Sequence record: OL656110.1 | DNA: 64,000 nt | Direction: 5' to 3' (one strand) | Origin: Escherichia phage vB_EcoM-RPN242 | In this document: piece by piece, positions 1 to 64,000 of the stretch | Position numbering within the stretch: position 1 is the stretch's first letter | Layout: every line of letters starts with the position of its first letter | Position numbers and translations under genes: made by a program | Notes under the pieces: model-generated | Told to the model about the DNA's origin: nothing | Databases searched by the model: none | What the model saw: only the letters and a program-made list of their open reading frames with translations

Positions 1-165
1 TGACTTGGTAAATAGGCGGACAACCCCGTCCCATTTAGAAAAGGGGTTGGGAACGAAGTTCGGGTCTTCGAATTTGAAGTAGTCATTAAGTTCTTCCCTG
101 ATAGAAAGATCTGCGATGCAACGCATGCGGACTTCGTTAACCTTAACAATCTGAATGTCTGCCAT
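1..165 (-). CDS. hypothetical late protein, N-terminal 55 codons only (gene continues beyond window start)
   Basis: ATG at 165-163 preceded by GGGAG and a CTAAATACCCC late-promoter motif; open frame MADIQIVKVNEVRMRCIADLSIREELNDYFKFEDPNFVPNPFSKWDGVVRLFTKS runs to position 1 with no stop. Absent from ORF track because truncated. Confidence 0.45.
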   Translation of the reverse strand, partial: MADIQIVKVNEVRMRCIADLSIREELNDYFKFEDPNFVPNPFSKWDGVVRLFTKS

Positions 166-186
166 ACAAAATCTCCCAAGGATTAT

Positions 187-197
187 GGGGTATTTAG
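187..197 (-). promoter_or_regulatory. T4-type late promoter motif CTAAATACCCC
   Basis: Minus-strand CTAAATACCCC; the TAA stop of ORF 194..940 lies inside the motif; followed by GGGAG and ATG at 165. Confidence 0.55.
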
Positions 198-940
198 TGA
201 TCCGGCCAGACTCCGTTTTGTTCTTTATCCATGCGATGATACAGACGAACACGCTCAAACATCTTTGTCAGAATGTCATCACGGTTGAACTCAATGACGG
301 TTGGTAGAGGGGAAGACTCGTTGGCGATCACGTTGATGAGGCGGGTGATCTTGACGCCGAACATCTGCTGGAACATGACCGAATATAAGCACAGCTGGAT
401 ACTGTAATCCTCGATCATGCCCCGCGTCTTCATGGTGTTCGATGTCTTGAAGTCGATGACAGCAGGTTTACCCTCATAAACCCCGATAAGGTCTACACGA
501 CCTGCAAGACCAAGCACCTCACTATATAATGGGATCTCCTGAGCATAGATCTTTGTCATCTTGTTCAGGTAAGGGAACAGCTGCTTGAACATGAACATGT
601 ATTCGCCAGCCGCTTCCAACACTTCTTTCATTGGGCGGTTCTTTAGATACAGTTCACACGCAAGGTGCAGCTTCTCCCCTCGGTCAGCACAGCGCATGGT
701 CTCAAGATCAGCGGCCTCTGCGCCCAGCTTCTTCCTCCAAGACTCAAGCCATTCATGATCTCCAGTGCGTCCCAGCATAGTCGTGACGGATGTCAGTTTT
801 ACACCAGACGGTGAAACGTAATGACGACCATTCTCCGTCGTAACACACTCCAGTTCCTTATGAGGAAGTTCGTATTGCTGGAATGTGTAATGACGGTTTT
901 CGAAGTCATTCAGCTTGCGTAGATCCTGGAGAGATGCCAT
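194..940 (-). CDS. hypothetical protein, 248 aa (weak PD-(D/E)xK-like D...E.K signature)
   Basis: ATG start with GAGGA upstream; segment GRVDLIGVYEGKPAVIDFKTS resembles a nuclease core but is unverified. Confidence 0.55.
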   Translation of the reverse strand: MASLQDLRKLNDFENRHYTFQQYELPHKELECVTTENGRHYVSPSGVKLTSVTTMLGRTGDHEWLESWRKKLGAEAADLETMRCADRGEKLHLACELYLKNRPMKEVLEAAGEYMFMFKQLFPYLNKMTKIYAQEIPLYSEVLGLAGRVDLIGVYEGKPAVIDFKTSNTMKTRGMIEDYSIQLCLYSVMFQQMFGVKITRLINVIANESSPLPTVIEFNRDDILTKMFERVRLYHRMDKEQNGVWPDH

Positions 941-955
941 TATGTGTGATCCTCG

Positions 956-1408
956 TTATACACCATCAATATATTTTCTCCACTCAATAGCATTTTTCAC
1001 TTCGTATCCCAGTTTGTTCAGGCGATCCAAACAAGTCTCTATGAACTTGACTTTTGCTTTTTGTTCTTGTAACAGAACAGACAACTCCACATAGTCATCG
1101 TCTGCTTTGACCCATGTATCTAGGTCAGACTTCAGGGGGCGAACCTTCAGGGGGCGATCTGCGTAGATGTTAGGGGGTAACTCCCCTGCATAGTAGCGGC
1201 GCAGATAGAGATCGATTTGGCGGAAGCGCCCGTTGAGAAATTCAAGATAACGTCCCTCGCGCAGATAATGCCGCTGTACAGCCATCCAAGAGCGCCCGAT
1301 TTTCAGTGAGATCTGGTCAAGGTTCATGTCTTCTGGGTCCACTGTGATCAGCGGCTCCAGTTCGTTCATGATGTCCTCGGTAGCCATTGTCTGTAGTTGT
1401 TCTTTCAT
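956..1408 (-). CDS. hypothetical protein, 150 aa
   Basis: ATG start; tightly packed behind downstream gene; no recognisable motif. Confidence 0.5.
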   Translation of the reverse strand: MKEQLQTMATEDIMNELEPLITVDPEDMNLDQISLKIGRSWMAVQRHYLREGRYLEFLNGRFRQIDLYLRRYYAGELPPNIYADRPLKVRPLKSDLDTWVKADDDYVELSVLLQEQKAKVKFIETCLDRLNKLGYEVKNAIEWRKYIDGV

Positions 1409-1450
1409 AAAATATCCCAGCTTGTCAATGTCATAGAATTATACCGCATT

Positions 1451-1951
1451 TCATGGATTAGAATCAATCGCCTTCCCAACAGATAGTGGAACCAGCTGTT
1501 GGAACTTGAAGGTCACTGTCGTCACCAGCTGAGGTACAGCCGCGTCTACGTCCACCAGTACGTTGTCCAAAGCAGTCGGGCGGGCTTCCTCCAGCACTAG
1601 AGTGAGGCCAATCGGTCGGTTGAGGTTATCCAGCAATTCAATGGTAATGTCCTTGCTGACAGGCAAATCCTTGCCGACGTTGCTGGTAATCCATTGGTGG
1701 ATCTGTAACCATGATTTCCAGTCCTCGTCTATAACGAAAGTAAATACGACGGGATCATAGGTTAAACGCTCTGAAGGTATAGAAACCAACACGTCACCAG
1801 GAGACGGACCATCGATGCCTTCGGAGTACACCCCTGGTATACTGAAGTCGTGGATGTTACGGGTTAGGAGTACAAGGTCTCCGATAGTCAGACGCCACTT
1901 ATCGGACGCCGCGAAATTAGGGTTTTCGTTCTTGAATTGTACGTTGGACAT
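1451..1951 (-). CDS. hypothetical (possibly structural) protein, 166 aa with the ATG at 1951
   Basis: Track ORF 1451..2254 starts at GTG; internal ATG (MSNVQFKNEN...) has AAAGGTG upstream. True start could be anywhere up to 2254. Confidence 0.4.
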   Translation of the reverse strand: MSNVQFKNENPNFAASDKWRLTIGDLVLLTRNIHDFSIPGVYSEGIDGPSPGDVLVSIPSERLTYDPVVFTFVIDEDWKSWLQIHQWITSNVGKDLPVSKDITIELLDNLNRPIGLTLVLEEARPTALDNVLVDVDAAVPQLVTTVTFKFQQLVPLSVGKAIDSNP

Positions 1952-2222
1952 AATAGCACCTTTGCTGTGGAGATATTTTGTGACCCTGATGCGCGGGATC
2001 AGTAGATTGTTGTTGGCATGCTCGATGCTCTTGTTTACGAGCTGTCGCATCTTTGTCACGCCAATAATTTCTGTTTCCGAACTCTGGAACCCAGAAGTGC
2101 GCACTGTACCTGTGACGTTGTCGGCCAGCGTTCCCACTTGTAACAAGGGTATGCTGGACATCATCGTGCAAGAGTTCCAGCCCTTCCAGAAGCTCGTACC
2201 TTTAGGTTGCTTTGATGAGAAC

Positions 2223-2630
2223 ATGAGCACCCTCAAGCCATACTGGAAGACCACAATTCCTCTCCTGCGGCATGGCGATGAAGGGAAGATTCCATACCTA
2301 TCAGCAAGTATTTATTACTCTCAGAACAACAGCATCATTATCACTTTTAATCCATCATTCCATGCCAAGCTGAAGCAACACATGGTTGGGCGACTGGATA
2401 CAACATCAGATATAATCGTGACGTTCAAGATCATGAATGACTCGGATAAACCAGTACGAATCGCAACTCAGGGTGTGTTCGTTAACAACGACGCGGTTGG
2501 AAATGGGATGAGTATCTTTGAAGTTAACCCAGGGGGAACGATCTTGATCAGACTGAGTAATGTGGGTGTGAACTCCCTGCTGTTGGATGGCATCGAACCA
2601 GTGGGAGTTCTTCCGGCGCGGGAGCACTGA
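2223..2630 (+). CDS. hypothetical protein, about 135 aa, on the opposite strand
   Basis: C-terminal two-thirds of plus ORF 1815..2630 looks protein-like (IIITFNPSF..., IVTFKIMNDSDKPVRIATQG...) while the overlapping minus frames are W/H-rich; start uncertain (2151 or 2223). Confidence 0.3.
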   Translation: MSTLKPYWKTTIPLLRHGDEGKIPYLSASIYYSQNNSIIITFNPSFHAKLKQHMVGRLDTTSDIIVTFKIMNDSDKPVRIATQGVFVNNDAVGNGMSIFEVNPGGTILIRLSNVGVNSLLLDGIEPVGVLPAREH

Positions 2631-3359
2631 TTACTTCAGCGCGTTCTTCAGATTATCGGAACCAATGCTGTTGATGACACCTCCGGCGCAGATATCTTTC
2701 GCCCACTCTGAGATCACGTTGGCAAAAGAGAAGTTAAGACACTTACCAACCATGTCTTGGATATGGGCTAACTCTGCTGCAATACCGTTCGTGATGTCCT
2801 GAGCAATAGAGGCTACTGATGCGACAGCAGTGTCGATGGCCTGAGTAACTTCAGCAGCCAGTGCCTGAATAGCATCAAGACCAGCACCGACGCCCTGAGC
2901 TACCAACTCAGCCAGCTCATTCATCTTGTTTGTGATAGTTGTGAGAACACTTTGCATGGTGTTGATCCACTGTTTGCCGAGGTTCTGAATAACCCCAAAT
3001 GCATTATTGATCAGATCACAGTTGTTCGGTTCTCGACCTATAGACTTCAGGGCGGACTTATACGACACAGATGTACCGATGCGGGAATATGCCTCGTTCA
3101 CTGACTGGTCGCCATAGTTGTTCAAAGTAGTGATGCTGTTGTTGGCTGAGTTGAACATTGCTGTAGATTCGTTGAGTTTGGCTGTAGTCAACCCACCTGC
3201 CGTCAGCGCTTCCTGAATCTGCGCATTTCCGGTGTTAGCCAGTGACGCTGTAGTCGCCTTACCACTGGTGATTAACCCCTGTGAGGCGCTGCTGAGGGAC
3301 GGGAGAGGATTGGTAAAGGCGTTGCCCTGTGATAGGGCGTCATAGATCTGTGCGTTCAT
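2631..3359 (-). CDS. late protein, Ala/Ser/Thr-rich, likely virion-associated, 242 aa
   Basis: Track start 3401 lies upstream of the late promoter; re-called to ATG at 3359 which follows GGGGGTATTTTCTT. Confidence 0.6.
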   Translation of the reverse strand: MNAQIYDALSQGNAFTNPLPSLSSASQGLITSGKATTASLANTGNAQIQEALTAGGLTTAKLNESTAMFNSANNSITTLNNYGDQSVNEAYSRIGTSVSYKSALKSIGREPNNCDLINNAFGVIQNLGKQWINTMQSVLTTITNKMNELAELVAQGVGAGLDAIQALAAEVTQAIDTAVASVASIAQDITNGIAAELAHIQDMVGKCLNFSFANVISEWAKDICAGGVINSIGSDNLKNALK

Positions 3360-3383
3360 AAGAAAATACCCCCATGGATGATG

Positions 3384-3394
3384 GGGGTATTTAG
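3384..3394 (-). promoter_or_regulatory. late promoter motif CTAAATACCCCC with inverted copy at the ribosome-binding site
   Basis: Minus strand reads CTAAATACCCCCATCATCCATGGGGGTATTTTCTT-ATG; 11-12 bp inverted repeat AATACCCCCAT / ATGGGGGTATT. Confidence 0.6.
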
Positions 3395-3608
3395 GGATCA
3401 TGGTAGTTTGTAAACGAAGTTGGACCAGAACTTACGAACAAACTTCTTGACATAAACCATTCGGTTGGCGTATTCCCCATCCTTCAGGTCATTGTAGGTC
3501 TCGATCCCTACCGCGCCCAAGAAGTACGCCGTGAAGATATAGCAGAACAGATTGATGACGACAAACATGATGTATCTCCGCTGTGTGTACTCAATTATTT
3601 ATGGTATG

Positions 3609-4031
3609 TTACAAAAGGCGCTTGGTCTTCGGCTTACCCATTAGAGTGATATCCACAGGCAGGCCAGCTTTCTTGCAACGGTTGATCATGTCCAGGGTGC
3701 CAGTGGACGAACCATCCCACATCGCAATCGGATACACTTCCAGCTTGGTCTGTCTGACGAGATCCAATGCCTTGTCTAACATGTCCTGATTGCGTTTGTT
3801 GCCCATCCCTTTCCCATACTTTTCATAATAGCTCGGAGGTATTGGCATAGGAGTGATATGAACATAATTGATTTCAGCCCAGTCACGGCAAATCTTGTCC
3901 ACACCAGAGGCTTCACCCTCAATCAGTGTATAGACCTCACGAGGATCGAGGAGTTCGTCCAGCTTGGCGAATACCTTATCCCGCTCGGTGATTGAGCGGG
4001 AACCCGTAATGAGAACGATATACTTCTTCAT
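3609..4031 (-). CDS. hypothetical protein, possible Rossmann-like SLOG/DUF2493-type fold
   Basis: MKKYIVLITGSRSIT...LIEGEASGVDKICRDWA pattern; start at 4031 or 4049. Confidence 0.45.
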   Translation of the reverse strand: MKKYIVLITGSRSITERDKVFAKLDELLDPREVYTLIEGEASGVDKICRDWAEINYVHITPMPIPPSYYEKYGKGMGNKRNQDMLDKALDLVRQTKLEVYPIAMWDGSSTGTLDMINRCKKAGLPVDITLMGKPKTKRLL

Positions 4032-4035
4032 AGAA

Positions 4036-4356
4036 TCACAGCGCCCCAAGATTGCCGATTACGTACAGGGAGCACAGAGGAGTACCTGACGAACGAGGTT
4101 CGATCGTCATCCCGCTCAGGCGGATCAGTTCCAGTAAGCCGTCAGTGGTCTGATACGCGCGTGTCGAACCGTTCGGTCGATATAGCTCCAGCTCAGTTCG
4201 CCCTTCCTTTATTGCATTTCGAATGCGAGTGAACACACTGTGGTCGCCGAACTTCTGTTTCAGAAGATCCAGCTTGGTGGTCAGGCGGCGACGTGGTTTG
4301 CGCGCACGAGGGTTCTCTTTTACGACCGCTTCTAAAATCGGGATGCTGTTAGCCAT
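4036..4356 (-). CDS. hypothetical protein, 106 aa
   Basis: ATG with AGAGGA upstream. Confidence 0.5.
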   Translation of the reverse strand: MANSIPILEAVVKENPRARKPRRRLTTKLDLLKQKFGDHSVFTRIRNAIKEGRTELELYRPNGSTRAYQTTDGLLELIRLSGMTIEPRSSGTPLCSLYVIGNLGAL

Positions 4357-4512
4357 GATAAAGTCCTCTATTTGTAGGGGATAGGGTATGCGGTTAACAT
4401 ACCCTGTTCAAAGGTTTAGAACAAATTGCTGCAATGTTACTTTGTAACGAGAGTGGTGATAGTTCCTTCATTTCAGAGTCAGTGTTGTGCTGCTTATGGA
4501 ATGAAGTATACG

Positions 4513-4545
4513 GGGTTTATTGAAGAATTAAACCCCGTATATTGA
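4513..4545. terminator. perfect 12-bp hairpin atacggggttta...taaaccccgtat in a 200-bp intergenic region
   Basis: Inverted repeat read directly; contains the recurrent TTCTTCAATAAA motif on the minus strand; sits just past the end of 4559..4795. Confidence 0.4.
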
Positions 4546-4558
4546 ATAAATTTAAAAT

Positions 4559-4795
4559 TTATTTGAAGCGATCAGGAAGGGTGTCGTGAACCTCGGCGCT
4601 CAGCACCAGAAACTTACCATCCGTCGTTGGGAAGCAATAGTCTTTCTTGATGTGACGCAAGTGTTCAGCTACAGCTGCTACGCAGTCATCTGTCACGTCG
4701 GTCTTCTCACCAACCCACATGCTGGTTTTGGTGTTCAACCTGCCCTGGAATATAGTACCAGTGAGAGGACTTGCGCCGATCTTTTTGATAATCAT
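4559..4795 (-). CDS. hypothetical protein, 78 aa
   Basis: ORF in gene-dense minus-strand block. Confidence 0.45.
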   Translation of the reverse strand: MIIKKIGASPLTGTIFQGRLNTKTSMWVGEKTDVTDDCVAAVAEHLRHIKKDYCFPTTDGKFLVLSAEVHDTLPDRFK

Positions 4796-4803
4796 GTTTA
4801 ACC

Positions 4804-5247
4804 TCAGTTGTTAACGCGGAATGCCGCCGGATACCCACCTGGATGCCCTTCTCCGGTCACGAAGACCTCGTACCGGGCACCTTTAACCAAACCAGGCAAA
4901 TTGCCTGAGTCAAGCAGATAGCGGATTTTATCCATAGTCTCCATCCAGGACTTAGCAGGTTCGGCCTCGGCCTCCCCACGGTTGATTTTGATCACACCCT
5001 CTGAATAATACTTCCCATTGTCCTTCATGTAGTACAGCTTGACATCGATAAACTGTGGGGATGGAACTTCTGTCCAACCCTCATCGTTCAAATCCTGGCG
5101 ATCATTGTCGAAACTCTGAAAATCAACATCACCGCATGCCAGGCGATAATCTTTGAATTTACGGAAACCTTCCACCTTGTCCCCAACGGAGCTACGGAAG
5201 AACTGTTTCTTGGCGGGACTAATGAAAATGAAATTCTTGTCACACAT
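4804..5247 (-). CDS. hypothetical protein, 147 aa
   Basis: Track start is TTG at 5268; ATG at 5247 has AAAGGAAGG 9 nt upstream. Confidence 0.5.
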   Translation of the reverse strand: MCDKNFIFISPAKKQFFRSSVGDKVEGFRKFKDYRLACGDVDFQSFDNDRQDLNDEGWTEVPSPQFIDVKLYYMKDNGKYYSEGVIKINRGEAEAEPAKSWMETMDKIRYLLDSGNLPGLVKGARYEVFVTGEGHPGGYPAAFRVNN

Positions 5248-5264
5248 GATATAGATCCTTCCTT

Positions 5265-5489
5265 TCAAAGAATGTTGTGTTCGTCGATATCGGACTGCGT
5301 TGCAATCTCCCAGCGGACGATGTTCTCGGTTGTGACGAAATCACGGTTCAGGTGAGAGGCTGGCACATACACCATCGTGTCGACCATGAAGTAACACTGC
5401 TCATTGTTACAAGAATCAACGTAAACCTCGATGAGGCACACCTCGGCAACACCGGCTTTCGGCTTCTTCACGATCTTTTTCAAGTACAT
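5265..5489 (-). CDS. hypothetical protein, 74 aa
   Basis: ATG start, GAGGG upstream. Confidence 0.45.
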   Translation of the reverse strand: MYLKKIVKKPKAGVAEVCLIEVYVDSCNNEQCYFMVDTMVYVPASHLNRDFVTTENIVRWEIATQSDIDEHNIL

Positions 5490-5514
5490 GGTACAACCCT
5501 CGGATAAGTAGACG

Positions 5515-5546
5515 GGGCAATAATACCTCTCGCCCCGTTATTGAAA
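5515..5546. repeat. 32-nt intergenic repeat, copy 1 (gggcaataatacctctcgccccgttattgaaa)
   Basis: Identical 32-mer recurs at 5775-5806, exactly 260 nt away; contains a hairpin. Confidence 0.7.
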
Positions 5547-5549
5547 CTG

Positions 5550-5750
5550 TTATCCTTCTTGTTCTTCCCAACCCCATTCATCTTCCCAAGACTGGCGAGG
5601 GGTCTTGCCTGCTTCGTAATCATCACGCCAGGCGTCGGCGTCGGCGGCTGAACCGCCCTGGCTTTTCGCGACTTTGCATAATACGTCGTGCCACTCACGG
5701 AAAGTGGAGTTGGCGACTGTGGTGTTTACAGAATCTTCTTTCAGGCTCAT
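5550..5750 (-). CDS. hypothetical acidic, Trp-rich protein, 66 aa
   Basis: Track start is TTG inside repeat copy 2; ATG at 5750 has GAGGAAATCACA upstream. Confidence 0.4.
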   Translation of the reverse strand: MSLKEDSVNTTVANSTFREWHDVLCKVAKSQGGSAADADAWRDDYEAGKTPRQSWEDEWGWEEQEG

Positions 5751-5774
5751 TGTGATTTCCTCGATTAATAGAGA

Positions 5775-5806
5775 GGGCAATAATACCTCTCGCCCCGTTA
5801 TTGAAA
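5775..5806. repeat. 32-nt intergenic repeat, copy 2
   Basis: Identical to 5515-5546. Confidence 0.7.
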
Positions 5807-5813
5807 TGTTCTT

Positions 5814-7286
5814 TTAGTTCAAGACATATTTGATCAGTCCACAATTCCAAATCCTGACCAACCCGGCTTCGGTTGCTAACTGGCTTTCTGTTTTGCCTTC
5901 TACGTCATACCCCATGCGAGCAAATGAACCTTTTCTGAAACCGAATTTGTGCTCACGCATAAATGTGCCAGGCTTGTGATATTTGTAGTCTGGCTTCTGT
6001 ACTTCCTCTTCTATGAATCCGTGGGATAGGTAAATGTTGGACAACCTGCTTACAACACACCTATCCCCAAAGGAATAGATTTTGGTGTCGGCAAATTTTC
6101 TTCTGAAGTGTGAAAGAAGTTTACTGAATGCCCCGTGGCAATCATTAGAGGCAAATCTGACTAATTCCAGGCCATCTTTCCTTTTAGTGAATAGCATCAC
6201 GGCTTGTATGACCCCACTCTTGTCAATTAACGATAAATGGTGGGTGGAAGAAACGGAACCTTGTATGTGGTGGTTGTCTAAAAACTCCCTCAAGCCGCTT
6301 ATATTTCCCCAAACGACTTTGTGTTGGCGAGCATATGACGCAGGCGTTTTAATGCCAAGTTTAGCTTTCAGAAGAGATTTGACCACTTCCTGTTTCTCAA
6401 CCCATTCATCTTCCCAGATGTGGATCAACTGGATACCCTGAGATTCACATATTTCAGTCTTTTCCAGGTGATAATATTTCTCTTTAAAAACTTCTGAATG
6501 CCAGTACAGGCCATTAAATTCAATCGCCAATTTGTGTTCAGGGCAATAGATATCCAGTTGTTTACCGGATAATATACTGTAATCAGAAACAGTGTTTACA
6601 ACTCCCATTGAGGTGAGAAACTCGGATATTTCCTTTTCATAAGAAGATTTCTTGTTCCTGATAGAACCATTGCTGAACAACGCACGTTTTAGTATGTTCG
6701 AGTTTTTCATAGGGTTGTCAACACCATAACGTTCTTGTAACGTTGCCAACGCCTTCTCCCTCACACCAGGTAATTGTAGTGTGGAGCAGCTTCCGTATTT
6801 GGATATATTCGAAGTCTCTATGGCTTTCCGACCAATCCCACCTTTACACATAGAAACCTGATAACATTCTTCAGAACAATATGTTCTGTAATCTTTATTA
6901 TTGATATAAAAGTTGGTTTCCTTGGAACACACCGGGCATATTTTCACGGTTCTATTGTACAGCCAAGCTGTGACTTTACAAGCCAAATCTTGTAGGGTGT
7001 TGTGGGTATTGGCGAACGCTAAAAGGTCTACATTGATGTGCTTCATAAGCAGTTCAGATTTGCATTTTTGGATATCCAATTTGTTGTTCTTGGTAAACAT
7101 ATATTTGTAGAAAAATTGGCGATATGATTCCTCGTCAGACAATTCATTCACTGCTTCAAGGAAACCTTCCGGGAGGTTCTTTAGGGTGTTCGATGCGAAG
7201 GTCTTGCAAGCATCTGAACAAAATTTCTTATCTTTCCTGGATGCTTTGAACTGTTCATGGCAGACACTACAGATTACCTGATACAT
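5814..7286 (-). CDS. putative free-standing homing-endonuclease-like protein with Vsr/DUF559-type nuclease motif and two Cys-pair zinc-finger-like elements
   Basis: LAIEFNGLYWHSE matches the Vsr-family (F/I)xDGxxWH signature; CSVCHEQF...CSDAC and CPVCSKE...CSEEC pairs; sits next to the capsid gene as segD does in T4. Track start 7382 runs through the terminator hairpin; re-called to ATG at 7286 (GGAGGAG upstream). Confidence 0.55.
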   Translation of the reverse strand: MYQVICSVCHEQFKASRKDKKFCSDACKTFASNTLKNLPEGFLEAVNELSDEESYRQFFYKYMFTKNNKLDIQKCKSELLMKHINVDLLAFANTHNTLQDLACKVTAWLYNRTVKICPVCSKETNFYINNKDYRTYCSEECYQVSMCKGGIGRKAIETSNISKYGSCSTLQLPGVREKALATLQERYGVDNPMKNSNILKRALFSNGSIRNKKSSYEKEISEFLTSMGVVNTVSDYSILSGKQLDIYCPEHKLAIEFNGLYWHSEVFKEKYYHLEKTEICESQGIQLIHIWEDEWVEKQEVVKSLLKAKLGIKTPASYARQHKVVWGNISGLREFLDNHHIQGSVSSTHHLSLIDKSGVIQAVMLFTKRKDGLELVRFASNDCHGAFSKLLSHFRRKFADTKIYSFGDRCVVSRLSNIYLSHGFIEEEVQKPDYKYHKPGTFMREHKFGFRKGSFARMGYDVEGKTESQLATEAGLVRIWNCGLIKYVLN

Positions 7287-7335
7287 AATTATTCTCCTCC
7301 ATATGGTATCTAGTATAACCTGTTCGATAATATGA

Positions 7336-7363
7336 ACAAATAAAAACCCCGCCGAAGCGGGGT
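7336..7363 (-). terminator. rho-independent terminator after the capsid gene
   Basis: Minus strand: hairpin CCCCGCTTCGGCGGGG followed by TTTTTATTTGTT. Confidence 0.7.
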
Positions 7364-7390
7364 TTGTCAGGGTTAAGGACAACTATTCGA

Positions 7391-8713
7391 TTAGAAAAGT
7401 CCCTTAATTAACCCTTTGCGGAAATACACGTTGCTGTCCTTGGCGATACCATCCGCAGTCACATAGACCTGTGGATCCTGGTTCGCTGGGATCTGAACGA
7501 ATGGGTTAGCACAAATCCCGTAGCGGGTCTTGAATGCCATACGTGGTGCGAAGGTGGTTTCACCCTGGGTGCGGTACATTTCCAGCGGTACATACGGTGC
7601 GAAGAAGATACCAGCGTCCAGCGCGGTTGCGCCTTTGTATGCCAGGGTGATGTATTCTGCTACTGCATACGGGTCGATGTAGACACGCATACCGTTAGAC
7701 AGCACACCAGCGAAGGTCTGGCCAGTCGGATCAATCGCCAGCTTGGTGTTTTCCTGCAGCGCCGGAGCATAATCCAGCATGCCGGACATCGCCAGAGCGG
7801 ATGCTACGTTCGGAGAACACAGAACACGGTTGCCTTTACCACGACGGGTATCAACACCGATGCCGTTCGCTTCAACTTCCAGCATGAAAGTCATGTACTT
7901 CCATTTTTCCAGCGCCCAACGACCGGAGATGTCAGTGGAGATATCTACGATACCATTGGTGCCGAATTTTTTGAAGCGTACTGCGCTGAAGTTCATGGTG
8001 CGGATAAACTCACGGTTCATCTCTGCCTGAATTTCAGTTACCATCACGTCGGACAGGATGCTGTCAACGTCTTCGCCGTGGATCGCCATCATGTCCTGGC
8101 GCAGTTCGTGGCTGTAGTCAGCGTACAGGCCACGAGACTTCGCAGTCACGGTTGCTTTCTGAACGGTGATACCAACACGTGCCCATGGGTTGGTGGTGGT
8201 GCCCAGCAGTTCGGCGTCGGTAGTTGACATACCTTTACCGATGGTGGTAGCAGCGCCGGAACCTTCGATCTCAGTCTGGGAGAAGCCAGATGGGTCGCCA
8301 GCCTGTGCAGTGTCGTCACCAGAGTAGCCAGAATCAGCTTCCTGCATGAACAGTTCTTTACGGGAATGTTGGGTGTTGGAGCCGCCGTCTGAAATGCCCT
8401 GGCGAGCACGCAGTGCGAAGATCTGACCGTCAGGACCAGACAACGGCTGAACGCCGAAGAAGTCCATCGCGATGTTGACCGGAGCCAGACGTTTGGCCAT
8501 GTCGATCAGGACTGGCTGCCATTTGCCCACAGAGGCGTTCACGGAGCCAGGAGCGTCAGATTCGCCCAGGTTTTTGGCGTTCCACTCAGCCTGGTTTTGC
8601 AGCAGACGGACGGCAACGTTTTCGGCAGAAAGCGGCTGGATGCTTTCAGATTCTTTCTGAAGAACTGGCAGCCACTGCTCGCGCATTTGTTCGGTAACAA
8701 GTTTCTTAGCCAT
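7391..8713 (-). CDS. major capsid protein (T4 gp23-like)
   Basis: 440 aa; follows scaffold, protease and portal in T4 order; ATG at 8713 has TAAGGAA upstream. Confidence 0.75.
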   Translation of the reverse strand: MAKKLVTEQMREQWLPVLQKESESIQPLSAENVAVRLLQNQAEWNAKNLGESDAPGSVNASVGKWQPVLIDMAKRLAPVNIAMDFFGVQPLSGPDGQIFALRARQGISDGGSNTQHSRKELFMQEADSGYSGDDTAQAGDPSGFSQTEIEGSGAATTIGKGMSTTDAELLGTTTNPWARVGITVQKATVTAKSRGLYADYSHELRQDMMAIHGEDVDSILSDVMVTEIQAEMNREFIRTMNFSAVRFKKFGTNGIVDISTDISGRWALEKWKYMTFMLEVEANGIGVDTRRGKGNRVLCSPNVASALAMSGMLDYAPALQENTKLAIDPTGQTFAGVLSNGMRVYIDPYAVAEYITLAYKGATALDAGIFFAPYVPLEMYRTQGETTFAPRMAFKTRYGICANPFVQIPANQDPQVYVTADGIAKDSNVYFRKGLIKGLF

Positions 8714-8804
8714 GATGGTCATTCCTTACATTGATATTCAGTTAAGTTGAAATTACTTAGTAGTTCAAAATCAAGCCCCCTTTCGAGGGCTGTGGCTGCT
8801 AAAA

Positions 8805-9656
8805 TTAGCCGTTGATGCCGAAGCGACGATTATAGTCGGCCAACTGACGCTTGATAGATTCTTTCAGCTCTTTGTCTGTTTCATCTTCATCGTCATCTTC
8901 ATCGCCTTCTTTCTTAGGCTTTTTGCCTTCGGCTTTAACATCTTTGTTGTCGTCATCGCCGTCTTTACCGCCGACTTTGTCCTGGAAGTCATCGTCATCG
9001 TCATCGCCTTCTTTCTTCACGGACTTACCTTCTACCAGGTTGCGGAAGGTGTGTACGCGGGAAGCGAATTCGCTTTCGGTGGTGAACTGCACAGCTTCCA
9101 GCAGATTGACAACCGTTGCTTTCTTGGTGTCGACCATACCTTCACAGATACGGGCGATCACAGAGTCACGCAGAGTCGCATTCGCGGCTTCTTTGATTTG
9201 ACGGTTTTCGCTTTCGGCAATCGCAGCACGTCGTTCTGCTTCGGTCAGGCGGGCAGTCAGCGCAGCGATCTGGCCGTTTTCGTCGGTGGCAAAGTTGATA
9301 CCAGCTTCTTTCAGAACACCAGTCAGGCCAGTCAGCAGATTTTCAGCCGCTTCACGTTTGATCTGAGCATCGATTCCAGGAGCGTTCTTGTTAGCCCACT
9401 CTTCTACAACAGCATTCAGGAAGCCATCGACTTTGGTCGCGATTTCCATCAAGTGAGACTCTTTCAGCTGAGCAATCTCAGCCTGATGAGCTTCAACCAG
9501 ACGCAGGCGCTCAATGTTGGCAGCGTTTTCGGTTTCTTGAATAGCGTTCAGGCGAGCGGCTTCTACTTTAGATTCCAGCAGACCAGACACTTTATCCAGG
9601 AAGTCGGTGCTGAGGCCGTTAACGCCCTCAAACAGTTTTTGCAATTCAGGTTTCAT
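8805..9656 (-). CDS. prohead scaffold protein (gp22-like)
   Basis: 283 aa, coiled-coil-like with a poly-acidic tract (DDDDDDFQDK...EGDEDDDEDE); positioned between protease and capsid. Confidence 0.7.
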   Translation of the reverse strand: MKPELQKLFEGVNGLSTDFLDKVSGLLESKVEAARLNAIQETENAANIERLRLVEAHQAEIAQLKESHLMEIATKVDGFLNAVVEEWANKNAPGIDAQIKREAAENLLTGLTGVLKEAGINFATDENGQIAALTARLTEAERRAAIAESENRQIKEAANATLRDSVIARICEGMVDTKKATVVNLLEAVQFTTESEFASRVHTFRNLVEGKSVKKEGDDDDDDFQDKVGGKDGDDDNKDVKAEGKKPKKEGDEDDDEDETDKELKESIKRQLADYNRRFGING

Positions 9657-9680
9657 GATTGTTTCCTTCTGAACGATTTT

Positions 9681-9690
9681 CAGTATTTAG
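9681..9690 (-). promoter_or_regulatory. late promoter motif CTAAATACTG upstream of scaffold gene
   Basis: CTAAATA about 25 nt upstream of ATG 9656; AAGGAAA ribosome-binding site. Confidence 0.45.
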
Positions 9691-9701
9691 TGAGGCTGAA
9701 T

Positions 9702-10370
9702 TCAGCCCAGATGTTTCAATGCGATATCGAGGCGGCGCAGGAAGTCGTCTTCTAACTGAATATTGGTTTTCACCAATGAATCGACCACATGCCCCTTAAT
9801 GTCCTTAGGAACCCAAATTCCTGAAGATTCATCAAGCTGCCATTCCACAGATTCGCTCACAGCCTTTACATAACAAACTTGTCCAGAAGGACGGTCGACT
9901 GCATCAACAGCAGTGAGCATAAAGCCGGGTTGAACGTCATCATAGCCGTTCACTGACTTGGTCTCACCAAGGCCACGTGTAGACACGGCCAGGTTGAAGT
10001 CTGCTTCAGCCAGAGCACGAATGATCTGACCTTTCGGTGTATTCAGGATCCGCGCTCGACCGATAGCGTTGGTGCCTTCCCAGCGCAAAGATTCGGTTTT
10101 GAGTGCAGCGTGTTCGATATCGGGGAAAGGATAATCCGGATGCTTGAGTTCACCGATTGCACGACGATCCTGGATATACTCTTTGTCGTATGCTTCGACA
10201 GCAGGGATACCCACCTTTTGGAGATCGTAGTTGCGACCATTACGGTTCACCTGGTTACACATCACGAATGGACCTTCGATGTACATGGCCTTGCCGCCAG
10301 TAGCCGTGGCCGCTTCACCAATCTGAAGATCTTTCCCTATCGCAGTGATCTCACGCAACAGTTTCATCAT
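9702..10370 (-). CDS. prohead protease (gp21-like)
   Basis: 222 aa; sits between prohead core genes and scaffold; AAGGAG upstream. Confidence 0.65.
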   Translation of the reverse strand: MMKLLREITAIGKDLQIGEAATATGGKAMYIEGPFVMCNQVNRNGRNYDLQKVGIPAVEAYDKEYIQDRRAIGELKHPDYPFPDIEHAALKTESLRWEGTNAIGRARILNTPKGQIIRALAEADFNLAVSTRGLGETKSVNGYDDVQPGFMLTAVDAVDRPSGQVCYVKAVSESVEWQLDESSGIWVPKDIKGHVVDSLVKTNIQLEDDFLRRLDIALKHLG

Positions 10371-10377
10371 TCGCTCC

Positions 10378-10683
10378 TTAACTCAGTCCCATCATACGAC
10401 GGAACTTCATTGCTTTTTTCTTACGACGCTCGATTTTGCGCTGGTATCCCATACCCATGCGTTTCTTGGCTCGGATCGCCTTGCGGTTGCCCAGCTTGCG
10501 AGTACGGCGCTCACTGGCGACCATCACCTCACAACGGGAACCATCCGCAGACAGTTTGAAACCAGGAGCACACTGAAGACGGCGACGGCGTTTGCCTTTT
10601 GCGTTCACCTTGTCAATGACTTTCTGCTCATCCATGCGGGAAGCCAGGAAATCAGCGAACGTTGCAACTTCTTCGATTTCCAT
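10378..10683 (-). CDS. highly basic small protein, likely prohead core/internal protein
   Basis: 101 aa rich in Arg/Lys (KGKRRRRL, RRKKKAMKFRR); AGAGGA upstream. Confidence 0.5.
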   Translation of the reverse strand: MEIEEVATFADFLASRMDEQKVIDKVNAKGKRRRRLQCAPGFKLSADGSRCEVMVASERRTRKLGNRKAIRAKKRMGMGYQRKIERRKKKAMKFRRMMGLS

Positions 10684-10695
10684 GATACATTCCTC

Positions 10696-10866
10696 TTACT
10701 GGTCGTCGCCGAAAGGACCCATGTCTTGGCTCAGGGAGTTCAAGACATATTCAGTACCCTGCTGGACCAGTTCTTGGGCGCGAGCGGACAGCTCCATTTC
10801 GCATTCAGCAGCAGCGGCATCAGTATCACCAGCGATGATTGCTTTTACCAGATCGATAGCGGCCAT
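10696..10866 (-). CDS. small acidic prohead core protein (gp67/68-position)
   Basis: 56 aa from ATG 10866 (MAAIDLVKAIIAGDTD...); track start is a GTG overlapping the portal gene. Confidence 0.4.
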   Translation of the reverse strand: MAAIDLVKAIIAGDTDAAAAECEMELSARAQELVQQGTEYVLNSLSQDMGPFGDDQ

Positions 10867-10903
10867 GTTCATATCCTCTAAATGTTTTCTATACTTAGTC
10901 GAA

Positions 10904-12598
10904 TTATTCTTCACCACCAGGAGGGTTAGTCGCTGGGATGACGTTAGGTCTGAATTTCAGTGGACTGACTTCCCCGCTGCCGAAGCCGCCGGACTCATCT
11001 GCCTGCACTTCAGGGTATTTGCCTTCTTTCTTCTCTTTCGCGATCTTCTCTTGCTGGTCTTTGATGTCTTCATCGGACATACGCAGCAAATTGCGTTGAG
11101 CAAAATCGATAGAGAAGAGAGTGCCGATATATGGTTCGATCTGACCGAGAGCCGCCATACGCTGTGACAAGATTTCGTTCTCTTGTTGTTCACGGATGAA
11201 GCTGTCAGAAGTGAATTCGAACTTGACGAACGGCTTGATCTTCTCATTCCAGTCAGCCTGATCTGTAATGCCTTTCAATATCAGTTGACGGCGCAGAAGT
11301 TCCAGGAAGATACCAGAAGAATAACGACGGCGCAGGCTCGCACAGAACTTGTTGAAGCGCAGTTCTTCCTGTGTGATTTCAGCAAGATTGGAACCACCGA
11401 TGTTGATGGAACCTTCCTCTTGCAGGCGGCTCTTAGGGATCATCAGAGCCTCGTAGAGCTTCTCGCGGAAGTATACCACATGATCCATTTGACCCAGTTG
11501 ATCGCCACCGCCTACGTTGGAGATCTCGGTTGCGTTCTGCCCTTCGCGACGTGGTAGCCAGTAGTCCTCAGCGATACCCATCAAATGAGTGTTACCAGCC
11601 ACCTTACCAGTGGTGCGATCATACGCCAGGCGGTTCTTGAATTTGCCCATCATGGCTTGCATGTATTCTTCGGCCGACTTCTTACCCAGCGTACCCACGT
11701 CGAGATAGAAAGCTCGCTTCTCAGGAGCACGTGTGATCGCATAGATCACCGTTGCATCTTCAGTTGTAACAAGGTTGTTCAGGGGACGGATAGCTGGGTT
11801 CAGCAGGCTTGGTACAACCCCATTCGCCAGAGGCTCTTCACCACTGTCCAGATACACTATGCTCTCATCATCAAACACCAGCTCTTGCTGTGACGGTTGG
11901 AAGTTCTGAGACGTACCGGACTGGCCAGTGAATTGGTTGCGGTTGTAGTTCGGGTTGTAGTAGTATTGAAGTTTTACGTCATTGATGACTTCGATACCGT
12001 CGCGCATCGCCTTTTGAACGATGTACACTGGGCGGATACAGCGTGAGTCCATCATGATGAGTTTGGCGATACCCGCTTTCTTGTTCTTCGGGTCCACTAC
12101 AACGTGGAATGCCTGACGGCCTTCAATATACCATTTGCGGATCTTCTGATACGCTGTGTTGTCAAAGTCAAGGAGATGCATGATCTCTTTGAATGCGTCA
12201 GTGATCTTCTCTTTGACTTCGTCTGTGATGCCATCTACCTTTTCCAGGTTGATGGTTACAGGAGTCTCTTCCTCTTCACAAGTGACGACGTCGTTGACAA
12301 TGATATCCACAGCCTTACGAATCTCAGGCTGCTGAGCCATAGACTGGTACTCTTCGACCAGCTGTTTGACGTTGAGCAACTCATTCTCAACACCAACGAA
12401 ATTGAATGTGTTCGCGCCGCCCTGGAGGATGATGGAACCATCCTGAGAATCGTCCAGCGCAACAACAGTCGCTTTTGAAAGCAACTTCTCTTCTTGGTTC
12501 GTGACCATCTTGTCGGTATCAATCGGCGCTTCTACTTTGCCGCCTCTGCCGAACAAGCCGAAGAACCCATTTCCGAATGCACCATTACCGAATGCCAT
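10904..12598 (-). CDS. portal protein (gp20-like)
   Basis: 564 aa; sits between tube and prohead core genes as in T4. Confidence 0.75.
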   Translation of the reverse strand: MAFGNGAFGNGFFGLFGRGGKVEAPIDTDKMVTNQEEKLLSKATVVALDDSQDGSIILQGGANTFNFVGVENELLNVKQLVEEYQSMAQQPEIRKAVDIIVNDVVTCEEEETPVTINLEKVDGITDEVKEKITDAFKEIMHLLDFDNTAYQKIRKWYIEGRQAFHVVVDPKNKKAGIAKLIMMDSRCIRPVYIVQKAMRDGIEVINDVKLQYYYNPNYNRNQFTGQSGTSQNFQPSQQELVFDDESIVYLDSGEEPLANGVVPSLLNPAIRPLNNLVTTEDATVIYAITRAPEKRAFYLDVGTLGKKSAEEYMQAMMGKFKNRLAYDRTTGKVAGNTHLMGIAEDYWLPRREGQNATEISNVGGGDQLGQMDHVVYFREKLYEALMIPKSRLQEEGSINIGGSNLAEITQEELRFNKFCASLRRRYSSGIFLELLRRQLILKGITDQADWNEKIKPFVKFEFTSDSFIREQQENEILSQRMAALGQIEPYIGTLFSIDFAQRNLLRMSDEDIKDQQEKIAKEKKEGKYPEVQADESGGFGSGEVSPLKFRPNVIPATNPPGGEE

Positions 12599-12663
12599 GA
12601 TTAAGTCCTCAACATTTTCTTGTAATTAGTGAGGGGGAATAAGATCCCCCAGCACTGAGGACA

Positions 12664-13197
12664 TTAGAGAGACTTGTCTGAGATGGCCTGGAAGTAACGC
12701 AGGTCAACAGTGAACTGAGTATAAGAGTCCATTGCAGACATGTCCAGTTCCAGCTGACCGAGGTTCTGAGGCCAGGCACCCTGAAGGGTCCAGGTCTTGG
12801 TGACGTTGTCATTCGCATCCAACAGTTCCATGATTACATCACGGAAATAATCATCTGGGTTAGCAGACGCACGGTTGTTGTTGCTGCCGTTGATATACTG
12901 CTGCCAGACTTCGAATGCGTTGTACGGGGCGTTGTCCACGACGTTGATGAACGTCACAGGCAGAGCCTCGAAGCGGCGGTCACCTGGGAATGGAAGTTCA
13001 CGACCACCCCATGGGACGAGTATTTCCCCGAGCTGGCCTGTTGGGGTATTTGTGGTCACCGCCAACAGCGAAACATCACGGATAGTATCGCTTCCAGCCA
13101 CGAAGGAAGGGAAGTTAACAGTCACACGCCAACGGTGTTGGCGCTGAACGCCACCCCCGCGTGACATAGCTGCTCTGAATTCATTAACTGTAGCCAT
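12664..13197 (-). CDS. tail tube protein (gp19-like)
   Basis: 177 aa; C-terminal GAWPQNLGQLELDMSAMDSYTQFTVDL resembles the T4 gp19 C-terminus. Confidence 0.75.
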   Translation of the reverse strand: MATVNEFRAAMSRGGGVQRQHRWRVTVNFPSFVAGSDTIRDVSLLAVTTNTPTGQLGEILVPWGGRELPFPGDRRFEALPVTFINVVDNAPYNAFEVWQQYINGSNNNRASANPDDYFRDVIMELLDANDNVTKTWTLQGAWPQNLGQLELDMSAMDSYTQFTVDLRYFQAISDKSL

Positions 13198-13217
13198 TAT
13201 AGATTCTCCAGAAAGAG

Positions 13218-13931
13218 TTACACAATTCTAATTAGCTGCCAACCCGTCGTGTTCAAACGCTCTGCGGTCGCAGTTTTCCTATGATACACAGACGGTGGTG
13301 GAACTGGAATACCCTTGTCGATGTAATCATAGAGTGCTGAATATTTAAGTCCCAACCTCTCCACGTATTCGCGACAATTCCCGTGGATTTCGTATTCTTC
13401 GCCGGATGGAGATACCAATTTGAATCGCTTGGCATGACCGTTGTTCTTGCCCTTTCTGATTCCAGTTTCAATGCATTTTCGACTAAATGATAATTTACCT
13501 TCTTCTTTCCATTCAACCCCGATCCGACAGCTAATGATTTCTCCTGTTTTCCACCGTGGATCATCGCAATCAACTAAACCGAGATGTTCACCAGTAGAAG
13601 TCAAAACTGCTCCGTGTTTATTGGAAAATGTGGACCCGTCTCCACCCCAGGTCTTGTTGTACCCTTTCTGAGTTGACATGTGGGTTCCGTGTTGCTTTAT
13701 AAGAATGATTTCCAATTCTTTTAGATCTTCCAGGGATTTGGTCTGGGCTAACACTTGAACAGAAAAGGACTCTTCTCCGTACTTTCTTATTGCTTGGTGA
13801 ATAAAGTAATCAGATCCCTTCTGAGCACTATTGCAGTGCTCCCACCACCTTTGCATAGGGTCTCTCGTCGTTATCCCAATATAGGCTTTCTGATTGACTA
13901 GATTTGTAATTTTGTAAACACTTCCGATCAT
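13218..13931 (-). CDS. GIY-YIG homing endonuclease, free-standing
   Basis: N-terminus VYKITNLVNQKAYIGIT...RWWEH is a GIY-YIG signature; inserted between sheath and tube. Confidence 0.8.
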   Translation of the reverse strand: MIGSVYKITNLVNQKAYIGITTRDPMQRWWEHCNSAQKGSDYFIHQAIRKYGEESFSVQVLAQTKSLEDLKELEIILIKQHGTHMSTQKGYNKTWGGDGSTFSNKHGAVLTSTGEHLGLVDCDDPRWKTGEIISCRIGVEWKEEGKLSFSRKCIETGIRKGKNNGHAKRFKLVSPSGEEYEIHGNCREYVERLGLKYSALYDYIDKGIPVPPPSVYHRKTATAERLNTTGWQLIRIV

Positions 13932-13987
13932 TTCGATGCTCTCTCAGTAAAATCGTTCCATTTTAACCCGCGAGAGACCATTGAAAT

Positions 13988-14003
13988 GCCCTCCGAAGAG
14001 GGC
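13988..14003 (-). terminator. hairpin after the sheath gene
   Basis: GCCCTCTTCGGAGGGC on the minus strand directly after the sheath stop; weak U-tract. Confidence 0.45.
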
Positions 14004-14013
14004 ATGGGGTAAA

Positions 14014-15909
14014 TTAAGAAGCGGCTACGATACCACCACCGGATTCGATCTCACTGAATTCCATGTCTGGACGCACGGAAGCAAAATCAAGATACACCCA
14101 ATTTATACTGTACTCTGGTTTCAGCCAGATACCCGCGACCATGGTGTTGGCTGCGATAACATCAGCGGTGTTGTTGTCCTCGTCACACTTCACCATCCCG
14201 TCATAGATCGCGCCCATGTTGGCCAACTGGCGGATATATGGGCGGACAGCGTTGCTGAACAACCCACGAGTGAATGCATCGTTGTTCTCACCAAGGTAGT
14301 ATTTGGCGATGGCTGCGATATTCTGCTCTGCCATAATGAACAGACCACGAACGTTGATGCGGTCGAACGCAGATGGGCGGGTCAGGCCAGTCTTGTCGCC
14401 GTACAACACGATGCCTTCGTTGGAGAAGGTGACGATGCTGTTGATCTGGTTGCGATACAGCACAGCACGCTCATCAGAAGACGCAGACCACGCCATTCGA
14501 TTATAGTTGTTGTATTTACCACGGTTGTGGAACGCCGGAGATTTGTAGATACCCGCGATTTCAATGCTTCGCGCCCAAACACCTGCGGTGCCGCCACAAG
14601 CCGGAATCCAACGCATTTTGTCGTTGTACTTGTCGTACACATACGCCCAGTTGTCATCCATGAAGAAGTAGGAGGAGTCGCGAACAAGGCTTTCACGCCA
14701 GGCCACAACATCATCCATCTCACGGCCACGGTTTCCGACGACCGTATCGCGAAGAGGAGACACGAAGGACACTGTGTCTTTACGCTCGGTGGACAGGTCG
14801 ATCAGTGCCTGCTGCTCAATCAGTTCTTCACAGAAACCGAACACTGGCTTGGCATCATACGCTTCGGCGTTGTTCAGTGCCTGGATAGCCGCAACACGGT
14901 TCCCAGTGTAATCGTCTACACCACCTTCGAGTTCAATCACACCAGCAGCCAGGGTAGTGGCGAAGGTGTACACCCAATTTGAGGTGCCGTTGATCACGTC
15001 TTTGAAGTACGCATTGGATCCATCAGATTTCTTAGAACCCTGAGCGGTCTGCACCAGTTCATACTTCTCGATGATCGTACCGGAAGCACCAACAGTTGTG
15101 ACGGCAGCGGTGGCAGTCAGACCATTCGCGTCTGGAACAATCGCAGTCGCAGCCTGAGGACCGATTGCTTTGTGAGTGACGGTGACGGTGTTGGACTTCA
15201 CGACAACAGAAGAATACACGTCAGACAGGGACGTCAGCGCGGTTCCGATCTTTGTCGCCAGAGTCGCCGGGGTGTCAGCGTCAGTGTACGCCACGGCTTC
15301 ACCAGCAACAGAGATGGAACCAGCAGCGGTGGCAGTACCGGATACAGAGATACGATCAACCTGACTAACAGCGCCAGAAGAGTCGGTAATGCGACCTACT
15401 TTGTCAACGATGGCGATATGGTACTCGCCATCCTGTGGAGCATATGCGAAGTTGTTACGGAATTCCCAGGTCGGGAACAGCGCAGCATCACAGATGTTCA
15501 CAGCAATGTCGTTACCCAGAGAGCCAGCATAGCGGCCTGTCCAGGTAATAGACGCAGATGGGGACGCAGTTTCGAAGTCTAGTTTGTTGCGGATAAGGAT
15601 TGCAGTCTGACCTTTGGTTACAGCGTTGCGTGCCGCCGGACCGACCACACGGGTCACCCATGCAACAGAGCTGTAAGACAGGAAGTCAGCAATCACCAAG
15701 AAGTCGGTGGCAGTTGCATCGTTTGGCTTGAAGAATTTCTTCACCAGACCAGTTTCGCCACCAGTGACCAACACAGGGAGTTCTGCTTCACCCCATTGGA
15801 ATTTGCCGACAGTCGCACCCTGAACAACAACGGATGGAGACGTCTGAAGCGTGGCATCACGCTCAGTCCACTGTACGGACGGCGCAACGCTGAAGCTTTG
15901 AGTTGCCAT
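14014..15909 (-). CDS. tail sheath protein (gp18-like)
   Basis: 631 aa from ATG 15909 (track start 15942 is TTG); follows terminase as in T4; conserved-looking C-terminal domain. Confidence 0.8.
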   Translation of the reverse strand: MATQSFSVAPSVQWTERDATLQTSPSVVVQGATVGKFQWGEAELPVLVTGGETGLVKKFFKPNDATATDFLVIADFLSYSSVAWVTRVVGPAARNAVTKGQTAILIRNKLDFETASPSASITWTGRYAGSLGNDIAVNICDAALFPTWEFRNNFAYAPQDGEYHIAIVDKVGRITDSSGAVSQVDRISVSGTATAAGSISVAGEAVAYTDADTPATLATKIGTALTSLSDVYSSVVVKSNTVTVTHKAIGPQAATAIVPDANGLTATAAVTTVGASGTIIEKYELVQTAQGSKKSDGSNAYFKDVINGTSNWVYTFATTLAAGVIELEGGVDDYTGNRVAAIQALNNAEAYDAKPVFGFCEELIEQQALIDLSTERKDTVSFVSPLRDTVVGNRGREMDDVVAWRESLVRDSSYFFMDDNWAYVYDKYNDKMRWIPACGGTAGVWARSIEIAGIYKSPAFHNRGKYNNYNRMAWSASSDERAVLYRNQINSIVTFSNEGIVLYGDKTGLTRPSAFDRINVRGLFIMAEQNIAAIAKYYLGENNDAFTRGLFSNAVRPYIRQLANMGAIYDGMVKCDEDNNTADVIAANTMVAGIWLKPEYSINWVYLDFASVRPDMEFSEIESGGGIVAAS

Positions 15910-15947
15910 AATCTTATTCCTTCTCTGTAGAGTTTCGCTCAATTTGA

Positions 15948-15958
15948 AAGATATTTAG
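15948..15958 (-). promoter_or_regulatory. late promoter variant CTAAATATCTT
   Basis: Between terminase stop (15962) and sheath ATG (15909); GAGAAGG ribosome-binding site. Confidence 0.5.
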
Positions 15959-15961
15959 TGA

Positions 15962-18190
15962 TCACCGTCTCAGCCATTCTTCCATAGACATACCAGAGCG
16001 TTCATCATAAACCTGAATTCCACCGAACCCTGGGATGTTCTCCACAGAGTGAGGATCTGGCGTCGTCATCATGCCCCCAAATGGTAGCATCTGTGATTCT
16101 TCCATCGCAGACAACCGTCCTCTCATATCCACAGAGATATTTGAATTGGTGAGATCACTAAACCATTCTTGTTTCACCGCCCATGCATACAACACGAGGG
16201 GCATTACACAGTCATCATGACAACCATCATCGGCTTCATACCTTGTTCCAGTCCATACGAATGTACTGAGTTCATCTATCGTGTCCTGGTCATCTATCAC
16301 CAGCATTTCACGTTCAATCAGGGCTTTCAGGTTGGCACAGCCGTTTGTGCGCACCTTCTTGTTGGTATTGATACCAGGCTCAGGACGGCGACCACCGATT
16401 CTCTTGCCTGTGCCCTTGGTATCTGTTGTAGTGAAGATGATCTCGGGATATTCAATTTCCTGGTATAGAATTGTGATTACCTGACCACCCACGTCGTTGT
16501 TGGTCTCGACTAGCATCGGGCACGTTCCATACTTCTCGCCCATATCGGCGATTGTGTACGCATACATCATTGGAGGTATCGTGTTATTTCGATACTTGGC
16601 TGCGATCTTGTGAGGATAGTCTGTGATGTCGATAATGGTCAGCACAGAATAATCCCCTTCGACACCCTTGCCTGTATCTGCGATACCCATATAGATGCGC
16701 TTAGGATCGTAGTCGTGATAAATCTTGGTGAACTCGTTCGGCTCCTGATACAGCTTCGAGGTCATCTTGTCCAGACACTTGGCAGGTATCAGTGATCCCA
16801 CAGAACCACGGAACTTAATGCCAAATTCTTGATCGAAACGTGCATCACCCAGCTTCGCCCTTTGTTTGGATTCCCAGTCTGGATCTTTGGTGTACGTTGG
16901 AACACGATACCATGGGACCTCGGTGAGTTTGAAGTCGTTGTATTGTGGGTGTTCTGGGTTCGCCTTGGTGACGATGTCGTAGAACAACCCGCGCTGACCT
17001 TTCGGCGTACTGGTCAGAATACAACGTGAAGTCTCTGCAGATGCAATCGCCGGGAATGTAGACTCCCAGAATTCAAAGTCGTTTTCAATGAACGCCACTT
17101 CGTCCACATACAGGAGCGATACAGATCGACCACGGATGGAGTCGGAAGATGTCGCATAGGCGTAGATCTTTGATCCGTTTTCGAACTCTATCAGCGTGGA
17201 ACCGAACTTCTCACAACCCTGTTGGAGGAAGAATGGCAAATCTTGATATGCTTTGCGAATACGATCTAGGATTTCAATCGCCTGCTTCTCTTTGTTCGCC
17301 AGTACTGCGATCTCTTTGTCGGAGTGGAACATCGCATACCAGAGCAGGAACGCTGCCACGACAGTCGTGTTGTGGCTGAGGAAGCCGTTGGTGTAGTAGC
17401 GCTGATCACTAGATTTCACCTGTAGGTCATACATGTGATGCGTCTCACCAGTCTGCCAAACCTCACGGATTTCTTCTGGACCTTCTGACGTCATGATGTA
17501 TGACCCAGCATTCAGGTCTTTGGCAAATATCTCCTTCATTTCCGGAGTGAAGAATATATGTTCGTCGGCCACGTTAATTCGCCGCCCAGTAACAGTCACA
17601 ATAACGAATTCCGCATATTTCTTCGTCTTATGCGCTGCGATAACCGGAACCCAGCCACTATCGGATTGCACAAAGTAACGCTTGCCGAAGCGGCTGTCCA
17701 CGAACTTGTCATGGTTGCCAATGGTATTCAGCGGCACGGCGTGATTGACGTCCTCGAAGCGACTGTGAAGCTCCCCTATGGTCAGGAGCAACTGCTCTTG
17801 GCTGAGAGTATCGTAAACTGTGACAAGCGTGTCACCTTTTACACATTTCCCAGACTGACGAGCCTGGACGACCGCATTGAATCGATAGTCCTGGAAGTCA
17901 TGGAACAACTGCTTCTGGTAATCGTGCATGTCAAAGAGGATGAAGCCTTTATCGATGGTCGTGATCTTGTAGTAGTTGGCGGCGAAGTAATGGGCGTCCA
18001 TCGCGCACTCGACGAACTCCGATTCTTGTTCGTCGGTTAGCATCAACTCCACACGAGGTGCACGCACAGACGGCTTGCGCATGAACGTTTGGTCCATACG
18101 CAGTCTGACGTCTTCTGTCTTAAACCCCGTCTTGAGCGGGGCGTATTCTACATCACGCTTCTGATACGCCATCGTCTTCACCTTCTCCAT
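15962..18190 (-). CDS. terminase large subunit (gp17-like) containing a mini-intein
   Basis: Walker A reads ARQSGK|C...HN|TTVVAAF, giving ARQSGKTT after excision (T4 gp17 has SRQLGKTT); later region aligns with gp17. Alternative start at 18172. Confidence 0.9.
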   Translation of the reverse strand: MEKVKTMAYQKRDVEYAPLKTGFKTEDVRLRMDQTFMRKPSVRAPRVELMLTDEQESEFVECAMDAHYFAANYYKITTIDKGFILFDMHDYQKQLFHDFQDYRFNAVVQARQSGKCVKGDTLVTVYDTLSQEQLLLTIGELHSRFEDVNHAVPLNTIGNHDKFVDSRFGKRYFVQSDSGWVPVIAAHKTKKYAEFVIVTVTGRRINVADEHIFFTPEMKEIFAKDLNAGSYIMTSEGPEEIREVWQTGETHHMYDLQVKSSDQRYYTNGFLSHNTTVVAAFLLWYAMFHSDKEIAVLANKEKQAIEILDRIRKAYQDLPFFLQQGCEKFGSTLIEFENGSKIYAYATSSDSIRGRSVSLLYVDEVAFIENDFEFWESTFPAIASAETSRCILTSTPKGQRGLFYDIVTKANPEHPQYNDFKLTEVPWYRVPTYTKDPDWESKQRAKLGDARFDQEFGIKFRGSVGSLIPAKCLDKMTSKLYQEPNEFTKIYHDYDPKRIYMGIADTGKGVEGDYSVLTIIDITDYPHKIAAKYRNNTIPPMMYAYTIADMGEKYGTCPMLVETNNDVGGQVITILYQEIEYPEIIFTTTDTKGTGKRIGGRRPEPGINTNKKVRTNGCANLKALIEREMLVIDDQDTIDELSTFVWTGTRYEADDGCHDDCVMPLVLYAWAVKQEWFSDLTNSNISVDMRGRLSAMEESQMLPFGGMMTTPDPHSVENIPGFGGIQVYDERSGMSMEEWLRR
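17369..17845 (-). mobile_element. mini-intein, 159 aa, no endonuclease domain, inside the terminase P-loop
   Basis: Starts with Cys after GK, ends SHN followed by Thr; C-terminal block HHMYDLQVKSSDQRYYTNGFLSHN matches intein F/G blocks; removal restores GKTT. Confidence 0.8.
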
Positions 18191-18854
18191 TCGGCTCTGC
18201 CTGAACGTCGATTACATCTTCTTCGGGATCAGGTCCTTTGGGCGCAGCTTTCGCTGCAGCACGTTCTTCAGCACGTTTACGGGCGTCTTCGATGGTCTTC
18301 AGTAGATCACGGGAAGACCTGGCCTGTTTACCGACGTTGACCGTGGTTGTGCCATCAGGGGACGTGGTGACCTCGACGGTTGTTTCGTCTCCAGGAGGTG
18401 GCTCTCTGTCGCCCGTGACCGCCTTGATAGTTTTCTGGTTCTCCATCAGGTCTTTGTTCAGGCCGCGCATGAGTTCACCCAACTCTTTGAAGACTGTGAA
18501 GGCACGGGGTGCTTCAGTCGTCGTCGCGAGTTTGGCTGCCTGTCCCATCATGAACATCGTGGCTTCCTGCATGGCATAAGTCGTGTCACGGATGCGTTTG
18601 TAGTCGGTGGTGGCATCAGTGTCTTCGAAGTCTGGAACCTTAGACTCCTTGGGCTTCAGCTCTTCTGGGTCCAATGAAGGAGGAAACACCACAGGCTCAT
18701 ACCCCGCAGGCTTTTCACCCAACCATTCGCCTGTATCCGGATCGTAATTTTTTCCGGCCATAGGCGAGGTCTTCTCCATGACTTCTTGAGCGACCTCATC
18801 CCGCGCTTGGATAGCACTGAGGGTGGATAATAGGCGTTCTGACATAGCACTCAT
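18153..18854 (-). CDS. putative terminase small subunit (gp16 position)
   Basis: 233 aa directly upstream of and overlapping the large terminase gene; ATG at 18854. Confidence 0.45.
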   Translation of the reverse strand: MSAMSERLLSTLSAIQARDEVAQEVMEKTSPMAGKNYDPDTGEWLGEKPAGYEPVVFPPSLDPEELKPKESKVPDFEDTDATTDYKRIRDTTYAMQEATMFMMGQAAKLATTTEAPRAFTVFKELGELMRGLNKDLMENQKTIKAVTGDREPPPGDETTVEVTTSPDGTTTVNVGKQARSSRDLLKTIEDARKRAEERAAAKAAPKGPDPEEDVIDVQAEPNGEGEDDGVSEA

Positions 18855-18856
18855 AA

Positions 18857-19552
18857 TCAATCTCCAGGATGATGTACACCGTCTTTGTCAACACGGAACC
18901 ACTCCGGCAGTTCCGTCCACGGTGTTTTCAAATCATTAGACATTTCGATAATTATCTCTTTGATCCCGTTAGGATCCCCGCCTCCCTCGTTGTCCACCCA
19001 ATAGTCATACCCGTAGATGAAGCCGCTCAGCTGGAACATGAAGGAGCAGTCGACGTGTGGTGAATCAGAAGCATCCCCTTCCCAGTTATCGGACATCTGG
19101 TGGCTGATCAGTTGGATCTTGATCTTCTGGTCTTGCTGTAGTGTATCGTTGTCCTTGATACCACAGTCTAGAGAGGGAGTGAATACCGAATAAACCTGCT
19201 CTAGCACCTGTAACATCTCAACCAATTTCTTGGTTCGGATATTGTACTCAAAATCGATAATCAGGGGGATTCGCTGCTTCGCCCCTGCTGTTGGTGTCGA
19301 TTGTCGATTGTGGTACGTCTTCGTCACCTGTTTGTTGATCTCAAACTGGCCAAAAGAGAATGTCGCAAATGGAAGCATGTTGGACGGCACGTTCCTGTTG
19401 AGGTCATTGCGTCTCCCGATGGCCATGTGTAATGGGACTTCCATAAGACCACGCTCTGTGTTCACCTTCAGATCAGACATAATGGTGGCAAACAGATTGA
19501 TGTATTTCATCAATGAATCATGGTAGAAGTAATTTTCAAATGGTCTGGCCAT
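18857..19552 (-). CDS. neck/tail-completion protein (gp15 position)
   Basis: 231 aa; synteny only. Confidence 0.45.
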   Translation of the reverse strand: MARPFENYFYHDSLMKYINLFATIMSDLKVNTERGLMEVPLHMAIGRRNDLNRNVPSNMLPFATFSFGQFEINKQVTKTYHNRQSTPTAGAKQRIPLIIDFEYNIRTKKLVEMLQVLEQVYSVFTPSLDCGIKDNDTLQQDQKIKIQLISHQMSDNWEGDASDSPHVDCSFMFQLSGFIYGYDYWVDNEGGGDPNGIKEIIIEMSNDLKTPWTELPEWFRVDKDGVHHPGD

Positions 19553-19554
19553 GA

Positions 19555-20205
19555 TTATTCTCCAAAGTCGATCTTCATATTGTCTGTTGCAAGCCCCTTC
19601 TCAAGATCATCTGCTAAAGCATTGTCGGTCTGCAGAGAAGAATCCTTGTACACGTCCGGTTCGTTCTCTTCGTCCAAGATGGACAGACGTTTGTCGATAT
19701 CGTCGATCTCCGGAACGCCCGTATCGAAGTTTTCGTTGCCGTACTGGAACAACGTGCACGGCAGAGAGAACGTATACCATTTGCCAAATTGCATGAAGTC
19801 TTCATCGTTGTTCGGGTTGTTGACCTTGAAGATCTTGTTCGCCAGTGGTAGATAGATCAGGTCACCTTCCTGAGGTTGTTGTTCAAACCCAACACCGTTG
19901 CCTATCACCTCGGCAAATCGGCGGCGCGAGATAGAGAACGTCACTTCGTCTTGCAATTGGATACCCCCAAACTTCTCCCACATCTGGGTGTTGAAGCCCT
20001 GATAATCCTGCATGTACGCTTCGATGTCGAACGCCTGGTCGAATCTGTGGTTAGCGTCGTTGGTGATAGGAAATTTTTCAACGATGGAACGGGGTATATA
20101 CTTGATGTCTATCCCGCGCAACTCAATCATTTCCTGTACCAAATCTTCAATCAGCTTCTGTGTGCCTTGGTGATTGGTGGCGTTGAAATATTTAGAAGTG
20201 GCCAT
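19555..20205 (-). CDS. neck protein (gp14 position)
   Basis: 216 aa; synteny only; late promoter upstream. Confidence 0.45.
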   Translation of the reverse strand: MATSKYFNATNHQGTQKLIEDLVQEMIELRGIDIKYIPRSIVEKFPITNDANHRFDQAFDIEAYMQDYQGFNTQMWEKFGGIQLQDEVTFSISRRRFAEVIGNGVGFEQQPQEGDLIYLPLANKIFKVNNPNNDEDFMQFGKWYTFSLPCTLFQYGNENFDTGVPEIDDIDKRLSILDEENEPDVYKDSSLQTDNALADDLEKGLATDNMKIDFGE

Positions 20206-20224
20206 ATCAATACCCTCAATTTTG

Positions 20225-20235
20225 AAGGTATTTAG
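20225..20235 (-). promoter_or_regulatory. late promoter CTAAATACCTT with inverted repeat to ribosome-binding site
   Basis: CTAAATACCTTCAAAATTGAGGGTATTGAT-ATG on the minus strand. Confidence 0.5.
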
Positions 20236-20264
20236 TCGAAGTTTATTCTTTTGAGGAATAGCTC

Positions 20265-20477
20265 ATGCAAGTGGAAGACATCAAAGAAGTTCGCAGCGGT
20301 CGTCGCGTCCGAATCATCTGTGTGGACGCCAAGATTGGAGGTGGTGATTACGACATCGTCGGTCTGGTGAAAGAAGTAGATGGCACAGACTTCATTGAAT
20401 GGTGGAACTCCAAAGACAAGACAGAAGACGGTCTGCTGCGTGGTAGTGGCAACGGAAACCTGGATTTGAAAATCTAA
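20265..20477 (+). CDS. small hypothetical protein, 70 aa, opposite strand inside the late operon
   Basis: ATG with GAGGAA upstream; followed immediately by a strong hairpin and T-run. Confidence 0.5.
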   Translation: MQVEDIKEVRSGRRVRIICVDAKIGGGDYDIVGLVKEVDGTDFIEWWNSKDKTEDGLLRGSGNGNLDLKI

Positions 20478-20478
20478 A

Positions 20479-20507
20479 AGAAGGGCGGGAACCCGCCCTT
20501 CTTTTAC
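20479..20507. terminator. bidirectional terminator hairpin AAGGGCGGGAACCCGCCCTT
   Basis: Lies between convergent gene ends (plus 20477, minus 20504); T-run on the plus side. Confidence 0.65.
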
Positions 20508-21256
20508 CCCATGTAGAAGTCGATAGGGTACTGCTGACCAGTACGCAATTCTTCCTCTAAACGCTCGATCTCCGCTTCAGCCTCACTGAACATACTATCG
20601 CCATCCAGCTCGATACCGCCAGGGAGACGGATGCCTCTTGCCTTCTTGAGCACTTCTGCCCAGCGGCGCTTGACCAACGCAGTTGCATATGCCTTCAGCC
20701 ACATATCATTCCATGCTTCTTCATTACCCTCAACCTCTGGGTCGATGTTCTGGAAGCATTTGAACGCCAACACCTCGTCCTTTGTCAGGGCGAATTGTGG
20801 GTAGAGTTTGCGCTGGAATTTCTTGTAAACGAAGGTGCGTTTCACGTTCAGCACACTGGTGATGTCAGACAAACGCTGTTGCATTGAAACATAGTCGACC
20901 AAGCGGATGGAAACGAGGGCGGCCTTTGGTACCAACATGGCTTGGGCCATCTGCCATTGAGGGGTTGCCCAGTTACCGATCGATTCAATCGGAGGGCCAA
21001 CGATGACTTCAACCACGTCGTCGATGTCTTTGGGGAATTCGATGTAACCGTTGGTGATAGTTTCTTCAGTCACCTGGTGAACAAAGAATGCGTCCTGACT
21101 GCCATCACGATGATACTCCCAAAACTTCTGTAGAGCATCGTCTACAGCATCCGAAACTTGCGTTGGGTCAAGGTTGATCTGAATTACAGGTGCCCCCAAT
21201 TTCTTGAGAATGTAATTCATAAATCCTTTACGATCAACAATAGAATTAACGGCCAT
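20504..21256 (-). CDS. neck protein (gp13 position)
   Basis: About 250 aa from ATG 21256 (AAGGGGAA upstream); track start 21316 is over-extended. Confidence 0.45.
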   Translation of the reverse strand: MAVNSIVDRKGFMNYILKKLGAPVIQINLDPTQVSDAVDDALQKFWEYHRDGSQDAFFVHQVTEETITNGYIEFPKDIDDVVEVIVGPPIESIGNWATPQWQMAQAMLVPKAALVSIRLVDYVSMQQRLSDITSVLNVKRTFVYKKFQRKLYPQFALTKDEVLAFKCFQNIDPEVEGNEEAWNDMWLKAYATALVKRRWAEVLKKARGIRLPGGIELDGDSMFSEAEAEIERLEEELRTGQQYPIDFYMG

Positions 21257-21584
21257 TGCCATTCCCCTTGTTGCTCTGGATATCAGCGACGGTGATACGT
21301 AAAGTGCGAACGTCATCGGATAGACTGTTGCTATTGAGTTTCAACTCAGCAACGTTCTGCTTGACGTAGTTAACGTCTGTGTTTAACACAGCAATCTTCT
21401 CATTCATATCGTTCACCTTGGTGAGGATTAGGTTGACCTTGTTGGAGTCACGCTCAACCACATCAAGGCGATTCTCAAATTTACCCATCATCCAAACAAC
21501 CGAGCCAACAGAGACTATCGTCGCCGTCAGCACCCCGGTGAGGATCGCTTTCACATCGATCACAGTGTCAGTTTGGGCTGCCAT
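21246..21584 (-). CDS. small membrane-anchored coiled-coil protein
   Basis: 112 aa from ATG 21584 (CAGGAGG upstream); hydrophobic segment ILTGVLTATIVSVGSVVWMM. Confidence 0.45.
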   Translation of the reverse strand: MAAQTDTVIDVKAILTGVLTATIVSVGSVVWMMGKFENRLDVVERDSNKVNLILTKVNDMNEKIAVLNTDVNYVKQNVAELKLNSNSLSDDVRTLRITVADIQSNKGNGNGR

Positions 21585-21816
21585 CTTGGCCTCCTGACGG
21601 GAGTTCAATCCCGAGGTGTTCCGCCATGAGTTGTACCATCGCTGTCAGTTGATCTATTTGCGCTGCCTGCGCTGCAATAGTTCTGTCCTTTTCTTCCTGA
21701 TTTCGACGAGCGTTCAATGCTGCCAAACCGGCAGCATTGTCTGTGCAGATGATAGCCCCAGGGCAAGAGCTACTTCTCATCATCGATGCATGCCCTTGTA
21801 CTTTTACACCACGCAT
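21568..21816 (-). CDS. hypothetical protein, 82 aa
   Basis: ATG with AGAGGA upstream. Confidence 0.4.
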   Translation of the reverse strand: MRGVKVQGHASMMRSSSCPGAIICTDNAAGLAALNARRNQEEKDRTIAAQAAQIDQLTAMVQLMAEHLGIELPSGGQDGSPN

Positions 21817-21865
21817 GATAATATCCTCTGTTAATGGCGGGGCAACCCCGCCTTGTTAATACTAC

Positions 21866-24800
21866 TTATGCCAGAGCAATCAAACGGAAATCTTTGAATG
21901 ACGGCGGTGCTATGCGGTTGCCTCTGACCAGCAGGCGGATCTTCAGACCAACGAAAGGATTGGTGCTGTCTACAGTCTTGTCATACTCATATTCGAAGAA
22001 TGCAGAACCGTCATTGACCAGAGGGGATGTCGGTGTCACAGTTTCCCATGCCACATTATCCATCTCCTGACCTGCGCGCAGCAGTTTAACCTGCACAGTC
22101 ATTGAAGACTGAGAAGGTAGCATCGCGCCGAAGTATTGCTTCAGAGTGGTGCAAGGGTTATCGAATCCGATATCCTTGGTCACATAGCTGAACACATCTT
22201 CAAACGGATCCACACCGTAGGTGTTGAAGATGATAGTGAAATCATCACCGTCGATCATTGGAGCCGTGTAGACATTACTCTCGTTGCGAGTCATGGTTGC
22301 ACGAACCTGGAAGTCGCCCACCTGACGATAGATACCTTCCGTCGGCAGAGACACGTCCGTATCGGATTCGAACTCAACCCAATCAGAGAATGAGTTGGAG
22401 GTCGCATCGCGATAGCGGTATTCCAGTTTCAATACAGATCCTTCTAGGGCTGAATTGGTGACGCTTGCGTAGAACATGTCTACCAAGTAGTTGCCTAGGA
22501 AAGAAGCCGCTTCACCACCAATCTGACCGTCGGAGTCGGCGTTGGAACTCAGAACGAATTTGAACGTCGTGAACGTCGCATCAGTCACAGTGTGTTGAGC
22601 GTTCAGTTGCTCAGGAGTGAAACCGCAACCACCCGTCAACCCAGACAGAGTAACACTTTCACCCGCAGTCAGGCCATGCCCCGGAGCGTACACAGTAACA
22701 GTTGAAGAACCGTTGACACATTTCACGGTGTTCAGACCCAGAGGGCGGATCTTCGGACCGACTTTAGCATCGAAGGTCACGATGTTTGAACCAGCGGAGA
22801 AGTTACAGCGATACACACGGAACTTCATATCGGCAGTCTGGTTTGGAGTCCAGGTCGTACCATTTGAAGATGTGAAGAACACGCCAGTGTACGGCTGTTT
22901 GGCAATGAACTCGTTGGTCAGCAAGTTCTTCTTACCCATCTCTGCGATGTATGCGTTGTAGTCCTGAGTGTTGGCCAAGAGAACAATCGCGAACTCAGTC
23001 TGCGCCTGCAGATACACAGGATAATCAAACTTGAACATCGTCGGCACAGAAGAGTCTGTGGAGATGGAAACTTCTGATGGATTCAGAGTCTTACGAGTGA
23101 CGACAGTCGTCGCTGGCAGACCATTGCTCATCTCACGGATTTCCAGAGTGATCGGGATATCACGGGACTTGGTAGAGAAGAACACTTCAATACCTTCGAT
23201 GTATTCGCCGCCGATATTGGTGGCAACCATGAAGGACTGGGCGATAGGATCTTTCCACTTCGCGACTTCAACCGTCTCTGTTTTGTTTTCCGTAGACTTG
23301 GTCGCAGTGTATCCCAGGACGCGAGTGTTGACATAAGTCTTCTGGATGCCCTGTTTCTTGCCGAAGGACTTATGAACAGCCTCGGCATTGGTCAGGGTAT
23401 CATCAGCAGACTTGCTATCCACAGGACTGTCAGTCAGACGGAAGACGTTGTCGCCCGTGTTAAACTTGATAGTCTCGTTCTGAGGAACCGCAAACACACC
23501 TTTGATGTTACCGTTGGCATCAGTGTTCAACGCACCACCCAGTACACCACCGTTTGGGGTACAGTACGCGCTCACATCACGCCCAGAGAAGAACGGATAC
23601 ACACGAGTAAATGGACGCAGGCCTGTGGCTTCGAAGTTGATGTTCGTTTTGCGCATGTATGGGATAACCTGCGTTTCAACGATCTGCTCGCCAGTCAGGG
23701 TAGTGGTCGTCTTGTCGGTGTACGTGTACGTGGTGACGTCACGGGTAGACACAGTCGTGCGGTAGCGATAGCCCCACCATACACCACCTGCACCATGCGG
23801 TTCCCACACACGCTCAGACACAGACACAGTACGCCATGTGCCATACACAGAACCTTCTTTGATCGCACCACGGGTGTTGATCGTTTCGTTGACCACACGT
23901 GGGGTGACATAGTAGTTCTCAAACCAGTAATCAGTAGTTGGGTTCAGCTTCAAGAAACCTTCCCAGTTGAACACCGCATACGGGTTCACGTTGATGGTCG
24001 TGGTTGCATAGTCCTGGCGGACAGAGATCTCACGGGTGTAGTTGCATACAACCATGCCATCCTGAACGTTGTTCCAACCGACTGGCGTCAGGTCAATCGC
24101 GTTCTGCTGAACAAACGGGCGTAGGCGACCATTGTCAGTGTCGATTGAACCCACCCAGTCTGCAGACAAATCGTCGATCAGACGGAAGTCTTTGAACGGG
24201 TCTGCTGCGATACCGTTCTTGAAGCGCGGGTTGCCAGTAATTGGATCGAACACCTGTTGTGACATCGCCGAGGATTCCAGCTGAGACAGTGAGGTGTAAT
24301 ATTCGACATTGGAGATACGGGTCTCCAGTTTACCGATATCGCGCATCGTGTAGCGGCGGTTGTCGATAGTACGAATCTGGATGTCGTCAATGTTGGCCGT
24401 GTATGGTGGGATCATCAATTCATACAGGCGCATGCCGTTGTCTGGGATCGCAGGGGAAGCCAGGTTGTTGGAACTCACACCACGAGCAACGTTGAACACG
24501 CCGTTGTCTGCCAGATACACAGCATCAATACGAGGCAGATAGTACTCTGCATCTAGGATGATCGCGGTGTTCGGGCGAACCATGTCCGTGTCAGACGCTC
24601 CGCTGGTGATCTTGGGACGGAAGTCCAGACTGTCGGCCAACCCATACACAGTACCAGAACTGGATGAAACATAGTTCGGGATGTCTGGGTAGTTGATGGA
24701 CGAATAGGAGTCCGCTGTGAAGAAATCACCAGAGCTGTGAGCGAAATACTGATACACCACCGTGAACGTCCCTGAAATGGCTCCTGTGGACGATATGAGG

Positions 24801-26704
24801 TTAGAAAGGTAGTATGCAGCATCACGCTGACCGCCGTCCAGAGTGAAGTTAGAGGTGACGTCAGCGCCATTTGCGTTCTTCACGCTGATCAGCTTGTAAC
24901 CATCATGGTTCCCAAGTTGTGCGCTGGCCGCCGCAGTAAACGTCACAGTCTCGGTGACTTCGGTAACAGTCTTGGTCTTGATCGTCGCTGTGGTGCGGAC
25001 CATCAATGCCAACAGGTTGATAGACTGGTTGGCGTACCCCGCGCCCAGGGAAATCTGTAGTGCTGAACCAACCGGAGTACCAGCCAGGGACAGTCCCGAA
25101 GAGATATCAAACTGAGCTGCAGTGCCATCTGCCTTCGCTGCGGAGTACAGTGAAAACTCAGGGCTGAAGCTGTAACCCAGAGGAGCAGAAATTGAGCCTG
25201 CACCAGCGGCGTTCAACGTGATCTTGTTTGACCGCAGGACAGTGTAGTTGATGTCGATGGTGCCTGTAGGTGCTAGAGTCTTCACACCAAATACAGGCAG
25301 AGGGAAGATCAGGTCAATCGCCGAACTCTGGCTGAACTGATTGGACTCCAGTTCGCAAGAGAACATCGTTGTACCGCTTTCTTCATAAGCGACTTTGGTC
25401 ACCGTGCCCATGTCCCCAGTCACAACCAGGTCGCGCATATACAGACGGAATTCAGTACCAGAGCGCTCTGCCGAAATCAACAGGGCGGTGGCCTGCACAT
25501 CGCTGGATGCGTTCAGGAACTTGTAGCGGATTGTGCGGGAGACAACCGGAACCCCTTTGGAGTTCTTGGACACCAGATAGTTTCCAGTCGAAACAGCCAC
25601 AGGGTTGTTGTTCAGGATATCAGTGTCACGGGCTTTGTCAATTATGACCAGCTCTTCGCCGAGGTTTTCGATACGACGACCACGAACGTAGGAAATGCCT
25701 GGCTTCATAACCGCCACGAATTTGCTTTCATCACCGCCTTCAGCCGGAGTGTAAACGCCGCCGTTGTTGTTCTGTTTCAGATGTTCACGCAGGTCGATCT
25801 GGTGAGTAGAGACGTTGTAGTCACCATTGGTCTCATAGGTACGCTGAGCCATGGCGTCTTCGAGGATGTTGTACGTTGACTGGGTGACCATGGACTGAAT
25901 GCGACCGTCTTTCACCTTCGCCAGTTCGACGAAGTCGGCCACTTCTTCATCATAACCGTAGCGAGACAACACGAGGTCGACGCGCAGGCGATGCGCACCA
26001 GGGGCTTTAGAGTTCGGAGTACCCTGAGCATTGGAGAACAGACTTTCATCTTCTGCTTCGGTCACGATTGTTTCTGTAACTTTGAAGCCAATGCGGTGAG
26101 ATGTAGAGTTCGATGCGTTGTCTACGATCAGAGTGGCTGGTTCAACATCCAGGAACATACCACGAACGAAATAAACACCCTTTGTCATGCGAGCGACAAT
26201 CGAACCACCAACAGTATCGGCCACACCATAGCCGACACGGATGAAGTTATCGTTCACGTCATAGGTGTTGAAATATAGATTGTCGCCAGCTTCGAAACCG
26301 TCTGAACTACCACTTTCAGTCATCTCTAAGATGGCATACATTGTATCTGGCTCAGCTGGATAACGTTCCAAGGACAGGACGCGTGCTTTCGCATTGTTGT
26401 CCTTGCCCAGAACATAGAGTTCGGAGATACCTTCCAGATCAGTGAACTCACTACCACCAGCCAGAGTGAACTTCATGGACACAGCAGTGTTGGTGATCGT
26501 TAGGCCGCCGGGGATAACCATTGAACCGTCTTTGAACAGATGGTTGCCAAGTTTCTCCAGTTGATCCTGGAAGATGGTCTGCATCTGGTTCAGTTCACGC
26601 GTCTGAACTTTGATAGGTGCCGGACGGAATAGGATGCGCGAAAAACGCTTCTCTGGATTCCAGTCATCCCAATATGGGCGGCGGTTGAGGTTCATTTCTT
26701 GCAT
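21866..26704 (-). CDS. very large virion structural protein, about 1612 aa (tail or baseplate associated)
   Basis: Single uninterrupted frame; ATG at 26704 (GGAG upstream) after a CTAAATATCTC motif; sits between tailspikes and neck genes. Confidence 0.7.
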   Translation of the reverse strand: MQEMNLNRRPYWDDWNPEKRFSRILFRPAPIKVQTRELNQMQTIFQDQLEKLGNHLFKDGSMVIPGGLTITNTAVSMKFTLAGGSEFTDLEGISELYVLGKDNNAKARVLSLERYPAEPDTMYAILEMTESGSSDGFEAGDNLYFNTYDVNDNFIRVGYGVADTVGGSIVARMTKGVYFVRGMFLDVEPATLIVDNASNSTSHRIGFKVTETIVTEAEDESLFSNAQGTPNSKAPGAHRLRVDLVLSRYGYDEEVADFVELAKVKDGRIQSMVTQSTYNILEDAMAQRTYETNGDYNVSTHQIDLREHLKQNNNGGVYTPAEGGDESKFVAVMKPGISYVRGRRIENLGEELVIIDKARDTDILNNNPVAVSTGNYLVSKNSKGVPVVSRTIRYKFLNASSDVQATALLISAERSGTEFRLYMRDLVVTGDMGTVTKVAYEESGTTMFSCELESNQFSQSSAIDLIFPLPVFGVKTLAPTGTIDINYTVLRSNKITLNAAGAGSISAPLGYSFSPEFSLYSAAKADGTAAQFDISSGLSLAGTPVGSALQISLGAGYANQSINLLALMVRTTATIKTKTVTEVTETVTFTAAASAQLGNHDGYKLISVKNANGADVTSNFTLDGGQRDAAYYLSNLISSTGAISGTFTVVYQYFAHSSGDFFTADSYSSINYPDIPNYVSSSSGTVYGLADSLDFRPKITSGASDTDMVRPNTAIILDAEYYLPRIDAVYLADNGVFNVARGVSSNNLASPAIPDNGMRLYELMIPPYTANIDDIQIRTIDNRRYTMRDIGKLETRISNVEYYTSLSQLESSAMSQQVFDPITGNPRFKNGIAADPFKDFRLIDDLSADWVGSIDTDNGRLRPFVQQNAIDLTPVGWNNVQDGMVVCNYTREISVRQDYATTTINVNPYAVFNWEGFLKLNPTTDYWFENYYVTPRVVNETINTRGAIKEGSVYGTWRTVSVSERVWEPHGAGGVWWGYRYRTTVSTRDVTTYTYTDKTTTTLTGEQIVETQVIPYMRKTNINFEATGLRPFTRVYPFFSGRDVSAYCTPNGGVLGGALNTDANGNIKGVFAVPQNETIKFNTGDNVFRLTDSPVDSKSADDTLTNAEAVHKSFGKKQGIQKTYVNTRVLGYTATKSTENKTETVEVAKWKDPIAQSFMVATNIGGEYIEGIEVFFSTKSRDIPITLEIREMSNGLPATTVVTRKTLNPSEVSISTDSSVPTMFKFDYPVYLQAQTEFAIVLLANTQDYNAYIAEMGKKNLLTNEFIAKQPYTGVFFTSSNGTTWTPNQTADMKFRVYRCNFSAGSNIVTFDAKVGPKIRPLGLNTVKCVNGSSTVTVYAPGHGLTAGESVTLSGLTGGCGFTPEQLNAQHTVTDATFTTFKFVLSSNADSDGQIGGEAASFLGNYLVDMFYASVTNSALEGSVLKLEYRYRDATSNSFSDWVEFESDTDVSLPTEGIYRQVGDFQVRATMTRNESNVYTAPMIDGDDFTIIFNTYGVDPFEDVFSYVTKDIGFDNPCTTLKQYFGAMLPSQSSMTVQVKLLRAGQEMDNVAWETVTPTSPLVNDGSAFFEYEYDKTVDSTNPFVGLKIRLLVRGNRIAPPSFKDFRLIALA

Positions 26705-26744
26705 TTTGATGCTCCATCGATAGGTGCCATTATAGAGATATTTA

Positions 26745-26755
26745 GTATACAACCA
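26745..26755 (-). promoter_or_regulatory. late promoter variant CTAAATATCTC
   Basis: About 40 nt upstream of ATG 26704. Confidence 0.5.
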
Positions 26756-27114
26756 ACCGAGGAATAGAAAGAAATAAGCCCGAAGGGGCTTTGATTATCT
26801 TTCTGTGGTTATGGTCATGGATTCAAGACCTCCGCATTCTTCAGGAACTATTGCAGGGGTGCTGGTACAGCCAGGGAATGGAGAACGCAAACAAGGCGAA
26901 CCAATGGAACCACAGTAGTAGGTTCAGATGCTAGTGTTAAGGTACAGGGTACAGACATTGCCAACAGAGATAACGTATTAGCCACTTACACACTTGGTTC
27001 GACAGACCCTTTCATGGTAGAAGGTATTCAATTGGGTATGTTTAATATCTCTGGGCAAGTAATCACCTTAACAGCAGTATCAATTAGGGTAATGCAAACA
27101 GTAAATTCTATATA

Positions 27115-27140
27115 AGAAAAGACCCCAAATGGGGTCTTAG
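27115..27140 (-). terminator. terminator hairpin AAGACCCCAAATGGGGTCTT after tailspike gene
   Basis: Minus strand: hairpin followed by TTTCTTATA. Confidence 0.6.
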
Positions 27141-27155
27141 TTTTACAGTTATAAG

Positions 27156-29381
27156 TCACGCTTCTGGCGAGGGGATAGTAAACCAATCGGACGCTGTTCC
27201 TGTTGTAGTGCCTTTATGCCTCCAGCCACTAACAGTTCTTTTTACCGTAGGGCTATCCTGCCAACCTGTTGCCGGGAGAAAGAAATTCCTCACTGGGGCG
27301 GGGTTTAACGCTCCAGTAGCTGGCGTGGCGGTTCCAGTCTGAGATGATACGAAGGTGGTTACTGTTGAGTAATCTATTACGTTATCATCATGAAACGCAT
27401 TCGTGTATAGATTTGCGGGTGCTGAGTTAACGAAGAATGCCGTAGTAACCCCGCTAACCTTGTTTCTATATACGTTGTTCCATCTACAGTTACCACCAAG
27501 GCGTATACCCTCAGAATCAGAAGCCCCCGCAATGGTGTTACTATCTATGTCACAATATTGGAAACTTTGAGCTACTAAAAACCGGCAACTATTACGCGTA
27601 ACCCTGCCGTAAGTAGACGTACCATTGGCATAGTAAACTGTTATATTGCCAGATGTTAAACAGTCTTTAATCGAGAAATTGGTCATAGGGCTAGTAAGGT
27701 ATACACTGCCAGTACCTTTCACTGTAATGTTTATATTTTTTCTAACTGTCAGGGTGTATGCGGGCGCGCTATACATACTGACTATATACCCGTTCGCCCC
27801 TGTATTTACAGGGACATTTGCATCCACTGTCACATAATCACAGTCCTTAATTAATATCGCAGCGGTTGTTTGAGCGCCAGTCTTTACGAATCTAATAGAC
27901 GGGTTTGTGATGGTAAAGTTCTGGCATTGCTCCATAAAGATAACGCCTGATACTTGATCGTCTGCCGCCAGCGAGTCTACAACAATACGCTGAGCACCAA
28001 ATGCCCCCATAACCCCATACTTTCCGCCTTTAATATAATCAGCATGGGTGTTGCAGTCGAAGCATTTTGCACCAAAATATATACCTCCGTTGTTGGCCGT
28101 AGGTTTTAGGGTGTTATGGGATGTACGGATGTTACGGCAGCCAGCATAAGATATTATTTGCGCATCCCCACCGGTCCCTCCAATGTGGGTCGTACCTGTA
28201 ACAGTACAATCTGTAGATCCGTAACCAAAAAATATATTACCATTTCCGACACGCCCGGTATGGGTAGTGTTGTGGTACACCACACCGTACGCGTTATCAT
28301 GCCTTGAACCGCCATTTCCATTATAATCAAAAACAGTACCATGGAACTCTATAAGCGAAGCCCCCACAGATTGGTACATGTAGCTAGACCCTGACGCAGA
28401 ATTTTTTAAGATTCCCCCGATGAACTTAGTAGCGTTGCCTTTTATAAGATAAATAACCGAATTGGTGGTAGTTAGGTCCCACGGTAAAGCCGTTGCTAAA
28501 TTTACGGTAGCACCTGATATGGACGAGATTAAAAAAGATTCGCCTTGGTATCCGGTTACATCCGGATTCTGTGCGTTGGCAATATACCAAGCGTCACTTG
28601 TGTCCTCAGTGCGTATTACCAACGCCCGAGTATACCCAGTTCCTGCCACCTCAGATGTTAATGTGATGGACGTTGCTCCGGAAGCCGCAGGGGAAAGCAA
28701 GCTGAATTGGCTCTCGCTGACGAAATTAAGAGCATTAGCGGTCAATGATGTCAACCCAGCACCGTGACCGAAAGTAAAAATCGTACCTTTTGGTATGTTG
28801 ACTTGTGAATGGGAAATTGTCATGCCCGGAGGAACAAAAACATTCCCCGAGTTAATGGCTAACTGTAAACTAGATGCCTCATCAGACCCATCACCGACAA
28901 CCCCAAAAGCACGCACGTCCCGTAAATTAGGATCTGTCTGCGGCTTCCAGTCAGCGTTACCAACTGGGTTAGTTCCTGCGACAATAGTTACAGGTAAGGA
29001 ACCTAAGTAGGTGTAACCTATGCCATTATAAAATAGTAATTCATTTCTAGTATTCACAACTAAACCAGTAGCAAACGAGTCGGATAGGTTCACGAACTCT
29101 CTACGTGTAGCAGCCAGTTCCCCCAAATCAACTGTGCCTGCGGAATGAACCAGGACTGCATGTTTATTGAGGCTTACGGCAGTGGTTCCTACTGGAAGTA
29201 CAGGTAATGAGTAAGCACGTTGGGTAGACTTGTCATAGATTACTTTGTAGCCACCCAAGTCCACTCCCACAGCAAAGTAGACTACTTCATTTTGCTTAAC
29301 ACCAAACTTACGAGCAATGGCTTGCTTATTGGTAAGAATACCAGTAGAGCCTTTACCGCCTTGTGAGAACATTTCGTTCAT
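27156..29381 (-). CDS. tailspike protein (741 aa)
   Basis: N-terminal module (KQAIARKFGVKQNEVVYF...YKVIYDKSTQRAYSLP...VDLGELA) is shared with the other tailspike genes. Confidence 0.7.
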   Translation of the reverse strand: MNEMFSQGGKGSTGILTNKQAIARKFGVKQNEVVYFAVGVDLGGYKVIYDKSTQRAYSLPVLPVGTTAVSLNKHAVLVHSAGTVDLGELAATRREFVNLSDSFATGLVVNTRNELLFYNGIGYTYLGSLPVTIVAGTNPVGNADWKPQTDPNLRDVRAFGVVGDGSDEASSLQLAINSGNVFVPPGMTISHSQVNIPKGTIFTFGHGAGLTSLTANALNFVSESQFSLLSPAASGATSITLTSEVAGTGYTRALVIRTEDTSDAWYIANAQNPDVTGYQGESFLISSISGATVNLATALPWDLTTTNSVIYLIKGNATKFIGGILKNSASGSSYMYQSVGASLIEFHGTVFDYNGNGGSRHDNAYGVVYHNTTHTGRVGNGNIFFGYGSTDCTVTGTTHIGGTGGDAQIISYAGCRNIRTSHNTLKPTANNGGIYFGAKCFDCNTHADYIKGGKYGVMGAFGAQRIVVDSLAADDQVSGVIFMEQCQNFTITNPSIRFVKTGAQTTAAILIKDCDYVTVDANVPVNTGANGYIVSMYSAPAYTLTVRKNINITVKGTGSVYLTSPMTNFSIKDCLTSGNITVYYANGTSTYGRVTRNSCRFLVAQSFQYCDIDSNTIAGASDSEGIRLGGNCRWNNVYRNKVSGVTTAFFVNSAPANLYTNAFHDDNVIDYSTVTTFVSSQTGTATPATGALNPAPVRNFFLPATGWQDSPTVKRTVSGWRHKGTTTGTASDWFTIPSPEA

Positions 29382-29669
29382 AATGACCTCTTTGTTTTTC
29401 TAAGTAAGCCTCCCAACGTGGGGAGGCATGTAAGTAAAGTTATTTACCGATTCTCAATTCAGCTAACCAACCTAGAATTTGTTTATTGATTCTAGACGGG
29501 TAAGCAGCCTCTAACCATGCACATCGGTCTGGTATTAAACCTCACCTTGAACCAGCAGGAGTAACAAATTCTTTCCATCCTTTCTGTAGAACTCAGGTAT
29601 ACGCTTCTTTAATACCATTATTACCAACAATACTTGCATACACAACAGACACTAAACTCTATATAAGAA

Positions 29670-29688
29670 AAGGTCCCGAATGGGACCT
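29670..29688 (-). terminator. terminator hairpin AGGTCCCGAATGGGACCT
   Basis: Just past gene end 29700; minus strand followed by TTTCTTATAT. Confidence 0.55.
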
Positions 29689-29699
29689 TTATAATAAAA

Positions 29700-32108
29700 T
29701 TAAGGGCTAACCCGATACCACCCGTCGTAGCTAATATACAAACGTTTACCGGACACAACTGCATCAATGCGAAGCGTTTTTTCACCTTCAGTAAAGAACG
29801 CTCCTCCAGTGTTCCCGATGTTCATTCGAAAGCTGGCTGGAATATTTCCAGAGGTAAAACCGATGTCCCCGTTGTTCACCCCTGTTACTGCTATGTATGC
29901 GTAATCCCGCGCGACAGGAAATCCTGTCACAGATATGAACTGACTGGTGCCGGAACTCCATTCAATTGTCACATCAAACACACCGAATATATGAGCAAAA
30001 TCTCCGACATAATTTATGTTATGTACGGTATACTCGCCGTATGATATCACCGCATTGGTGCCTGATTGAACTGTAATTTCAGGCGAACCGGGGTCATTCG
30101 CTAAGAAAGTACGGTCTGGTCTGATTTTGGCGGATGAATTCGCCACCGTTCTGGTAACGTTGTTGAGCCAACCGGCCTCCACCGGATCCCCATTTCGCGT
30201 AGACCTTACAATGTTGTTACGCAATATTGCGTTAAAAAACGTAATATCGGAGATGTAAATATTATGGTGCTGCCCGGCTACGGCCCCGCCAAACAACATC
30301 CCATTAGAGTTGTACTCATAAGATACGTTGTTCTCAATGATGCTGTTGCGCGCCACTCCATTTAATTCTAGCCATGATATGTTAGACGGGCCTGTGTAAT
30401 CAGAACCAAGTCTAATACTGGTGTTATTGGTGAATGAGCTATGGTCGAAATTATCCAATCTCCAGTTAATACCCAGAGTGCCTTCTTGACCATTCCCAGT
30501 TACCGTTACCCCTAGCAGGTTCTGTAATATATAGCCATAACACACTCTTGTCCTGTCCGGATAATAGTCGTTCCTGTTAGTGTGATCACAGGCATTAGCC
30601 TCTATAACAGAGTATTTAAGATCCCGATAGCAATGCCCATAATCACGGCAACTATTACTATAGTTAGTAGATATTACGCATGAAGTGCCGTTGTTTATAA
30701 ATATCCCACCGAGACATGCGGTAACGCGGTTGTTTCCTACTCGCGACGCAAATACAACAGGGAGAATTAGCCCATACTTGCAATCGTAAATATAGACGTC
30801 TTCTATCGTGGCGTCGGATACCACGCCTGCATTTACGATACCAAATTCTACCGCGTGGTTTTCCGTTGTAGTTTTTGTCCCATGCAGAGTAACCCCTGTG
30901 ATGACACCGGACCATCTTGAACTACTAGAATCCCCTAAACAAATAACCGCATTCATATCTGTAGGCAGGGTTCCGGTATATCCTCCAGATAGTGCAGGCG
31001 CCGTCACCAGAACTGTAACGGTAGTGGATGTCGTTTTCGTTATAGTAACTGATTCGCGACTTCTCCCTATTACTGATACATTCGATGGTAGAGCAAGAGT
31101 ACTGCTTATTTTATAGTTACCATCCGGGAAATAAACCACGCCTTTTGTGGTGCTGGCATAAGCTATAGCTGCTTTTATAGCTACCGTATCATCAGTAGCT
31201 CCGTCACCAACAGCACCAAAATCTTTAACGTTATAGTAGTCTTTAAAATGGCTATCAATGGTTCGCTTAATTGCAGAAGAAACACCAGATAAGCCAGAAT
31301 TTACTAATGTTCCCCCATCAGTAACCATAGCCGTTTTATATACCTGCAACTCATTCTCCACTGGAGTTACATCATTGGGTGCAGGGAGCAGGTCAACAAC
31401 AATCCCACCAGGATTGTATGTTAGTTGGTCACCATTAACGGAAGAAATATATACGTTAGTAGGCAATGTAGGCAACCCATATGCCTTCTGCTCACTAACA
31501 GAATAAATAATCTTCTTACCATTGAGGGACTGAGTAGTATCGGTGCTAAGAATTACTTCACTATCTTTAACGTTAGTAGCACGAGCGATTTCTTGAATAC
31601 TTCGGTCAAACAACGGACTGATATTCGGTTGTTTAACAGACATTTCAGCGACTACCCAAACGCCTGCTGTCAGCGCAGTTTGTAAAGACACTTTCCCTGT
31701 CGTGCTGTCATAGGAATATTCAATTTCGGGTGTTTTGTACTCACCACCGATATAAAGAGATTGGACTCCATAAGATGTGTAATCAGGAGTGAACTCGGTT
31801 TCACCTCCTATAGCCTGAAACTTATAGATTCGAATCCCAGTTTTATAATCTTCTGGAGACAGAATCTTATCAAACAGACAGAACACAACGTCACCTTTGG
31901 ATAATGCGCGTCCGAGATTTAACGTATTTCCATCGATTTCAAAGTTGTCTAACGGAACTTGCATACCACCGTTGATTGTGACTATACCAGTGACAGGGTA
32001 GAAAGGGAGGGAGATAAACTTCTCTCCGCCCGTTGCTGTGTAAGTGTATGGAATCTGGTGCGGAGCTGTTACGACCGCTCCAAAGATGCTCTCGACGTTT
32101 CTGGTCAT
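29700..32108 (-). CDS. tailspike protein (about 802 aa)
   Basis: ATG at 32108 follows GGGGTATTTTCAA; shares the module IARATNVKDSEVIL...KKIIYSVSEQKAYGLP with the others. Confidence 0.7.
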   Translation of the reverse strand: MTRNVESIFGAVVTAPHQIPYTYTATGGEKFISLPFYPVTGIVTINGGMQVPLDNFEIDGNTLNLGRALSKGDVVFCLFDKILSPEDYKTGIRIYKFQAIGGETEFTPDYTSYGVQSLYIGGEYKTPEIEYSYDSTTGKVSLQTALTAGVWVVAEMSVKQPNISPLFDRSIQEIARATNVKDSEVILSTDTTQSLNGKKIIYSVSEQKAYGLPTLPTNVYISSVNGDQLTYNPGGIVVDLLPAPNDVTPVENELQVYKTAMVTDGGTLVNSGLSGVSSAIKRTIDSHFKDYYNVKDFGAVGDGATDDTVAIKAAIAYASTTKGVVYFPDGNYKISSTLALPSNVSVIGRSRESVTITKTTSTTVTVLVTAPALSGGYTGTLPTDMNAVICLGDSSSSRWSGVITGVTLHGTKTTTENHAVEFGIVNAGVVSDATIEDVYIYDCKYGLILPVVFASRVGNNRVTACLGGIFINNGTSCVISTNYSNSCRDYGHCYRDLKYSVIEANACDHTNRNDYYPDRTRVCYGYILQNLLGVTVTGNGQEGTLGINWRLDNFDHSSFTNNTSIRLGSDYTGPSNISWLELNGVARNSIIENNVSYEYNSNGMLFGGAVAGQHHNIYISDITFFNAILRNNIVRSTRNGDPVEAGWLNNVTRTVANSSAKIRPDRTFLANDPGSPEITVQSGTNAVISYGEYTVHNINYVGDFAHIFGVFDVTIEWSSGTSQFISVTGFPVARDYAYIAVTGVNNGDIGFTSGNIPASFRMNIGNTGGAFFTEGEKTLRIDAVVSGKRLYISYDGWYRVSP

Positions 32109-32140
32109 TTGAAAATACCCCATAAAGGATTTGCCAATAT

Positions 32141-32151
32141 GGGGTATTTAG
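32141..32151 (-). promoter_or_regulatory. late promoter CTAAATACCCC with inverted repeat
   Basis: CTAAATACCCCATATTGGCAAATCCTTTATGGGGTATTTTCAA-ATG; 12-bp arms. Confidence 0.6.
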
Positions 32152-32185
32152 TCTGAACTAATAAATTTATAAACAAATGTATAGA

Positions 32186-32220
32186 GAAACCCCGCCGAAG
32201 CGGGGCTAGTTTTTATTTGT
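32186..32220. terminator. hairpin CCCCGCCGAAGCGGGG with T-run on the plus side
   Basis: Same hairpin core as at 7347 and 34851; located just past the end of 32227..34776. Confidence 0.55.
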
Positions 32221-32226
32221 GGTGTG

Positions 32227-34776
32227 TCAATTGAGTTTTGATATCTCTACAGTTATACCGAATACGTTATTCGGTCTACTTGTGGTTGTAGCTATAGTTA
32301 GCTCAAAGAAATGCGCGTTTATATCTGGTGACTGTGTGTATCCCGCAGAATTAGTTAATGTTACATTGAGTGATATGTCCGAATCTGTTACGCCGTTTAT
32401 GCGAATTTCATTCACAGGTCCTGATAGCGACGCGGCGGAAGTTGCACCTATCTTATGATTTACCAGGTACGTCTTCTCAATATAAGCAACGGATCCCCCA
32501 TTATTATATGAAGAGCACGACTTAACTTTTACCAGTAGGTTTTGCGATTCTAATGTTCCATAGTTATCAAAAATCTTTAAAACTTTGTTAGCAGATGCAC
32601 CAGAAATGCTTCCACAGTTCACTTCCCATAATGTAGTTCTATTCGCATTCGGTGCGTTCTCATACATGTAGAAACTACCATCTGGAATTACCCTGTTGTT
32701 TATTAATGTTTTCAGATTTCCGCAGTTACCTATTAGTCTCACGTGGGCATTGATGTTTGTTAATGTTACTGTTTTTATTTTTGATTCTGTGTTTGCGCAC
32801 CTAATAGAACCACCCATGCAGTTAATATTTTCGTAATAGACATTACCAGCTTGCCACGGTAACGCGAAAATATCGTCCGCCCGGTTTTTATAATTGAGCG
32901 CAACATTAGCAGCAATCCAGTCTCGGTGCATAGAAGAATCACCAGTAAATGTGACGATACCTATTTGAGGGTCTTCTGCTGGGGTTGTGCCCAAACTGGC
33001 AACTATATTGATATCTGTCAGCTCACCACCAAGACATCTTATATTTGGCATATCATATTCTTCGGTGGCAAATACGTTACGCCATTTAGCATCAAAACCA
33101 GCGTGCGAGTCCATCGTGGCGAAGTTATTATAACCGAAGCACTTTTTAACCTCGAACTTGTTGAACCATGTTGTTGGGGAGGCAGCATGTCTACAGAATG
33201 ATGCTGTGATGCTATCAACAACTGTATCGTAAGTGCCCGCCGCAGGGCTGATAGGATACTGACACCTATTAGCAACTACATTGCCAATCCTTGGCATATA
33301 GCAAGCTATTAATAAGTACGAGGAACCACCACTGGTTTCCACGTCACCAGAAAAGACTGGCATATAAAAACCACGGAACCATGAAGATGAAACCCCAAAT
33401 GATGCGGTGCCTATATTAACAAAAGATGAGTTATCACGGTTGTTAAAGTGCTCCATCTTGAAGTTATTGAAAATCAACCTTACCGGTTTGTACCTGTTAA
33501 CCTTAACGTTGTTTGCTACTAGATGATCGAATAGCGCTGGCCTATCAACTTTCATATTAGAACCAGATTCACGCTCTGCAATAAACAACTCCCTTGAGTT
33601 AAAATTCCACTGAGTCTCGTACGTCTTGTTGTCCTCTATATAAATCAAATCACCCTCTACAGCCCCAGCCACCCGCGCAACTGTGGAGCCGCTTACCATA
33701 TCAGCTAGAAGTGAAGACTGAATCTCGGTTGATGACAGGTGCATTTCCACCCCATCAGAGGCCCCGAACAGCTTTATGCCAGACCAATCAACAACTAAGT
33801 TTTTATCAATCGACAATAGTTCTATATTACTGGTTACAGTAACCTCACCGACTGACCTGAAGTATCCACGGCACCCGGATGTGTAAGCTACAGTCAGGAA
33901 TTCAGATATAGTCTGGCCTGATACAGACCCTCCAGCGGTTATGCCGAAATCATCTCCGCAAATCGCGCTTATAGGGGTAAATGATGTTAATGCCGGCTGG
34001 GAAGCAGACCTGACCCACATTGTACCGCCGGTTGAGCATACCGAATCTACAGGTAACTCTGCCTCCGTGGACGCAATCATCTCGTAAAAAGAGGAGAAAT
34101 GTTTGTATATTCCAGCAACTTTGTAACCACCAGTTATAGGATTAGTCCCAGCGACAACTATACCAGCAGGACCGGAGAACGCCTTACCAGTGCGTTCTTG
34201 TAGTAGCACATCGTTGGCGTTCACTAGTGTACCGCCCGACTCAAAGCTACCATCTACTAGATTATAGCCTGCTGTTGCATAGCTACGGCGCAACGCCTCA
34301 CGGGTCTGTGTACTTGTGAACTGATTGGAGCACCTAATATAACCACTCCCTGGAAGAGTAGGGTCTGTGCCAGCAGGAACTACTTTAGGTAATGCCCCAT
34401 CCCAACGGTACTTCCCATCTGTAAAGACAACTAATTCATTCTTGGTATTAACTGTTACACCGGTATCAAATGACCCAGACAATGTGACGTACTCTTCACG
34501 AGATACAGCCAATTCCCCGAGATCTACAGAACCTGCTGAATGTACCAGGATTGCCTGTTCGTTCAGACTTATCGCAGTCGTTCCTGAAACAATACCTGAA
34601 GGAAGAGAATAAGCCCGTTGGGTAGACTCATCATAAATTACTTTAAATCCACTGAGATCAATACCAGCAGTGAAATAAATGACTTCGTCTTCTTTGACAC
34701 CGAAATTTCGAGCGATAGATTGTTTGTTAACTTCTATGGAAGTGGAGCCGCGTGGTTGATTGAATTGAGAAATCAT
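32227..34776 (-). CDS. tailspike protein (849 aa)
   Basis: Shared N-terminal module; contains a 160-bp segment nearly identical to one in the next gene. Confidence 0.7.
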   Translation of the reverse strand: MISQFNQPRGSTSIEVNKQSIARNFGVKEDEVIYFTAGIDLSGFKVIYDESTQRAYSLPSGIVSGTTAISLNEQAILVHSAGSVDLGELAVSREEYVTLSGSFDTGVTVNTKNELVVFTDGKYRWDGALPKVVPAGTDPTLPGSGYIRCSNQFTSTQTREALRRSYATAGYNLVDGSFESGGTLVNANDVLLQERTGKAFSGPAGIVVAGTNPITGGYKVAGIYKHFSSFYEMIASTEAELPVDSVCSTGGTMWVRSASQPALTSFTPISAICGDDFGITAGGSVSGQTISEFLTVAYTSGCRGYFRSVGEVTVTSNIELLSIDKNLVVDWSGIKLFGASDGVEMHLSSTEIQSSLLADMVSGSTVARVAGAVEGDLIYIEDNKTYETQWNFNSRELFIAERESGSNMKVDRPALFDHLVANNVKVNRYKPVRLIFNNFKMEHFNNRDNSSFVNIGTASFGVSSSWFRGFYMPVFSGDVETSGGSSYLLIACYMPRIGNVVANRCQYPISPAAGTYDTVVDSITASFCRHAASPTTWFNKFEVKKCFGYNNFATMDSHAGFDAKWRNVFATEEYDMPNIRCLGGELTDINIVASLGTTPAEDPQIGIVTFTGDSSMHRDWIAANVALNYKNRADDIFALPWQAGNVYYENINCMGGSIRCANTESKIKTVTLTNINAHVRLIGNCGNLKTLINNRVIPDGSFYMYENAPNANRTTLWEVNCGSISGASANKVLKIFDNYGTLESQNLLVKVKSCSSYNNGGSVAYIEKTYLVNHKIGATSAASLSGPVNEIRINGVTDSDISLNVTLTNSAGYTQSPDINAHFFELTIATTTSRPNNVFGITVEISKLN

Positions 34777-34802
34777 GATAATACCCCAAGAATGACCAAT
34801 AT

Positions 34803-34813
34803 GGGGTATTTAG
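34803..34813 (-). promoter_or_regulatory. late promoter CTAAATACCCC with inverted repeat
   Basis: CTAAATACCCCATATTGGTCATTCTTGGGGTATTATC-ATG. Confidence 0.6.
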
Positions 34814-34848
34814 TCTGAACTAATAAATTTATGAACAAAGTTATAATA

Positions 34849-34872
34849 AGAACCCCGCCGAAGCGGGGTTTA
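34849..34872. terminator. hairpin CCCCGCCGAAGCGGGG
   Basis: Third copy of this hairpin core; just past gene end 34876. Confidence 0.55.
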
Positions 34873-34875
34873 TTG

Positions 34876-37800
34876 TTATGATGCATTTGCTGATTTGTTT
34901 AAATACCATCCGTAGTTCGTTTTTATTAACTCTACAATCTCCCCGTTTGTCTTGTATTTTGTCTTCCCGGTTTCTGTATTATACATAATTCTGTCGGTGA
35001 CAGAGACGCCGGACGCTTGTTTTGAAAGCGTCACAACAGTGTTGCCGGATAACGGAAGTATTGATATCCTTTGTCCGATATATCCACCAGTGATTGACGT
35101 TATCACTGATCCATTACTTCCAGCGTCGAGATAAAATACGTCGCAAGAGTTGGCATCTAATGTAGTTGTTTCAGTTGTTAGCGTTTTCGTTGGCGACGAA
35201 ATACCAAGCACAAATGATGAACCGTTCCATGTATATTCTTTGCCGTCAGCAAGACCAATCACTCGCTCGTTGATTCTTAAATCGGGTGCAAAAGTCTTTC
35301 TAATGTCAACAATTTTAATAGTGCCACAAAACGGGACAGGGATAATCACGTTACCTGCAAGCCTGTTAATAGTGTAAATTGAATTGCTGATCGTCCACTG
35401 TCTACCGTTCCACATACTCATAAATGAACCAGAAGATAGAAGCACGGTTGAACTGTAACCTGCTTCCAAAGCATTTGTGTCTGTTATCATGCCGCGATCA
35501 ATAGGATTGCTAAAATCGTCAGAGCAGTCGAATACTCTAATGTTTGCACGTCCTTCATAATTACCTGATTGACCAACAGGTGCGATAACAAAGAGATAAT
35601 CCTTATCAAAACCATAATCAGGGCCAACGCGTAAGAACGACGCCATACAGTTAGTGGTAGGGAACTGTCCTTTTACAACCCACTTTCCACTAGAATCTTG
35701 CATCAATAGCTTTTGAATGGCTATTTTGTACGGCTTAGTGGTCGTATCTGCTGCGCGCTCAATGGCAAACGGTGTTCCGTCATAAAAATTTCCGAAACCA
35801 ATTTCACCGCCAGATGTACCGAGAGTATCGGTATCCGTGTCTTTCCTGACATCTTCACCGTAGGTGTAGTTACCGCTATCATCAACTGTGATATACCCCT
35901 CAACTATTCCGGTAGATAGTTGAGTTAAATAATAATAAGGAATTGCAGGCTTGCCATTTATGTACCCGACTTGTGTAGGTGCAATTGATGAGAAGTAAGC
36001 ACCAGATGGTTTAACCAATGGCGTAATATCAACAGGGGTGCTCCATGTATTGCCACCATCCTTTGATATGACATATTCAATAGTTGATGTTGTGTCAGGG
36101 TTAGTTCCTTGTTGTGCATGCCCCCACCCAGTAATCCCCTTCATTGATGTAAAGAAACAATACAAATATCCATCAAGATTATTTAGGAATAGTACCGTTT
36201 CAGAAGTGGCATATCCTGGCCCTTTGTTAACAACAGTTCCAGTGGTCCAGTTCACACCGTTATCATCAGATATTAGGTAATCAATGTGCATAGGTGTGCC
36301 GTCCTGTCCTGGGTCAATATTAGCACCATCCTTCACTGTGTAGATACATACCACCCGCCCACTTGGAAGTGACACCGCTTTTGGTGCAAAGTTAAATACA
36401 TTCTCCACATAAGTTTGCAACTGTAAGCGCAAATTATTGTTAAAGCTTCTTGAGTATTTATTCCCAAAAGCGAAATTAAATCTATTTTTTGCAATTGATT
36501 GCCTTTTGTAAAGCTCAAAATCTTTATCCTTGACTGCTCCGTTAACTAAATCAACTCCGTCATCATCAGCCAGGTCACTTCTTAAACTTACATCACCAAC
36601 ACTTAACCATTTTCCTGCACCAGTACCACCAGCACTCCCTGGGGTTGAGCCAGCAGAAACCTCTTTAGGCAATTCCCCATCCCAGCGATACTTCCCATCT
36701 GTAAAGACAACTAATTCATTCTTGGTATTAACTGTTACACCGGTATCAAATGACCCGGACAATGTGACGTACTCTTCACGAGATACAGCCAATTCCCCGA
36801 GATCTACAGAACCCGCTGAATGCACAAGTACAGCGGAAGGACTAAGACTGACAGCAGTAGTACCAGGGGCAATATCAGCAGGCAAGGGATAAGCCCTTTG
36901 CGTCTCCTTGTCATAAATAACTTTATACCCACTTAACGCAGCACCAACACTAAAATAAACGACCTCTGTATCTTTAACATTGGTTACACGAGCAACTTCC
37001 CGCAAAGTATAATCAATTTGATTGTAGATGTTTGGTGTTCCATTGATAATTACAACAACTTCATCCTCTGGTTCCAGTTCTTGCGCAAGAGTGATTTTAC
37101 TGGTTGATGGATCGAATGTGAATCCCAGATTTTTATACTGGCGACTTCCGTTTATATCAATGGCCGGAACATCGTCAACAACGACGTCCAACGTGATTTC
37201 GGTTTCACCGCCAATCGCTGAACCCCCATTATAGACCCAGGTAATCGTAGAAGAACCAGAACCACCGACATTACCCAATTGAATAGGAGTATATTCAATC
37301 ACCTGAAGTTCTGTGCTGGCTGGCAAAGAAGGACTGAAAGTGATTACATTCCCATCTAGTGAATATTTGGATTCCGCAAGACGTTTTCCGTCAGCATACA
37401 CGTCCACGATTGTTGGTGGAGTATTGAGAGCGACAGAACTTGTTTCAGACGCCAAAATTTTTGTAAAGATTTCACGACTGTAGACACGGCCTTGGCCAAG
37501 ACCGACGCCGGATGTAATAATCCAACCTTGTTCAGGTCCAGACCAAGTGAACGTTGCTGATACGTTATCAGTTGTTATAGCCATGTCTTCAGTGGAGCCA
37601 TACAAATTATTTCCAGAAGGAGACACGGTCAATGGGTAAGTGGCAAATTTCCCATAAGCATCACAAATAGTAACGGAATCCCCAATACGCGTAGGGGAAG
37701 GGAGAACCACTGTAGATGCCCCTGTGGTATTATTAATGAGATAGCCTCGCCCTTCAGTGAGCGTTGCCGTAGAGGCATGCGGAAGGACTTCCCAGCGGAT

Positions 37801-38037
37801 ACCACCGCCACCCAGCGGCAACCATCCACCATTTTCATAGAAGCCCTCAAATTCGTCGGAGTCGGCATTGTAGCGAACGGAAGACGGGAGTCCTGCGCTG
37901 GCATTACCCTCGGGTAAAGTCAGGACAGCATCTGGTCCATGCTCAATCGTACCCGTGTTGAGGAGACCAGCCAAAGTAGACTGCTCTTCAGCCGCCAGAC
38001 CGAGAGGGAAAACAGGCTGTGTTGGTTTATTAGCCAT
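34876..38037 (-). CDS. long tailspike protein (about 1053 aa) with extended N-terminal domain
   Basis: ATG 38037 follows GGGGTATTTGAA; internal copy of the shared module (VARVTNVKDTEVVYF...YKVIYDKETQRAYPLP...VDLGELAVSREEYVTLSGSFDTGVTVNTKNELVVFTDGKYRWDG). Confidence 0.7.
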   Translation of the reverse strand: MANKPTQPVFPLGLAAEEQSTLAGLLNTGTIEHGPDAVLTLPEGNASAGLPSSVRYNADSDEFEGFYENGGWLPLGGGGIRWEVLPHASTATLTEGRGYLINNTTGASTVVLPSPTRIGDSVTICDAYGKFATYPLTVSPSGNNLYGSTEDMAITTDNVSATFTWSGPEQGWIITSGVGLGQGRVYSREIFTKILASETSSVALNTPPTIVDVYADGKRLAESKYSLDGNVITFSPSLPASTELQVIEYTPIQLGNVGGSGSSTITWVYNGGSAIGGETEITLDVVVDDVPAIDINGSRQYKNLGFTFDPSTSKITLAQELEPEDEVVVIINGTPNIYNQIDYTLREVARVTNVKDTEVVYFSVGAALSGYKVIYDKETQRAYPLPADIAPGTTAVSLSPSAVLVHSAGSVDLGELAVSREEYVTLSGSFDTGVTVNTKNELVVFTDGKYRWDGELPKEVSAGSTPGSAGGTGAGKWLSVGDVSLRSDLADDDGVDLVNGAVKDKDFELYKRQSIAKNRFNFAFGNKYSRSFNNNLRLQLQTYVENVFNFAPKAVSLPSGRVVCIYTVKDGANIDPGQDGTPMHIDYLISDDNGVNWTTGTVVNKGPGYATSETVLFLNNLDGYLYCFFTSMKGITGWGHAQQGTNPDTTSTIEYVISKDGGNTWSTPVDITPLVKPSGAYFSSIAPTQVGYINGKPAIPYYYLTQLSTGIVEGYITVDDSGNYTYGEDVRKDTDTDTLGTSGGEIGFGNFYDGTPFAIERAADTTTKPYKIAIQKLLMQDSSGKWVVKGQFPTTNCMASFLRVGPDYGFDKDYLFVIAPVGQSGNYEGRANIRVFDCSDDFSNPIDRGMITDTNALEAGYSSTVLLSSGSFMSMWNGRQWTISNSIYTINRLAGNVIIPVPFCGTIKIVDIRKTFAPDLRINERVIGLADGKEYTWNGSSFVLGISSPTKTLTTETTTLDANSCDVFYLDAGSNGSVITSITGGYIGQRISILPLSGNTVVTLSKQASGVSVTDRIMYNTETGKTKYKTNGEIVELIKTNYGWYLNKSANAS

Positions 38038-38070
38038 TTCAAATACCCCTAAATGTGTTCGTTTCATCTA

Positions 38071-38081
38071 GGGGTATTTAG
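38071..38081 (-). promoter_or_regulatory. late promoter CTAAATACCCC with inverted repeat
   Basis: CTAAATACCCCTAGATGAAACGAACACATTTAGGGGTATTTGAA-ATG. Confidence 0.6.
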
Positions 38082-38089
38082 TTTTCACT

Positions 38090-39280
38090 TTAGAAAGAAG
38101 CTACAATAGAATAATCGACCGAACAAGCAGTCGTCGTGTTCGCATTAACAACGGAAATTCTCAATTTACCACCCACCACAGCTCCTGTGAACGTCACTGT
38201 ACCGCTCGTACTTTTCTGAACCAACAACTCCGACTTGATAGTTCCGTCGCGAGTTATGGTTACTCGATATGTATCAACAACGTTACCTGTCCCCCATTGC
38301 GCGGTCACCAGTATTTGACAAAGGTTCACCAAATCAAAATCTGGAAGAGCCGTCGTCCCAGAAGCCGAAACCGTGTAAGAAGACAAATTCGTTTTGGTAC
38401 GATAAACGGCGTTCCCTAAACTATTGTCGACAGAGGTCATCTTGGCATTATACGTTGATACATTAACTTTATCACTGGAAAGAGAACTGATGCTGTTATC
38501 CAACGATGCCATCTTAGTGTTGTACGTGCTGACCTCGACTTTATTACCCAGAGACGTATTGATATTGGAGATACTCAAATCCAACGATGCCATCTTAGTG
38601 TTGTAAGTCGATGTGTTGACTTTCCCGTTCAACGACGTGTTGATGTTATTAATCTGGGACTCTAGACTCAGCATATCTGCGTCATACGCTGTCGTTGTCA
38701 CATATCCATTAAATCGGTTATCTGCAAACAACGCATCAAAAAATGCAGTCATTGTCCAATAACGCACTCCAGAATCTGTTTGTACTGGAATTGAAGTCGG
38801 CATCGTTGATCCGGTATACGCAGACAATCTGGTGAAATCCAAATTGAATTTGTAATATCCGGATGCCAACAACTCCCCAGCCAAACCAGAACCAGGTGGG
38901 GTAGTGTCTTCACTGACACCATGCTTTCTCAGCATGCTCAGGTTAACACCATCTGTCGCTACCATAGGTTCATCCGCGATAGACAGTTTCTTTCCAGTCG
39001 GAACAGTCAGGCCGCCGTTGGCTGTCAACAACGCAGCAAAAGTCTTGTTCCCGTTGATCGTTTGTTCACCACCGTCGGTGCGAATCACTTTGTTTTCCAG
39101 TGTGTCGTAGATAATATCCACAGAACGCTTCAGCTCGTATGTCAAATGAGCTGAAGGAGGGAACAACGGATCATCAACAGCGAAATCGTTGACAACATCA
39201 GTCTTGCTTATTTTATCGTCAACAGAAGAAAGGATTGCATCAATCTGCTGACCTGTGTATCGACTCAGAAAATCGGCCAT
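38090..39280 (-). CDS. tail fibre protein with tandem 26-27-aa repeats
   Basis: 396 aa; repeats NINTSL..KV..STYNTKMASLD; AGGAG ribosome-binding site. Confidence 0.6.
   Translation of the reverse strand: MADFLSRYTGQQIDAILSSVDDKISKTDVVNDFAVDDPLFPPSAHLTYELKRSVDIIYDTLENKVIRTDGGEQTINGNKTFAALLTANGGLTVPTGKKLSIADEPMVATDGVNLSMLRKHGVSEDTTPPGSGLAGELLASGYYKFNLDFTRLSAYTGSTMPTSIPVQTDSGVRYWTMTAFFDALFADNRFNGYVTTTAYDADMLSLESQINNINTSLNGKVNTSTYNTKMASLDLSISNINTSLGNKVEVSTYNTKMASLDNSISSLSSDKVNVSTYNAKMTSVDNSLGNAVYRTKTNLSSYTVSASGTTALPDFDLVNLCQILVTAQWGTGNVVDTYRVTITRDGTIKSELLVQKSTSGTVTFTGAVVGGKLRISVVNANTTTACSVDYSIVASF
38400..38640. repeat. in-frame tandem repeats of about 78 nt inside the tail fibre gene
   Basis: tccaacgatgccatcttagtgttgta recurs about 78-79 nt apart. 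Confidence 0.6.
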
Positions 39281-39282
39281 TT

Positions 39283-40137
39283 TTAACTCCTTGAACTTTC
39301 TAGGAATACAGTAAACCCAGCAGGATGGAAATGCTGACGGAAGACGCGATCAAACACACCTTCAAAATCAGATACGTTGCCAGGAACTCTTATCACATAC
39401 GTGAATTCATCATAGTAGTAATCGTCACGCATTCCTGTCGCGCCGTCACATTCAAAGTTGTCATCCAGGCCACCAATTGCTTCCTTGGGATAATACACAC
39501 TCACTGGGCAACCAAAGTAAATCCAGAAGAACAATTCAATCGCTTTCTTCGTCCCGCGAATGCGATAAATGTGTTTAAGTAACTTCAACCAGCGTACATG
39601 GTCCAGTGTCCGGCGTTCAGTTCCCTCGACATACACAGAGAGTGTGTCTCCGTCTGAAGTCACCAAACTGTCCGAACCAACTGGCACAAACTTCCCGAAC
39701 TCCAGGAAGGACTTATCAACCGTTCTCTGGAATCCAAAATCAGCATACCAATCGTCGATGCGTTCGTTCTTGTCTTCCATTGAGATTAATGCTCGACCGT
39801 CCACGTCCAGCAAATCTTCGAAGTCTAGCGCCATCATGTTCTCAAACGTGCGCGTCAGGAACTTGTCTTCCAAGAAGTCTTTGGCCTCAGTACCTGGCGT
39901 CTTGCGCTTCTTGATGTCAATCAACTGCTCAATAGGAGACTGATCCGTATTTGGATTCACCCAACCACCAGTGTCTGCCAGATACGCCAAGATCTCCTCT
40001 TCGGTGAATCCCTGCTGGCGATACAACCAGTTGAAGAACGTATCCATAAACTCGATGAATACTGGGAATTCATTCTGGTAAAACAATGGGGTTTCATATT
40101 TCACCCCATTGTGCCCGTTATTAAGATCTTTGGACAT
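39283..40137 (-). CDS. baseplate-associated protein
   Basis: 284 aa; start overlaps the upstream gene by 17 nt, suggesting translational coupling; synteny only. Confidence 0.45.
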   Translation of the reverse strand: MSKDLNNGHNGVKYETPLFYQNEFPVFIEFMDTFFNWLYRQQGFTEEEILAYLADTGGWVNPNTDQSPIEQLIDIKKRKTPGTEAKDFLEDKFLTRTFENMMALDFEDLLDVDGRALISMEDKNERIDDWYADFGFQRTVDKSFLEFGKFVPVGSDSLVTSDGDTLSVYVEGTERRTLDHVRWLKLLKHIYRIRGTKKAIELFFWIYFGCPVSVYYPKEAIGGLDDNFECDGATGMRDDYYYDEFTYVIRVPGNVSDFEGVFDRVFRQHFHPAGFTVFLESSRS

Positions 40138-41899
40138 AACGCACCTCCGGCTCCACAGTTACAGCACCGATGCGGAGCACCTGATTCTGTGTGGCCTGAA
40201 TGTTCTGGTCAAGACCGTCTGGAGACACAATTATTGTCACACCCTCAGTGTTGTAGTTGGATACTATGATACGCTGGAGTTCAACAACGCCAGTCACATA
40301 ATCAACCGTCCCAACAGCTTGTACCAGATATTCCTTGGTCGTGTCTGTTGTACTCACCTTGTACATATTCAGGACACCACTGACGTCGCGTATGTAGTAA
40401 GTGAATTCGACCTCGGCCGGAAGCGGCTTAAACCCACTGATACGCACAGAACCAGACGCAATCGAGCGCCCAAACTCGAATGTGAAGCTGTCCAGTACCC
40501 CATAGTCTGGCTTGAAATGGCGCTTATACTTCACAGAAGTGATGTTTGACACTATCGATCTGTCTATGTCGGTGATGGCCGACTGTAACTGCTCTTTATC
40601 GAACAGTTCGTCGAATCCTTCTAGGTTCCCCAAGCCCCAGTTGACAACACCGTTCTTCACGACTGTCTTCAACTGCTCTTCGGTATAGGACGTGGAAGTC
40701 GGATCCCAGAACACGCGGGTGGTGACATCAACATAAGTCAGTTCAGCGTCGACAATCTTGGGTGTGATCGTGCCCACATTGTACTTGTCTAACGTCGCCA
40801 CGATATCTGCCTTCTCAGCGTCCGAGAGCGCCTCACCAACAGAAGGTATCACAGCAATGTAAACGTATCCGGAGTCGGGCGGAGAGAGCGTGTCGCCGCC
40901 ATATGCTTTGGCGCGGGAGACGTTGGAGAACAGACGCTCGGTCAACATAGCATAATCGACTTCGGCTACCGCCGCACCCTCAGCCTGATAAGCCAGCGGA
41001 GCAAGGCGCTTGATGTCCTCAATGCTCTCTGGGTCCGCACCGCCGGAAGAACGTTCTGACACCAGCTCAACATCTACAAGGTTGAATCCCCCGATGGAAG
41101 ACGCGGAGGACAAGGCAGTGATGTCATTGCCGTCTGCACCAGCTGTCTCCAGATACTGGAGGTACACGACGTTCCCGTCTTCTACTCGCTTACAGATATA
41201 CCCATCACCGAATTCGAACGTGTACATCCCGTCCAACCCCAGCTCAACGAAGTAGAGTTGCGCATACTGGCTCAAATCGAACGGGCTGACATATCGTGAA
41301 AAGGTAGACAGCACGTCAGATGTCTCAGATTCCTGCACCTGCACCACCATATGGTCGATGTCCACGGAAGAAGATGGGATCACATAGGTGGAGATCGCGC
41401 TACCTTCCACATCATAGGACTTGTACAGCCAGTTACCCTGTATGAGTTTGATGTTCTCGAACTTGTAAGAGCCGTCTACAAGAGAGGCGCTCACAGGTTG
41501 GTCAACCGTGAAGTTATAGGATTTGCCATCCTTCACCCCAATGAACATCGCGCGGCGATCCATTACAATCGTGTCTGGAGCCGTGCTGGCGTCATATGGA
41601 GTGACTGTGACGTTTGCGTACAGGTACGCGGCCTGGTAGTTGTGAGGGGTGTAAGATAAGAACCCCGCCGCCAGACCGACATTAGAACGCTGTTGAGCAG
41701 AGTGAAGATGGCTTTCGCCATTCAGCATGTTCTGCATGAACCCGATAGAGTTGGCATCCGAGGCCAAGATACGCACGATTGCACTGAGACCAGAACCTTC
41801 AAAGTCATAATCCTTGAAAGTTGGATCAGCTTTCATGCGCTTCTTGATAAGATACTCGAAAGCCCTGACATCGAGTGAAGGGACTGTTTGCGTGGCCAT
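40121..41899 (-). CDS. baseplate wedge protein (gp6-like)
   Basis: About 592 aa from ATG 41899 (track start 41950 is TTG); first gene of the late module. Confidence 0.55.
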   Translation of the reverse strand: MATQTVPSLDVRAFEYLIKKRMKADPTFKDYDFEGSGLSAIVRILASDANSIGFMQNMLNGESHLHSAQQRSNVGLAAGFLSYTPHNYQAAYLYANVTVTPYDASTAPDTIVMDRRAMFIGVKDGKSYNFTVDQPVSASLVDGSYKFENIKLIQGNWLYKSYDVEGSAISTYVIPSSSVDIDHMVVQVQESETSDVLSTFSRYVSPFDLSQYAQLYFVELGLDGMYTFEFGDGYICKRVEDGNVVYLQYLETAGADGNDITALSSASSIGGFNLVDVELVSERSSGGADPESIEDIKRLAPLAYQAEGAAVAEVDYAMLTERLFSNVSRAKAYGGDTLSPPDSGYVYIAVIPSVGEALSDAEKADIVATLDKYNVGTITPKIVDAELTYVDVTTRVFWDPTSTSYTEEQLKTVVKNGVVNWGLGNLEGFDELFDKEQLQSAITDIDRSIVSNITSVKYKRHFKPDYGVLDSFTFEFGRSIASGSVRISGFKPLPAEVEFTYYIRDVSGVLNMYKVSTTDTTKEYLVQAVGTVDYVTGVVELQRIIVSNYNTEGVTIIVSPDGLDQNIQATQNQVLRIGAVTVEPEVRYVQRS

Positions 41900-41935
41900 G
41901 ATAATCTCCATCACCTGAGTTTGAATATGGTGTTG

Positions 41936-41946
41936 AAGATATTTAG
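41936..41946 (-). promoter_or_regulatory. late promoter variant CTAAATATCTTC
   Basis: About 40 nt upstream of ATG 41899. Confidence 0.5.
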
Positions 41947-42265
41947 CCAACGGGAATCAAAACGGCTCGCGCGCGTTTAATTTATTCGAATATAACTCGC
42001 GAGGGGGCTGACGCCCTCGCTCGTAACACCGCCCTGTGCGGGCAGCACCATTCCACAGCCATGGAGGCTGCTTCTCGTTGTTCGTTGACACTCACAACTC
42101 GAAGGGCACTGCGTTAGGATACAGTTTCTTGATGTTGTAGAAAAGTAGTTTTTACCTATTAATAATCACTGTCATTATTTTATTGGTCATTCCTGTGTTT
42201 ATATTCAATAAACATACTCCCAATATAATAACGGAGACATTTAATCAATCCAGTGAGGCTCCGGA

Positions 42266-42835
42266 ATGCACATTAACACAGCAATCATGAAACACATTAT
42301 TCCTTTGTTAGCAAAATACGAAGGGGAACGCGCCACGAATATCCCTTTTGAAACAATCACCGATGAAGTGAAACGCCTGACAGGTAAAAGTATCAATTTC
42401 CGTCGCGTTATTGAATCTGCGTTAGAGTTGGCCCGTTCTGATTTACGAAATCCAACATTTTCATTTAATATTGACATAACTTCTTCACTTCGACAAGAAT
42501 TGGAAGAATCATCACAAGCACGGCGCAATCGCTTCCGTCATTTATATGTTCGTAACGAATTCTCTGAAGGTCGTGTTGGTATGAAACTGGAGTCTATTCG
42601 TTCTGACATTTGCTTCACTGTCAACTACGTTTTAGAGCCAGAAAGTGGGCGCATTTATTTTGGCGCGATTATCGGTTTCTATGGGAACTCTATTAATGGT
42701 TGGGCTGAACGCGTTGGATTAAAAGAAACCCAGAACACTCATTCCACACCTTCTACCCATTATATGACGCATGAAGCTGCTGGTGAATATGTTTACATTC
42801 TGCGTCGTATTGTGAAGTTAGAAGTGTTAAAATAA
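42266..42835 (+). CDS. hypothetical protein, 189 aa
   Basis: First plus-strand gene after the divergent region; GTGAGG upstream. Confidence 0.55.
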   Translation: MHINTAIMKHIIPLLAKYEGERATNIPFETITDEVKRLTGKSINFRRVIESALELARSDLRNPTFSFNIDITSSLRQELEESSQARRNRFRHLYVRNEFSEGRVGMKLESIRSDICFTVNYVLEPESGRIYFGAIIGFYGNSINGWAERVGLKETQNTHSTPSTHYMTHEAAGEYVYILRRIVKLEVLK

Positions 42836-42892
42836 CGCTTTATTCAATAAATAATTGCAGTAAAGTTAGTTGCATGGAAGGGAGGGAACACT

Positions 42893-43039
42893 ATGTTTTA
42901 CATGATGTTACTCCTCATCCTCCTGATCGGGATTACCTTTACTCTCCTGGGTCTACCCGATCAGTCCGGTAAACAGTCGCCCACTTCGGCGCATCCGGTT
43001 TTGTGTGAAGGTTCGTCCGCACTGCTGTGGGCAGTGTAG
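42893..43039 (+). CDS. small hydrophobic membrane protein, 48 aa
   Basis: Strong ribosome-binding site GGAAGGGAGGG; MFYMMLLLILLIGITFTLLGLP... Below the track length cut-off. Confidence 0.4.
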   Translation: MFYMMLLLILLIGITFTLLGLPDQSGKQSPTSAHPVLCEGSSALLWAV

Positions 43040-44864
43040 CTCAAAGAGGAGAGGACTTTTCAAATTAGCTGGGCTGCAGTAAAGTATTAAGCGTGAGGCG
43101 AACAACGCATCGAGTTAGGCATCTAAAGCCGACCTCGCTAATCCCAGTCTCAGGGGCATGCGTGAATAGAGGCGTGATATCCACCTTGCATGGTGTCAGT
43201 GGACGCACTTGACCGTCGGAGAACGAAACTCCCTGTTGTAGCGTGATTAGCTCAGAATCAGAGAGCACCCCGTTGGCAAGTCGACACCAACACAAGGGGA
43301 GGTCGGGGGCGCTAATCTCCATCACGCCGACAACATTATGAGTCTTCCATAGAGGGTTCATAATGTTGCGTCAAAGGGCAACAAGGTTCCTGTTGGTTGA
43401 ATTAACTTGATTCATAGTTCCTACTGATCTTCCCGGATTCGAAGGATCACCAACAGGCGAGGCCGGATGCGTAAGTTCCGGTAAATCGATGGTAACGCCC
43501 TCGCCAACAAAAATAAAAGGTTTTATCAATAACGGGTTACAAAGTATAGTTAACCCACTGAAGCGAAAAGCTGTTTGGGCATTAGACAAACACTTCGATG
43601 TGAACCCAGGACATGGTGTCTTGTGCTCAAACAGGTTTTCGTTTTCGTTGTGCGTGACTTTGCGGGTTTTTAGAAACTGACCAAGCAAATAACTGCTAAT
43701 GATTCCGAAGTTCTGATGGCGGCGTAACAGCCTATAAGTCAGTGAGGTCTTCCGATTCCTCATCACCAAATTCGGCGCACTAAAATAGACGGGAGGGTGT
43801 GATTAATAATCTCCCGTCGACAATGCCGTTATATCTGACTGTCCAAAGGGGATAAGCTCCTGAGTAAGCAGAGGTGGGTTGCCTAAGTCAGATGGGATGT
43901 AAGGTCAGCGCTGGCCAAGCATTTGGGTTCGACTCCTAAAAACGGCTCCACATCTTTGAGGATATTCTCACGAGTATCTTGAAAGATGTGAGCGAAGTCT
44001 TGCCATCAGCCCTGATCCCTGGCAGGTGAAGGGCACACAAATCGAAGTGTCTTGACAATTTATCTTAAACCCAAAGGTTGATCTAGAAATTGGGCGGCCA
44101 ATCCGGTGGACGATAACAGCATATTGGGCCATACTGTTGAGTCAGGGCACTTCGATTTGTGAACTTGAGAGAGCATTGGGTGAAATAGACCATGCCTTGC
44201 AGATTGCGATGTCTACACATTCCGGACACTGGTGGACACCAAGAAGAACTCAGTAGCAGACGAGCCATCAGGGTTAGCTACCCGGCGCGGCGAGGACTGG
44301 GAGGCCGAACTAAGGGGAAACCCGAGACAGGCGTAGTATTCTCAAGTTCACAAAATGAAGAGCATTAAAGAACTCGCAAAGGACCTGAAATTGGTATCCC
44401 TGGCTTGTACCACTGAGTGTTCTTCATCTTTGGGTGATTCTATGTTGCCGGGCTATCAACCCATGCTTGCTGGAGCAACCAGCGGCTCTGAATCAACCAG
44501 CCAGCCTCGTTTGGTCCGAGCGTTAGAGGACAAGTTGCTTCTACATGGAAGTTGCGAGTTGCGACATTGGTTGCAACTTTGATGGCTCTGGATTTTATAA
44601 ACCATGTCTATGGGTGACGCGGGATCTTTAGTACCAGAGCTATCAAAGTTGTGTCCAACCCGATCTTACAAGCCCGTATCCCGGTCTGGTTAAGACTTGT
44701 AAGTGGAAAGCCCTGGAAAAATAAACGCCTGTGGCGAGGCTATGGTGCAAGCCAAAGACTCACAGAAGCGCATGCCGTGAGGCAGCACAAAGAGGCATGC
44801 ATGAACTGATCATGCACAAACGGGATAAAGGGTTGACAGTCCTTGGTCGGACACACAATAATTT

Positions 44865-44941
44865 GGTCCTGTAGCTCAGTGGTAAGTAGCAGTGAACTCA
44901 TAATTCATTGGTCGTTGGTTCAAATCCAACCAGGATCACCA
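44865..44941 (+). tRNA. tRNA with CAU anticodon (Met or Ile2)
   Basis: Hand-folded cloverleaf: acceptor GGTCCTG/CAGGATC, anticodon loop CTCATAA, T-arm GTTGG-TTCAAAT-CCAAC, encoded CCA. Confidence 0.75.
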
Positions 44942-45193
44942 TGTTAAGGGGTGTGAAACATGACACTCCGACAAACACAGTAAGCGTTGCAGTCAGCTGT
45001 GTATAAAATGGGGTGACTCCGCATCGGAAACGATGCCCCAACTTCCAGAAATGGTCGGGCGCAAAGCCTGTAAAGTTCCAGGAGATCGAACCAGAAGGCA
45101 CTGGTCGCCAGTTAACCAATCGGCGCTGAGAAGCGCGGGGAGTTGGGCTACGGCAGATCAAATGCTCAATCGGGTGTGAAGCCCGTCCAAATT

Positions 45194-45282
45194 GGAAGGT
45201 TGCCCGAGATGTTTAAGGGACTCGACTGCTAATCGAGTGGGGCTTTTAGCCCCCGAAGGTTCGAATCCTTCACCTTCCGCCA
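45194..45282 (+). tRNA. tRNA-Ser (GCU) with long variable arm
   Basis: Acceptor GGAAGGT/ACCTTCC, anticodon stem CTCGA/TCGAG with loop CTGCTAA, variable arm GGGGCTTTTAGCCCC, T-arm GAAGG-TTCGAAT-CCTTC, CCA. Confidence 0.75.
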
Positions 45283-45498
45283 AATTACGGGCGTGACTTC
45301 CTGAAGAGTTAGAAGATGTGCATGTCGACTCTCTCGTAATCGGGTGTTTAGGAAGTTAAGAAAATCGCGGCGAGGATAGTGAAATGCAAATAGCTTTCTC
45401 TACGTCGACGACTTCAGGTTCGACTCCTGACGCGCTCTCCCATAGGGTAGTACCAGTGCAAGCGTGTAGTCTTTCAACCCATCCCATCGATGTGGTGT

Positions 45499-45528
45499 AG
45501 CCGGATATCCTATCCGGCTTTCTTTTTA
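45499..45528 (+). terminator. rho-independent terminator after the tRNA region
   Basis: Hairpin GCCGGATATCCTATCCGGC followed by TTTCTTTTTA. Confidence 0.7.
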
Positions 45529-45651
45529 TCCCTGTCTTATTATCTTCTTATCGACCCAAGCATGTCCTCCTTTATCATAGTTTGTTCAATGATACAAAGG
45601 GGGTTTAAAATTTAACCGTTAACCCCCTATCATAGATTTGAGGATACACCA

Positions 45652-46320
45652 ATGCGTAATGTTTCTATCTGGGAATTGAACGAAGTGATTTCCCATGACA
45701 CCCCTCCAATTGTCAGACTCTTCCGATACAAGGGTGTCAAGCGTACTCTGAATGAGTTCCTGTCGCCTGTTTACGTCTACCGTGATGGCGGGTTCTTCCG
45801 CCGCGATAAAAACATCCCGAACCTTGGTATGACGTTTGATTTGAGTATCAAAGGCCAGGTTGTATTGATGGGTTATGATAGCCTGGAACAATCTGAGAAA
45901 GGCCAGGGCGCTCCACTTATGGTCTTCGGTTCGTTTGAACAAGCCGTGCACTGGCTGATCAGAAACGGATATGATTTCTATGGCGAAGAAAGCGCCAATT
46001 GGCGTCGTCGCAAGGTCAAGTCTGTTGATTTCTACGCAGAGCGCAAGAAATACCTGGATATCGCTCATCAGTATGAGCAGTCTAAGAAATCCGTTCTAAT
46101 CAAACCATGCGTTACGGTCGGTGAAGAAGTGGGTGTCGTGGATAATTCCGATTTGAATCAGGCAATTAAATCTTTGAATCCAACTCCTCCGGTCAGTCGT
46201 GTTCTGAATGATCAGGGTGCTCCGGCCAAGCATGACAGTTCTATTCCGGTCCCCCAATCGGAGAAACCAGCGGAGCACAAATCGTTCTTCCGTCGCTTGC
46301 TGGACTTCCTGACCAAGTAA
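45652..46320 (+). CDS. hypothetical protein, 222 aa
   Basis: ATG with GAGGA upstream. Confidence 0.55.
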   Translation: MRNVSIWELNEVISHDTPPIVRLFRYKGVKRTLNEFLSPVYVYRDGGFFRRDKNIPNLGMTFDLSIKGQVVLMGYDSLEQSEKGQGAPLMVFGSFEQAVHWLIRNGYDFYGEESANWRRRKVKSVDFYAERKKYLDIAHQYEQSKKSVLIKPCVTVGEEVGVVDNSDLNQAIKSLNPTPPVSRVLNDQGAPAKHDSSIPVPQSEKPAEHKSFFRRLLDFLTK

Positions 46321-46389
46321 GACGAGATTCTCCTTTTCTATACTCCTGTAGATACGCTATGATAAGCCAATGTCTACAGGAGAAATAGA

Positions 46390-47664
46390 ATGAACAAATT
46401 CGCTGCACAACCCCTCGCTCCATATATCCCGTTCCGCACGTATATCCCGTTCCACACGTTAGGGAAAGGTCCATATAAAACGATTTTTGATGTCCTCTCT
46501 CTTCATCGTGAACATATTCACTGGGAAGACTACCTCTACAAACACACTCCGTGTGAACTCGTCGCCAACCCCGAAACTAACCAGCAGGTCTGGTTCAAGC
46601 GTGAAGATTACTTCGCGCCGCTATCTTGTTATATGAATGGCAAGCAGGGCATCAATGGCAGTAAGTTGCGCCAGGCCATCTGGTTGATGGTTGAGCACCT
46701 GAAGACCGGAGGCTCCCCTGACATCATCCATGGTACTGTCGTTGGTAGTCCGCAGTCCCCTATGGCGACGGCAGTCTCTCGGCACTTCGGCGGCAAGACA
46801 ACCACTGTACTCGGAGCGACCAAACCCACCACCTGTATGAACCACGACATGGTGGCAATGTCAGCCTGGTTTGGTAGTGAGTTCAACTTCGTCGGCTCGG
46901 GTTACAACAGCACGATCCAGCCGCGCTGTAAGAAGTTGATCGAACAACAGAATCCAAAGGCGTATTATCTGGAATATGGTATCACCCTCGACCACACAGC
47001 GCATTCTCCTGAGCGCATCGCTGGCTTCCATATGCTGGGTGGCGAGCAGGTTGCCAACATCCCTGACCATATTACCGATCTGATTATCCCAGCCGGATCC
47101 TGCAACTCTTGCACAAGCATCCTGACCGGGCTGGCAATGCATCCGAAGCCTAATCTGAAGCGTGTGTATCTGATTGGCATCGGTCCTAACCGCCTTGACT
47201 TTATCGAGAGCCGTCTGCGCATCATCGGCAAACATGCCAATCTGCCGCACATTGTCGACTTCACCCGTCGCTATCACGACAACCCAGACTATGTACACGG
47301 CAAGAAGGAGCTTCAGCATGCCTCTAAGAGCGTTTCGCTGGCTGGCCTCCTAAGTGGTATCAGGCAGAAGGAAGAGCCAGAGGTCGTGCTTCCTCGCTTT
47401 GAGGTACACCATTGGGATCTTCATACCACTAATTGGGTTCGTTACAATGATCTGATGGAATATCAGTGGGGTGATATTGAGTTGCATCCTCGCTATGAAG
47501 GCAAGGTCATGACCTGGGTTCAACAACACAAGCCCGAGTTGCTCAACGAGAACACCCTGTTCTGGATTGTGGGTAGCAAGCCATACATCGAGCCGATGAA
47601 GGCAGCATGCCCTGAGCTGGCTATCCCTGAAACAGTTCCTGTAAACGACTTCACCCCTTCCTGA
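46390..47664 (+). CDS. putative PLP-dependent enzyme (fold-type II, ACC-deaminase/D-cysteine-desulfhydrase-like)
   Basis: 424 aa; GINGSKLRQ resembles the GGNKxRK PLP-lysine loop and GSPQSP the Gly-rich phosphate loop; AGGAG upstream. Confidence 0.45.
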   Translation: MNKFAAQPLAPYIPFRTYIPFHTLGKGPYKTIFDVLSLHREHIHWEDYLYKHTPCELVANPETNQQVWFKREDYFAPLSCYMNGKQGINGSKLRQAIWLMVEHLKTGGSPDIIHGTVVGSPQSPMATAVSRHFGGKTTTVLGATKPTTCMNHDMVAMSAWFGSEFNFVGSGYNSTIQPRCKKLIEQQNPKAYYLEYGITLDHTAHSPERIAGFHMLGGEQVANIPDHITDLIIPAGSCNSCTSILTGLAMHPKPNLKRVYLIGIGPNRLDFIESRLRIIGKHANLPHIVDFTRRYHDNPDYVHGKKELQHASKSVSLAGLLSGIRQKEEPEVVLPRFEVHHWDLHTTNWVRYNDLMEYQWGDIELHPRYEGKVMTWVQQHKPELLNENTLFWIVGSKPYIEPMKAACPELAIPETVPVNDFTPS

Positions 47665-47670
47665 TCCATC

Positions 47671-47681
47671 CTAAATACCCC
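47671..47681 (+). promoter_or_regulatory. late promoter CTAAATACCCC with inverted repeat, plus strand
   Basis: CTAAATACCCCATGCAAACCAGTGTGGGGTATTT-ATG. Confidence 0.6.
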
Positions 47682-47704
47682 ATGCAAACCAGTGTGGGGT
47701 ATTT

Positions 47705-48169
47705 ATGAAAACCTTTCTTGAATATCTTAAAGAGGCGTCTGAGGCTGAACCCAAGTTCGATAACATGCGCCTCTTTCACGGCTCCAACGTAGGATTCGAT
47801 GTCTTCGACTTTGAGCGCTTCGGTCAGACTGACTGTGGTACGATGGGACCTGGGTTCTATCTGACAGGCAACGAAGAAGAGGCACAGCGCTATGCAGAGA
47901 ACGCCGTCCGCTACCGCCAGAGTGGTGAACCCCATGTTCTGGTGTTTAACGTCAGTGTTAAGAAGCCCCTCGAACTCGACTCTAACAATGTCTCGGCCTG
48001 GGAAGACGCTATGCGTGAACTTGGTATCGAACCGGGTAAGATCCATGAGAACGCCGCCGAGCTAATTGCTCAGGGCTATGACTCCACCATCGTGCTGGAC
48101 CGCTTTGGGTTGCCTATGGTGCGTGAGATCGTCCTGTACAAACCAGGCCTGGCAGTGCGGGAAGCCTAA
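47705..48169 (+). CDS. late-expressed hypothetical protein, 154 aa, with an HGS motif
   Basis: RLFHGSN...GFYLTGN suggests a nucleotide-modifying fold but is unverified; driven by a late promoter. Confidence 0.55.
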   Translation: MKTFLEYLKEASEAEPKFDNMRLFHGSNVGFDVFDFERFGQTDCGTMGPGFYLTGNEEEAQRYAENAVRYRQSGEPHVLVFNVSVKKPLELDSNNVSAWEDAMRELGIEPGKIHENAAELIAQGYDSTIVLDRFGLPMVREIVLYKPGLAVREA

Positions 48170-48177
48170 ATACCCCC
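48166..48177 (+). promoter_or_regulatory. late promoter CTAAATACCCCC
   Basis: The TAA stop of the upstream gene is embedded in the motif; GAGGAA then ATG at 48206. Confidence 0.55.
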
Positions 48178-48205
48178 ATATGGCTAACCCACTGAGGAAC
48201 CTAAC

Positions 48206-48664
48206 ATGCCAACCTCCAAATTGTTTGAATCAGAATACACCAATGACATCCCTGTATGGACTGGTGTTCAAGACGGTATCACGATTGAGCTGTTTGATCG
48301 TGAAGAGACAGGCGCGGAAGAGATCTATGCAGGCGTTGAAGGCACTGATGTTGTCCGCGCCGCCGTAGCACTTGCCACCTTCCTGGAAGATGCACCGATT
48401 GATGGTGTGCCGTTCGAGGCGCACGTAGATCCTCAGGATCCGACCTCTATCATCATTACAGTGAATGGGGTGCCATACACTTCATACAGCATCGAGACGG
48501 ACGAAGAAGGCAGTGGAGCGCTGTATATTGCCACCGACCTGCAGCTGGAAGACGATGAGATGGATTATCTGATTCAGAACGGGGTGCTGCCACCGTTTAC
48601 CGATGAAGAACTGGACACGGAACTGGCCGCCGTCGGGGACGACGAAGACTTCTGGGAAGAATAA
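48206..48664 (+). CDS. highly acidic late protein, 152 aa
   Basis: Asp/Glu-rich throughout (EEGSGALYIATDLQLEDDEMDYL...DEELDTELAAVGDDEDFWEE). Confidence 0.55.
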   Translation: MPTSKLFESEYTNDIPVWTGVQDGITIELFDREETGAEEIYAGVEGTDVVRAAVALATFLEDAPIDGVPFEAHVDPQDPTSIIITVNGVPYTSYSIETDEEGSGALYIATDLQLEDDEMDYLIQNGVLPPFTDEELDTELAAVGDDEDFWEE

Positions 48665-48666
48665 GA

Positions 48667-48695
48667 AAAGGGGCTTAACGCCCCTTTCTTTATTT
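48667..48695. terminator. bidirectional terminator GGGGCTTAACGCCCC
   Basis: Between convergent gene ends 48664 (plus) and 48690 (minus); T-run on plus, A-run upstream. Confidence 0.65.
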
Positions 48696-49241
48696 CACCT
48701 TGCGAGTTGGATATTGGTTAAAGAGTTTGCCTAGCTTAGACACGTTGATGATCGTTTGGGTCTTCCAGCGCTGGATCCCTTCCGGGGTAGTCACGGTCAG
48801 GATTGAATGCCCCCAAATGTGGGAACCGTCCAGCACAGCCGCGCTGTGGCTACCAATCTTATCTTCCAGTTTGCAAATGAAAGATTCATACTGATGGGCA
48901 GCGTTGCAACGGGCTTCCTTGATGAACAGACGCTGGCGCTCTGGATCGGCCTTGACGATGTTCGGTGCACCCACTTGATAAGAACGGTTTGGCGGGTTAT
49001 TGTCGGTAGTCAGGCTCATATACAAAGACTGCTTTGCCTTCATGCGATGGTAATCGTGGTGACCCATTCTGATGCCAACAGTTGATGGCCAAGGAGCGCA
49101 CTTCTGAAGATCCCAGCCGTTGGTGGCTAGATCGTCCATCACGTTCTTGATGATTTTGTTCGCGTACTGCTCGGCAGCTTCTTCGGCTTGCGACAACAGA
49201 GGCTCAACAGCGATACGGACAGCAGTTTTTGGTATTGTCAT
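48690..49241 (-). CDS. hypothetical protein, about 183 aa
   Basis: ATG at 49241 with GAAGGG upstream; track start 49295 over-extended. Confidence 0.5.
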   Translation of the reverse strand: MTIPKTAVRIAVEPLLSQAEEAAEQYANKIIKNVMDDLATNGWDLQKCAPWPSTVGIRMGHHDYHRMKAKQSLYMSLTTDNNPPNRSYQVGAPNIVKADPERQRLFIKEARCNAAHQYESFICKLEDKIGSHSAAVLDGSHIWGHSILTVTTPEGIQRWKTQTIINVSKLGKLFNQYPTRKVK

Positions 49242-49287
49242 GATATAGCCCTTCAGTTCAAAGTAAGCCCCCGGAGGGGCTTTGTAA

Positions 49288-49596
49288 TTAGACAAAGATG
49301 AATTTAGAATCTTTGAATGTCAAGCGGGAGCAAACTTCTTCAACCGCGTCAACCACCATAAAATCGTTGAATGCTTTGTGTAGGGCTTTCAGGAAGGAAG
49401 CCGGAACCAGCCCACACGCTGGGTTGTCAAACAAAGCCGAAGAGACGACAGAGTTGAAAGTTGAGTCTGGAGTACAAGACTGGGCAATCATAAGCGCTTC
49501 TGCGTTTCTCACTGCGTGGAACTTAAAGGTAGCAACAACGGTTTCTTTGTTAGATTTAGCCAGTTGTGCTTCAAATTGTTCTTTTGTGATTGCCAT
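49288..49596 (-). CDS. hypothetical protein, about 102 aa
   Basis: ATG at 49596 with GAGAAGGAAA upstream. Confidence 0.45.
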   Translation of the reverse strand: MAITKEQFEAQLAKSNKETVVATFKFHAVRNAEALMIAQSCTPDSTFNSVVSSALFDNPACGLVPASFLKALHKAFNDFMVVDAVEEVCSRLTFKDSKFIFV

Positions 49597-49691
49597 GATG
49601 TATTTCCTTCTCTTCAGATTGTTGTTTGTTCGTACTACAATTAGAAGTATACGCCAGTTATTGAAGAAGTAAACTTTATTCAATAAATATT

Positions 49692-49904
49692 TTAATAAAT
49701 TTTGAACTCCGCTCCTTTATACACCGCCGACCCTCGTTCTATGAGACCGTCTGGGACAATCACCTTTGTCGGCCAACCACCATCGGGAGCCTTAACAGTC
49801 AGGCGCGTCTTATGATCGCCCAGCTGTGTTTGTTCATAGATCCTTCCGCGTACTATCGTCGCCCCGCCCTGGGTGACGAGCAATCTCTTGTTTACCACAT
49901 TCAT
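49692..49904 (-). CDS. hypothetical protein, 70 aa
   Basis: ATG start but weak ribosome-binding site. Confidence 0.35.
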   Translation of the reverse strand: MNVVNKRLLVTQGGATIVRGRIYEQTQLGDHKTRLTVKAPDGGWPTKVIVPDGLIERGSAVYKGAEFKIY

Positions 49905-49946
49905 TCCCTAAACACCAAAAGAAAGGGGAGTTTCCTCCCCTTGAAC

Positions 49947-50519
49947 TTATTTCTTCAGATCAGGCCACGCACCAGAGGTCGCAGTAGACCCAGCTGGGGG
50001 AGCAGACTCAAGATCGGGAGAACCCGACTGAGTAACAACAGTGGGATCTTTCTGTACGACCCGAACCCCAAATTGCTTGAGAGCATCCATAGCTTGGGCT
50101 TTTCGCCTGTTGCTTTTGTAGTGGTTGTAGCCTTTGATACCGAATGATGCACTAATTGCTGTCAATAACGAATAGGTATACCATTCAGGTGCGGTATCTA
50201 GTGCCTGAAGGCCACCGATTACTGCTTTGATGAAATCCCCTTTATGATACTCACCAGGGAACAGAATCAGTTCCACAACCGGAGCAGTCATGACGAGGAT
50301 GGCGGGTATGGCCAACACGATAGTCCAGAATTCGTCTTTCCAAGACCCGCCGACTTCGGTAATCTTAGACAGCTCCCAATCTGAGGAGGACTTGATGGCC
50401 TCCAGCTTGACGTCGTGTTTGGCCTGTACAACTTCCCGCTTATATTGGATCAAATCAGTCCCGAGGTTCCAGAGTTGCTTGAGCGCCCCTGGGATCATAC
50501 CAACGAGGGGGATTGCCAT
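49947..50519 (-). CDS. membrane protein, possibly holin-like
   Basis: About 190 aa from ATG 50519 (AAGGAG upstream); two to three hydrophobic segments and a charged C-terminus. Confidence 0.5.
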   Translation of the reverse strand: MAIPLVGMIPGALKQLWNLGTDLIQYKREVVQAKHDVKLEAIKSSSDWELSKITEVGGSWKDEFWTIVLAIPAILVMTAPVVELILFPGEYHKGDFIKAVIGGLQALDTAPEWYTYSLLTAISASFGIKGYNHYKSNRRKAQAMDALKQFGVRVVQKDPTVVTQSGSPDLESAPPAGSTATSGAWPDLKK

Positions 50520-50598
50520 AATAAACTCCTTGGTCAATGAATGGCTCTATGGTTAAATATGCCCACGTGCTAACGGCACGGATAACCTGGAGAATTAC

Positions 50599-52016
50599 AT
50601 GACCGTCTTCTATACGAACGTTGCCCGCCGGGGCAATGACCTGTTGATTCGAATCGCAGATGACATGGGTAATCGCCGTCTGTTGAAAAAGAAATTCGAA
50701 CCCACTCTCTATTTACCCACGGCTGATTATTCAAATGTTGAAAAGGTCGGCCTGCTCAACGAACCCCTGGTCTCCAAGAAGTTCCCTGACATGCGCACTG
50801 CTGACAACTACCTTGAAGAGTACAAGGAAGTCCAGGGTGCAGCCATTTACGGGCAGACCGATTATGCATACCAGTTCATCGCCCATAGCTTTCCTGGAAA
50901 GATTGAGCCGGATTACTCCAACATCCATATTGCTAACCTCGATATCGAAGTGTTCTCCGCCGGGTGGAAAGATGGAAAGATGACCAAAGGTCCATTCCCT
51001 CACCCAACCATTGAGCAGCAGACGTTCAAAGGGAATGAGGCGCGCATTCGCCGCTTCCATCAGCAGGTACTGGCCAACCATGACTTCATCCGTGAGCACT
51101 TTCCCAGTTCCTTTATCAGCAACAACGTCACTGATCAGTTCCCTATCATTGACAGCAACGGTAAGATCACCCAAGACATGAATGCGGCGTTCCCCATTAC
51201 CCTGATCCAGCTTCAGGACATGGCGACCAATAAGTTCATGGTGTGGGGTATGCCGTGCGCGAAGGATCGTGCGAAGTTCAGATACGATCCAGAAGACGCG
51301 GAGATCGGTGGACTTGAGGTGGAGTACAAGGAGTTTGTCACCGAGCAGGATCTGCTGCGATCTTTCCTTGACTTCTGGTCACAGCGTCAGTTCGACGGCT
51401 GGACAGGCTGGAACATTGAGACGTTTGATAGCCCTTATCTTGTTGAGCGCATGAATCAGGTTCTGGGTGAGGCTGAAACGTCGCGCCTCAGTCCTTGGGG
51501 TATCATTAAGAAGCGTATCATTCGCGATAAGAAGGGCGATATCACGACGTATCAGTTCGTGGGTTGCCCTATGCTCGATTATATGCAGATCTACAAGAAA
51601 CACACGTACACCACCCGTGAACGCTACTCTCTTGACTGGATTGCGTATTGTGAGCTGGGTGAGAAGAAGATGGACTACAGTGAGAGCAAGTCGCTCTTTG
51701 ATCTGTACTTCAACGACTACTGCAAACACACCCGATATGGTATCAAAGACGTTAAGCTGGTATGGCGACTTGAACAGAAGCTGCGCCTGCTCCAGCTGAT
51801 GTTCGTCCTGGCCTACCGCACCAAGTCCAACTATGAGGACGGCCTGGGTACTGTGGCTCCGTGGCTGGCCATGTGCTATTATCGCCTGTATGAGAAGGGG
51901 ATAGTGCCTAAGATCCAGCGTGTATACGATGGTCCGACCGACTTTGAGGGTGCATACGTCATGGATGTGACACCAGGAATCTACTTCTGGGTCTTCTCTG
52001 AGGACTTGAACTCCCT
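50599..52016 (+). CDS. DNA polymerase, family B, exon 1 (N-terminal and exonuclease region up to motif A)
   Basis: N-terminus MTVFYTNVARRGNDLLIRI... resembles T4 gp43; frame ends at ...SEDLNSL, the first half of motif A. Confidence 0.85.
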
Positions 52017-53199
52017 TAAGTTAGCAGCATAGGGGCTTTGGTTGGCGACAACCATCGAATAACTCTCTTAATTGCTGGGAAGTCTCTTTAGAGATAATCA
52101 GCAGCCAAGGTCGGCCACGAAGACCTAAATACTCTGTAACCACGGTGAAGGAGTAAGGTCATGAAGGAAATCAAGAGTCTGTTCTATCGAAATGATTTGG
52201 TAATTGAAGAATCTAAGATAGAAGAATATTTGAAGTTCTGTAAGGAACACAGTTATGATGGTGATGGATACAGTGAACGCCATCATATACTGCCTCAGGC
52301 GCATTATCCTGAGTTCTCTAAAGAAGAATGGAACATTGTAAACCTGTTATATAAAGATCATGTAGAGGCTCATCGCCTGTTGCATGAAGCATTACCAGAA
52401 GATAAATCAGCGTTCTTCGCCTACTTCATGATGAAATCCCATAACGGGGAACTAAGTGAGGAATTGAGAAGAAAGAATGTTGAAATGCTGACGGGAGAGG
52501 GAAATCCTTCGAAGAGGGAAGATGTCAGAAGAAAGATATCCAAATCTAAGAAGGGTGTTAGAAGAGCAGATATGAAGGGTAAGGCTTATTTCGGCGCTGA
52601 TAAAGAAACAGCTGAAAGAATTAAAGCCAATTCCAGTCTTGTTCACAAAGGCACTGTCCCCGTAAGACTCCTGGATGGTAGTGTTATCAAAGTTTCAACG
52701 CAAGACCCGAGATATTTGAGTGGTGAGTTGAAATGTATAATAGGTGCAAAGAAAGGTCAGGTGGGACCAAACACCGACCCAAAAGCGAAGAAGAAATTTA
52801 AAGATTCTTTAGAGAAAAGGAAGGAAATGTTTGCCAGAATGAGTGGGGAAGAAATAACCACTCATTGCTTGACACAACAGGATTTAGGTAAGAAGACTGT
52901 AGAGTGGGGCAAGTTGGCAAGAAACTTCAAACGACTCTTTGGTTACGCTGGGTTAAACCCAGATGATTTCCTTGAAGTAGTGGGTGACAAGGTTCAACGA
53001 CTATCGAAAGCAAGACCGACGACTAAGCGTCTGATCTGAAGCGAGTAGAGTAGGGGCAAGCGCCTCGAAATGGAGAGAATCTCTAGACAGTTCTGGAGAT
53101 TGTGATATAGTCTGGCCTGTATGGTGACATACAGCAGTGTTCGGTAAACTGAATGACGAACACGGGGGATGAAATAGCGAGCATCCCTGAACATAAGCG
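52017..53199 (+). mobile_element. group I intron carrying an HNH homing endonuclease gene
   Basis: R-like element GTTCAACGACTA at 52992-53003 and S-like GATATAGTC at 53104-53112; 5' exon ends in U, intron ends in G; splicing gives DLNSL|YPHIIQQYNLGPETI. Confidence 0.7.
52161..53039 (+). CDS. HNH homing endonuclease (intron-encoded)
   Basis: ERHHILPQ...NIVNLLYKDHVEAHRLLHE is an HNH motif; GGAG upstream; 3' end overlaps the intron core. Confidence 0.8.
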   Translation: MKEIKSLFYRNDLVIEESKIEEYLKFCKEHSYDGDGYSERHHILPQAHYPEFSKEEWNIVNLLYKDHVEAHRLLHEALPEDKSAFFAYFMMKSHNGELSEELRRKNVEMLTGEGNPSKREDVRRKISKSKKGVRRADMKGKAYFGADKETAERIKANSSLVHKGTVPVRLLDGSVIKVSTQDPRYLSGELKCIIGAKKGQVGPNTDPKAKKKFKDSLEKRKEMFARMSGEEITTHCLTQQDLGKKTVEWGKLARNFKRLFGYAGLNPDDFLEVVGDKVQRLSKARPTTKRLI

Positions 53200-54781
53200 A
53201 TATCCACACATCATTCAGCAATACAACCTCGGTCCAGAGACTATCGTTGGCGACAAACACCAGCGCCGCGAGATTATTGAGGCTATGTGTGAAGAGCTGG
53301 CTGCTCAGATGAATAACATGGCAACGCCGATGCACAAACGTCGGTTGATGAAAGCCCTTCACGACAAGCTGTTGCGTGCGGTTGACGAACGCCTGCAGGT
53401 TGTTGATGAGTTGGTTGCCCTGGGTGAGTTCCACTTTGAAACCCTGCGCCGCTACAACGTGTCGTTCACGCCGAACGTTCAATTCTTCAGCAACGAGAAG
53501 ATGTCGTTCCTGTCTGAAATCATGCGTGGTATCTACAGCGACCGTAAAGTAGAGAAGGCCAAGGGTCTGAAGTATGAGCAGTGGGCTGGCTGGTGTAAAG
53601 AGATGTCGAAGGGCGACTTCCATCTTGAGTCTGCCATGAAGTCTCGCTACTATGACCCAGAGTGGTATGAAGAGCACAAGAACATTGATCTTGATGCCCT
53701 GACCGAAGTGATGAAGAAGTGGGAAGACCTGGGCGTCGCTCAAGATACCCTACAGCAAGGTCTGAAGATCTTGATGAACGCAGGTTATGGCGCTATCTCA
53801 AACGTCTGGTTCAAAGAGTACTTCAACCTCAACATTGCCGAAGCCATCACCACATCCGGTCAGCTGATCAACAAGTGGAACAAGCGTTACACTGATGACT
53901 ATCTGAACAAGCTGTGTGGTACAACAGGCCAGGACTTCGTCATCGCAGGGGATACCGACTCCAACTACATCTGTATTGAGCGTCTTGTCAAGCAGTTGTG
54001 GCCTGATGTTACTGACCATCATGCTATGGTTGATAATATCGACCAATGGATCAAAGACAACTACCAGCCGAAGACCAATGAGTGGGCACAGCTTCTGTGT
54101 AACACCATGAACGGATTTGAACAGCGCATGGTGTGGGAGCGTGAGGTCATTGCGTCAGCCGCTGTCTGGCGAGCCAAGAAGATGTATGCCATGGCCGTGT
54201 ACGACAGTGAGGGTATCAAGTATGAGAAGCCGAAGATCAAGTTCAAAGGTCTGGAAGCCCGCAAGTCCACCACGCCGGAATGGTGTCGTGAGCGCCTTGT
54301 CAAGTGCTATGAGAAGATCCTACTCGGCACCGAAGAGGAAGTACAGACGCTCATCTCCCAGTACAAAGAGGAGTATATGAAACTCTCTGTAGACGATATC
54401 GCCAAGGCGTCAGGCGTGTCCGACATAGAGAAGTGTGTGGCTGCTGACGGATCGTTTATATCTGGTGCTCATTTTGCTGCCAAGGCGTGTGTGGGCTACA
54501 ACCGTCTGGTTGAGAAGAACGAAGATCTGGGTCTACCGATGATCGAGTCGGGTGATAAGGTACAGATGGTGTTGTTGAAGCCGGGCAACCCGTTTGGGCA
54601 GAACTACTTTGCATATCCTGAGTTCTTCCCAGAGGAGCTTGGTCTGGGCAAATGGGTGGATTATCAGGCGGCCTTTGAGAAGTCCTTCATTGATCCGATT
54701 CAGTCTATCCTCGACGTGGTCGGCTGGTCACACAAGCGCCGTGTGAACCTTCTTGCCATGATGCAAAAGAAGAAAGGTTGA
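53200..54781 (+). CDS. DNA polymerase, family B, exon 2 (motif A second half, motif C, thumb)
   Basis: Begins ...YPHIIQQYNLGPETI; contains VIAGDTDSNYI (motif C). The track's ATG at 53153 lies inside the intron. Confidence 0.85.
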
Positions 54782-54843
54782 TTCAATAAACCAAAGGGGG
54801 ATATAATTCCCCCTGTTAACCCTTTGACAAACAGGTGATTGAA

Positions 54844-55185
54844 ATGAAACTCAATAAGATTCTTCTGGTGTGCGCTCTGGCTTTCTCTACCACTGCGTGT
54901 TCCACCCTTCTGGACGTTGCGTCTACTGTAGACCTTGACGCGCCGACGTTCACCAATGAGCAGGCCGTGTCCAAGATGGAAGACACCATCAAGGCGCATG
55001 CAGCACTGGACAACACTACCCCAGGTCCGCTCCAAACTGTCTGCAACTATGACGATTCCATCCAGGAAGACGAAACTTACCACTGCATCACCTACGTGAA
55101 GCAGGCCTCCGTCGTTCTGTATGCAGATTGTACCGAAGAACAGTGTGTTGCTACAGGCTACGATAAAGTTGAGGAAGACAAATGA
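54844..55185 (+). CDS. putative lipoprotein, about 113 aa
   Basis: MKLNKILLVCALAFSTTAC signal peptide with lipobox-like TTAC; AGGTGA upstream; track start is a GTG at 54835. Confidence 0.5.
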   Translation: MKLNKILLVCALAFSTTACSTLLDVASTVDLDAPTFTNEQAVSKMEDTIKAHAALDNTTPGPLQTVCNYDDSIQEDETYHCITYVKQASVVLYADCTEEQCVATGYDKVEEDK

Positions 55186-55961
55186 ACAACCTGGTTTGTA
55201 TCTATGATATGAAATCAAAGGTCGGTGGCCTGTATCGCGTCCTCGTGGATGTTGACCTGACGTTGGTCGACAGCCTCTCCCCTTGGGTGCAGTGGTTTAA
55301 CGAAGAGAACATCGCCGCCGCTGCTACCGCTACGGGGGAACATAAGTCATACCAGTTCCAGCCGATTACCAAAGAGTGTTATATGTCCCATGCTGGCGAC
55401 CTGGCTATTCTGATGCGTGAACGTGCGCATCCGGCGTGGCTATACCATGAAGTCCAATTGGGGATGCACAAACAACGTGTGCCAAGCGGTAACGATCCTA
55501 TGGACTGGTGGCGTCGCCCTGACTTGTACGCCAAGATGAACCCACTTCCTGGTGCTTACGAGTTCCTGGTAAATCTGAAGAAGATTCTGCTCGAAGACTT
55601 TGACAATGTTGAATTCATCGCAGTGTCCAAGTGTGAGCCGGAACACGAGCGCAGCAAGCGCCAGTTTGTCTACGACAAGTTCCCTGGTATCTTCAACGGG
55701 TTTGTCAGCACCGACGAAAAGCATCTGCTGGCTGGCGATGTCCTGATTGATGACAATCCGAAGTATGTCGAGCCATGCGGTCTGAACAACATCTTCGTCA
55801 TCTTTGTTCCTCAGGGTAATTATGAAAAACTGGATCTTTCGAATTCGGAAGACATGCTTTATATTAAACCAGTAGAAGGCCAGAACCACTTCGACTTCCT
55901 GAACCACAATATTGTCGAAGTGGTTAACCGCCTGATTAGTCATTATCAATACGTCCGATAG
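55182..55961 (+). CDS. HAD-superfamily hydrolase-like protein (possible nucleotidase)
   Basis: LVDVDLTLVDS resembles HAD motif I (DxDxT/V); ATGA overlap with the upstream stop. Confidence 0.45.
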   Translation: MNNLVCIYDMKSKVGGLYRVLVDVDLTLVDSLSPWVQWFNEENIAAAATATGEHKSYQFQPITKECYMSHAGDLAILMRERAHPAWLYHEVQLGMHKQRVPSGNDPMDWWRRPDLYAKMNPLPGAYEFLVNLKKILLEDFDNVEFIAVSKCEPEHERSKRQFVYDKFPGIFNGFVSTDEKHLLAGDVLIDDNPKYVEPCGLNNIFVIFVPQGNYEKLDLSNSEDMLYIKPVEGQNHFDFLNHNIVEVVNRLISHYQYVR

Positions 55962-55970
55962 GAGGACATC

Positions 55971-56276
55971 GTGCAAGAACAATCCAAGTTTGGGGAAACC
56001 CCAGACAAGCGTTCCGGTGATAGCGACATGGATAGCGTGATTAACCATGTGAACAACTTCATTCGCCAGCAGGAGACTCCAACTCCTATCGGTGCAGCCA
56101 AGGCTCTTCATGATGTACTGGTGAAGATCGGCCAGCGCTCTGAAGCGGATGAAATCTTCTATAACTTCGACGACCAGTATAAAGTTAAGTTTGAAGAGAA
56201 TGGCTGCCCACAGGTTGCTGTGTTCTGGGCACCTTGGCTGGGCGGCGTGAGCTGGCGTATTGAGGATGCTGTGTAA
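55971..56276 (+). CDS. hypothetical protein, 101 aa
   Basis: GTG start with strong AGGAGG 6 nt upstream. Confidence 0.5.
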   Translation: MQEQSKFGETPDKRSGDSDMDSVINHVNNFIRQQETPTPIGAAKALHDVLVKIGQRSEADEIFYNFDDQYKVKFEENGCPQVAVFWAPWLGGVSWRIEDAV

Positions 56277-56962
56277 TGCTGTCGCTTTACCTGATCACGA
56301 ATCTCGTCAATCATAAATTCTATATCGGTGTCACCTCAGAACCGGATAGGCGGTTGGCTGAGCATAAGTGTGGTCAGGGGAGCATTGCATTACAACGAGC
56401 GTTCAAGAAATACGGTGAAGACCAGTTCAAGTTTGAAGTTCTGTTCCGAGGGAAAGATTCGGTTATCCTTCAGATAGAGTCTGAACTGGTCTGCCAGGAG
56501 ATCCTTGACTCTGGGTGGTGCTACAACATGGTCGTCGGGGGTGGGAAGCCTCCATTGGCCACGCCTAATTCATCCGCAAAGAGTGCTGCAACCCGCAAAC
56601 GTTTGATCGCTGAGGGTAAGATCAAGCCACCTCCCCGCATATCGGCTGAGTCACAAAGAAAGGGTGGTGAAACCAGAAGGAAACTGATTTCCGAGGGAGT
56701 GATAAAGAAGCCATTACCTCCACCTTCAAAAGCCCAGAGGCGAGCAGGTGAGACAAGGAAACAGTTGCATGCTCTTGGCCTGATAGACATTGGTCCTGGC
56801 CGCGATGAAACGATTTACAAATGGCAGCACAAAGATGGTCGCATTGTTGAGTTAAGAAGATGCGATATGGAACTTCAATATGGCCTCCCTTCTGGTAATA
56901 TAACGAATCTCTTGAAAGGTAGGGCTAAAACATGTCTCGGTTGGAGAATAATGAATGGCTAA
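56276..56962 (+). CDS. GIY-YIG homing endonuclease with C-terminal NUMOD-like repeats
   Basis: LYLITNLVNHKFYIGVT...RRLAEH; three repeats of TRK.L...G.I; paralogous to 13218..13931. Confidence 0.8.
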   Translation: MLSLYLITNLVNHKFYIGVTSEPDRRLAEHKCGQGSIALQRAFKKYGEDQFKFEVLFRGKDSVILQIESELVCQEILDSGWCYNMVVGGGKPPLATPNSSAKSAATRKRLIAEGKIKPPPRISAESQRKGGETRRKLISEGVIKKPLPPPSKAQRRAGETRKQLHALGLIDIGPGRDETIYKWQHKDGRIVELRRCDMELQYGLPSGNITNLLKGRAKTCLGWRIMNG

Positions 56963-57860
56963 AATAATTGTAGTGAAGGGAACAAGTGGCGTGGGTAAGG
57001 GTACGAGAGTGGTCCAGTTCATCGAATGGCTGCGCACTAAGCTGGAGCCTACCGAACTGACCTACACCGTTGGTGACAAGACTCGCCCGTTTGGCTTGAA
57101 GTTCGGAGAGCTGAAGTTAATCTTCGTTGGACAGTACACCGTGTCTAACAAATCCGGCCTGGCTTCCTGGACTTCAATGGATGCAATCCATGCTGCTACA
57201 GGCTCAGGCGATATTGCTCGTGATCTAATCAAGTGCTGGTTGGTTCAGGGATACACTCTGGTGTGCGAGGGAGAACCTCTCATGCTATCGGACAAATGGC
57301 GTCCTGAATGGATGTTCAAGAACTATCCGATTGAATCATTGGCGCTGCTGTACTTTGCGTACCCCGACCGCTATCAGTACGATGCTCGTATCCGTGGTCG
57401 CTCTGGTAAAGAAGCAGGGAACTCCGGCTGGTCGCGCAACGAATCTTACTACAAGGAGTTTGAGAAGTCGAAGGCCGAAATGTTGGCACTGGGGTGGAAC
57501 GTTTTGGCAGACGTGTACAGTGGGCAGGATGTTGAGTATACAAAACCTTCTCAGAATGAGTGGGAAATGGATCCACGTAGCGAACTGGCAGTCATGCCGT
57601 TTGATGCCCCTCTTTGGGTTGTCGGGGATGCTATCGCTTATCAGATGGATATCGGCGCGGTTAACCTTGACATCAAAGATTTTTATGCCTACTGTGAAAC
57701 CAATCCAATGACCCGTGAGGTCGGCGGTGATGATCCTTTGGCGCACAGAGTGCCTGAGAAGCCGCAGAAGGCATCCAAAACTAAAACCAAGGCGAGCGCC
57801 CAGCCAGAAGCAACGAAGGCAGCGTCGCGCTCTCTCCTTGACCTGATGAAGAAGGGGTGA
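56955..57860 (+). CDS. P-loop kinase, candidate 5-hydroxymethyl-dU DNA kinase
   Basis: KGTSGVGKGT P-loop (NMP-kinase-like GxxGxGKGT); 301 aa without a HAD motif, so not a T4 Pnk-type kinase/phosphatase. Confidence 0.5.
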   Translation: MAKIIVVKGTSGVGKGTRVVQFIEWLRTKLEPTELTYTVGDKTRPFGLKFGELKLIFVGQYTVSNKSGLASWTSMDAIHAATGSGDIARDLIKCWLVQGYTLVCEGEPLMLSDKWRPEWMFKNYPIESLALLYFAYPDRYQYDARIRGRSGKEAGNSGWSRNESYYKEFEKSKAEMLALGWNVLADVYSGQDVEYTKPSQNEWEMDPRSELAVMPFDAPLWVVGDAIAYQMDIGAVNLDIKDFYAYCETNPMTREVGGDDPLAHRVPEKPQKASKTKTKASAQPEATKAASRSLLDLMKKG

Positions 57861-57862
57861 TC

Positions 57863-58060
57863 ATGAAACGGTTGTCTAATTATCTGTTGTTCATTGGTCT
57901 GGTTATGGCAGCCGTTTCAATGTGTACTGCCCTAGCCTATCATTTCACCCCTCTGGACTTAACAACCTCAGAGAAGTTGAACGTGACTGTGATGTACTGT
58001 ATTGGCGCGGTGATGTCTATCGGCGCTGCTGGTTACAAAATATTCAAGGAACCAAAATGA
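57863..58060 (+). CDS. small two-helix membrane protein, 65 aa
   Basis: ATG at 57863 with AAGGGGTG upstream; two hydrophobic segments. Confidence 0.45.
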   Translation: MKRLSNYLLFIGLVMAAVSMCTALAYHFTPLDLTTSEKLNVTVMYCIGAVMSIGAAGYKIFKEPK

Positions 58061-58434
58061 AAATTCAAATCCCTCGCGATGCTGTGGCTGTTGCGATCGA
58101 CTACACCGGAAACGCCAAGCACATTACTGCCGTGCGCCTGATTCCTGAAAAGAACTGCGTCATCCCTCAGTTCCAGCTGAATGCCAATCCGTCGTCCAAA
58201 GACTTCGGAAAGTGGTTGCAGGCTGCTCCGTTCCGTACCCAGACGAACGCTCAGATGTTCATCTCGGGTAAGACCCACACTGCAGCCCGTCTGTGGTTCG
58301 TGACCGCTGACCGTCGCTTTGTCGATATGTGGGAACGTCCGATGGGGTTCGTGAAGCCGGAAGATATTCAGCTGGCTCCTGAGCCTGAAGCTGTGGCTCC
58401 TGAAGAGGAAGCGAAAGATGCATCATTTATCTAA
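58057..58434 (+). CDS. hypothetical protein, about 125 aa
   Basis: ATGA overlap with the upstream stop; track ORF 57922..58434 is over-extended. Confidence 0.45.
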   Translation: MKIQIPRDAVAVAIDYTGNAKHITAVRLIPEKNCVIPQFQLNANPSSKDFGKWLQAAPFRTQTNAQMFISGKTHTAARLWFVTADRRFVDMWERPMGFVKPEDIQLAPEPEAVAPEEEAKDASFI

Positions 58435-59644
58435 AATGCCGACGGGCTATACGCCTCCGGCTGAATGGAAGTACCCGATTGACCTGGCTGTTGATTATCG
58501 CAAGCCTGAGAATCGCATGTACTTGCTCAAGGCTTGGGTGGAGGCGCTGTCCTACACAGAAGAGCACAACCAGCAGATGCGTCTGATGGACTATGCGATC
58601 GAAGTCACTGAAGGCATCAGCCTCGAACAGAAAGTCGAGCGCAAGATCTGGATGGCATTCCTGTGGGGTTGTTGCTATAACGCCGTCGGGCCGTGGACGA
58701 TCTACAGTGAGTTCCCTGTGCCGCCTCAGTCTAAGGAAGAGATGCAGCGCTTCTCTGATTGGTATAATCTGAACTTTGAACGCATGCGATTCGATACCGA
58801 CTGTCGCTACCGCAAGTCCAAGATGATCCCGTGTGTTCAGTCCTATATTGACTGGCTGGCTGGCCGTACTCAATATGACGCTTTCCGTGGGATGTTGGTG
58901 TGCATCGATAAGACAGAACAATTCACCCAGCTGTGGGACACGGCGATGTCCTGGAAATACTTCGGTCGCCTGAGCGCCTGGAACTTCCTGGAAGCCCTGA
59001 ACATGGTATTCGGAAACGAATACACCATTGACGTCCCTGGCTTCATGCTGCGTGATCGTGATGGAAGCGAGTCCAACCGTAATGGCGCGGCGTTCTTGTC
59101 CAACCGTGACGATTGGGTGACTAAACACGGGAAGAAAAAGATCAACGGTTGTCCTATCACGGATGAAGAGTGTGACATCCTTGAGGCTGACCTTGAGCAG
59201 GCGTTCCAGGATTGTGTGGCTGAGTTCGGGCACCTGACGTTCATCAACCGTCTGAACTTTGAAACCTCCGGTGCTTGTTGGCTGAAGAAATTCTTCCGAC
59301 TGAAGAATACCCGTTACATCGGGTGGGACGCAGAGCGTACCTGGGATGAGATAGACTACATGGAACGCGTCTGGCCTGAATACTCCTGCGCAGCGCTCTG
59401 GGAAGCCCGTTCGCTCTGGCTGCCAGATACCCTGTTGTGCGAAAAGGCTCCTGCAGGGCACGTTCCAGGCGTCCAGAAGTGGAAGATGCCTGTGTTCTTT
59501 GAGACTGGTGTTCCTCTGCACATCTGGCATCTGCAAAAGGGTACGCGTTGGGAGCCTGACCAGGTGTATCGAGAATTGGGTAAACCGAAGATTGATAAAC
59601 CGAAGTCCAACAGCGTCAACCTCATGGCACTCTTGAAACGCTGA
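58418..59644 (+). CDS. hypothetical 408-aa protein, candidate base-modifying transferase by context
   Basis: GAGGAAG upstream; no motif recognised by eye; assignment rests on neighbourhood with the kinase only. Confidence 0.5.
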   Translation: MHHLSKMPTGYTPPAEWKYPIDLAVDYRKPENRMYLLKAWVEALSYTEEHNQQMRLMDYAIEVTEGISLEQKVERKIWMAFLWGCCYNAVGPWTIYSEFPVPPQSKEEMQRFSDWYNLNFERMRFDTDCRYRKSKMIPCVQSYIDWLAGRTQYDAFRGMLVCIDKTEQFTQLWDTAMSWKYFGRLSAWNFLEALNMVFGNEYTIDVPGFMLRDRDGSESNRNGAAFLSNRDDWVTKHGKKKINGCPITDEECDILEADLEQAFQDCVAEFGHLTFINRLNFETSGACWLKKFFRLKNTRYIGWDAERTWDEIDYMERVWPEYSCAALWEARSLWLPDTLLCEKAPAGHVPGVQKWKMPVFFETGVPLHIWHLQKGTRWEPDQVYRELGKPKIDKPKSNSVNLMALLKR

Positions 59645-59680
59645 TATAAATATCCTCGCCTATAAAGTGAGGATATTATC

Positions 59681-59848
59681 ATGTTACAAGATCTGCTGGT
59701 TTATGCGCTTCCTGGCGTGGTTGTCGGCTTCGTAGCTGGCGCTCTGGTATTCCGCAAACACGCGCAAGACGGTGAAGTGATTGTTCAGAAGGGTAAAGAC
59801 ATCCTGGAACAAATCGAAGCCAAACTGGAAGAGCTGAAGAAAAAGTAA
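59681..59848 (+). CDS. small membrane protein, 55 aa
   Basis: MLQDLLVYALPGVVVGFVAGALVFRK...; ribosome-binding site GAGGA lies inside an 8-bp inverted repeat ATATCCTC/GAGGATAT. Confidence 0.4.
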   Translation: MLQDLLVYALPGVVVGFVAGALVFRKHAQDGEVIVQKGKDILEQIEAKLEELKKK

Positions 59849-59875
59849 TCTGATTGCGATTGCGTTCTTCAATAA

Positions 59876-59916
59876 AGGGGAATGGGTTAATATTAGCCCG
59901 TTCCCCTTTCTTTTTG
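59876..59916 (+). terminator. rho-independent terminator
   Basis: AGGGGAATGGG...CCCGTTCCCCT followed by TTCTTTTTG; preceded by the TTCTTCAATAAA motif. Confidence 0.7.
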
Positions 59917-59930
59917 CAAGGAAATACATC

Positions 59931-60143
59931 ATGGCAATGCAACGAATTGAAGATATGTCCCTACTGGATATGGAAGCGACTTTTGGTGATTACTTTGAGT
60001 CCACTCCGAAACAAAAAGACCCTCTGGTTGGCCGTCTGGTGGTTTCTGAAGCGTTCGCACAGAAAGTTCGCGAAGGTCTTCCACCTGAATATGGGTGCTT
60101 CCGTAATGGCGCTTCCGTTATCGTCATGGGTGAATCTAAATGA
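59931..60143 (+). CDS. hypothetical protein, 70 aa
   Basis: AAGGAAA upstream. Confidence 0.5.
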   Translation: MAMQRIEDMSLLDMEATFGDYFESTPKQKDPLVGRLVVSEAFAQKVREGLPPEYGCFRNGASVIVMGESK

Positions 60144-60526
60144 CACAGTCCGAATACAAACAGTACCTGTACGATCTGTTCATGAAAGAAACGGATGGTA
60201 CACTCCACCCTAAGAAAGCCACTATCGTCTTGCTGTATTCACAAGGTGCCCTGTCATTCTCCTATCTTTTCAAAGAATTGGATCTGATGGGCATTGAATA
60301 TAAAAAGCACATTACGCCAGAACGCACTCTGAAGCGCGCAATCGCTCACTGCGTCCACTCGGTGGCGACTGTTATGTTCCGCCATCACATTACATTCGAT
60401 GAAGCTCTTGACCCACAGTATCACGAAGAGCGTTGGGATCTGTTGTTAAAGAACGGTGCCAAGCCTGAGCACAAAGATCAACTCCTTGGGATGACCAAGG
60501 CGCAACTCGTGGATGGTGTGTTATGA
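60140..60526 (+). CDS. hypothetical protein, 128 aa
   Basis: ATGA overlap with the upstream stop. Confidence 0.5.
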   Translation: MTQSEYKQYLYDLFMKETDGTLHPKKATIVLLYSQGALSFSYLFKELDLMGIEYKKHITPERTLKRAIAHCVHSVATVMFRHHITFDEALDPQYHEERWDLLLKNGAKPEHKDQLLGMTKAQLVDGVL

Positions 60527-61635
60527 TCTATCTCCTGTTTGGTGTGCCATTGATACTGGCCATCCTGTTTGTGGTCTACCACCGCAAGACCCATGAGCCG
60601 AAAGAGACTCTGATTGCGACGGCGATTGTGGTGGTGCTATCCTGTCTGATTCAGGTCGGGGCTTATGCTGCGTTCTCCCTCGGCAGTTCAGGGGACGTTG
60701 AGATACTGAACGGGTACGTCACTGCAAAGGAACGGAATAAGGTGAGCTGTGAGCATTCATATGAATGTATGTGCTATTACACAACATCTTGTACAGGTTC
60801 AGGAAATAACCGATCTTGTACACAAACGCGTCATTGCAGCACATGCTATGAGCACTCTTATGACGTTGATTGGGATGTATTAACAACCGTCGGTGATCTG
60901 AGCATTGACCGTATTGATCGTCAGGGTACTACAGAGCCTCCGCGTTGGACACAAGTTAAAATCGGGGAACCTGCGGCACGTGAACATTCATATATGAATT
61001 ATGTGCTGGGTAACAAAGACTCTCTGTTCTCTCGTTCAGACCAGCAGTTTGCTGAGCGCTTCAAAGACAAGATTCCGAAGTATCCCGAAGTCTATGACTA
61101 CTATCGTGTCACTCGTGTACTGAATGTGTCTGGTCTGGCGTTACCGACCACATACTGGAACGATTATCTGAACAATACTCTGAAAACATTAGGTGCTTCA
61201 CGTCAGGTCAATATCGTCTGGGTTGTGACTTCCGGCCAGCCAGTTGAATACTTCCAGGGCTTGGTCTATGCTTGGGATGGTGGTAAAAAGAACGACGTTA
61301 TCGTCGTGACCGACATCAGCAAAGACCTGAAGATCAACTGGGGTAAGAGCACTTCGTTCGCTGATGGTATGCATAACCGTGAACTCCACTCTCGCAATGG
61401 TATGGCTCTCACAGGACACGACATGGGTGTCGGTGTCATGGCTGATGTTGTCGCTAACATCACCAAAGGCTACAACCGCGTTGAGATGAAGGAAATGGAG
61501 TACCTGAAGTGGCGGGAACTCAAGACCTGGGAAGTTGTGATTGTTGTTCTGCTAGGCTGTCTGCCGTTCACCGCAATTTTCATATTACAGCGAATGGAGT
61601 ACAATGGTGGTCGTCGTTATCCGTTTAATTTTTAA
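60523..61635 (+). CDS. Cys-rich integral membrane protein, 370 aa
   Basis: N- and C-terminal hydrophobic segments; Cys cluster CEHSYECMCYYTTSCTGSGNNRSCTQTRHCSTCYEHSY. Confidence 0.55.
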   Translation: MIYLLFGVPLILAILFVVYHRKTHEPKETLIATAIVVVLSCLIQVGAYAAFSLGSSGDVEILNGYVTAKERNKVSCEHSYECMCYYTTSCTGSGNNRSCTQTRHCSTCYEHSYDVDWDVLTTVGDLSIDRIDRQGTTEPPRWTQVKIGEPAAREHSYMNYVLGNKDSLFSRSDQQFAERFKDKIPKYPEVYDYYRVTRVLNVSGLALPTTYWNDYLNNTLKTLGASRQVNIVWVVTSGQPVEYFQGLVYAWDGGKKNDVIVVTDISKDLKINWGKSTSFADGMHNRELHSRNGMALTGHDMGVGVMADVVANITKGYNRVEMKEMEYLKWRELKTWEVVIVVLLGCLPFTAIFILQRMEYNGGRRYPFNF

Positions 61636-61653
61636 TCAAAAGAGGAAGTAAGA

Positions 61654-62223
61654 ATGTCTCAATCTAAGGGTATCGCAACAGGTTGGATAGTTGGTTTGGC
61701 TTTGCTGGGTATAGTGATTCTCGGCATCAGTACAGTCATCAGCTACTTCAACGACTTCAACCGCACTGAGCAGCAGGTCAAGAAGTTCAACAAAGACTCC
61801 GAGAACTACCTGAGCAACTACACGCTCAAAGTTCAGGAGACGGCGCAGATTCCTGACATGTATAAAGACGGCCTGAAGGAAGTGATCAAAGGCACGTTCG
61901 AAGGGCGTTATGGCGCTGATGGTTCCAAGGCCGTCATGCAGTGGATCCAGGAGCAGAATATTCAGTTCGATTCCAGCCTGTACAAAGAGATCCAGGTGGT
62001 GATCAGTTCTGGGCGTGATGAATTCCGCATCAGCCAGACCAAGAAGCTGGATATCTGCACAATATACGAAACCAAGCTGGCTCAGTTCCCTGGTTCGTTG
62101 ATTGCTGGCATGTTCGGCTACCCGCGCATCGACCTTGACAAGACCTGCCAAGTGGTGAGTGATACCCGTACCCAGGCCGCGTTCGACGCTGGTATTCAGA
62201 AACCGATTAACTTCAAAGGCTGA
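61654..62223 (+). CDS. LemA-family-like membrane protein
   Basis: N-terminal hydrophobic segment; C-terminal YETKLAQFPGSLIAGMFGYPRID resembles the LemA C-terminal motif; AAGAGGAAG upstream. Confidence 0.45.
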   Translation: MSQSKGIATGWIVGLALLGIVILGISTVISYFNDFNRTEQQVKKFNKDSENYLSNYTLKVQETAQIPDMYKDGLKEVIKGTFEGRYGADGSKAVMQWIQEQNIQFDSSLYKEIQVVISSGRDEFRISQTKKLDICTIYETKLAQFPGSLIAGMFGYPRIDLDKTCQVVSDTRTQAAFDAGIQKPINFKG

Positions 62224-62227
62224 TGTC

Positions 62228-62641
62228 ATGAGCGTGAAACTCACTGAATCCCTGACACTGGACCAACAGCAGGCTCTGTTGGATGAGGTGGTGATCTCTG
62301 CTATCAAGCAAGGGATTATCAAAGACGACATGTTGATTGACCGCCCCGAGATGATCCATCATCTGGTGGTGTGCCTGGGTGAGGCCAGCAACCCTCGCAA
62401 GAAGATCGTGCTGTTTACTGATGGTGTGATCCTTCCGAGCGGGAAATGTGCGTTCTTGGATGTGGTTGAACATCCGAACACGAAAGGCAAAGAGGTCAAG
62501 ACTTCTGTTCCGGTGACTCCATACACTGAGGGTGTTGACCAGCTGTCTTGGTTTGAGACAATCAACACCATTTATGTGATGACACCGGACGGTAAACCAG
62601 TTCGGGATCTACGAGGCGGCAAAGTAGAATCTGAAGACTAA
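62228..62641 (+). CDS. hypothetical protein, 137 aa
   Basis: ATG at 62228 just past the upstream stop; track ORF starts earlier in-frame. Confidence 0.45.
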   Translation: MSVKLTESLTLDQQQALLDEVVISAIKQGIIKDDMLIDRPEMIHHLVVCLGEASNPRKKIVLFTDGVILPSGKCAFLDVVEHPNTKGKEVKTSVPVTPYTEGVDQLSWFETINTIYVMTPDGKPVRDLRGGKVESED

Positions 62642-62658
62642 TCGTTCTTCAATAAAAG

Positions 62659-62690
62659 GGGATAGGGTATTATTGCTCTATCCCTTTTTC
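62659..62690 (+). terminator. rho-independent terminator
   Basis: GGGATAG...CTATCCC followed by TTTTT; preceded by TTCTTCAATAAA. Confidence 0.6.
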
Positions 62691-62751
62691 GTGGACAGGA
62701 ACATGACAGACAAGCCAAGAAGATGAAGAACAAACGCCGGAGCAAACGCTG

Positions 62752-63207
62752 ATGACTACCAAACCAACTTATGAAGAACTGGCGCAGACCGTTCTGACCT
62801 TTGACAGTACCCTGAAGAATCTTTACAAGGTGCTGGGAAATAACCCGACTTCAGAGTCAGGAGAAACAGTTAATCTTCTGTTACTGATGAACCCTCTGTG
62901 GGATATTGATACCACTGTTACTGCCCTGAAAGATCCTGGGGCACAGGAGCCGGAGCCAGCCCCTATATCCACTGGGATTCAGAAATACCTGGAGAACTTT
63001 GACGAGTACTCCTTCACCGATCTGCTCCTGCGTGATATGATCAACACAGAACGCCGTCGCCAGGGGAAGAACTGTCCTGTGGTCCAGTCTGATGAAGAAA
63101 TCGAGCAGAGTGTTCGAGAAGATCTGAACAGCACCTACTCGCCGATCGATCTGGCTGTAATGATTGTTCAGGCACTGTCCTATGCTGCCAAGGGGGAAAC
63201 AAAATGA
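62752..63207 (+). CDS. hypothetical acidic protein, 151 aa
   Basis: ORF with GGAG upstream. Confidence 0.5.
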   Translation: MTTKPTYEELAQTVLTFDSTLKNLYKVLGNNPTSESGETVNLLLLMNPLWDIDTTVTALKDPGAQEPEPAPISTGIQKYLENFDEYSFTDLLLRDMINTERRRQGKNCPVVQSDEEIEQSVREDLNSTYSPIDLAVMIVQALSYAAKGETK

Positions 63208-63404
63208 AGAAATCATCTGCGGCTGTTGCTGCTATGCTAGCGCTGTCAGAAATGGAAATCGTCGCCGCGCATCGTGGTGATGACATGTGGGGGCGTCGTT
63301 ACACTCAGGGTGGCACACCCGGCGAACCAGGACATGGTCGTCCATCTGCAACCCGCAAGAAGAAGGCGAAGACCTATGGAAAGAACAAGCGCAAACGTAA
63401 GTGA
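63204..63404 (+). CDS. small protein with a strongly basic C-terminal tail
   Basis: 66 aa ending RKKKAKTYGKNKRKRK; ATGA overlap. Confidence 0.45.
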   Translation: MKKSSAAVAAMLALSEMEIVAAHRGDDMWGRRYTQGGTPGEPGHGRPSATRKKKAKTYGKNKRKRK

Positions 63405-63545
63405 GGAGTGCCTGTAGAAAGATCCTTCAGGCACTCCAAAGTTGGCCAGATCATGGGTGATGTTTGATGACCGACGAGATAATCTTCCTTCGAGCAGAGG
63501 TCGCTCGATTAAGTAAAACCGAACCCAAAAAGTAGAGGATATGTT

Positions 63546-63893
63546 ATGAGTTCTATTGAACAGCTGATCACCCCACAGTATGTGTACTCCAACATTGTTG
63601 AGCACCTGCGCTCACAGTTGAACGTGGGAACCCTGAACAGCACTGACCTGAAAGATCTACAAATCGTTAAAGTCGAAGTGGCGGCCTTTGGTTCTCGCTA
63701 TCACTTCAATGTGGAATACACGCGTGTAGAAGAGCAGCAGTCCTCTATCATCGCGCTGGCTACTCCAGTCAACCCACGCAAAGAGCCTGTGTCGGTCACC
63801 CGCACCATCATCGGCTATCTGGAAGAGAAGTTGGAACCTGGTGCCCAGCGCCCAACATTCGACTTCCAGGCGCGATTTGCCACCGAAGATTGA
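63546..63893 (+). CDS. hypothetical protein, 115 aa
   Basis: AGAGGA upstream; followed by a terminator. Confidence 0.5.
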   Translation: MSSIEQLITPQYVYSNIVEHLRSQLNVGTLNSTDLKDLQIVKVEVAAFGSRYHFNVEYTRVEEQQSSIIALATPVNPRKEPVSVTRTIIGYLEEKLEPGAQRPTFDFQARFATED

Positions 63894-63901
63894 TCTGAAC
63901 A

Positions 63902-63926
63902 AAGCCCTCAGTCGAGGGCTTTTTCA
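63902..63926 (+). terminator. rho-independent terminator
   Basis: AGCCCTCAGTCGAGGGCT followed by TTTTT. Confidence 0.65.
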
Positions 63927-64000
63927 ATTGAAGCCCACCACAGGTATCATACTCACTCAACCAATATGTTTCCCTTTGACATTGATAGGATTTCTATACT

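Follow-up and report, generated by a model that had tools for sequence, protein, structure and literature searches.

The terminase intein described here is already known from sister phages. It was reported for phage Marshall in 2013 (PMC3853055) and for Klebsiella phage Magnus in 2019 (PMC6763660). In GenBank, the orthologous 477 nt are marked as a mat_peptide 'intein' in Salmonella phage Mooltan, 'intein' also appears in the records of Maynard and Marshall, and the label 'intein-containing terminase large subunit precursor' is also in use for these orthologues. Since the element was thus already annotated and published, the original prediction set its novelty too high. The searchable literature on this intein and its Ackermannviridae orthologues consists of genome announcements only, with no experimental study. 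We analyzed a 64,000-nucleotide stretch of Escherichia phage vB_EcoM-RPN242 (the window); the source phage is an Agtrevirus-like member of the Ackermannviridae. Marshall, Maynard, and Mooltan (Kuttervirus) and Magnus (Taipeivirus) share with the window the gene, the insertion site between Lys and Thr, and the length of 159 aa (477 nt), and we find no substantive difference between the Kuttervirus and Taipeivirus orthologues and ours. At the amino acid level, the window's intein is 76% identical to the Mooltan-type allele, 74% identical to that of Klebsiella Taipeivirus phages, and about 97% identical to that of other Kuttervirus phages, SenALZ1 among them. Annotations of the gene in the window's own clade (LHE287, YX22, AV101, and others) go no further than 'terminase large subunit' or 'hypothetical protein'.

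Terminase inteins placed between Lys and Thr of the P-loop have been termed "classic" (Kelley et al. 2016, mBio, PMC5050341). Among mycobacteriophage terminase inteins, some have an active endonuclease and five have been demonstrated to splice in experiments; for mycobacteriophage TerL1-a, the authors conclude that formation of the active site needs splicing (Kelley et al. 2016, PMC5050341). The host protein of TerL1-a belongs to Terminase_1, whereas the terL of the window is of the T4-type Terminase_6, and the Terminase_6 inteins of the same study (PMC5050341) occupy the C-motif rather than the P-loop. No sequence relationship is detectable between the mycobacteriophage TerL1-a inteins and the intein of the window.

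By sequence and fold, the closest solved or characterized relatives are AceL-TerL, GOS-TerL, Cat-TerL, VidaL, and gp41-1, class 1 inteins of phage or metagenomic origin whose activity has been demonstrated experimentally and which serve as protein-engineering tools. At about 15 to 25% identity, they have in common with the window's intein the C-terminal motif hMYDLxV...HRYYTNGi(L/V)SHN, and the AceL, GOS, and Cat inteins likewise come from terminase large subunits. AceL-TerL, GOS-TerL, and VidaL occur naturally as split, trans-acting inteins; that of the window is contiguous and would act in cis. Further, the +1 residue is Cys in AceL-, GOS-, and Cat-TerL but Thr here. The structure of the Pyrococcus horikoshii RadA mini-intein also fits our model (TM 0.78 to 0.81), although this intein is archaeal, has a recombinase and not a terminase as its host protein, and is only about 16% identical. 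The RadA mini-intein, followed by Thr at +1, interrupts Walker A of a P-loop ATPase, and its conditional splicing, dependent on temperature and single-stranded DNA, is documented.

An interrupted T4-type large terminase

The longest open reading frame over terL (15962..18190, minus strand) encodes 742 aa, and the gene is 99.2% identical at the nucleotide level to the 'terminase large subunit' gene of Escherichia phage LHE287. The second ATG of this frame (18172; Met7, MAYQKRD...) is the start annotated in sister phages and is preceded by the ribosome-binding sequence GGAGAAGGTG; on both grounds, translation likely begins at Met7. The precursor would then have 736 aa, with the intein at residues 110 to 268 (116 to 274 of the 742-aa frame), and the spliced protein 577 aa. 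The original prediction had a 742-aa protein reduced to about 583 aa, an arithmetic that holds for the longest frame but not for the likely start. As for gene order, terS lies upstream of terL and a gp18-like sheath gene downstream. In the window, terS and terL have no endonuclease gene between them, and no second terL or second intein of the same family exists anywhere in it.

The insert is in frame, free of stop codons, and exactly 3 x 159 nt long. Around it, the frame reads ...VVQARQSGK/CVKGDTLV...YYTNGFLSHN/TTVVAAFLLWY (slashes mark the insert boundaries), such that the Lys of the Walker A motif is parted from its Thr. Removing the 159 residues restores ARQSGKTT, and the joined exteins match T4 gp17 structures (3ezk, E 3.4e-72) with no gap at the junction ('vqarqsgkttvvaafllw' in joined terL, 'lsrqlgkttvvaiflahf' in 3ezk). 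The spliced sequence also matches Pfam Terminase_6N (E 1.5e-22) and Terminase_6C (E 6.8e-7). By these matches, the host protein is a T4 gp17-type large terminase composed of an N-terminal P-loop ATPase and a C-terminal RNaseH-like nuclease. The boundaries originally predicted are exact to the codon, and we add the strand, which had been left unstated.

Table 1. Features of the interrupted terminase locus (positions in the window)
Feature	Position	Strand	Basis or conservation
terL precursor from likely start, T4 gp17-type large terminase plus intein	15962..18172	-	Pfam Terminase_6N and Terminase_6C
N-extein part, 109 aa, ending ...VVQARQSGK (first half of Walker A; P-loop Lys at -1)	17846..18172	-	
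Class 1 mini-intein, 159 aa, Cys1 to Asn159	17369..17845	-	Anatomy, profiles, conservation, fold model
Cys1 codon TGT, block A nucleophile	17843..17845	-	Invariant in 20/20 aligned relatives
Block B, Ala93-Asp94-Glu95-His96	17558..17569	-	A93, D94, H96 invariant
Asp140 codon, block F Asp, in MYDLQV	17426..17428	-	Invariant
Block G end, Ser157-His158-Asn159 (penultimate His, terminal Asn); last codon AAC 17369..17371	17369..17377	-	Invariant
Thr+1 codon, C-extein nucleophile and Walker A Thr (GK-T)	17366..17368	-	
C-extein part, 468 aa plus stop; remainder of ATPase domain and RNaseH-like nuclease domain	15962..17368	-	
Recombinant patch, last ~43 nt of N-extein and first ~380 nt of intein	17466..17888	-	Identity contrast
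terS, gp16-type small terminase, overlapping terL start	18153..18860	-	

Splicing residues, profiles, and predicted fold

The insert is a genuine class 1 mini-intein, consisting of a HINT splicing domain only, with no homing endonuclease. In an alignment of 20 relatives, mean column identity is 52%, yet C1, A93, D94, H96, D140, S157, H158, and N159 are invariant. The features first noticed in the sequence (a Cys start, a His-Asn end, Thr at +1, and residues of blocks F and G) are thus all present, and Cys1, D140, H158, and N159 among them do not vary. In the TxxH-type motif of block B, an invariant Ala replaces Thr, the commonest form among inteins, and the His is retained throughout. Asp140 aligns with the equivalent residue in the YDL/YDF of Cat-TerL and VidaL. 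Of the three possible +1 nucleophiles, the Thr found here is the least reactive. Class 3 inteins need no nucleophile at position 1 and instead use a Trp-Cys-Thr triplet in which the block F Cys is the nucleophile; this class is ruled out by Cys1, by the invariant Asp140 in place of a block F Cys, and by the lack of any other Cys in the intein.

Profile searches against intein families, suggested in the original prediction, gave a mixed outcome. TIGR01445 (intein_Nterm) passes its cut-off on the insert (25.1 versus 24.5 bits), but Pfam Intein_splicing (PF14890) on the isolated insert scores 35.0 bits (E 1.6e-8), 0.8 bit short of its gathering threshold of 35.8, and TIGR01443 (intein_Cterm), at 11.9 bits, stays below its cut-off of 15.6. 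A profile built from the 20 relatives matches the solved inteins VidaL (1.5e-11), gp41-1 (2.4e-11), and Cat-TerL (8.6e-8). Against a six-frame translation of the window, the same profile finds the terL frame as its sole match (E 1e-72), placing the identity of the insert far beyond chance.

The AlphaFold model of the insert has an all-beta HINT topology (pLDDT 95.4, pTM 0.88). Each of the top 50 Foldseek matches to it in the PDB is an intein or a BIL domain (probability 1.00), the best being VidaL (E 1.1e-10, TM 0.76/0.83). A full-length mobile intein was considered and rejected: there is no match to LAGLIDADG, HNH, or any other endonuclease profile, and the HINT fold accounts for all 159 aa, in agreement with the endonuclease-free architecture first proposed.

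Empty sites and distribution

We find the same insert at the same position in about 280 phage records, from cultured, plaque-forming, and independently isolated phages; essentially all cultured enterobacterial Ackermannviridae seen have it in TerL. Searching with the 159-aa insert alone in an index of 5.8 billion proteins returned two matches, and the relatives were obtained with the full-length precursor. Exactly 477 nt separate the two parts of the peptide spanning the junction in the enterobacterial Ackermannviridae listed, whereas Vibrio phages and hundreds of T4-like phages encode it uninterrupted, in 165 nt. Further, five distinct metagenomic TerLs (P0015-P0019; 575 to 581 aa) read ARQSGK/TTVVAAFLLWYAMF, with the site empty. 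These proteins are 73 to 85% identical to the exteins and are encoded on syntenic gp13-gp20 contigs, and their empty site is precise at the codon level, lacking exactly the 159 residues. The alignment of the flanks to intein-free gp17 homologues, a check proposed with the original prediction, is contiguous in T4, in T4-like phages, and in these five metagenomic proteins.

Larger inserts occur in other metagenomic sequences. Those of P0054 and P0060/61 (422 to 447 aa) have the same termini and about 270 additional aa of low complexity, in which no Pfam endonuclease was matched. P0121 carries a LAGLIDADG intein at the same site, but this intein begins with Ala and is unrelated in sequence. No endonuclease-bearing ancestor at this insertion site is established by these examples. 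Other mobile elements are found in terL of relatives: GIY-YIG domains are present in terL frames of Vibrio phages, and an intron has been reported in terL of Campylobacter phage IBB_35.

Selection and composition

The ratio dN/dS is 0.05 to 0.22 for the intein and about 0.03 for the exteins, indicating that the intein is selected as a protein. By dN, the insert evolves 5 to 10 times faster than the exteins, with only the splicing residues kept invariant. Its composition bears no signature of recent acquisition (GC 49.7 versus 49.2% in the exteins, GC3 59.7 versus 57.6%). The intein is old and ameliorated and is fixed in the cultured enterobacterial Ackermannviridae without an endonuclease.

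Proposed splicing and alternative explanations

We conclude, with a probability of roughly 93%, that the insert between the Walker A Lys and Thr is a class 1 mini-intein that is spliced out of a precursor of about 736 aa to leave a 577-aa terminase. Its identity as a mini-intein, as originally proposed, is borne out by the profile matches to solved inteins, the HINT model, the invariant residues, the precise empty sites, and dN/dS. The precursor would be translated with an interrupted ATP-binding loop and could not function in packaging as an ATPase. Splicing would begin with an N-S acyl shift at Cys1, followed by trans-esterification to the side chain of Thr+1, after which Asn159, helped by His158, would cyclize and free the intein. 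A final O-N shift would create a normal Lys-Thr peptide bond, yielding the 577-aa terminase with its ARQSGKTT P-loop intact. Splicing presumably takes place, since the window has no other terL and the interrupted gene is common to about 280 cultured phages, and it is presumably efficient; packaging ATPase activity would then depend on splicing.

Whether splicing is also regulated is a separate matter. The intein could be kept as a posttranslational switch, with splicing conditional on temperature, redox state, terS, or binding of DNA or the prohead, so setting when, late in infection, the packaging ATPase becomes active. P-loop inteins, those of terminases included, have been discussed in this light (Kelley et al. 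2016, PMC5050341), and both the fixation of the intein among the cultured enterobacterial Ackermannviridae seen, despite the lack of endonuclease drive, and the purifying selection acting on it are consistent with this idea. However, an intein lodged in an essential active site is also expected to become fixed, since nothing short of a perfectly precise deletion leaves the phage viable. The rapidly evolving surface of the intein speaks against a conserved regulatory interface, and the close relatives that do without it also weigh against a switch. Redox control by a disulfide trap can be rejected, as Cys1 has no partner within the intein. We consider a switch unlikely.

A permanent, non-splicing HINT-like domain native to this terminase lineage would also be expected in every cultured enterobacterial Ackermannviridae TerL seen, and the original prediction had named homologues carrying the segment as a native domain as evidence against an intein. 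The near-universal presence of the segment in these phages does not count against splicing, because relatives of 73 to 85% identity lack exactly these residues, the insert evolves so much faster than its surroundings, and it separates the P-loop Lys and Thr, which a P-loop needs side by side, as in the alignment to T4 gp17. The preservation of every splicing residue amid divergence elsewhere also argues against a native domain, which we regard as very improbable. Removal from RNA or bypass during translation (an intron or a programmed hop), with the HINT-like frame incidental, is hardly credible: in its favor is only that relatives' terL genes harbor the IBB_35 intron and the Vibrio phage GIY-YIG domains, and against it stand the uninterrupted frame of 3 x 159 nt, the protein-level constraint, and an in silico fold that is that of an intein with high confidence.

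A mosaic intein core

The mini-intein has a history of its own within terL. A patch of about 430 nt is 95.9% identical to Kuttervirus SenALZ1, whereas terL outside the patch is Agtrevirus-like, with about 90% identity to phage Ag3 and 76 to 80% to SenALZ1. By this identity contrast, the intein core is a Kuttervirus-type recombinant patch within an Agtrevirus-like gene. Two intein alleles that differ by about 24% occur in Agtrevirus and in Kuttervirus alike, and the intein core is exchanged among phage genera via homologous recombination.

SenALZ1 and Ds25CZ have a free-standing NUMOD3 homing endonuclease gene between terS and terL, which is absent from the window. A linkage of this gene to the window-type allele was rejected, as the approximately 22 records that have it span both alleles (SenALZ1 and GG32 versus heyday and Se_EM1). 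It is conceivable, though unlikely, that the intein is still effectively mobile despite having no endonuclease, its core behaving as a cassette that crosses Ackermannviridae subfamilies during co-infection, perhaps assisted in trans by the NUMOD3 enzyme. The mosaic itself is observed; an intein version of 'collaborative homing' through the upstream NUMOD3 endonuclease is speculation.

Implications

The terL genes of this clade should be labeled as encoding intein-containing precursors with a 577-aa mature product. For terminase phylogenies of the Ackermannviridae, whether based on length or on alignment, the 477 nt should be stripped, especially because the history of the intein differs from that of the rest of the gene. 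As a compact cis-acting relative of the engineered TerL split inteins, with Cys1 and Thr+1, this element could become a minor tool. It further illustrates how inteins favor P-loop ATPases, as is well documented. Greater interest would attach to it if a dedicated mechanism underlay the cassette-like transfer of this endonuclease-free element, or if splicing were conditional, which would constitute a DNA-packaging checkpoint in a phage family used for biocontrol.

A predicted class 1 mini-intein in the terminase Walker A motif

The translated terL ORF reads ...VVQARQSGK/CVKGDTLV...YYTNGFLSHN/TTVVAAFLLWY, with slashes at the ends of an insert whose predicted coordinates proved exact. Profile searches find Pfam Terminase_6N and Terminase_6C in the precursor; taking out the 159 residues lifts the Terminase_6N score from 63.5 to 80.8 bits and brings the P-loop region into the match. 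The joined exteins, the parts of terL flanking the insert, match T4 gp17 structures (E = 3e-72). Because they align to intein-free T4 gp17 without a gap at the junction ('vqarqsgkttvvaafllw' against 'lsrqlgkttvvaiflahf'), the insert parts the Walker A Lys from the Thr, as originally proposed.

In isolation, the insert scores above the TIGR01445 cutoff (25.1 bits; cutoff, 24.5), falls narrowly below that of Pfam PF14890 (35.0; cutoff, 35.8; E = 1.6e-8), and narrowly misses that of TIGR01443. We aligned it with the equivalent inserts of 19 relatives, found with a full-length protein query and down to 34 to 42% identical to it. The invariant residues (C1, A93, D94, H96, D140, S157, H158, and N159) include the block A nucleophile, block B His, block F Asp, and block G His-Asn, and Thr+1 follows the insert in all members. 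A profile of this alignment matches the solved structures of VidaL (1.5e-11), gp41-1 (2.4e-11), and Cat-TerL (8.6e-8). An AlphaFold2 model made from the same alignment (pLDDT, 95.4; pTM, 0.88) has an all-beta HINT topology with no additional domain in the 159 residues, in agreement with the prediction that an endonuclease domain is absent; each of the 50 best PDB matches from Foldseek is an intein or an intein-like BIL domain (first, VidaL; E = 1.1e-10). The insert begins with Cys1, its sole cysteine, and the invariant block F residue is Asp instead of Cys, which rules out a class 3 intein. With these features and no endonuclease domain, sequence and model together identify it as a class 1 mini-intein.

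The insert is near-universal among cultured Ackermannviridae, yet exact empty sites exist. Of 264 records matched by terL, 259 align over at least 80% of the gene, and the insert on its own has a full-length match in 284. In a spread sample of 60 listed records, all enterobacterial Ackermannviridae entries have the junction-spanning peptide interrupted by exactly 477 nt. Five distinct metagenomic terminases (P0015 to P0019; 575 to 581 aa), with exteins 73 to 85% identical, read ARQSGK/TTVVAAFLLWYAMF; their contigs are syntenic (gp13-gp14-gp15-gp16-gp17-gp18-gp19-gp20), and relative to the window terL the codon-level deletion is exact. Vibrio phages, 76% identical across the junction peptide, and hundreds of T4-like phages likewise have an uninterrupted P-loop. 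These uninterrupted homologues rule out a native terminase domain, and the exact empty sites join the family-profile matches, invariant residues, HINT model, and Foldseek result in supporting the original mini-intein reading.

Features of the terL region and of related loci
Feature	Location	Strand	Remarks
terL, longest ORF	15962..18190	minus	742 aa; starts MEKVKTM...
terS, gp16-type small terminase gene	18153..18860	minus	upstream neighbor of terL
gp18-like tail sheath gene			downstream neighbor of terL
Insert	17369..17845	minus	residues 116-274 of the 742-aa ORF (ORF translation)
Recombinant patch	17466..17888	minus	last 43 nt of N-extein and first 380 nt of intein
NUMOD3 gene, Salmonella phage SenALZ1	L010 606-1487		between terS and terL
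NUMOD3 gene, Dickeya phage Ds25CZ	L007 609-1487		between terS and terL

Start codon and proposed splicing

A second ATG (MAYQKRD; window position 18172) is the start annotated for terL in all sister phages; read from there, terL shares 20 nt with the 3' end of terS, whose stop is at 18153. Because of this shared start and the ribosome-binding sequence GGAGAAGGTG preceding it, a 736-aa precursor and a 577-aa spliced protein are more likely than the 742 and 583 aa first predicted; that removing the insert restores a gp17-sized terminase still holds.

Because the window contains a single terL and a single intein of this family, the terminase is essential, and phages carrying the interrupted terL were isolated as plaque-formers, splicing would have to restore the Lys-Thr pair. 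Rejoining would yield an active ATPase, presumably via the standard class 1 pathway through Cys1, Thr+1, His158, and Asn159. A literature search found no experiment on the Ackermannviridae terminase intein, either that of the window or its orthologues.

The window terL is 99.2% identical to that of Escherichia phage LHE287 and 97.8% to that of Agtrevirus AV101. In GenBank, Salmonella phage Mooltan carries a mat_peptide 'intein', with the same 477-nt boundaries as the window insert, inside an 'intein-containing terminase large subunit precursor', and a separate protein record is titled 'intein [Salmonella phage Maynard] / [Marshall]'. According to the 2013 Marshall genome paper, the large terminase 'is interrupted by an intein' (PMC3853055); the 2019 Magnus paper describes the same interruption in a Klebsiella Ackermannviridae phage (PMC6763660). 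The nearest characterized relatives by sequence, the terminase-derived split inteins AceL-TerL, GOS-TerL, and Cat-TerL together with VidaL, all splice experimentally. Given these annotations, papers, and relatives, the terL mini-intein finding is correct and already known. A terminase intein reported in a 2012 Campylobacter phage paper is a distant relative by tblastn. In mycobacteriophages the terminase is the commonest intein host, and the Lys-Thr position is the 'classic' P-loop insertion (Kelley et al. 2016; PMC5050341).

Inserts in other terminases

Related mini-inteins occupy the P-loop of Vibrio phage VP-1 TerL (P0059; 738 aa) and of P0052 (734 aa). In both ORFs the ATPase domain is followed directly by a terminal GIY-YIG endonuclease domain (residues ~500 to 590), which suggests that a homing-endonuclease insertion further divides terL in these phages. 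The metagenomic TerLs P0054 (948 aa) and P0060/P0061 (987 aa) have inserts of 422 to 447 aa at the Lys-Thr site that share the termini C...YYTNGxLSHN/T; their extra ~270 aa, at intein residues ~31 to 46, are charged and of low complexity, with no Pfam endonuclease match. An unrelated LAGLIDADG intein beginning with Ala1 sits at the same site in P0121 (882 aa, metagenomic), and a related-looking intein (CVTGDTIV...) lies at a second site, after RGKS and just before the Walker B strand, in P0110 (708 aa, metagenomic). Judging from these last two sequences, inteins occupy several sites in the gp17-type ATPase domain of environmental phages.

Constraint and exchange of the intein core

In comparisons with unsaturated synonymous sites, dN/dS is 0.05 to 0.22 for the intein versus ~0.03 for the exteins, and between the window and Shigella phage Ag3, intein dN is 5 to 10 times extein dN. 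These values indicate that the insert is kept as protein under weaker constraint, the pattern to expect of a splicing domain that has no job but to leave. Its GC and GC3 equal those of the exteins, marking it as an old resident.

Nucleotides 1 to 270 and 706 to 2208 of terL are ~90% identical to Ag3 and 76 to 80% to SenALZ1, a Kuttervirus, indicating an Agtrevirus-like backbone, whereas nucleotides ~285 to 707 match SenALZ1 at 95.9% identity and Ag3 at 75%. Informative sites divide 100:10 (SenALZ1-like to Ag3-like) within this patch and 75:315 outside it, with a Fisher p of 1e-44 that is inflated since the breakpoints were chosen after seeing the data. The mosaic signal in the alignment is nonetheless unmistakable. 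Kuttervirus and Agtrevirus each hold two intein alleles, ~24% apart in amino acids. Identities, site split, and paired alleles together indicate that subfamilies have traded the core of this endonuclease-free intein and that the breakpoints lie within the conserved stretches coding for the P-loop and block F/G.

In some Ackermannviridae, terS and terL are separated by a free-standing gene for a NUMOD3 homing endonuclease, matched by ~22 records at at least 94% nucleotide identity. Because this gene accompanies both intein alleles, its presence not tracking the allele, and is absent from the window, the comparison gave no support for endonuclease-assisted intein transfer. The Salmonella phage selz/SenALZ1 variants OL964746, OL964747, OL964753, and MZ375358, shortened to 118 to 124 kb, lack the gene (only 11% matches) and probably arose by deletion, in the laboratory or in nature; full-length variants retain it. 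For a terminase intein already on record, the residual interest lies in how fast it would splice with Thr+1 as nucleophile and in the swapping of its core by recombination.

What the first reader, a model, noticed from the sequence alone, without database searches (positions are those of the whole stretch)
20265..20507. Opposite-strand 70-aa gene inside the late structural operon
A plus-strand ORF (MQVEDIKEVRSGRRVRIICVDAKIGGGDYDIVGLVKEVDGTDFIEWWNSK...) with a good ribosome-binding site sits between the two neck genes on the minus strand and ends at a strong hairpin that can terminate transcription in both directions. Such morons in structural operons are often accessory or anti-defence genes.
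Basis: seen in the sequence. Interest (0 to 1): 0.45.

Follow-up and report, generated by a model that had tools for sequence, protein, structure and literature searches.

The report
Conserved small gene between phage neck genes
The 70-codon reverse-strand ORF is a real gene ending at a two-way terminator hairpin, but it is a long-annotated "hypothetical protein" found in essentially every Ackermannviridae (ViI-like) phage, so it is a core gene of unknown function, not a sporadic add-on.

Summary
ORF 20265..20477 (+) has a GAGGA ribosome-binding site and lies between the T4-type neck genes gp14 (19555..20205, -) and gp13 (20504..21256, -). A perfect 15+15 nt palindrome (20475..20506) runs from its stop codon to the gp13 stop codon. 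It folds at about -23 kcal/mol on either strand.

The window is an Agtrevirus-like Ackermannviridae phage. The ORF is 100% identical to Shigella phage AG3 orf201 and matches PHROG 4466 (unknown function). It is present in about 271 of 272 family genomes, at this site in all 24 Ackermannviridae loci examined. Residues 1-48 are under strong purifying selection; residues 49-66 are variable.

The hairpin is conserved with compensatory changes. A late promoter, CTAAATACC (20227..20235, -), restarts gp14. The LIMEstone1 paper (2012) already described this insertion with its own promoter and terminator.

The "moron or anti-defence" reading is weak. The gene is core, its composition matches its neighbours, and it was not detected in virions. 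More distant homologues sit in arrays of small non-structural genes.

The predicted fold is a small SH3/Tudor-like beta-barrel. It is distantly related to proteins pre-annotated with Pfam PF26890 in the protein database. Function and the plus-strand promoter remain unresolved. Already known; low interest.

The parts
20265..20477 (+). 70-aa CDS (ORF70). Equals AG3 orf201, Vi01 CBW38033 and PHROG 4466. Acidic, about 7.8 kDa, predicted SH3/Tudor-like beta-barrel.
20253..20257 (+). Shine-Dalgarno GAGGA, 8 nt upstream of the ATG. Conserved (GAGGA or GGAGGA) in all genera examined.
20475..20506 (.). Perfect palindrome TAAAAGAAGGGCGGG-AA-CCCGCCCTTCTTTTA, read as a bidirectional intrinsic terminator. 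It embeds the stop codons of ORF70 and gp13.
   Evidence: Both orientations are annotated as terminators in AG3.
20227..20235 (-). Family-type late promoter motif CTAAATACC, 22 nt upstream of the gp14 ATG. It restarts late transcription after the terminator.
   Evidence: (26 matches in the window against 9.6 expected), (TATTTAGT invariant across genera)
20209..20232 (.). Near-palindrome AATACCCTCAA / TTGAAGGTATT covering the gp14 RBS and late promoter. It is part of the 59-nt divergent control region.
20222..20249 (+). Weak sigma-70-like candidate TTGAAG-N16-TATTCT (8 of 12). It is not reliable, because the predicted start would fall inside the RBS and the -10 element is not kept in register in other genera.
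   Evidence: Read; below the threshold.
19555..20205 (-). gp14-type neck protein (head closure), divergent from ORF70.
20504..21256 (-). gp13-type neck protein (head-tail adaptor), convergent with ORF70.

Best explanation
ORF70 is a real small gene, conserved across the family, non-structural, and forming its own short plus-strand transcription unit inside the late morphogenesis block of an Ackermannviridae (Agtrevirus-like) phage.

Shown:
- It encodes a conserved protein. Residues 1-48 and the last strand are constrained; the loop at 49-66 is free to vary.
- It ends at a conserved palindromic hairpin shaped like a two-way intrinsic terminator.
- A family late promoter (CTAAATACC) sits 22 nt upstream of gp14 on the other strand.

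Inferred:
- The hairpin stops both the ORF70 transcript and the late minus-strand transcript that ends with gp13. The late promoter then restarts transcription of gp14, gp15 and the terminase genes. The cassette therefore splits the neck and packaging genes into two late units.
- The protein is an acidic 7.8-kDa single-domain SH3/Tudor-like beta-barrel. It most likely works in the cytoplasm by binding a partner protein, possibly part of the host or phage gene-expression machinery, and is not part of the virion.
- It is probably expressed with timing different from the flanking late genes, because no late-promoter motif precedes it on its own strand.

The partner, the timing and the plus-strand promoter are not established.
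For: Gene reality and constraint:
- 284 records carry it.
- 100% amino-acid identity to AG3 with 6 synonymous and 0 non-synonymous changes.
- dN/dS about 0.07-0.1 for codons 1-48 against other genera.
- 14 invariant residues in the 23-sequence alignment, which includes the Vibrio phage homologue.

Core status:
- Per-host counts equal those of gp14.
- Same position in all 24 Ackermannviridae loci examined.

Terminator:
- Energy and z-scores.
- A hairpin of -16 to -23 kcal/mol at the same place in every genus, with GGCGGG/CCCGCC changing to GCCGGG/CCCGGC and a wholly different stem in phiEa2809.

Late promoter.

No plus-strand late motif within 1.1 kb upstream, apart from one TTAAATATT 441 nt upstream inside the gp14 gene of CBA120.

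Non-structural:
- Absent from the 39 virion proteins of LIMEstone1, although gp13 and gp14 were detected.
- Closer non-Ackermann homologues lie in co-directional arrays of small genes, next to a sigma factor, ProQ-like, DksA/TraR-type, hydrolase, exonuclease and hmdU-kinase genes.
- In Vibrio phage K476 the homologue is unlinked to the neck genes.

Fold:
- AlphaFold model with pLDDT 79, four beta-strands plus a short C-terminal strand.
- pI 4.8 according to AG3 Table S1.
Against: - There are no expression data. The library holds no Ackermannviridae transcriptome.
- No convincing plus-strand promoter was found. The best intergenic sigma-70-like site scores 8 of 12 and is badly placed relative to the RBS. 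The promoter scan of the region gives no more sites than shuffled sequence.
- Small proteins are often missed by virion mass spectrometry, so absence from the LIMEstone1 list is weak evidence.
- In genomes carrying the inserted endonuclease gene, a plus-strand TTTAAATAT late-like motif upstream could give late expression of ORF70.
Confidence: 0.6

Rival explanations
1. Accessory or anti-defence 'moron': an independently transcribed add-on gene that counters a host defence system and is not needed for basic growth.
For: The protein is small and acidic, with its own terminator, and lies on the opposite strand to its neighbours. Loop 49-66 evolves with dN at or above dS between genera, as expected for a host-interaction surface. 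Homologues in other phages sit in early-type arrays of small genes, where anti-defence genes are common.
Against: It is present in about 271 of 272 family genomes, at this site in every Ackermannviridae locus inspected. Composition is the same as its neighbours. The N-terminal domain is strongly constrained. There is no match to any named family in Pfam, NCBIfam or annotated PHROGs, and no literature link.
Confidence: 0.15
2. Neck or head-completion accessory factor: an assembly chaperone or a minor, easily lost virion component that acts with gp13 and gp14. This would explain why it is kept between them.
For: Linkage to gp13 and gp14 held in every locus inspected from five Ackermannviridae genera. 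Some records label the region 'neck protein', though that is probably annotation overlap.
Against: It lies on the opposite strand with no late-promoter motif. It was not among the 39 LIMEstone1 virion proteins, while gp13 and gp14 were. In Vibrio phage K476 and in metagenomic relatives, the homologue is far from the neck genes and sits among non-structural genes. It evolves faster than its neighbours: 57% identity against 80-86% between Agtrevirus and Kuttervirus.
Confidence: 0.12
3. The functional element is the regulatory cassette (terminator plus divergent promoter region), and the ORF is a tolerated passenger or a remnant of a mobile element at a homing-endonuclease hotspot.
For: The site does accept a mobile endonuclease gene in LIMEstone1 and several Kutterviruses, with an identical junction across genera. 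The terminator and late promoter are conserved.
Against: The protein sequence itself is under purifying selection, with 14 invariant residues out to a Vibrio phage. It belongs to a wide protein family, with 62 cluster representatives at E<=1e-3 and 1451 proteins found with the broader profile. The ORF is universal, whereas the endonuclease gene is sporadic.
Confidence: 0.05

Closest known systems
Shigella phage phiSboM-AG3 orf201 / Salmonella phage Vi01 CBW38033 / LIMEstone1 ORF153 (PHROG 4466, 'unknown function')
   Same: The same gene. It is 100% identical to AG3 orf201 in protein sequence, in the same position between gp14 and gp13, with the same two-way terminator annotated in AG3. It gives a full-length PHROG 4466 match at E 5e-35. 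[quoted passage not shown]
   Different: Nothing substantive. LIMEstone1 and some Kutterviruses carry an extra endonuclease gene upstream, which this window lacks.
Pfam PF26890 (Phage_HP1_YO09) superfamily of small phage and prophage proteins
   Same: A profile built from the window protein and its distant relatives finds 1451 proteins at E<=1e-3. Most of the best hits carry a precomputed PF26890 annotation. They share the core motif TRDGRxVRILCxD...YPVVGLV...DGxE..W...DL, present as one copy or as 2-3 tandem copies.
   Different: The Ackermannviridae proteins themselves carry no PF26890 annotation. They have their own FIEWW signature and are single-domain. The family has no known function, and the local Pfam copy lacks the model, so direct scoring was impossible.
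Tudor/SH3-like RNA-polymerase-interacting domains (CarD/CdnL N-terminal domain, Mfd RID, UvrD C-terminal domain, NusG KOW)
   Different: Sequence identity is 3-13%. No Pfam hit to these families even at E 10, and Foldseek against PDB is not significant. RNA polymerase binding is untested. The resemblance is at fold level only.
Morons of lambdoid phages (own promoter and terminator, inserted between conserved genes)
   Same: A short independent unit inserted between two genes that are adjacent in T4, with a terminator at its end.
   Different: It is universal in the family rather than patchy, its composition is native, and no promoter has been demonstrated.

Membership tests
PHROG 4466 (Ackermannviridae small hypothetical protein) | Full-length significant match to the family profile | tested here: met
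   E 5e-35, 120 bits, residues 1-70 on profile positions 1-70 of 70
PHROG 4466 (Ackermannviridae small hypothetical protein) | Conserved position between gp14 and gp13, on the opposite strand | tested here: met
   AG3, LIMEstone1, CBA120, phiEa2809, 0507-KN2-1 and 19 IMG/VR loci
Pfam PF26890 Phage_HP1_YO09 | Score above the family's gathering threshold | tested here: inconclusive
   The model is absent from the local Pfam copy. The close homologues (P0001-P0019) carry no precomputed Pfam annotation. Distant profile hits carry PF26890.
Moron (independent add-on transcription unit) | Own terminator | tested here: met
   Conserved hairpin with a T-run
Moron (independent add-on transcription unit) | Own promoter | tested here: inconclusive
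   Only an 8-of-12 sigma-70-like site, badly placed relative to the RBS. The scan finds no more sites than shuffles. No late motif on the + strand.
Moron (independent add-on transcription unit) | Present in some genomes and absent from close relatives | tested here: not met
   Per-host record counts equal those of gp14: 164/164, 28/28, 20/20, 44/45
Moron (independent add-on transcription unit) | Composition different from the flanking genes | tested here: not met
   G+C 0.45-0.51 against 0.41-0.55 in the flanks; only the skews flip with the coding strand
Bidirectional intrinsic terminator | G+C-rich stem flanked by an A-run upstream and a T-run downstream, so that both strands read stem plus U-tract | tested here: met
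   TAAAAGAA-GGGCGGG-AA-CCCGCCC-TTCTTTTA; -23.3 and -23.4 kcal/mol
Bidirectional intrinsic terminator | Structure conserved through compensatory change | tested here: met
   Three stem variants plus an unrelated stem in phiEa2809, all folding at -16 to -23 kcal/mol. Judged by inspection, not by a formal covariation count.
Bidirectional intrinsic terminator | Transcripts end there in vivo in both directions | not testable with these tools
   Needs Term-seq or 3'-end mapping
CarD/TRCF-RID type RNA-polymerase-binding Tudor-like domain | Sequence-family membership | tested here: not met
CarD/TRCF-RID type RNA-polymerase-binding Tudor-like domain | Binding to the RNA polymerase beta subunit | not testable with these tools
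   Needs pull-down or co-structure
Virion (neck) protein | Detected in purified particles | tested here: not met
   LIMEstone1 ORF153 is absent from the 39-protein virion list, while ORF151 and ORF154 are present. This is literature evidence, and it is weak for a 7.8-kDa protein.
T4-type late gene | Late promoter motif (TATAAATA-like; here CTAAATAcc) upstream on the coding strand | tested here: not met
   None on the + strand within 1.1 kb in the window or in 10 of 11 relatives; CBA120 has one TTAAATATT 441 nt upstream, inside gp14

The most novel reading that the evidence does not exclude
ORF70 is the founding, family-wide member of an uncharacterised class of phage Tudor/SH3-like mini-proteins (PHROG 4466, related to PF26890) that dock onto the host RNA polymerase or another gene-expression component, as CarD, Mfd and UvrD Tudor-like domains do. 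They would help switch the cell to phage transcription. Its promoter, back-to-back with and overlapping the gp14 late promoter, would be shut off when late transcription begins.
Probability: 0.07. Interest if true: 0.55.

Novelty: already known. Interest (0 to 1): 0.17.

Why it matters
This has limited importance. It confirms that the first-stage reader can pick out a real small gene and terminator from raw sequence. But the gene has been annotated since 2010-2011 as a conserved hypothetical protein, and its placement was already remarked on in the literature.

The residual value is that a 70-aa protein kept in virtually every Ackermannviridae genome is a reasonable target for a knockout or pull-down study. 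It also belongs to a large uncharacterised phage beta-barrel superfamily. This phage family is widely used for biocontrol and therapy against Salmonella, E. coli O157, Klebsiella and Dickeya.

Tried and rejected
- Pfam, NCBIfam and PHROG scans of the ORF gave only PHROG 4466, of unknown function.
- A sequence-profile search of PDB gave only a chance hit at E 0.87.
- Foldseek against PDB was not significant.
- BFVD returned only uncharacterised viral proteins.
- Rfam on the region gave only a meaningless below-threshold miRNA hit on the hairpin.
- Five of the six literature searches, four for Ackermannviridae transcriptomes and one for anti-defence work, found nothing usable.
- The plus-strand promoter stayed unresolved. 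The sigma-70 scan finds no more sites than shuffles, and nothing in the 59-nt intergenic region. The hand-read TTGAAG-N16-TATTCT candidate was rejected as unreliable. No plus-strand late motif was found.
- A formal covariation count on the terminator was not run, because the MAFFT alignment was out of register. Compensatory changes were read by eye.
- The chance-ORF explanation was rejected on conservation and dN/dS.
- The recent foreign-acquisition explanation was rejected on composition and universality.

Full report
**Identity of the window.** Megablast of 19000-22000 finds 272 phage records. The window is 99.2-99.3% identical to Escherichia phages vB_EcoM-ZQ1, A221 and LHE287. It is 91.7% identical to Shigella phage phiSboM-AG3 (Ackermannviridae, Aglimvirinae, Agtrevirus). 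The surrounding minus-strand block is the T4-like morphogenesis region: gp6, tailspikes, a 1628-aa VriC-like protein, two small genes, gp13, gp14, gp15, gp16, gp17, gp18, gp19, gp20 and so on.

**The observation.**
- GAGGA lies 8 nt upstream of the ATG.
- The flanking genes are neck genes. 19555..20205 (-) hits Pfam T4_neck-protein (E 7e-27) and PHROG head closure Hc2. 20504..21256 (-) hits PHROG head-tail adaptor Ad2, annotated gp13 in AG3.
- The hairpin is a perfect 15+15 nt inverted repeat at 20475-20489 and 20492-20506. It folds at -23.3 kcal/mol on the + strand and -23.4 on the - strand, with z -6.1 and -5.2, and 0 of 200 shuffles fold as well.
- Its sequence, TAAAAGAAGGGCGGG-AA-CCCGCCCTTCTTTTA, begins with the ORF's stop codon and ends with the complement of the gp13 stop codon. 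Each strand therefore reads a G+C-rich stem followed by UUCUUUU.
- AG3's depositors annotated a rho-independent terminator in both orientations at the same place.
This is not the only reverse-strand gene in the block; 1980..2630 (+) is another.

**Is it a gene?** Yes.
- tblastn finds the frame in 284 phage records. Identity is 100% in AG3 and MK-13, 73% in Limestonevirus and 63-66% in Taipeivirus and Serratia phage. It is 55-58% in Kuttervirus, 53% in Erwinia phage phiEa2809 and 35% in Vibrio phage K476.
- The 23-sequence alignment has 14 invariant positions, including the Vibrio protein.
- Against AG3 there are 6 synonymous and no non-synonymous differences.
- Against other genera, codons 1-48 give dN 0.10-0.21 with dS above 1 or saturated, so dN/dS is about 0.07-0.1.
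- Codons 49-70 give dN about 1.3, so the loop is essentially unconstrained. D67 and K69 of the last strand are conserved.
- G+C is the same as in the flanks, and the purine skews flip to the plus strand over the ORF.

**Distribution.**
- The per-host record counts for the ORF (Salmonella 164, Klebsiella 44, Escherichia 28, Dickeya 20) equal those for gp14 at 60% identity or more (164, 45, 28, 20; 272 records).
- In all 24 Ackermannviridae loci examined, the ORF lies between gp14 and gp13 on the opposite strand.
- It evolves faster than its neighbours. Identity between this phage and Kutterviruses is 57% for the ORF, against 80-86% for gp13, gp14 and gp15.
- It is therefore a core gene of the family, not a sporadic insertion.

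**Regulatory anatomy.**
- The motif CTAAATACC is enriched in the window: 26 matches with at most one mismatch, against 9.6 expected. It sits 6-30 nt upstream of minus-strand structural-gene starts. One copy is at 20227-20235 (-), 22 nt upstream of the gp14 ATG.
- Its core, TATTTAGT on the plus strand, is invariant across genera.
- The hairpin is present at the same place in every genus, at -16 to -23 kcal/mol. It shows a G-C to C-G swap (GGCGGG/CCCGCC against GCCGGG/CCCGGC), and phiEa2809 has an unrelated stem.
- The simplest reading is inferred, not shown. Late minus-strand transcription that includes gp13 stops at the hairpin and restarts for gp14 onward, and the plus-strand ORF70 transcript stops at the same hairpin.
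- The plus-strand promoter is unresolved. The 59-nt intergenic region holds only TTGAAG-N16-TATTCT (8 of 12). Its predicted start would fall within the RBS, and its -10 element is not kept in register in Kutterviruses.
- The consensus scan finds as many sites as in shuffles.
- There is no late motif on the plus strand within 1.1 kb in the window or in 10 of 11 relatives. The exception is one TTAAATATT 441 nt upstream in CBA120, inside gp14.
- The conserved TTGAAGG is also one arm of the palindrome AATACCCTCAA/TTGAAGGTATT, which spans the gp14 RBS and promoter. Its conservation therefore need not reflect a -35 element.

**The protein.**
- There is no Pfam or NCBIfam hit. PHROG 4466 matches full-length at E 5e-35, with unknown function.
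- The AlphaFold2 model has mean pLDDT 79 and pTM 0.66. It has strands at 6-9, 14-24, 29-36 and 42-47 plus a short C-terminal strand, forming a small beta-barrel.
- Foldseek against PDB gives nothing below E 0.39.
- BFVD returns only uncharacterised phage proteins.
- AG3 Table S1 gives 7795 Da and pI 4.8. An acidic protein is more likely to bind protein than nucleic acid; this is inference.

**Wider family.**
- A profile search of 1.84 billion cluster representatives finds 62 proteins at E<=1e-3. The domain (residues 8-50) occurs alone, in two or three tandem copies, or fused to other regions.
- A broader profile finds 1451 proteins at E<=1e-3. Most of the best hits carry a precomputed PF26890 annotation (Phage_HP1_YO09) and have no functional name.
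- The local Pfam copy lacks that model.
- Contexts of the closest non-Ackermann homologues are co-directional arrays of small unknown genes. Their neighbours include an hmdU kinase, DUF2786, a sigma-70-type factor, ProQ-like, DksA/TraR-type zinc finger, a cell-wall hydrolase and an exonuclease.
- In Vibrio phage K476 the homologue lies about 100 kb from the gp14 homologue. It is again on the strand opposite to its neighbours.
- LIMEstone1 virion mass spectrometry detected gp14 (ORF151) and gp13 (ORF154) but not ORF153.
- Together these points argue for a non-structural, probably cytoplasmic role.

**Comparison with what is known.**
- The gene is AG3 orf201, a 'conserved hypothetical protein' similar to Vi01 CBW38033.
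- The finding is therefore already known as an annotated feature of unknown function.
- The moron label fails on distribution and composition. The anti-defence idea has no positive evidence, though the fast-evolving loop and the early-type contexts of relatives leave it open.

**Verdict.** This is a real but ordinary feature that is already annotated. My best explanation is a core, non-structural, partner-binding mini-protein in its own transcription unit, bounded by a shared two-way terminator, with a late promoter restarting gp14. Confidence is about 0.6 overall. It is above 0.9 for 'real conserved gene plus conserved hairpin' and much lower for the protein's mode of action.

Noticed in passing
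L002 2265-2972; L019 2253-2969; L022 2225-2935; L024 2040-2969 (absent from the window; insertion point corresponds to about window 20206-20222): In LIMEstone1 and several Kutterviruses, a 235-309 aa gene sits on the plus strand between gp14 and the ORF70 homologue. It has a CapR-homology domain plus T5orf172/MUG113 (GIY-YIG superfamily) and matches PHROG 681 'endonuclease'. The 76-nt junction upstream of it is 100% identical between a Dickeya phage and Salmonella phages whose genomes are only about 60% identical. This suggests a recently transferred free-standing homing-endonuclease cassette. LIMEstone1 also keeps a duplicated copy of the first five gp14 codons next to ORF153.
   Followed up: partly
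window 47671, 38081, 34813, 32151, 3394, 197 and 20209-20232: Most late promoters, CTAAATACCcc, are followed 10-25 nt later by an inverted copy, GGGGTATTT, placed just before the start codon. At gp14 this becomes the palindrome AATACCCTCAA/TTGAAGGTATT. Whether it is an RNA hairpin, an RBS context or a protein-binding site is unknown.
   Followed up: no
window 1980-2630 (+): A second reverse-strand gene lies inside the long minus-strand block, between the gp3 homologue and the next minus-strand gene. It is 216 aa, matches PHROG 3832 (unknown function) and equals AG3 orf172. AG3 annotates a stem-loop at its end, but the corresponding window segment does not fold better than shuffles.
   Followed up: partly
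window 21836-21852: A G+C-rich hairpin, GGCGGGG-CAA-CCCCGCC (-15.1 kcal/mol, z -3.0 on the minus strand), lies between the 1628-aa VriC-like gene and the 82-aa virion-protein gene. It has no clear T-run on the minus strand.
   Followed up: no
L006 2453-3174 (Vibrio phage K476): The distant ORF70 homologue (88 aa) forms a two-gene reverse-strand islet with a 158-aa gene of unknown function, next to a baseplate wedge gene and far from the neck genes. The reverse-strand islet arrangement therefore recurs in a different place.
   Followed up: partly
L004 1501-1713 (CBA120 RefSeq) and L005 1944-2192 (phiEa2809): The ORF70 homologue is not annotated in these two records, although the frame is intact and conserved.
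   Followed up: yes

Follow-up and report, generated by a model that had tools for sequence, protein, structure and literature searches.

The window, that is, the whole 64,000-nucleotide (64-kb) stretch of DNA that was analyzed, belongs to the genome of an Agtrevirus-like Ackermannviridae phage and carries a large gene, vriC (also named vrlC), between its tailspike and neck genes (Table 1). The earlier note had described a single 4.8-kb frame at this place, and the frame proved to be real: the ORF listing gives one minus-strand ORF (21866..26752; 1,628 amino acids [aa] if begun at an upstream TTG), and the ATG, which follows a Shine-Dalgarno sequence, yields a gene of 4,839 bp encoding 1,612 aa (calculated mass, 177.3 kDa; calculated pI, 4.9). 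The annotated coding sequence of phage AV101 (WJJ54140.1) has the same length and likewise lies between tsp1 and a gp13-like gene. Nucleotide identity ranges from 97.5 to 98.6% for the Agtrevirus-like phages PC3, PH4, A221, and AV101, with PC3 and PH4 at 98.6%, and the Ag3 ortholog is 92% identical. In published Agtrevirus genomes, the gene is annotated as "virulence-associated VriC protein" (VriC/VrlC). It is therefore an already known and catalogued gene, the VriC of Vi1-like (Ackermannviridae) phages, under a misleading name; AV101 WJJ54140.1, Ag3 ORF206, Det7 gene 210, and the tsp-flanking gene of CBA120 are the same gene and differ from the present one by a few percent of sequence drift and nothing substantial.

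The location between tailspike and neck genes was also as described. Four tailspike genes lie upstream of vriC in the direction of transcription, and two small ORFs followed by gp13-like, gp14-like, and gp15-like neck genes lie downstream. The order of the upstream genes (gp6-like, Baseplate_wedge, a gene encoding 396 aa at 38090-39280, TSP4 to TSP1, and then vriC) places vriC past the wedge genes, within a baseplate/adsorption module, and comparable arrangements are found in Staphylococcus phage 812, Delftia phage PhiW-14, and cyanophage S-MbCM6. PhiW-14 retains the order vriC, small ORF, gp13, gp14, and gp15, and in a T4-like cyanophage, a gene of the tripod family discussed below is located between gp8 and gp13. 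On the T4 map, the corresponding interval is occupied by genes 9 to 12 and wac.

The earlier note had also credited the gene with its own late promoter and terminator. The promoter gained support from the distribution of the CTAAATA motif, which occurs 15 times in the window versus 4.9 times expected (at least 15 copies in 0 of 100 shuffles), always on the local coding strand and, in 13 of the 15 cases, 25 to 60 nt upstream of a start codon. CTAAATA is the late-promoter core described for the T4-like phage Aeh1 (PMC1524935), and we infer that the copy upstream of vriC has the same role. Neither the two small ORFs nor the gp13-like gene (together 20504..21816) have a CTAAATA motif of their own, and a sigma-70 promoter scan around vriC was uninformative, with matches rarer than in shuffles. 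The terminator claim held in part. A GC-rich hairpin indeed follows the stop codon (dG, -16.4 kcal/mol; z = -3.2), and the next gene begins at 21816, but on the vriC strand the hairpin is followed by ATTAACAG instead of a T-run, and a terminator scan called it on the opposite strand only. Without that T-run, the hairpin falls short of a canonical terminator, and at most it would terminate weakly or stabilize the RNA as a stem. A second, bidirectional hairpin, just upstream of the promoter, would by its sequence shield vriC from tailspike transcripts. An Rfam scan detected no RNA family near vriC, its sole matches being two tRNAs at 44.9 to 45.3 kb.

Table 1. Features of the vriC locus, in window coordinates
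Feature	Position	Strand	Remarks
gp13-like neck gene	20504-21316	-	Downstream of the two small ORFs
Small ORF	21246-21608	-	Up to 120 aa; downstream of vriC
Small ORF	21568-21816	-	82 aa; PHROG "virion structural protein"; downstream of vriC
GC-rich hairpin	21836..21852	-	GGCGGGG-TTG-CCCCGCC; 13 nt past the vriC stop; 7 G-C pairs, loop of 3
vriC/vrlC coding sequence, including stop codon	21866..26704	-	Tripod-family (DUF4815) baseplate protein
C-terminal beta-sandwich domains, aa 1425-1612	21869..22432	-	Lectin-, CBM-, and PHR-like predicted folds
Small beta domain, aa 1351-1421	22442..22654	-	Resembles endosialidase/"Phage_spike_2" domain
Conserved beta-sandwich module, aa 1150-1310	22775..23257	-	DPIAQSF...IREMxNGxP...; HMMER alignment to 812 residues about 780-949
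DUF4815 region, aa 1-932	23909..26704	-	Pfam; colinear HMMER stretches to 9euf_0; Foldseek E = 6e-23 to 9eui_Q
Predicted 29-residue helix, aa 787-815	24260..24346	-	Candidate third spine helix
Predicted helix 1, aa 35-56	26537..26602	-	DSSP of model; candidate "spine" helix
Shine-Dalgarno sequence GGAG	26712..26715	-	Read directly from sequence; spacer of 7 nt before ATG at 26704
Late-promoter-like motif	26735..26745	-	CTAAATATCTC; core CTAAATA at 26745..26739; 35 nt upstream of ATG
Bidirectional terminator-like hairpin	26776..26791	.	Just upstream of promoter; called on both strands; minus-strand tail ATTTCTTTCT
TSP1	27156-29381	-	Named by position
TSP2	29700-32123	-	Named by position
TSP3	32227-34776	-	Named by position
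TSP4	34876-38067	-	Named by position; carries baseplate anchor and XD1-3 branching domains
Baseplate wedge protein	39283..40137	-	284 aa; Pfam Baseplate_wedge, 1.4e-146

The neighboring genes differ in how widely they are shared. At least 80% of vriC is covered in 98 of 106 phage records, whereas no record covers at least 80% of the adjacent, mosaic tailspike cluster (27156..38067). Some records label the gene product a "tail fiber protein," as in vB_CECAV_050, and in one proteomics study it is described as "previously associated with host range" (PMC10892097). A tail fiber or receptor-binding protein that determines host range is, however, a very improbable identity for VriC: the gene is nearly invariant (97.5 to 98.6% nucleotide identity) among Agtrevirus phages with differing tailspike clusters, conservation is uniform along the protein, with no hypervariable end or variable C-terminal module, and host range in the Ackermannviridae follows TSP subtypes (PMC8432352). 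As judged from sequence comparison, VriC is a core part conserved across hosts, next to mosaic tailspikes, and not a host-range determinant.

Orthologs of VriC are prominent in virions. Ag3 ORF206, whose mass of 177.2 kDa matches the 177.3 kDa calculated here, gave one of the six strongest bands when CsCl-purified virions were analyzed and yielded 36 peptides by mass spectrometry (PMC3121705), and the Kuttervirus ortholog ranked among the top five proteins by spectra in Sajous1 virions (PMC10892097). These data support the earlier description of a large, late-expressed virion structural protein, which is not absent from virions, since the Ag3 ortholog was detected in purified particles. Taken literally, "virulence-associated protein" would denote a phage-borne virulence factor of the bacterial type, a meaning whose sole argument is the inherited name VriC/VrlC; the name presumably goes back to a similar gene in the vrl island of Dichelobacter nodosus. 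The presence of the protein in virions, the location of its gene in an operon of late structural genes and downstream of a late-promoter motif, and its homology to a solved baseplate protein effectively refute that meaning.

The homology was found at several levels. VriC matches Pfam DUF4815 (PF16075) with an E value of 8.2e-61 (206 bits versus a cutoff of 30), a profile that phage 812 Gp122 spans in its entirety. When VriC was compared with the PDB by phmmer, the sole match was a 1,152-aa protein of phage 812 (E = 8e-54, in four colinear stretches), and a profile of 32 homologs matched the same protein with an E value of 1.4e-118. The chains in question (entries 9EUF, 9EUI, 9EUJ, and 9EUK) are named "DUF4815 domain-containing protein"; the 1,152-aa chain is the tripod protein by gene order (gp6-like gene, 1,019-aa arm scaffold, 173-aa arm segment, and 1,152-aa gene), and the tripod is called gp119 in the structural paper (PMC13433997). 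According to the literature, the protein has a counterpart in phage A511. Foldseek searches with AlphaFold models of VriC (pLDDT of 79 and 80) returned the 812 tripod chains as the only significant matches (E = 6e-23 and 4e-23). By both sequence and predicted fold, VriC is homologous to the 812 tripod protein over its whole length, the colinear homology reaching past DUF4815 and including the conserved C-terminal beta-sandwich modules, and within the phage tripod family (DUF4815, "adsorption-associated tail protein") it represents the Ackermannviridae. Both are virion proteins encoded downstream of gp6-like and gp7-like wedge genes. Full-length homologs of about 1,600 aa with 31 to 39% identity are present in Vibrio, Ralstonia, and Delftia phages; that of PhiW-14 is 36% identical and located at the same place.

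Within the protein, aa 1 to 932 correspond to the first 611 residues of the 812 tripod. The monomer models place helices at aa 35 to 56, 281 to 288, and 787 to 815, all in the most conserved blocks, with pLDDT values below 50 for aa 281 to 288. The region of the first helix is highly conserved, with invariant Q34, R36, E37, Q42, and Q48, and the last lies in the best-conserved block (RRYTMRDIGKLExRIxNVEYYTSLSxLE), aa 751 to 850 having the highest identity among distant homologs. On these models, the helices are candidates for the tripod spine. The module at aa 1150 to 1310 is common to all tripod-family proteins and had a tblastn match in 1,699 phage records. The stretch holding the small beta domain is longer than its 812 equivalent, and endosialidase matches in VriC are confined to one small noncatalytic domain. 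The predicted C-terminal domains (aa 1425 to 1612) are candidate surface-contact domains. Pfam found no tailspike depolymerase domains (parallel beta-helix or Tail_spike_N/head-binding) in VriC, unlike in the four neighboring genes.

The likeness to the 812 tripod protein thus comprises end-to-end colinear homology, helices in the best-conserved blocks, and CBM-, lectin-, and PHR-like beta-sandwiches, but the two proteins also differ. VriC is 460 residues longer (1,612 versus 1,152), with extra sequence at about aa 73 to 202, 380 to 711, and 1309 to 1452, identity in structural alignments is just 13 to 26%, and the host is Gram negative, unlike that of Staphylococcus phage 812. Because of the added length and the Gram-negative host, details of the rearrangement may differ from those in 812. 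The docking partner in 812 is the 1,019-aa arm scaffold, with two docking loops, together with a gp8-like arm segment protein, and no full-length counterpart is evident here. A weak pairwise BLASTP match (58 aa; E = 0.015) to the N terminus of the arm scaffold (gp7-like) marks the 284-aa wedge protein as a candidate attachment partner of VriC; the 396-aa protein had no BLASTP match to the arm scaffold, and phmmer searches of the PDB with both wedge-adjacent proteins gave nothing useful. Pfam LysM was detected in neither VriC nor the 812 protein, although a LysM-like "hook" has been described in the latter.

The tripod assignment bears directly on the earlier reading of the gene, which compared its position to that of T4 fibritin and took its product for a large fiber or scaffold on which tailspikes are assembled, a structure that would sit at the neck or baseplate. 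The gene does lie between tailspike and neck genes, in the map interval of T4 genes 9 to 12 and wac, and the protein is large and found in virions. The fibritin analogy itself did not stand, the fold, the family, and the structural relatives being those of baseplate tripods. T4 wac encodes 487 aa, and VriC is 3.3 times longer. T4 fibritin is a trimeric alpha-helical coiled coil with a C-terminal foldon, located at the neck, whereas the VriC models are beta-rich (about 49% strand and 7% helix), without a coiled-coil shaft, and the VriC homologs are baseplate proteins. VriC has no sequence or fold similarity to fibritin; the two are alike only in being expressed late and in mapping roughly to the same place, upstream of gene 13. 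Fibritin_C had no Pfam match in VriC at an E value of ≤0.1, and no fibritin was present among the structural matches. On fold and family, we reject an identity as fibritin or neck whisker.

As for a scaffold for tailspike assembly, that role belongs to TSP4, the N-terminal 338 residues of which match the anchor and the XD1-3 assembly domains in the solved structure of CBA120 TSP4 (7REJ; E = 1e-195; PMC8825819). T4 gp10 and the CBA120 TSP4 N terminus are, like VriC, parts of the peripheral adsorption apparatus of contractile tails, but they have XD domains, and no gp10-like XD domain was found in VriC by Pfam, PDB sequence search, or fold searches, in which neither TSP4-N (7REJ/7RFO) nor gp10 was matched. 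Because TSP4 holds the anchor and XD domains and because PhiW-14 keeps the gene at a locus without large tailspike genes, we reject the scaffold role, and the fibritin-position reading as a whole is highly unlikely. The PhiW-14 locus leaves any tie between VriC and tailspikes unsupported.

Instead, we consider it likely, by analogy with phage 812, that VriC belongs to a conserved tripod or "prong" assembly at the edge of the baseplate, which possibly touches the cell surface in a second step. In this scheme, vriC would be transcribed with the late genes from its CTAAATA-type promoter motif. By homology, the protein would trimerize around three spine helices, and the trimers would attach at the outer edge of the baseplate wedge with their lectin/CBM-like beta-sandwich domains facing the cell, where they would probably constitute the prongs seen under Ackermannviridae baseplates. 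Variable tailspikes would first cut the O-antigen or capsule, and the conserved tripods would then touch the cell surface and rearrange, which would help fix the baseplate in its post-contraction form. VriC would thereby provide a host-independent second adsorption step, in a role resembling the one played in T4 by the gene 9-12 module. A 2024 review states the prong hypothesis, notes a resemblance to A511/phi812 baseplate proteins, and reports that Ackermannviridae are without T4 gp9 to gp12 (PMC11721090). Our literature search for an Ackermannviridae baseplate structure or cryo-EM study found none.

VriC might also be a purely architectural part that braces or shields the baseplate, with tripod-tripod contacts holding the post-contraction state and no receptor binding. 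Compatible with such a part, it is conserved very evenly among phages that infect unrelated hosts, including Escherichia, Salmonella, Klebsiella, Dickeya, Vibrio, Ralstonia, and Delftia; the contracted 812 baseplate is said to be stabilized by tripod-tripod contacts, and the related phage Det7 releases its DNA on LPS alone, according to the review (PMC11721090). However, the C-terminal half of VriC is modeled as lectin-, CBM-, and PHR-like beta-sandwiches, and the 812 equivalents face the cell, with wall glycans as their suggested ligands (PMC13433997), although carbohydrate binding by the CBM/lectin-like domains of 812 is itself no more than a proposal. The family is also widely annotated as adsorption associated, which is an annotation and not a test. 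We therefore regard an exclusively architectural role as unlikely and favor the surface-contacting tripod. Compared with the T4 short tail fiber gp12, VriC would be a functional analog only, through a conserved second-step surface contact coupled to a baseplate switch; the two genes occupy corresponding map intervals, and no homology was detected. A further-reaching version, in which the VriC tripods are the prongs and, whatever the host, serve as a universal second-step adhesin that also triggers contraction, in place of the missing gp9 to gp12, is possible, and we advance it tentatively while leaning against it.

In practical terms, vriC is a landmark for finding tailspike clusters in the Ackermannviridae, whose use in biocontrol has been widely proposed, and the name "virulence-associated protein" misleads safety screens of therapeutic phages, since the gene encodes a structural protein of the baseplate. 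With the 2025-2026 structures of phage 812 as a template, direct tests become feasible both for the prong hypothesis and for a second, possibly conserved, receptor step. If the tripods do serve as a universal trigger, this would explain how tailspikes can be swapped freely, even with G7C-like podophages, around one conserved trigger, and a single tripod machine would be common to the Gram-positive Herelleviridae, the Gram-negative Ackermannviridae, and T4-like cyanophages.

The single long frame reported in the earlier note is there, on the minus strand, and its position 26704 is an ATG. From this start, the 4,839-bp vriC gene, exactly the CDS annotated in Escherichia phage AV101, encodes a product of 1,612 aa (177.3 kDa and pI 4.9, calculated from the sequence). 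Megablast placed the window in the Ackermannviridae, subfamily Aglimvirinae, near Agtrevirus; at least 80% of vriC is covered in 98 of the 106 matching records, with nucleotide identities of 98.6% to phages PC3 and PH4, 97.5 to 98.4% to A221, LHE287 and AV101, and 92% to Shigella phage Ag3. vriC is an already known gene, correctly observed; it is named “virulence-associated VriC protein,” “VrlC,” “tail fiber protein” or “hypothetical” in databases and has served as a conserved landmark flanking the tsp cluster (PMC8432352; PMC10791037; PMC11721090). The guess that it is structural was right: VriC is a virion structural protein, with orthologues found in virions by published proteomics. The feature under the Ag3 match is orf00206; of the SDS-PAGE bands analysed from CsCl-purified Ag3 virions, the top one was ORF206 (predicted mass 177.2 kDa), identified by 36 peptides at 39.6% coverage (PMC3121705). 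In Kuttervirus Sajous1, VriC is among the top five virion proteins by spectra (PMC10892097).

Features located in the window
Feature	Position	Strand	Basis or remark
vriC ORF from upstream TTG	21866..26752	-	ORF listing
vriC CDS from ATG	21866..26704	-	ATG at 26704, with GGAG ahead of it at a spacing of 7 nt
CTAAATA copy of vriC	26745..26739	-	35 nt ahead of the gene
Terminator between tailspike genes and vriC	26791-26776	-	Terminator scan, good
101-codon open frame	26810-27115	+	Opposite strand to vriC, within 26792-27118
Terminator between tailspike genes and vriC	27138-27119	-	Terminator scan, good
Four tailspike genes	27156-38067	-	Upstream of vriC in transcription direction; Pfam and PHROG matches
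396-aa protein gene	38090-39280	-	Between gp7-like wedge gene and TSP4
tRNA gene 1/2	44865-44938	+	
tRNA gene 2/2	45194-45279	+	

VriC is a homologue of a baseplate tripod protein. Its sole match among all PDB sequences was a 1,152-aa “DUF4815 domain-containing protein” from Staphylococcus phage 812 baseplate entries (E = 8e-54), aligned in four colinear stretches across aa 4 to 1592, and a profile from 32 homologues improved the E value to 1.4e-118. Judged by tblastn and the 812 gene order (gp6-like, 1,019-aa arm scaffold, 173-aa arm segment, 1,152-aa gene, RBPs), this chain is the tripod protein of a 2026 EMBO J paper. VriC matches Pfam DUF4815 (8e-61) and, below threshold, Phage_spike_2 (aa 1351 to 1421); the PHROG families that it matches have no annotated function. 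Its structure, predicted as two overlapping pieces from 58-sequence alignments (pLDDT 79 and 80; 49% strand, 7% helix), gave significant Foldseek matches to 812 tripod chains only (E = 6e-23 and 4e-23). The helices at aa 35 to 56, 281 to 288 and 787 to 815 fall in the most conserved blocks and, as modelled, would fit the three “spine” helices of the tripod, to whose leg, base and fin domains the 812 authors assign Cwp84 and CBM61 folds (PMC13433997). The family comprises 4,963 clusters at 50% identity (E ≤ 1e-3), and about 1,700 of the 50,697 phage records carry the conserved module at aa 1150 to 1310, among them records of Herelleviridae, cyanomyophages, and Vibrio and Rhizobium phages. The 812 RefSeq record (NC_029080) annotates the tripod gene at 6635-10092 as two separate CDS, Gp122 and Gp123; because the deposited chain is a single 1,152-aa protein, the record has a frameshift or annotation break.

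The four tailspike genes have Pfam Tail_spike_N and pectate-lyase-like matches and PHROG tail spike matches, and the largest, TSP4, matches crystal structures of the CBA120 TSP4 N terminus (E = 1e-195). Downstream of vriC lie two small ORFs, then gp13-, gp14- and gp15-like neck genes, terminase, sheath and tube. On the T4 map, genes 9 to 12 and wac fill the interval ahead of gene 13. The assignment of vriC to the wac position is therefore fair as a map interval, although that interval suits gp12 equally well; the further reading as a fibritin analogue is rejected, VriC having neither a coiled coil in its models nor a fibritin signal in the family and fold searches. Delftia phage PhiW-14 carries a 1,615-aa homologue at the corresponding place, followed by a 67-aa ORF, gp13, gp14 and gp15, with no large tailspike genes at this locus, and the T4-like cyanophage S-MbCM6 has a 2,625-aa tripod-family protein between gp8 and gp13. 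From these gene orders, the position of vriC is a conserved slot of the baseplate/adsorption module, unrelated to wac. The proposal that VriC is the scaffold on which the tailspikes assemble is also rejected: Pfam, the PDB sequence search and the fold searches gave no XD domains for it, and the branching scaffold is TSP4 together with TSP2 (PMC8825819).

CTAAATA, described as the core of late promoters in the T4-like phage Aeh1 (PMC1524935), occurs 15 times in the window against 4.9 expected, a count reached in none of 100 shuffles; all 15 copies follow the local coding strand, 13 of them 25 to 60 nt upstream of a start codon (consensus CTAAATAcccc). At the motif level, this enrichment and placement support the late promoter proposed for vriC, and we infer that its CTAAATA copy is one. 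In many copies (e.g., 34813, 32151, 3394 and 47671), the “cccc” is followed by a complementary “ggggtat” directly ahead of the start codon, which suggests that a hairpin in the 5' leader is conserved among late transcripts; it is missing from the vriC copy, CTAAATAtctc. As for the terminator proposed after vriC, a GC hairpin does follow the stop (7 GC pairs, −16.4 kcal/mol, z = −3.2), but no T-run follows it on the gene's strand, and the terminator scan calls it on the opposite strand only. The window motif search gave no CTAAATA for the three genes that come next; hence, partial read-through past the hairpin is likely. The two upstream terminators set vriC apart from the tailspike transcripts.

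The tailspike cluster is strongly mosaic, with 50% the largest share covered by any phage record and none reaching 80%; the 72.6-kb phage “nithesis” has 37% of it at 95% identity, a pattern suggesting recent exchange of tailspikes between phage families. The stretch of about 330 bp that separates the vriC promoter from the last tailspike gene (26792-27118) holds no startable ORF and is 87 to 91% identical to G7C-like podophages (Gamaleyavirus: Bp4, pSb-1 and UE-S5b); nithesis matches it as well. The UE-S5b counterpart forms the 3' portion of a gene of 627 bp that comes directly after the tailspike genes and is labelled “tail needle knob.” By these matches, the stretch looks like a truncated remnant of a podophage/Agtrevirus tailspike-module exchange. 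The 396-aa protein beyond TSP4 (PHROG 3838, function unknown), a candidate adaptor joining the wedge to TSP4 or VriC, has an internal repeat (STYNTKMASLDNS / STYNAKMTSVDNS) and no PDB relative that we found. The two tRNA genes sit where the leftward late structural block gives way to rightward genes.

In phage 812, twelve trimers of the tripod protein attach by a crevice to loops of the gp7-like arm scaffold protein; receptor binding makes them rotate, with shifts of tens of angstroms in the leg, fin and base domains, and the distal domains extend toward the cell wall (PMC13433997). By homology, VriC would form trimeric tripods at the baseplate periphery, and a 2024 review proposes that prongs seen in micrographs are VriC (PMC11721090). 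The only gp7-like protein in the window has 284 aa and weakly matches the N terminus of the 812 scaffold. VriC identity is even from end to end, with no variable end, and full-length homologues occur in Vibrio, Ralstonia and Delftia phages at 31 to 39% identity; VriC is a conserved core part, not a host-range determinant. Because of this conservation, and because T4 gp9 to gp12 are missing from Ackermannviridae (PMC11721090), the most economical mechanism is that VriC may, once the tailspikes have acted, make a conserved second-step contact with the surface and lock the baseplate. The 812 structure now offers a template against which the role of VriC in Ackermannviridae can be tested.
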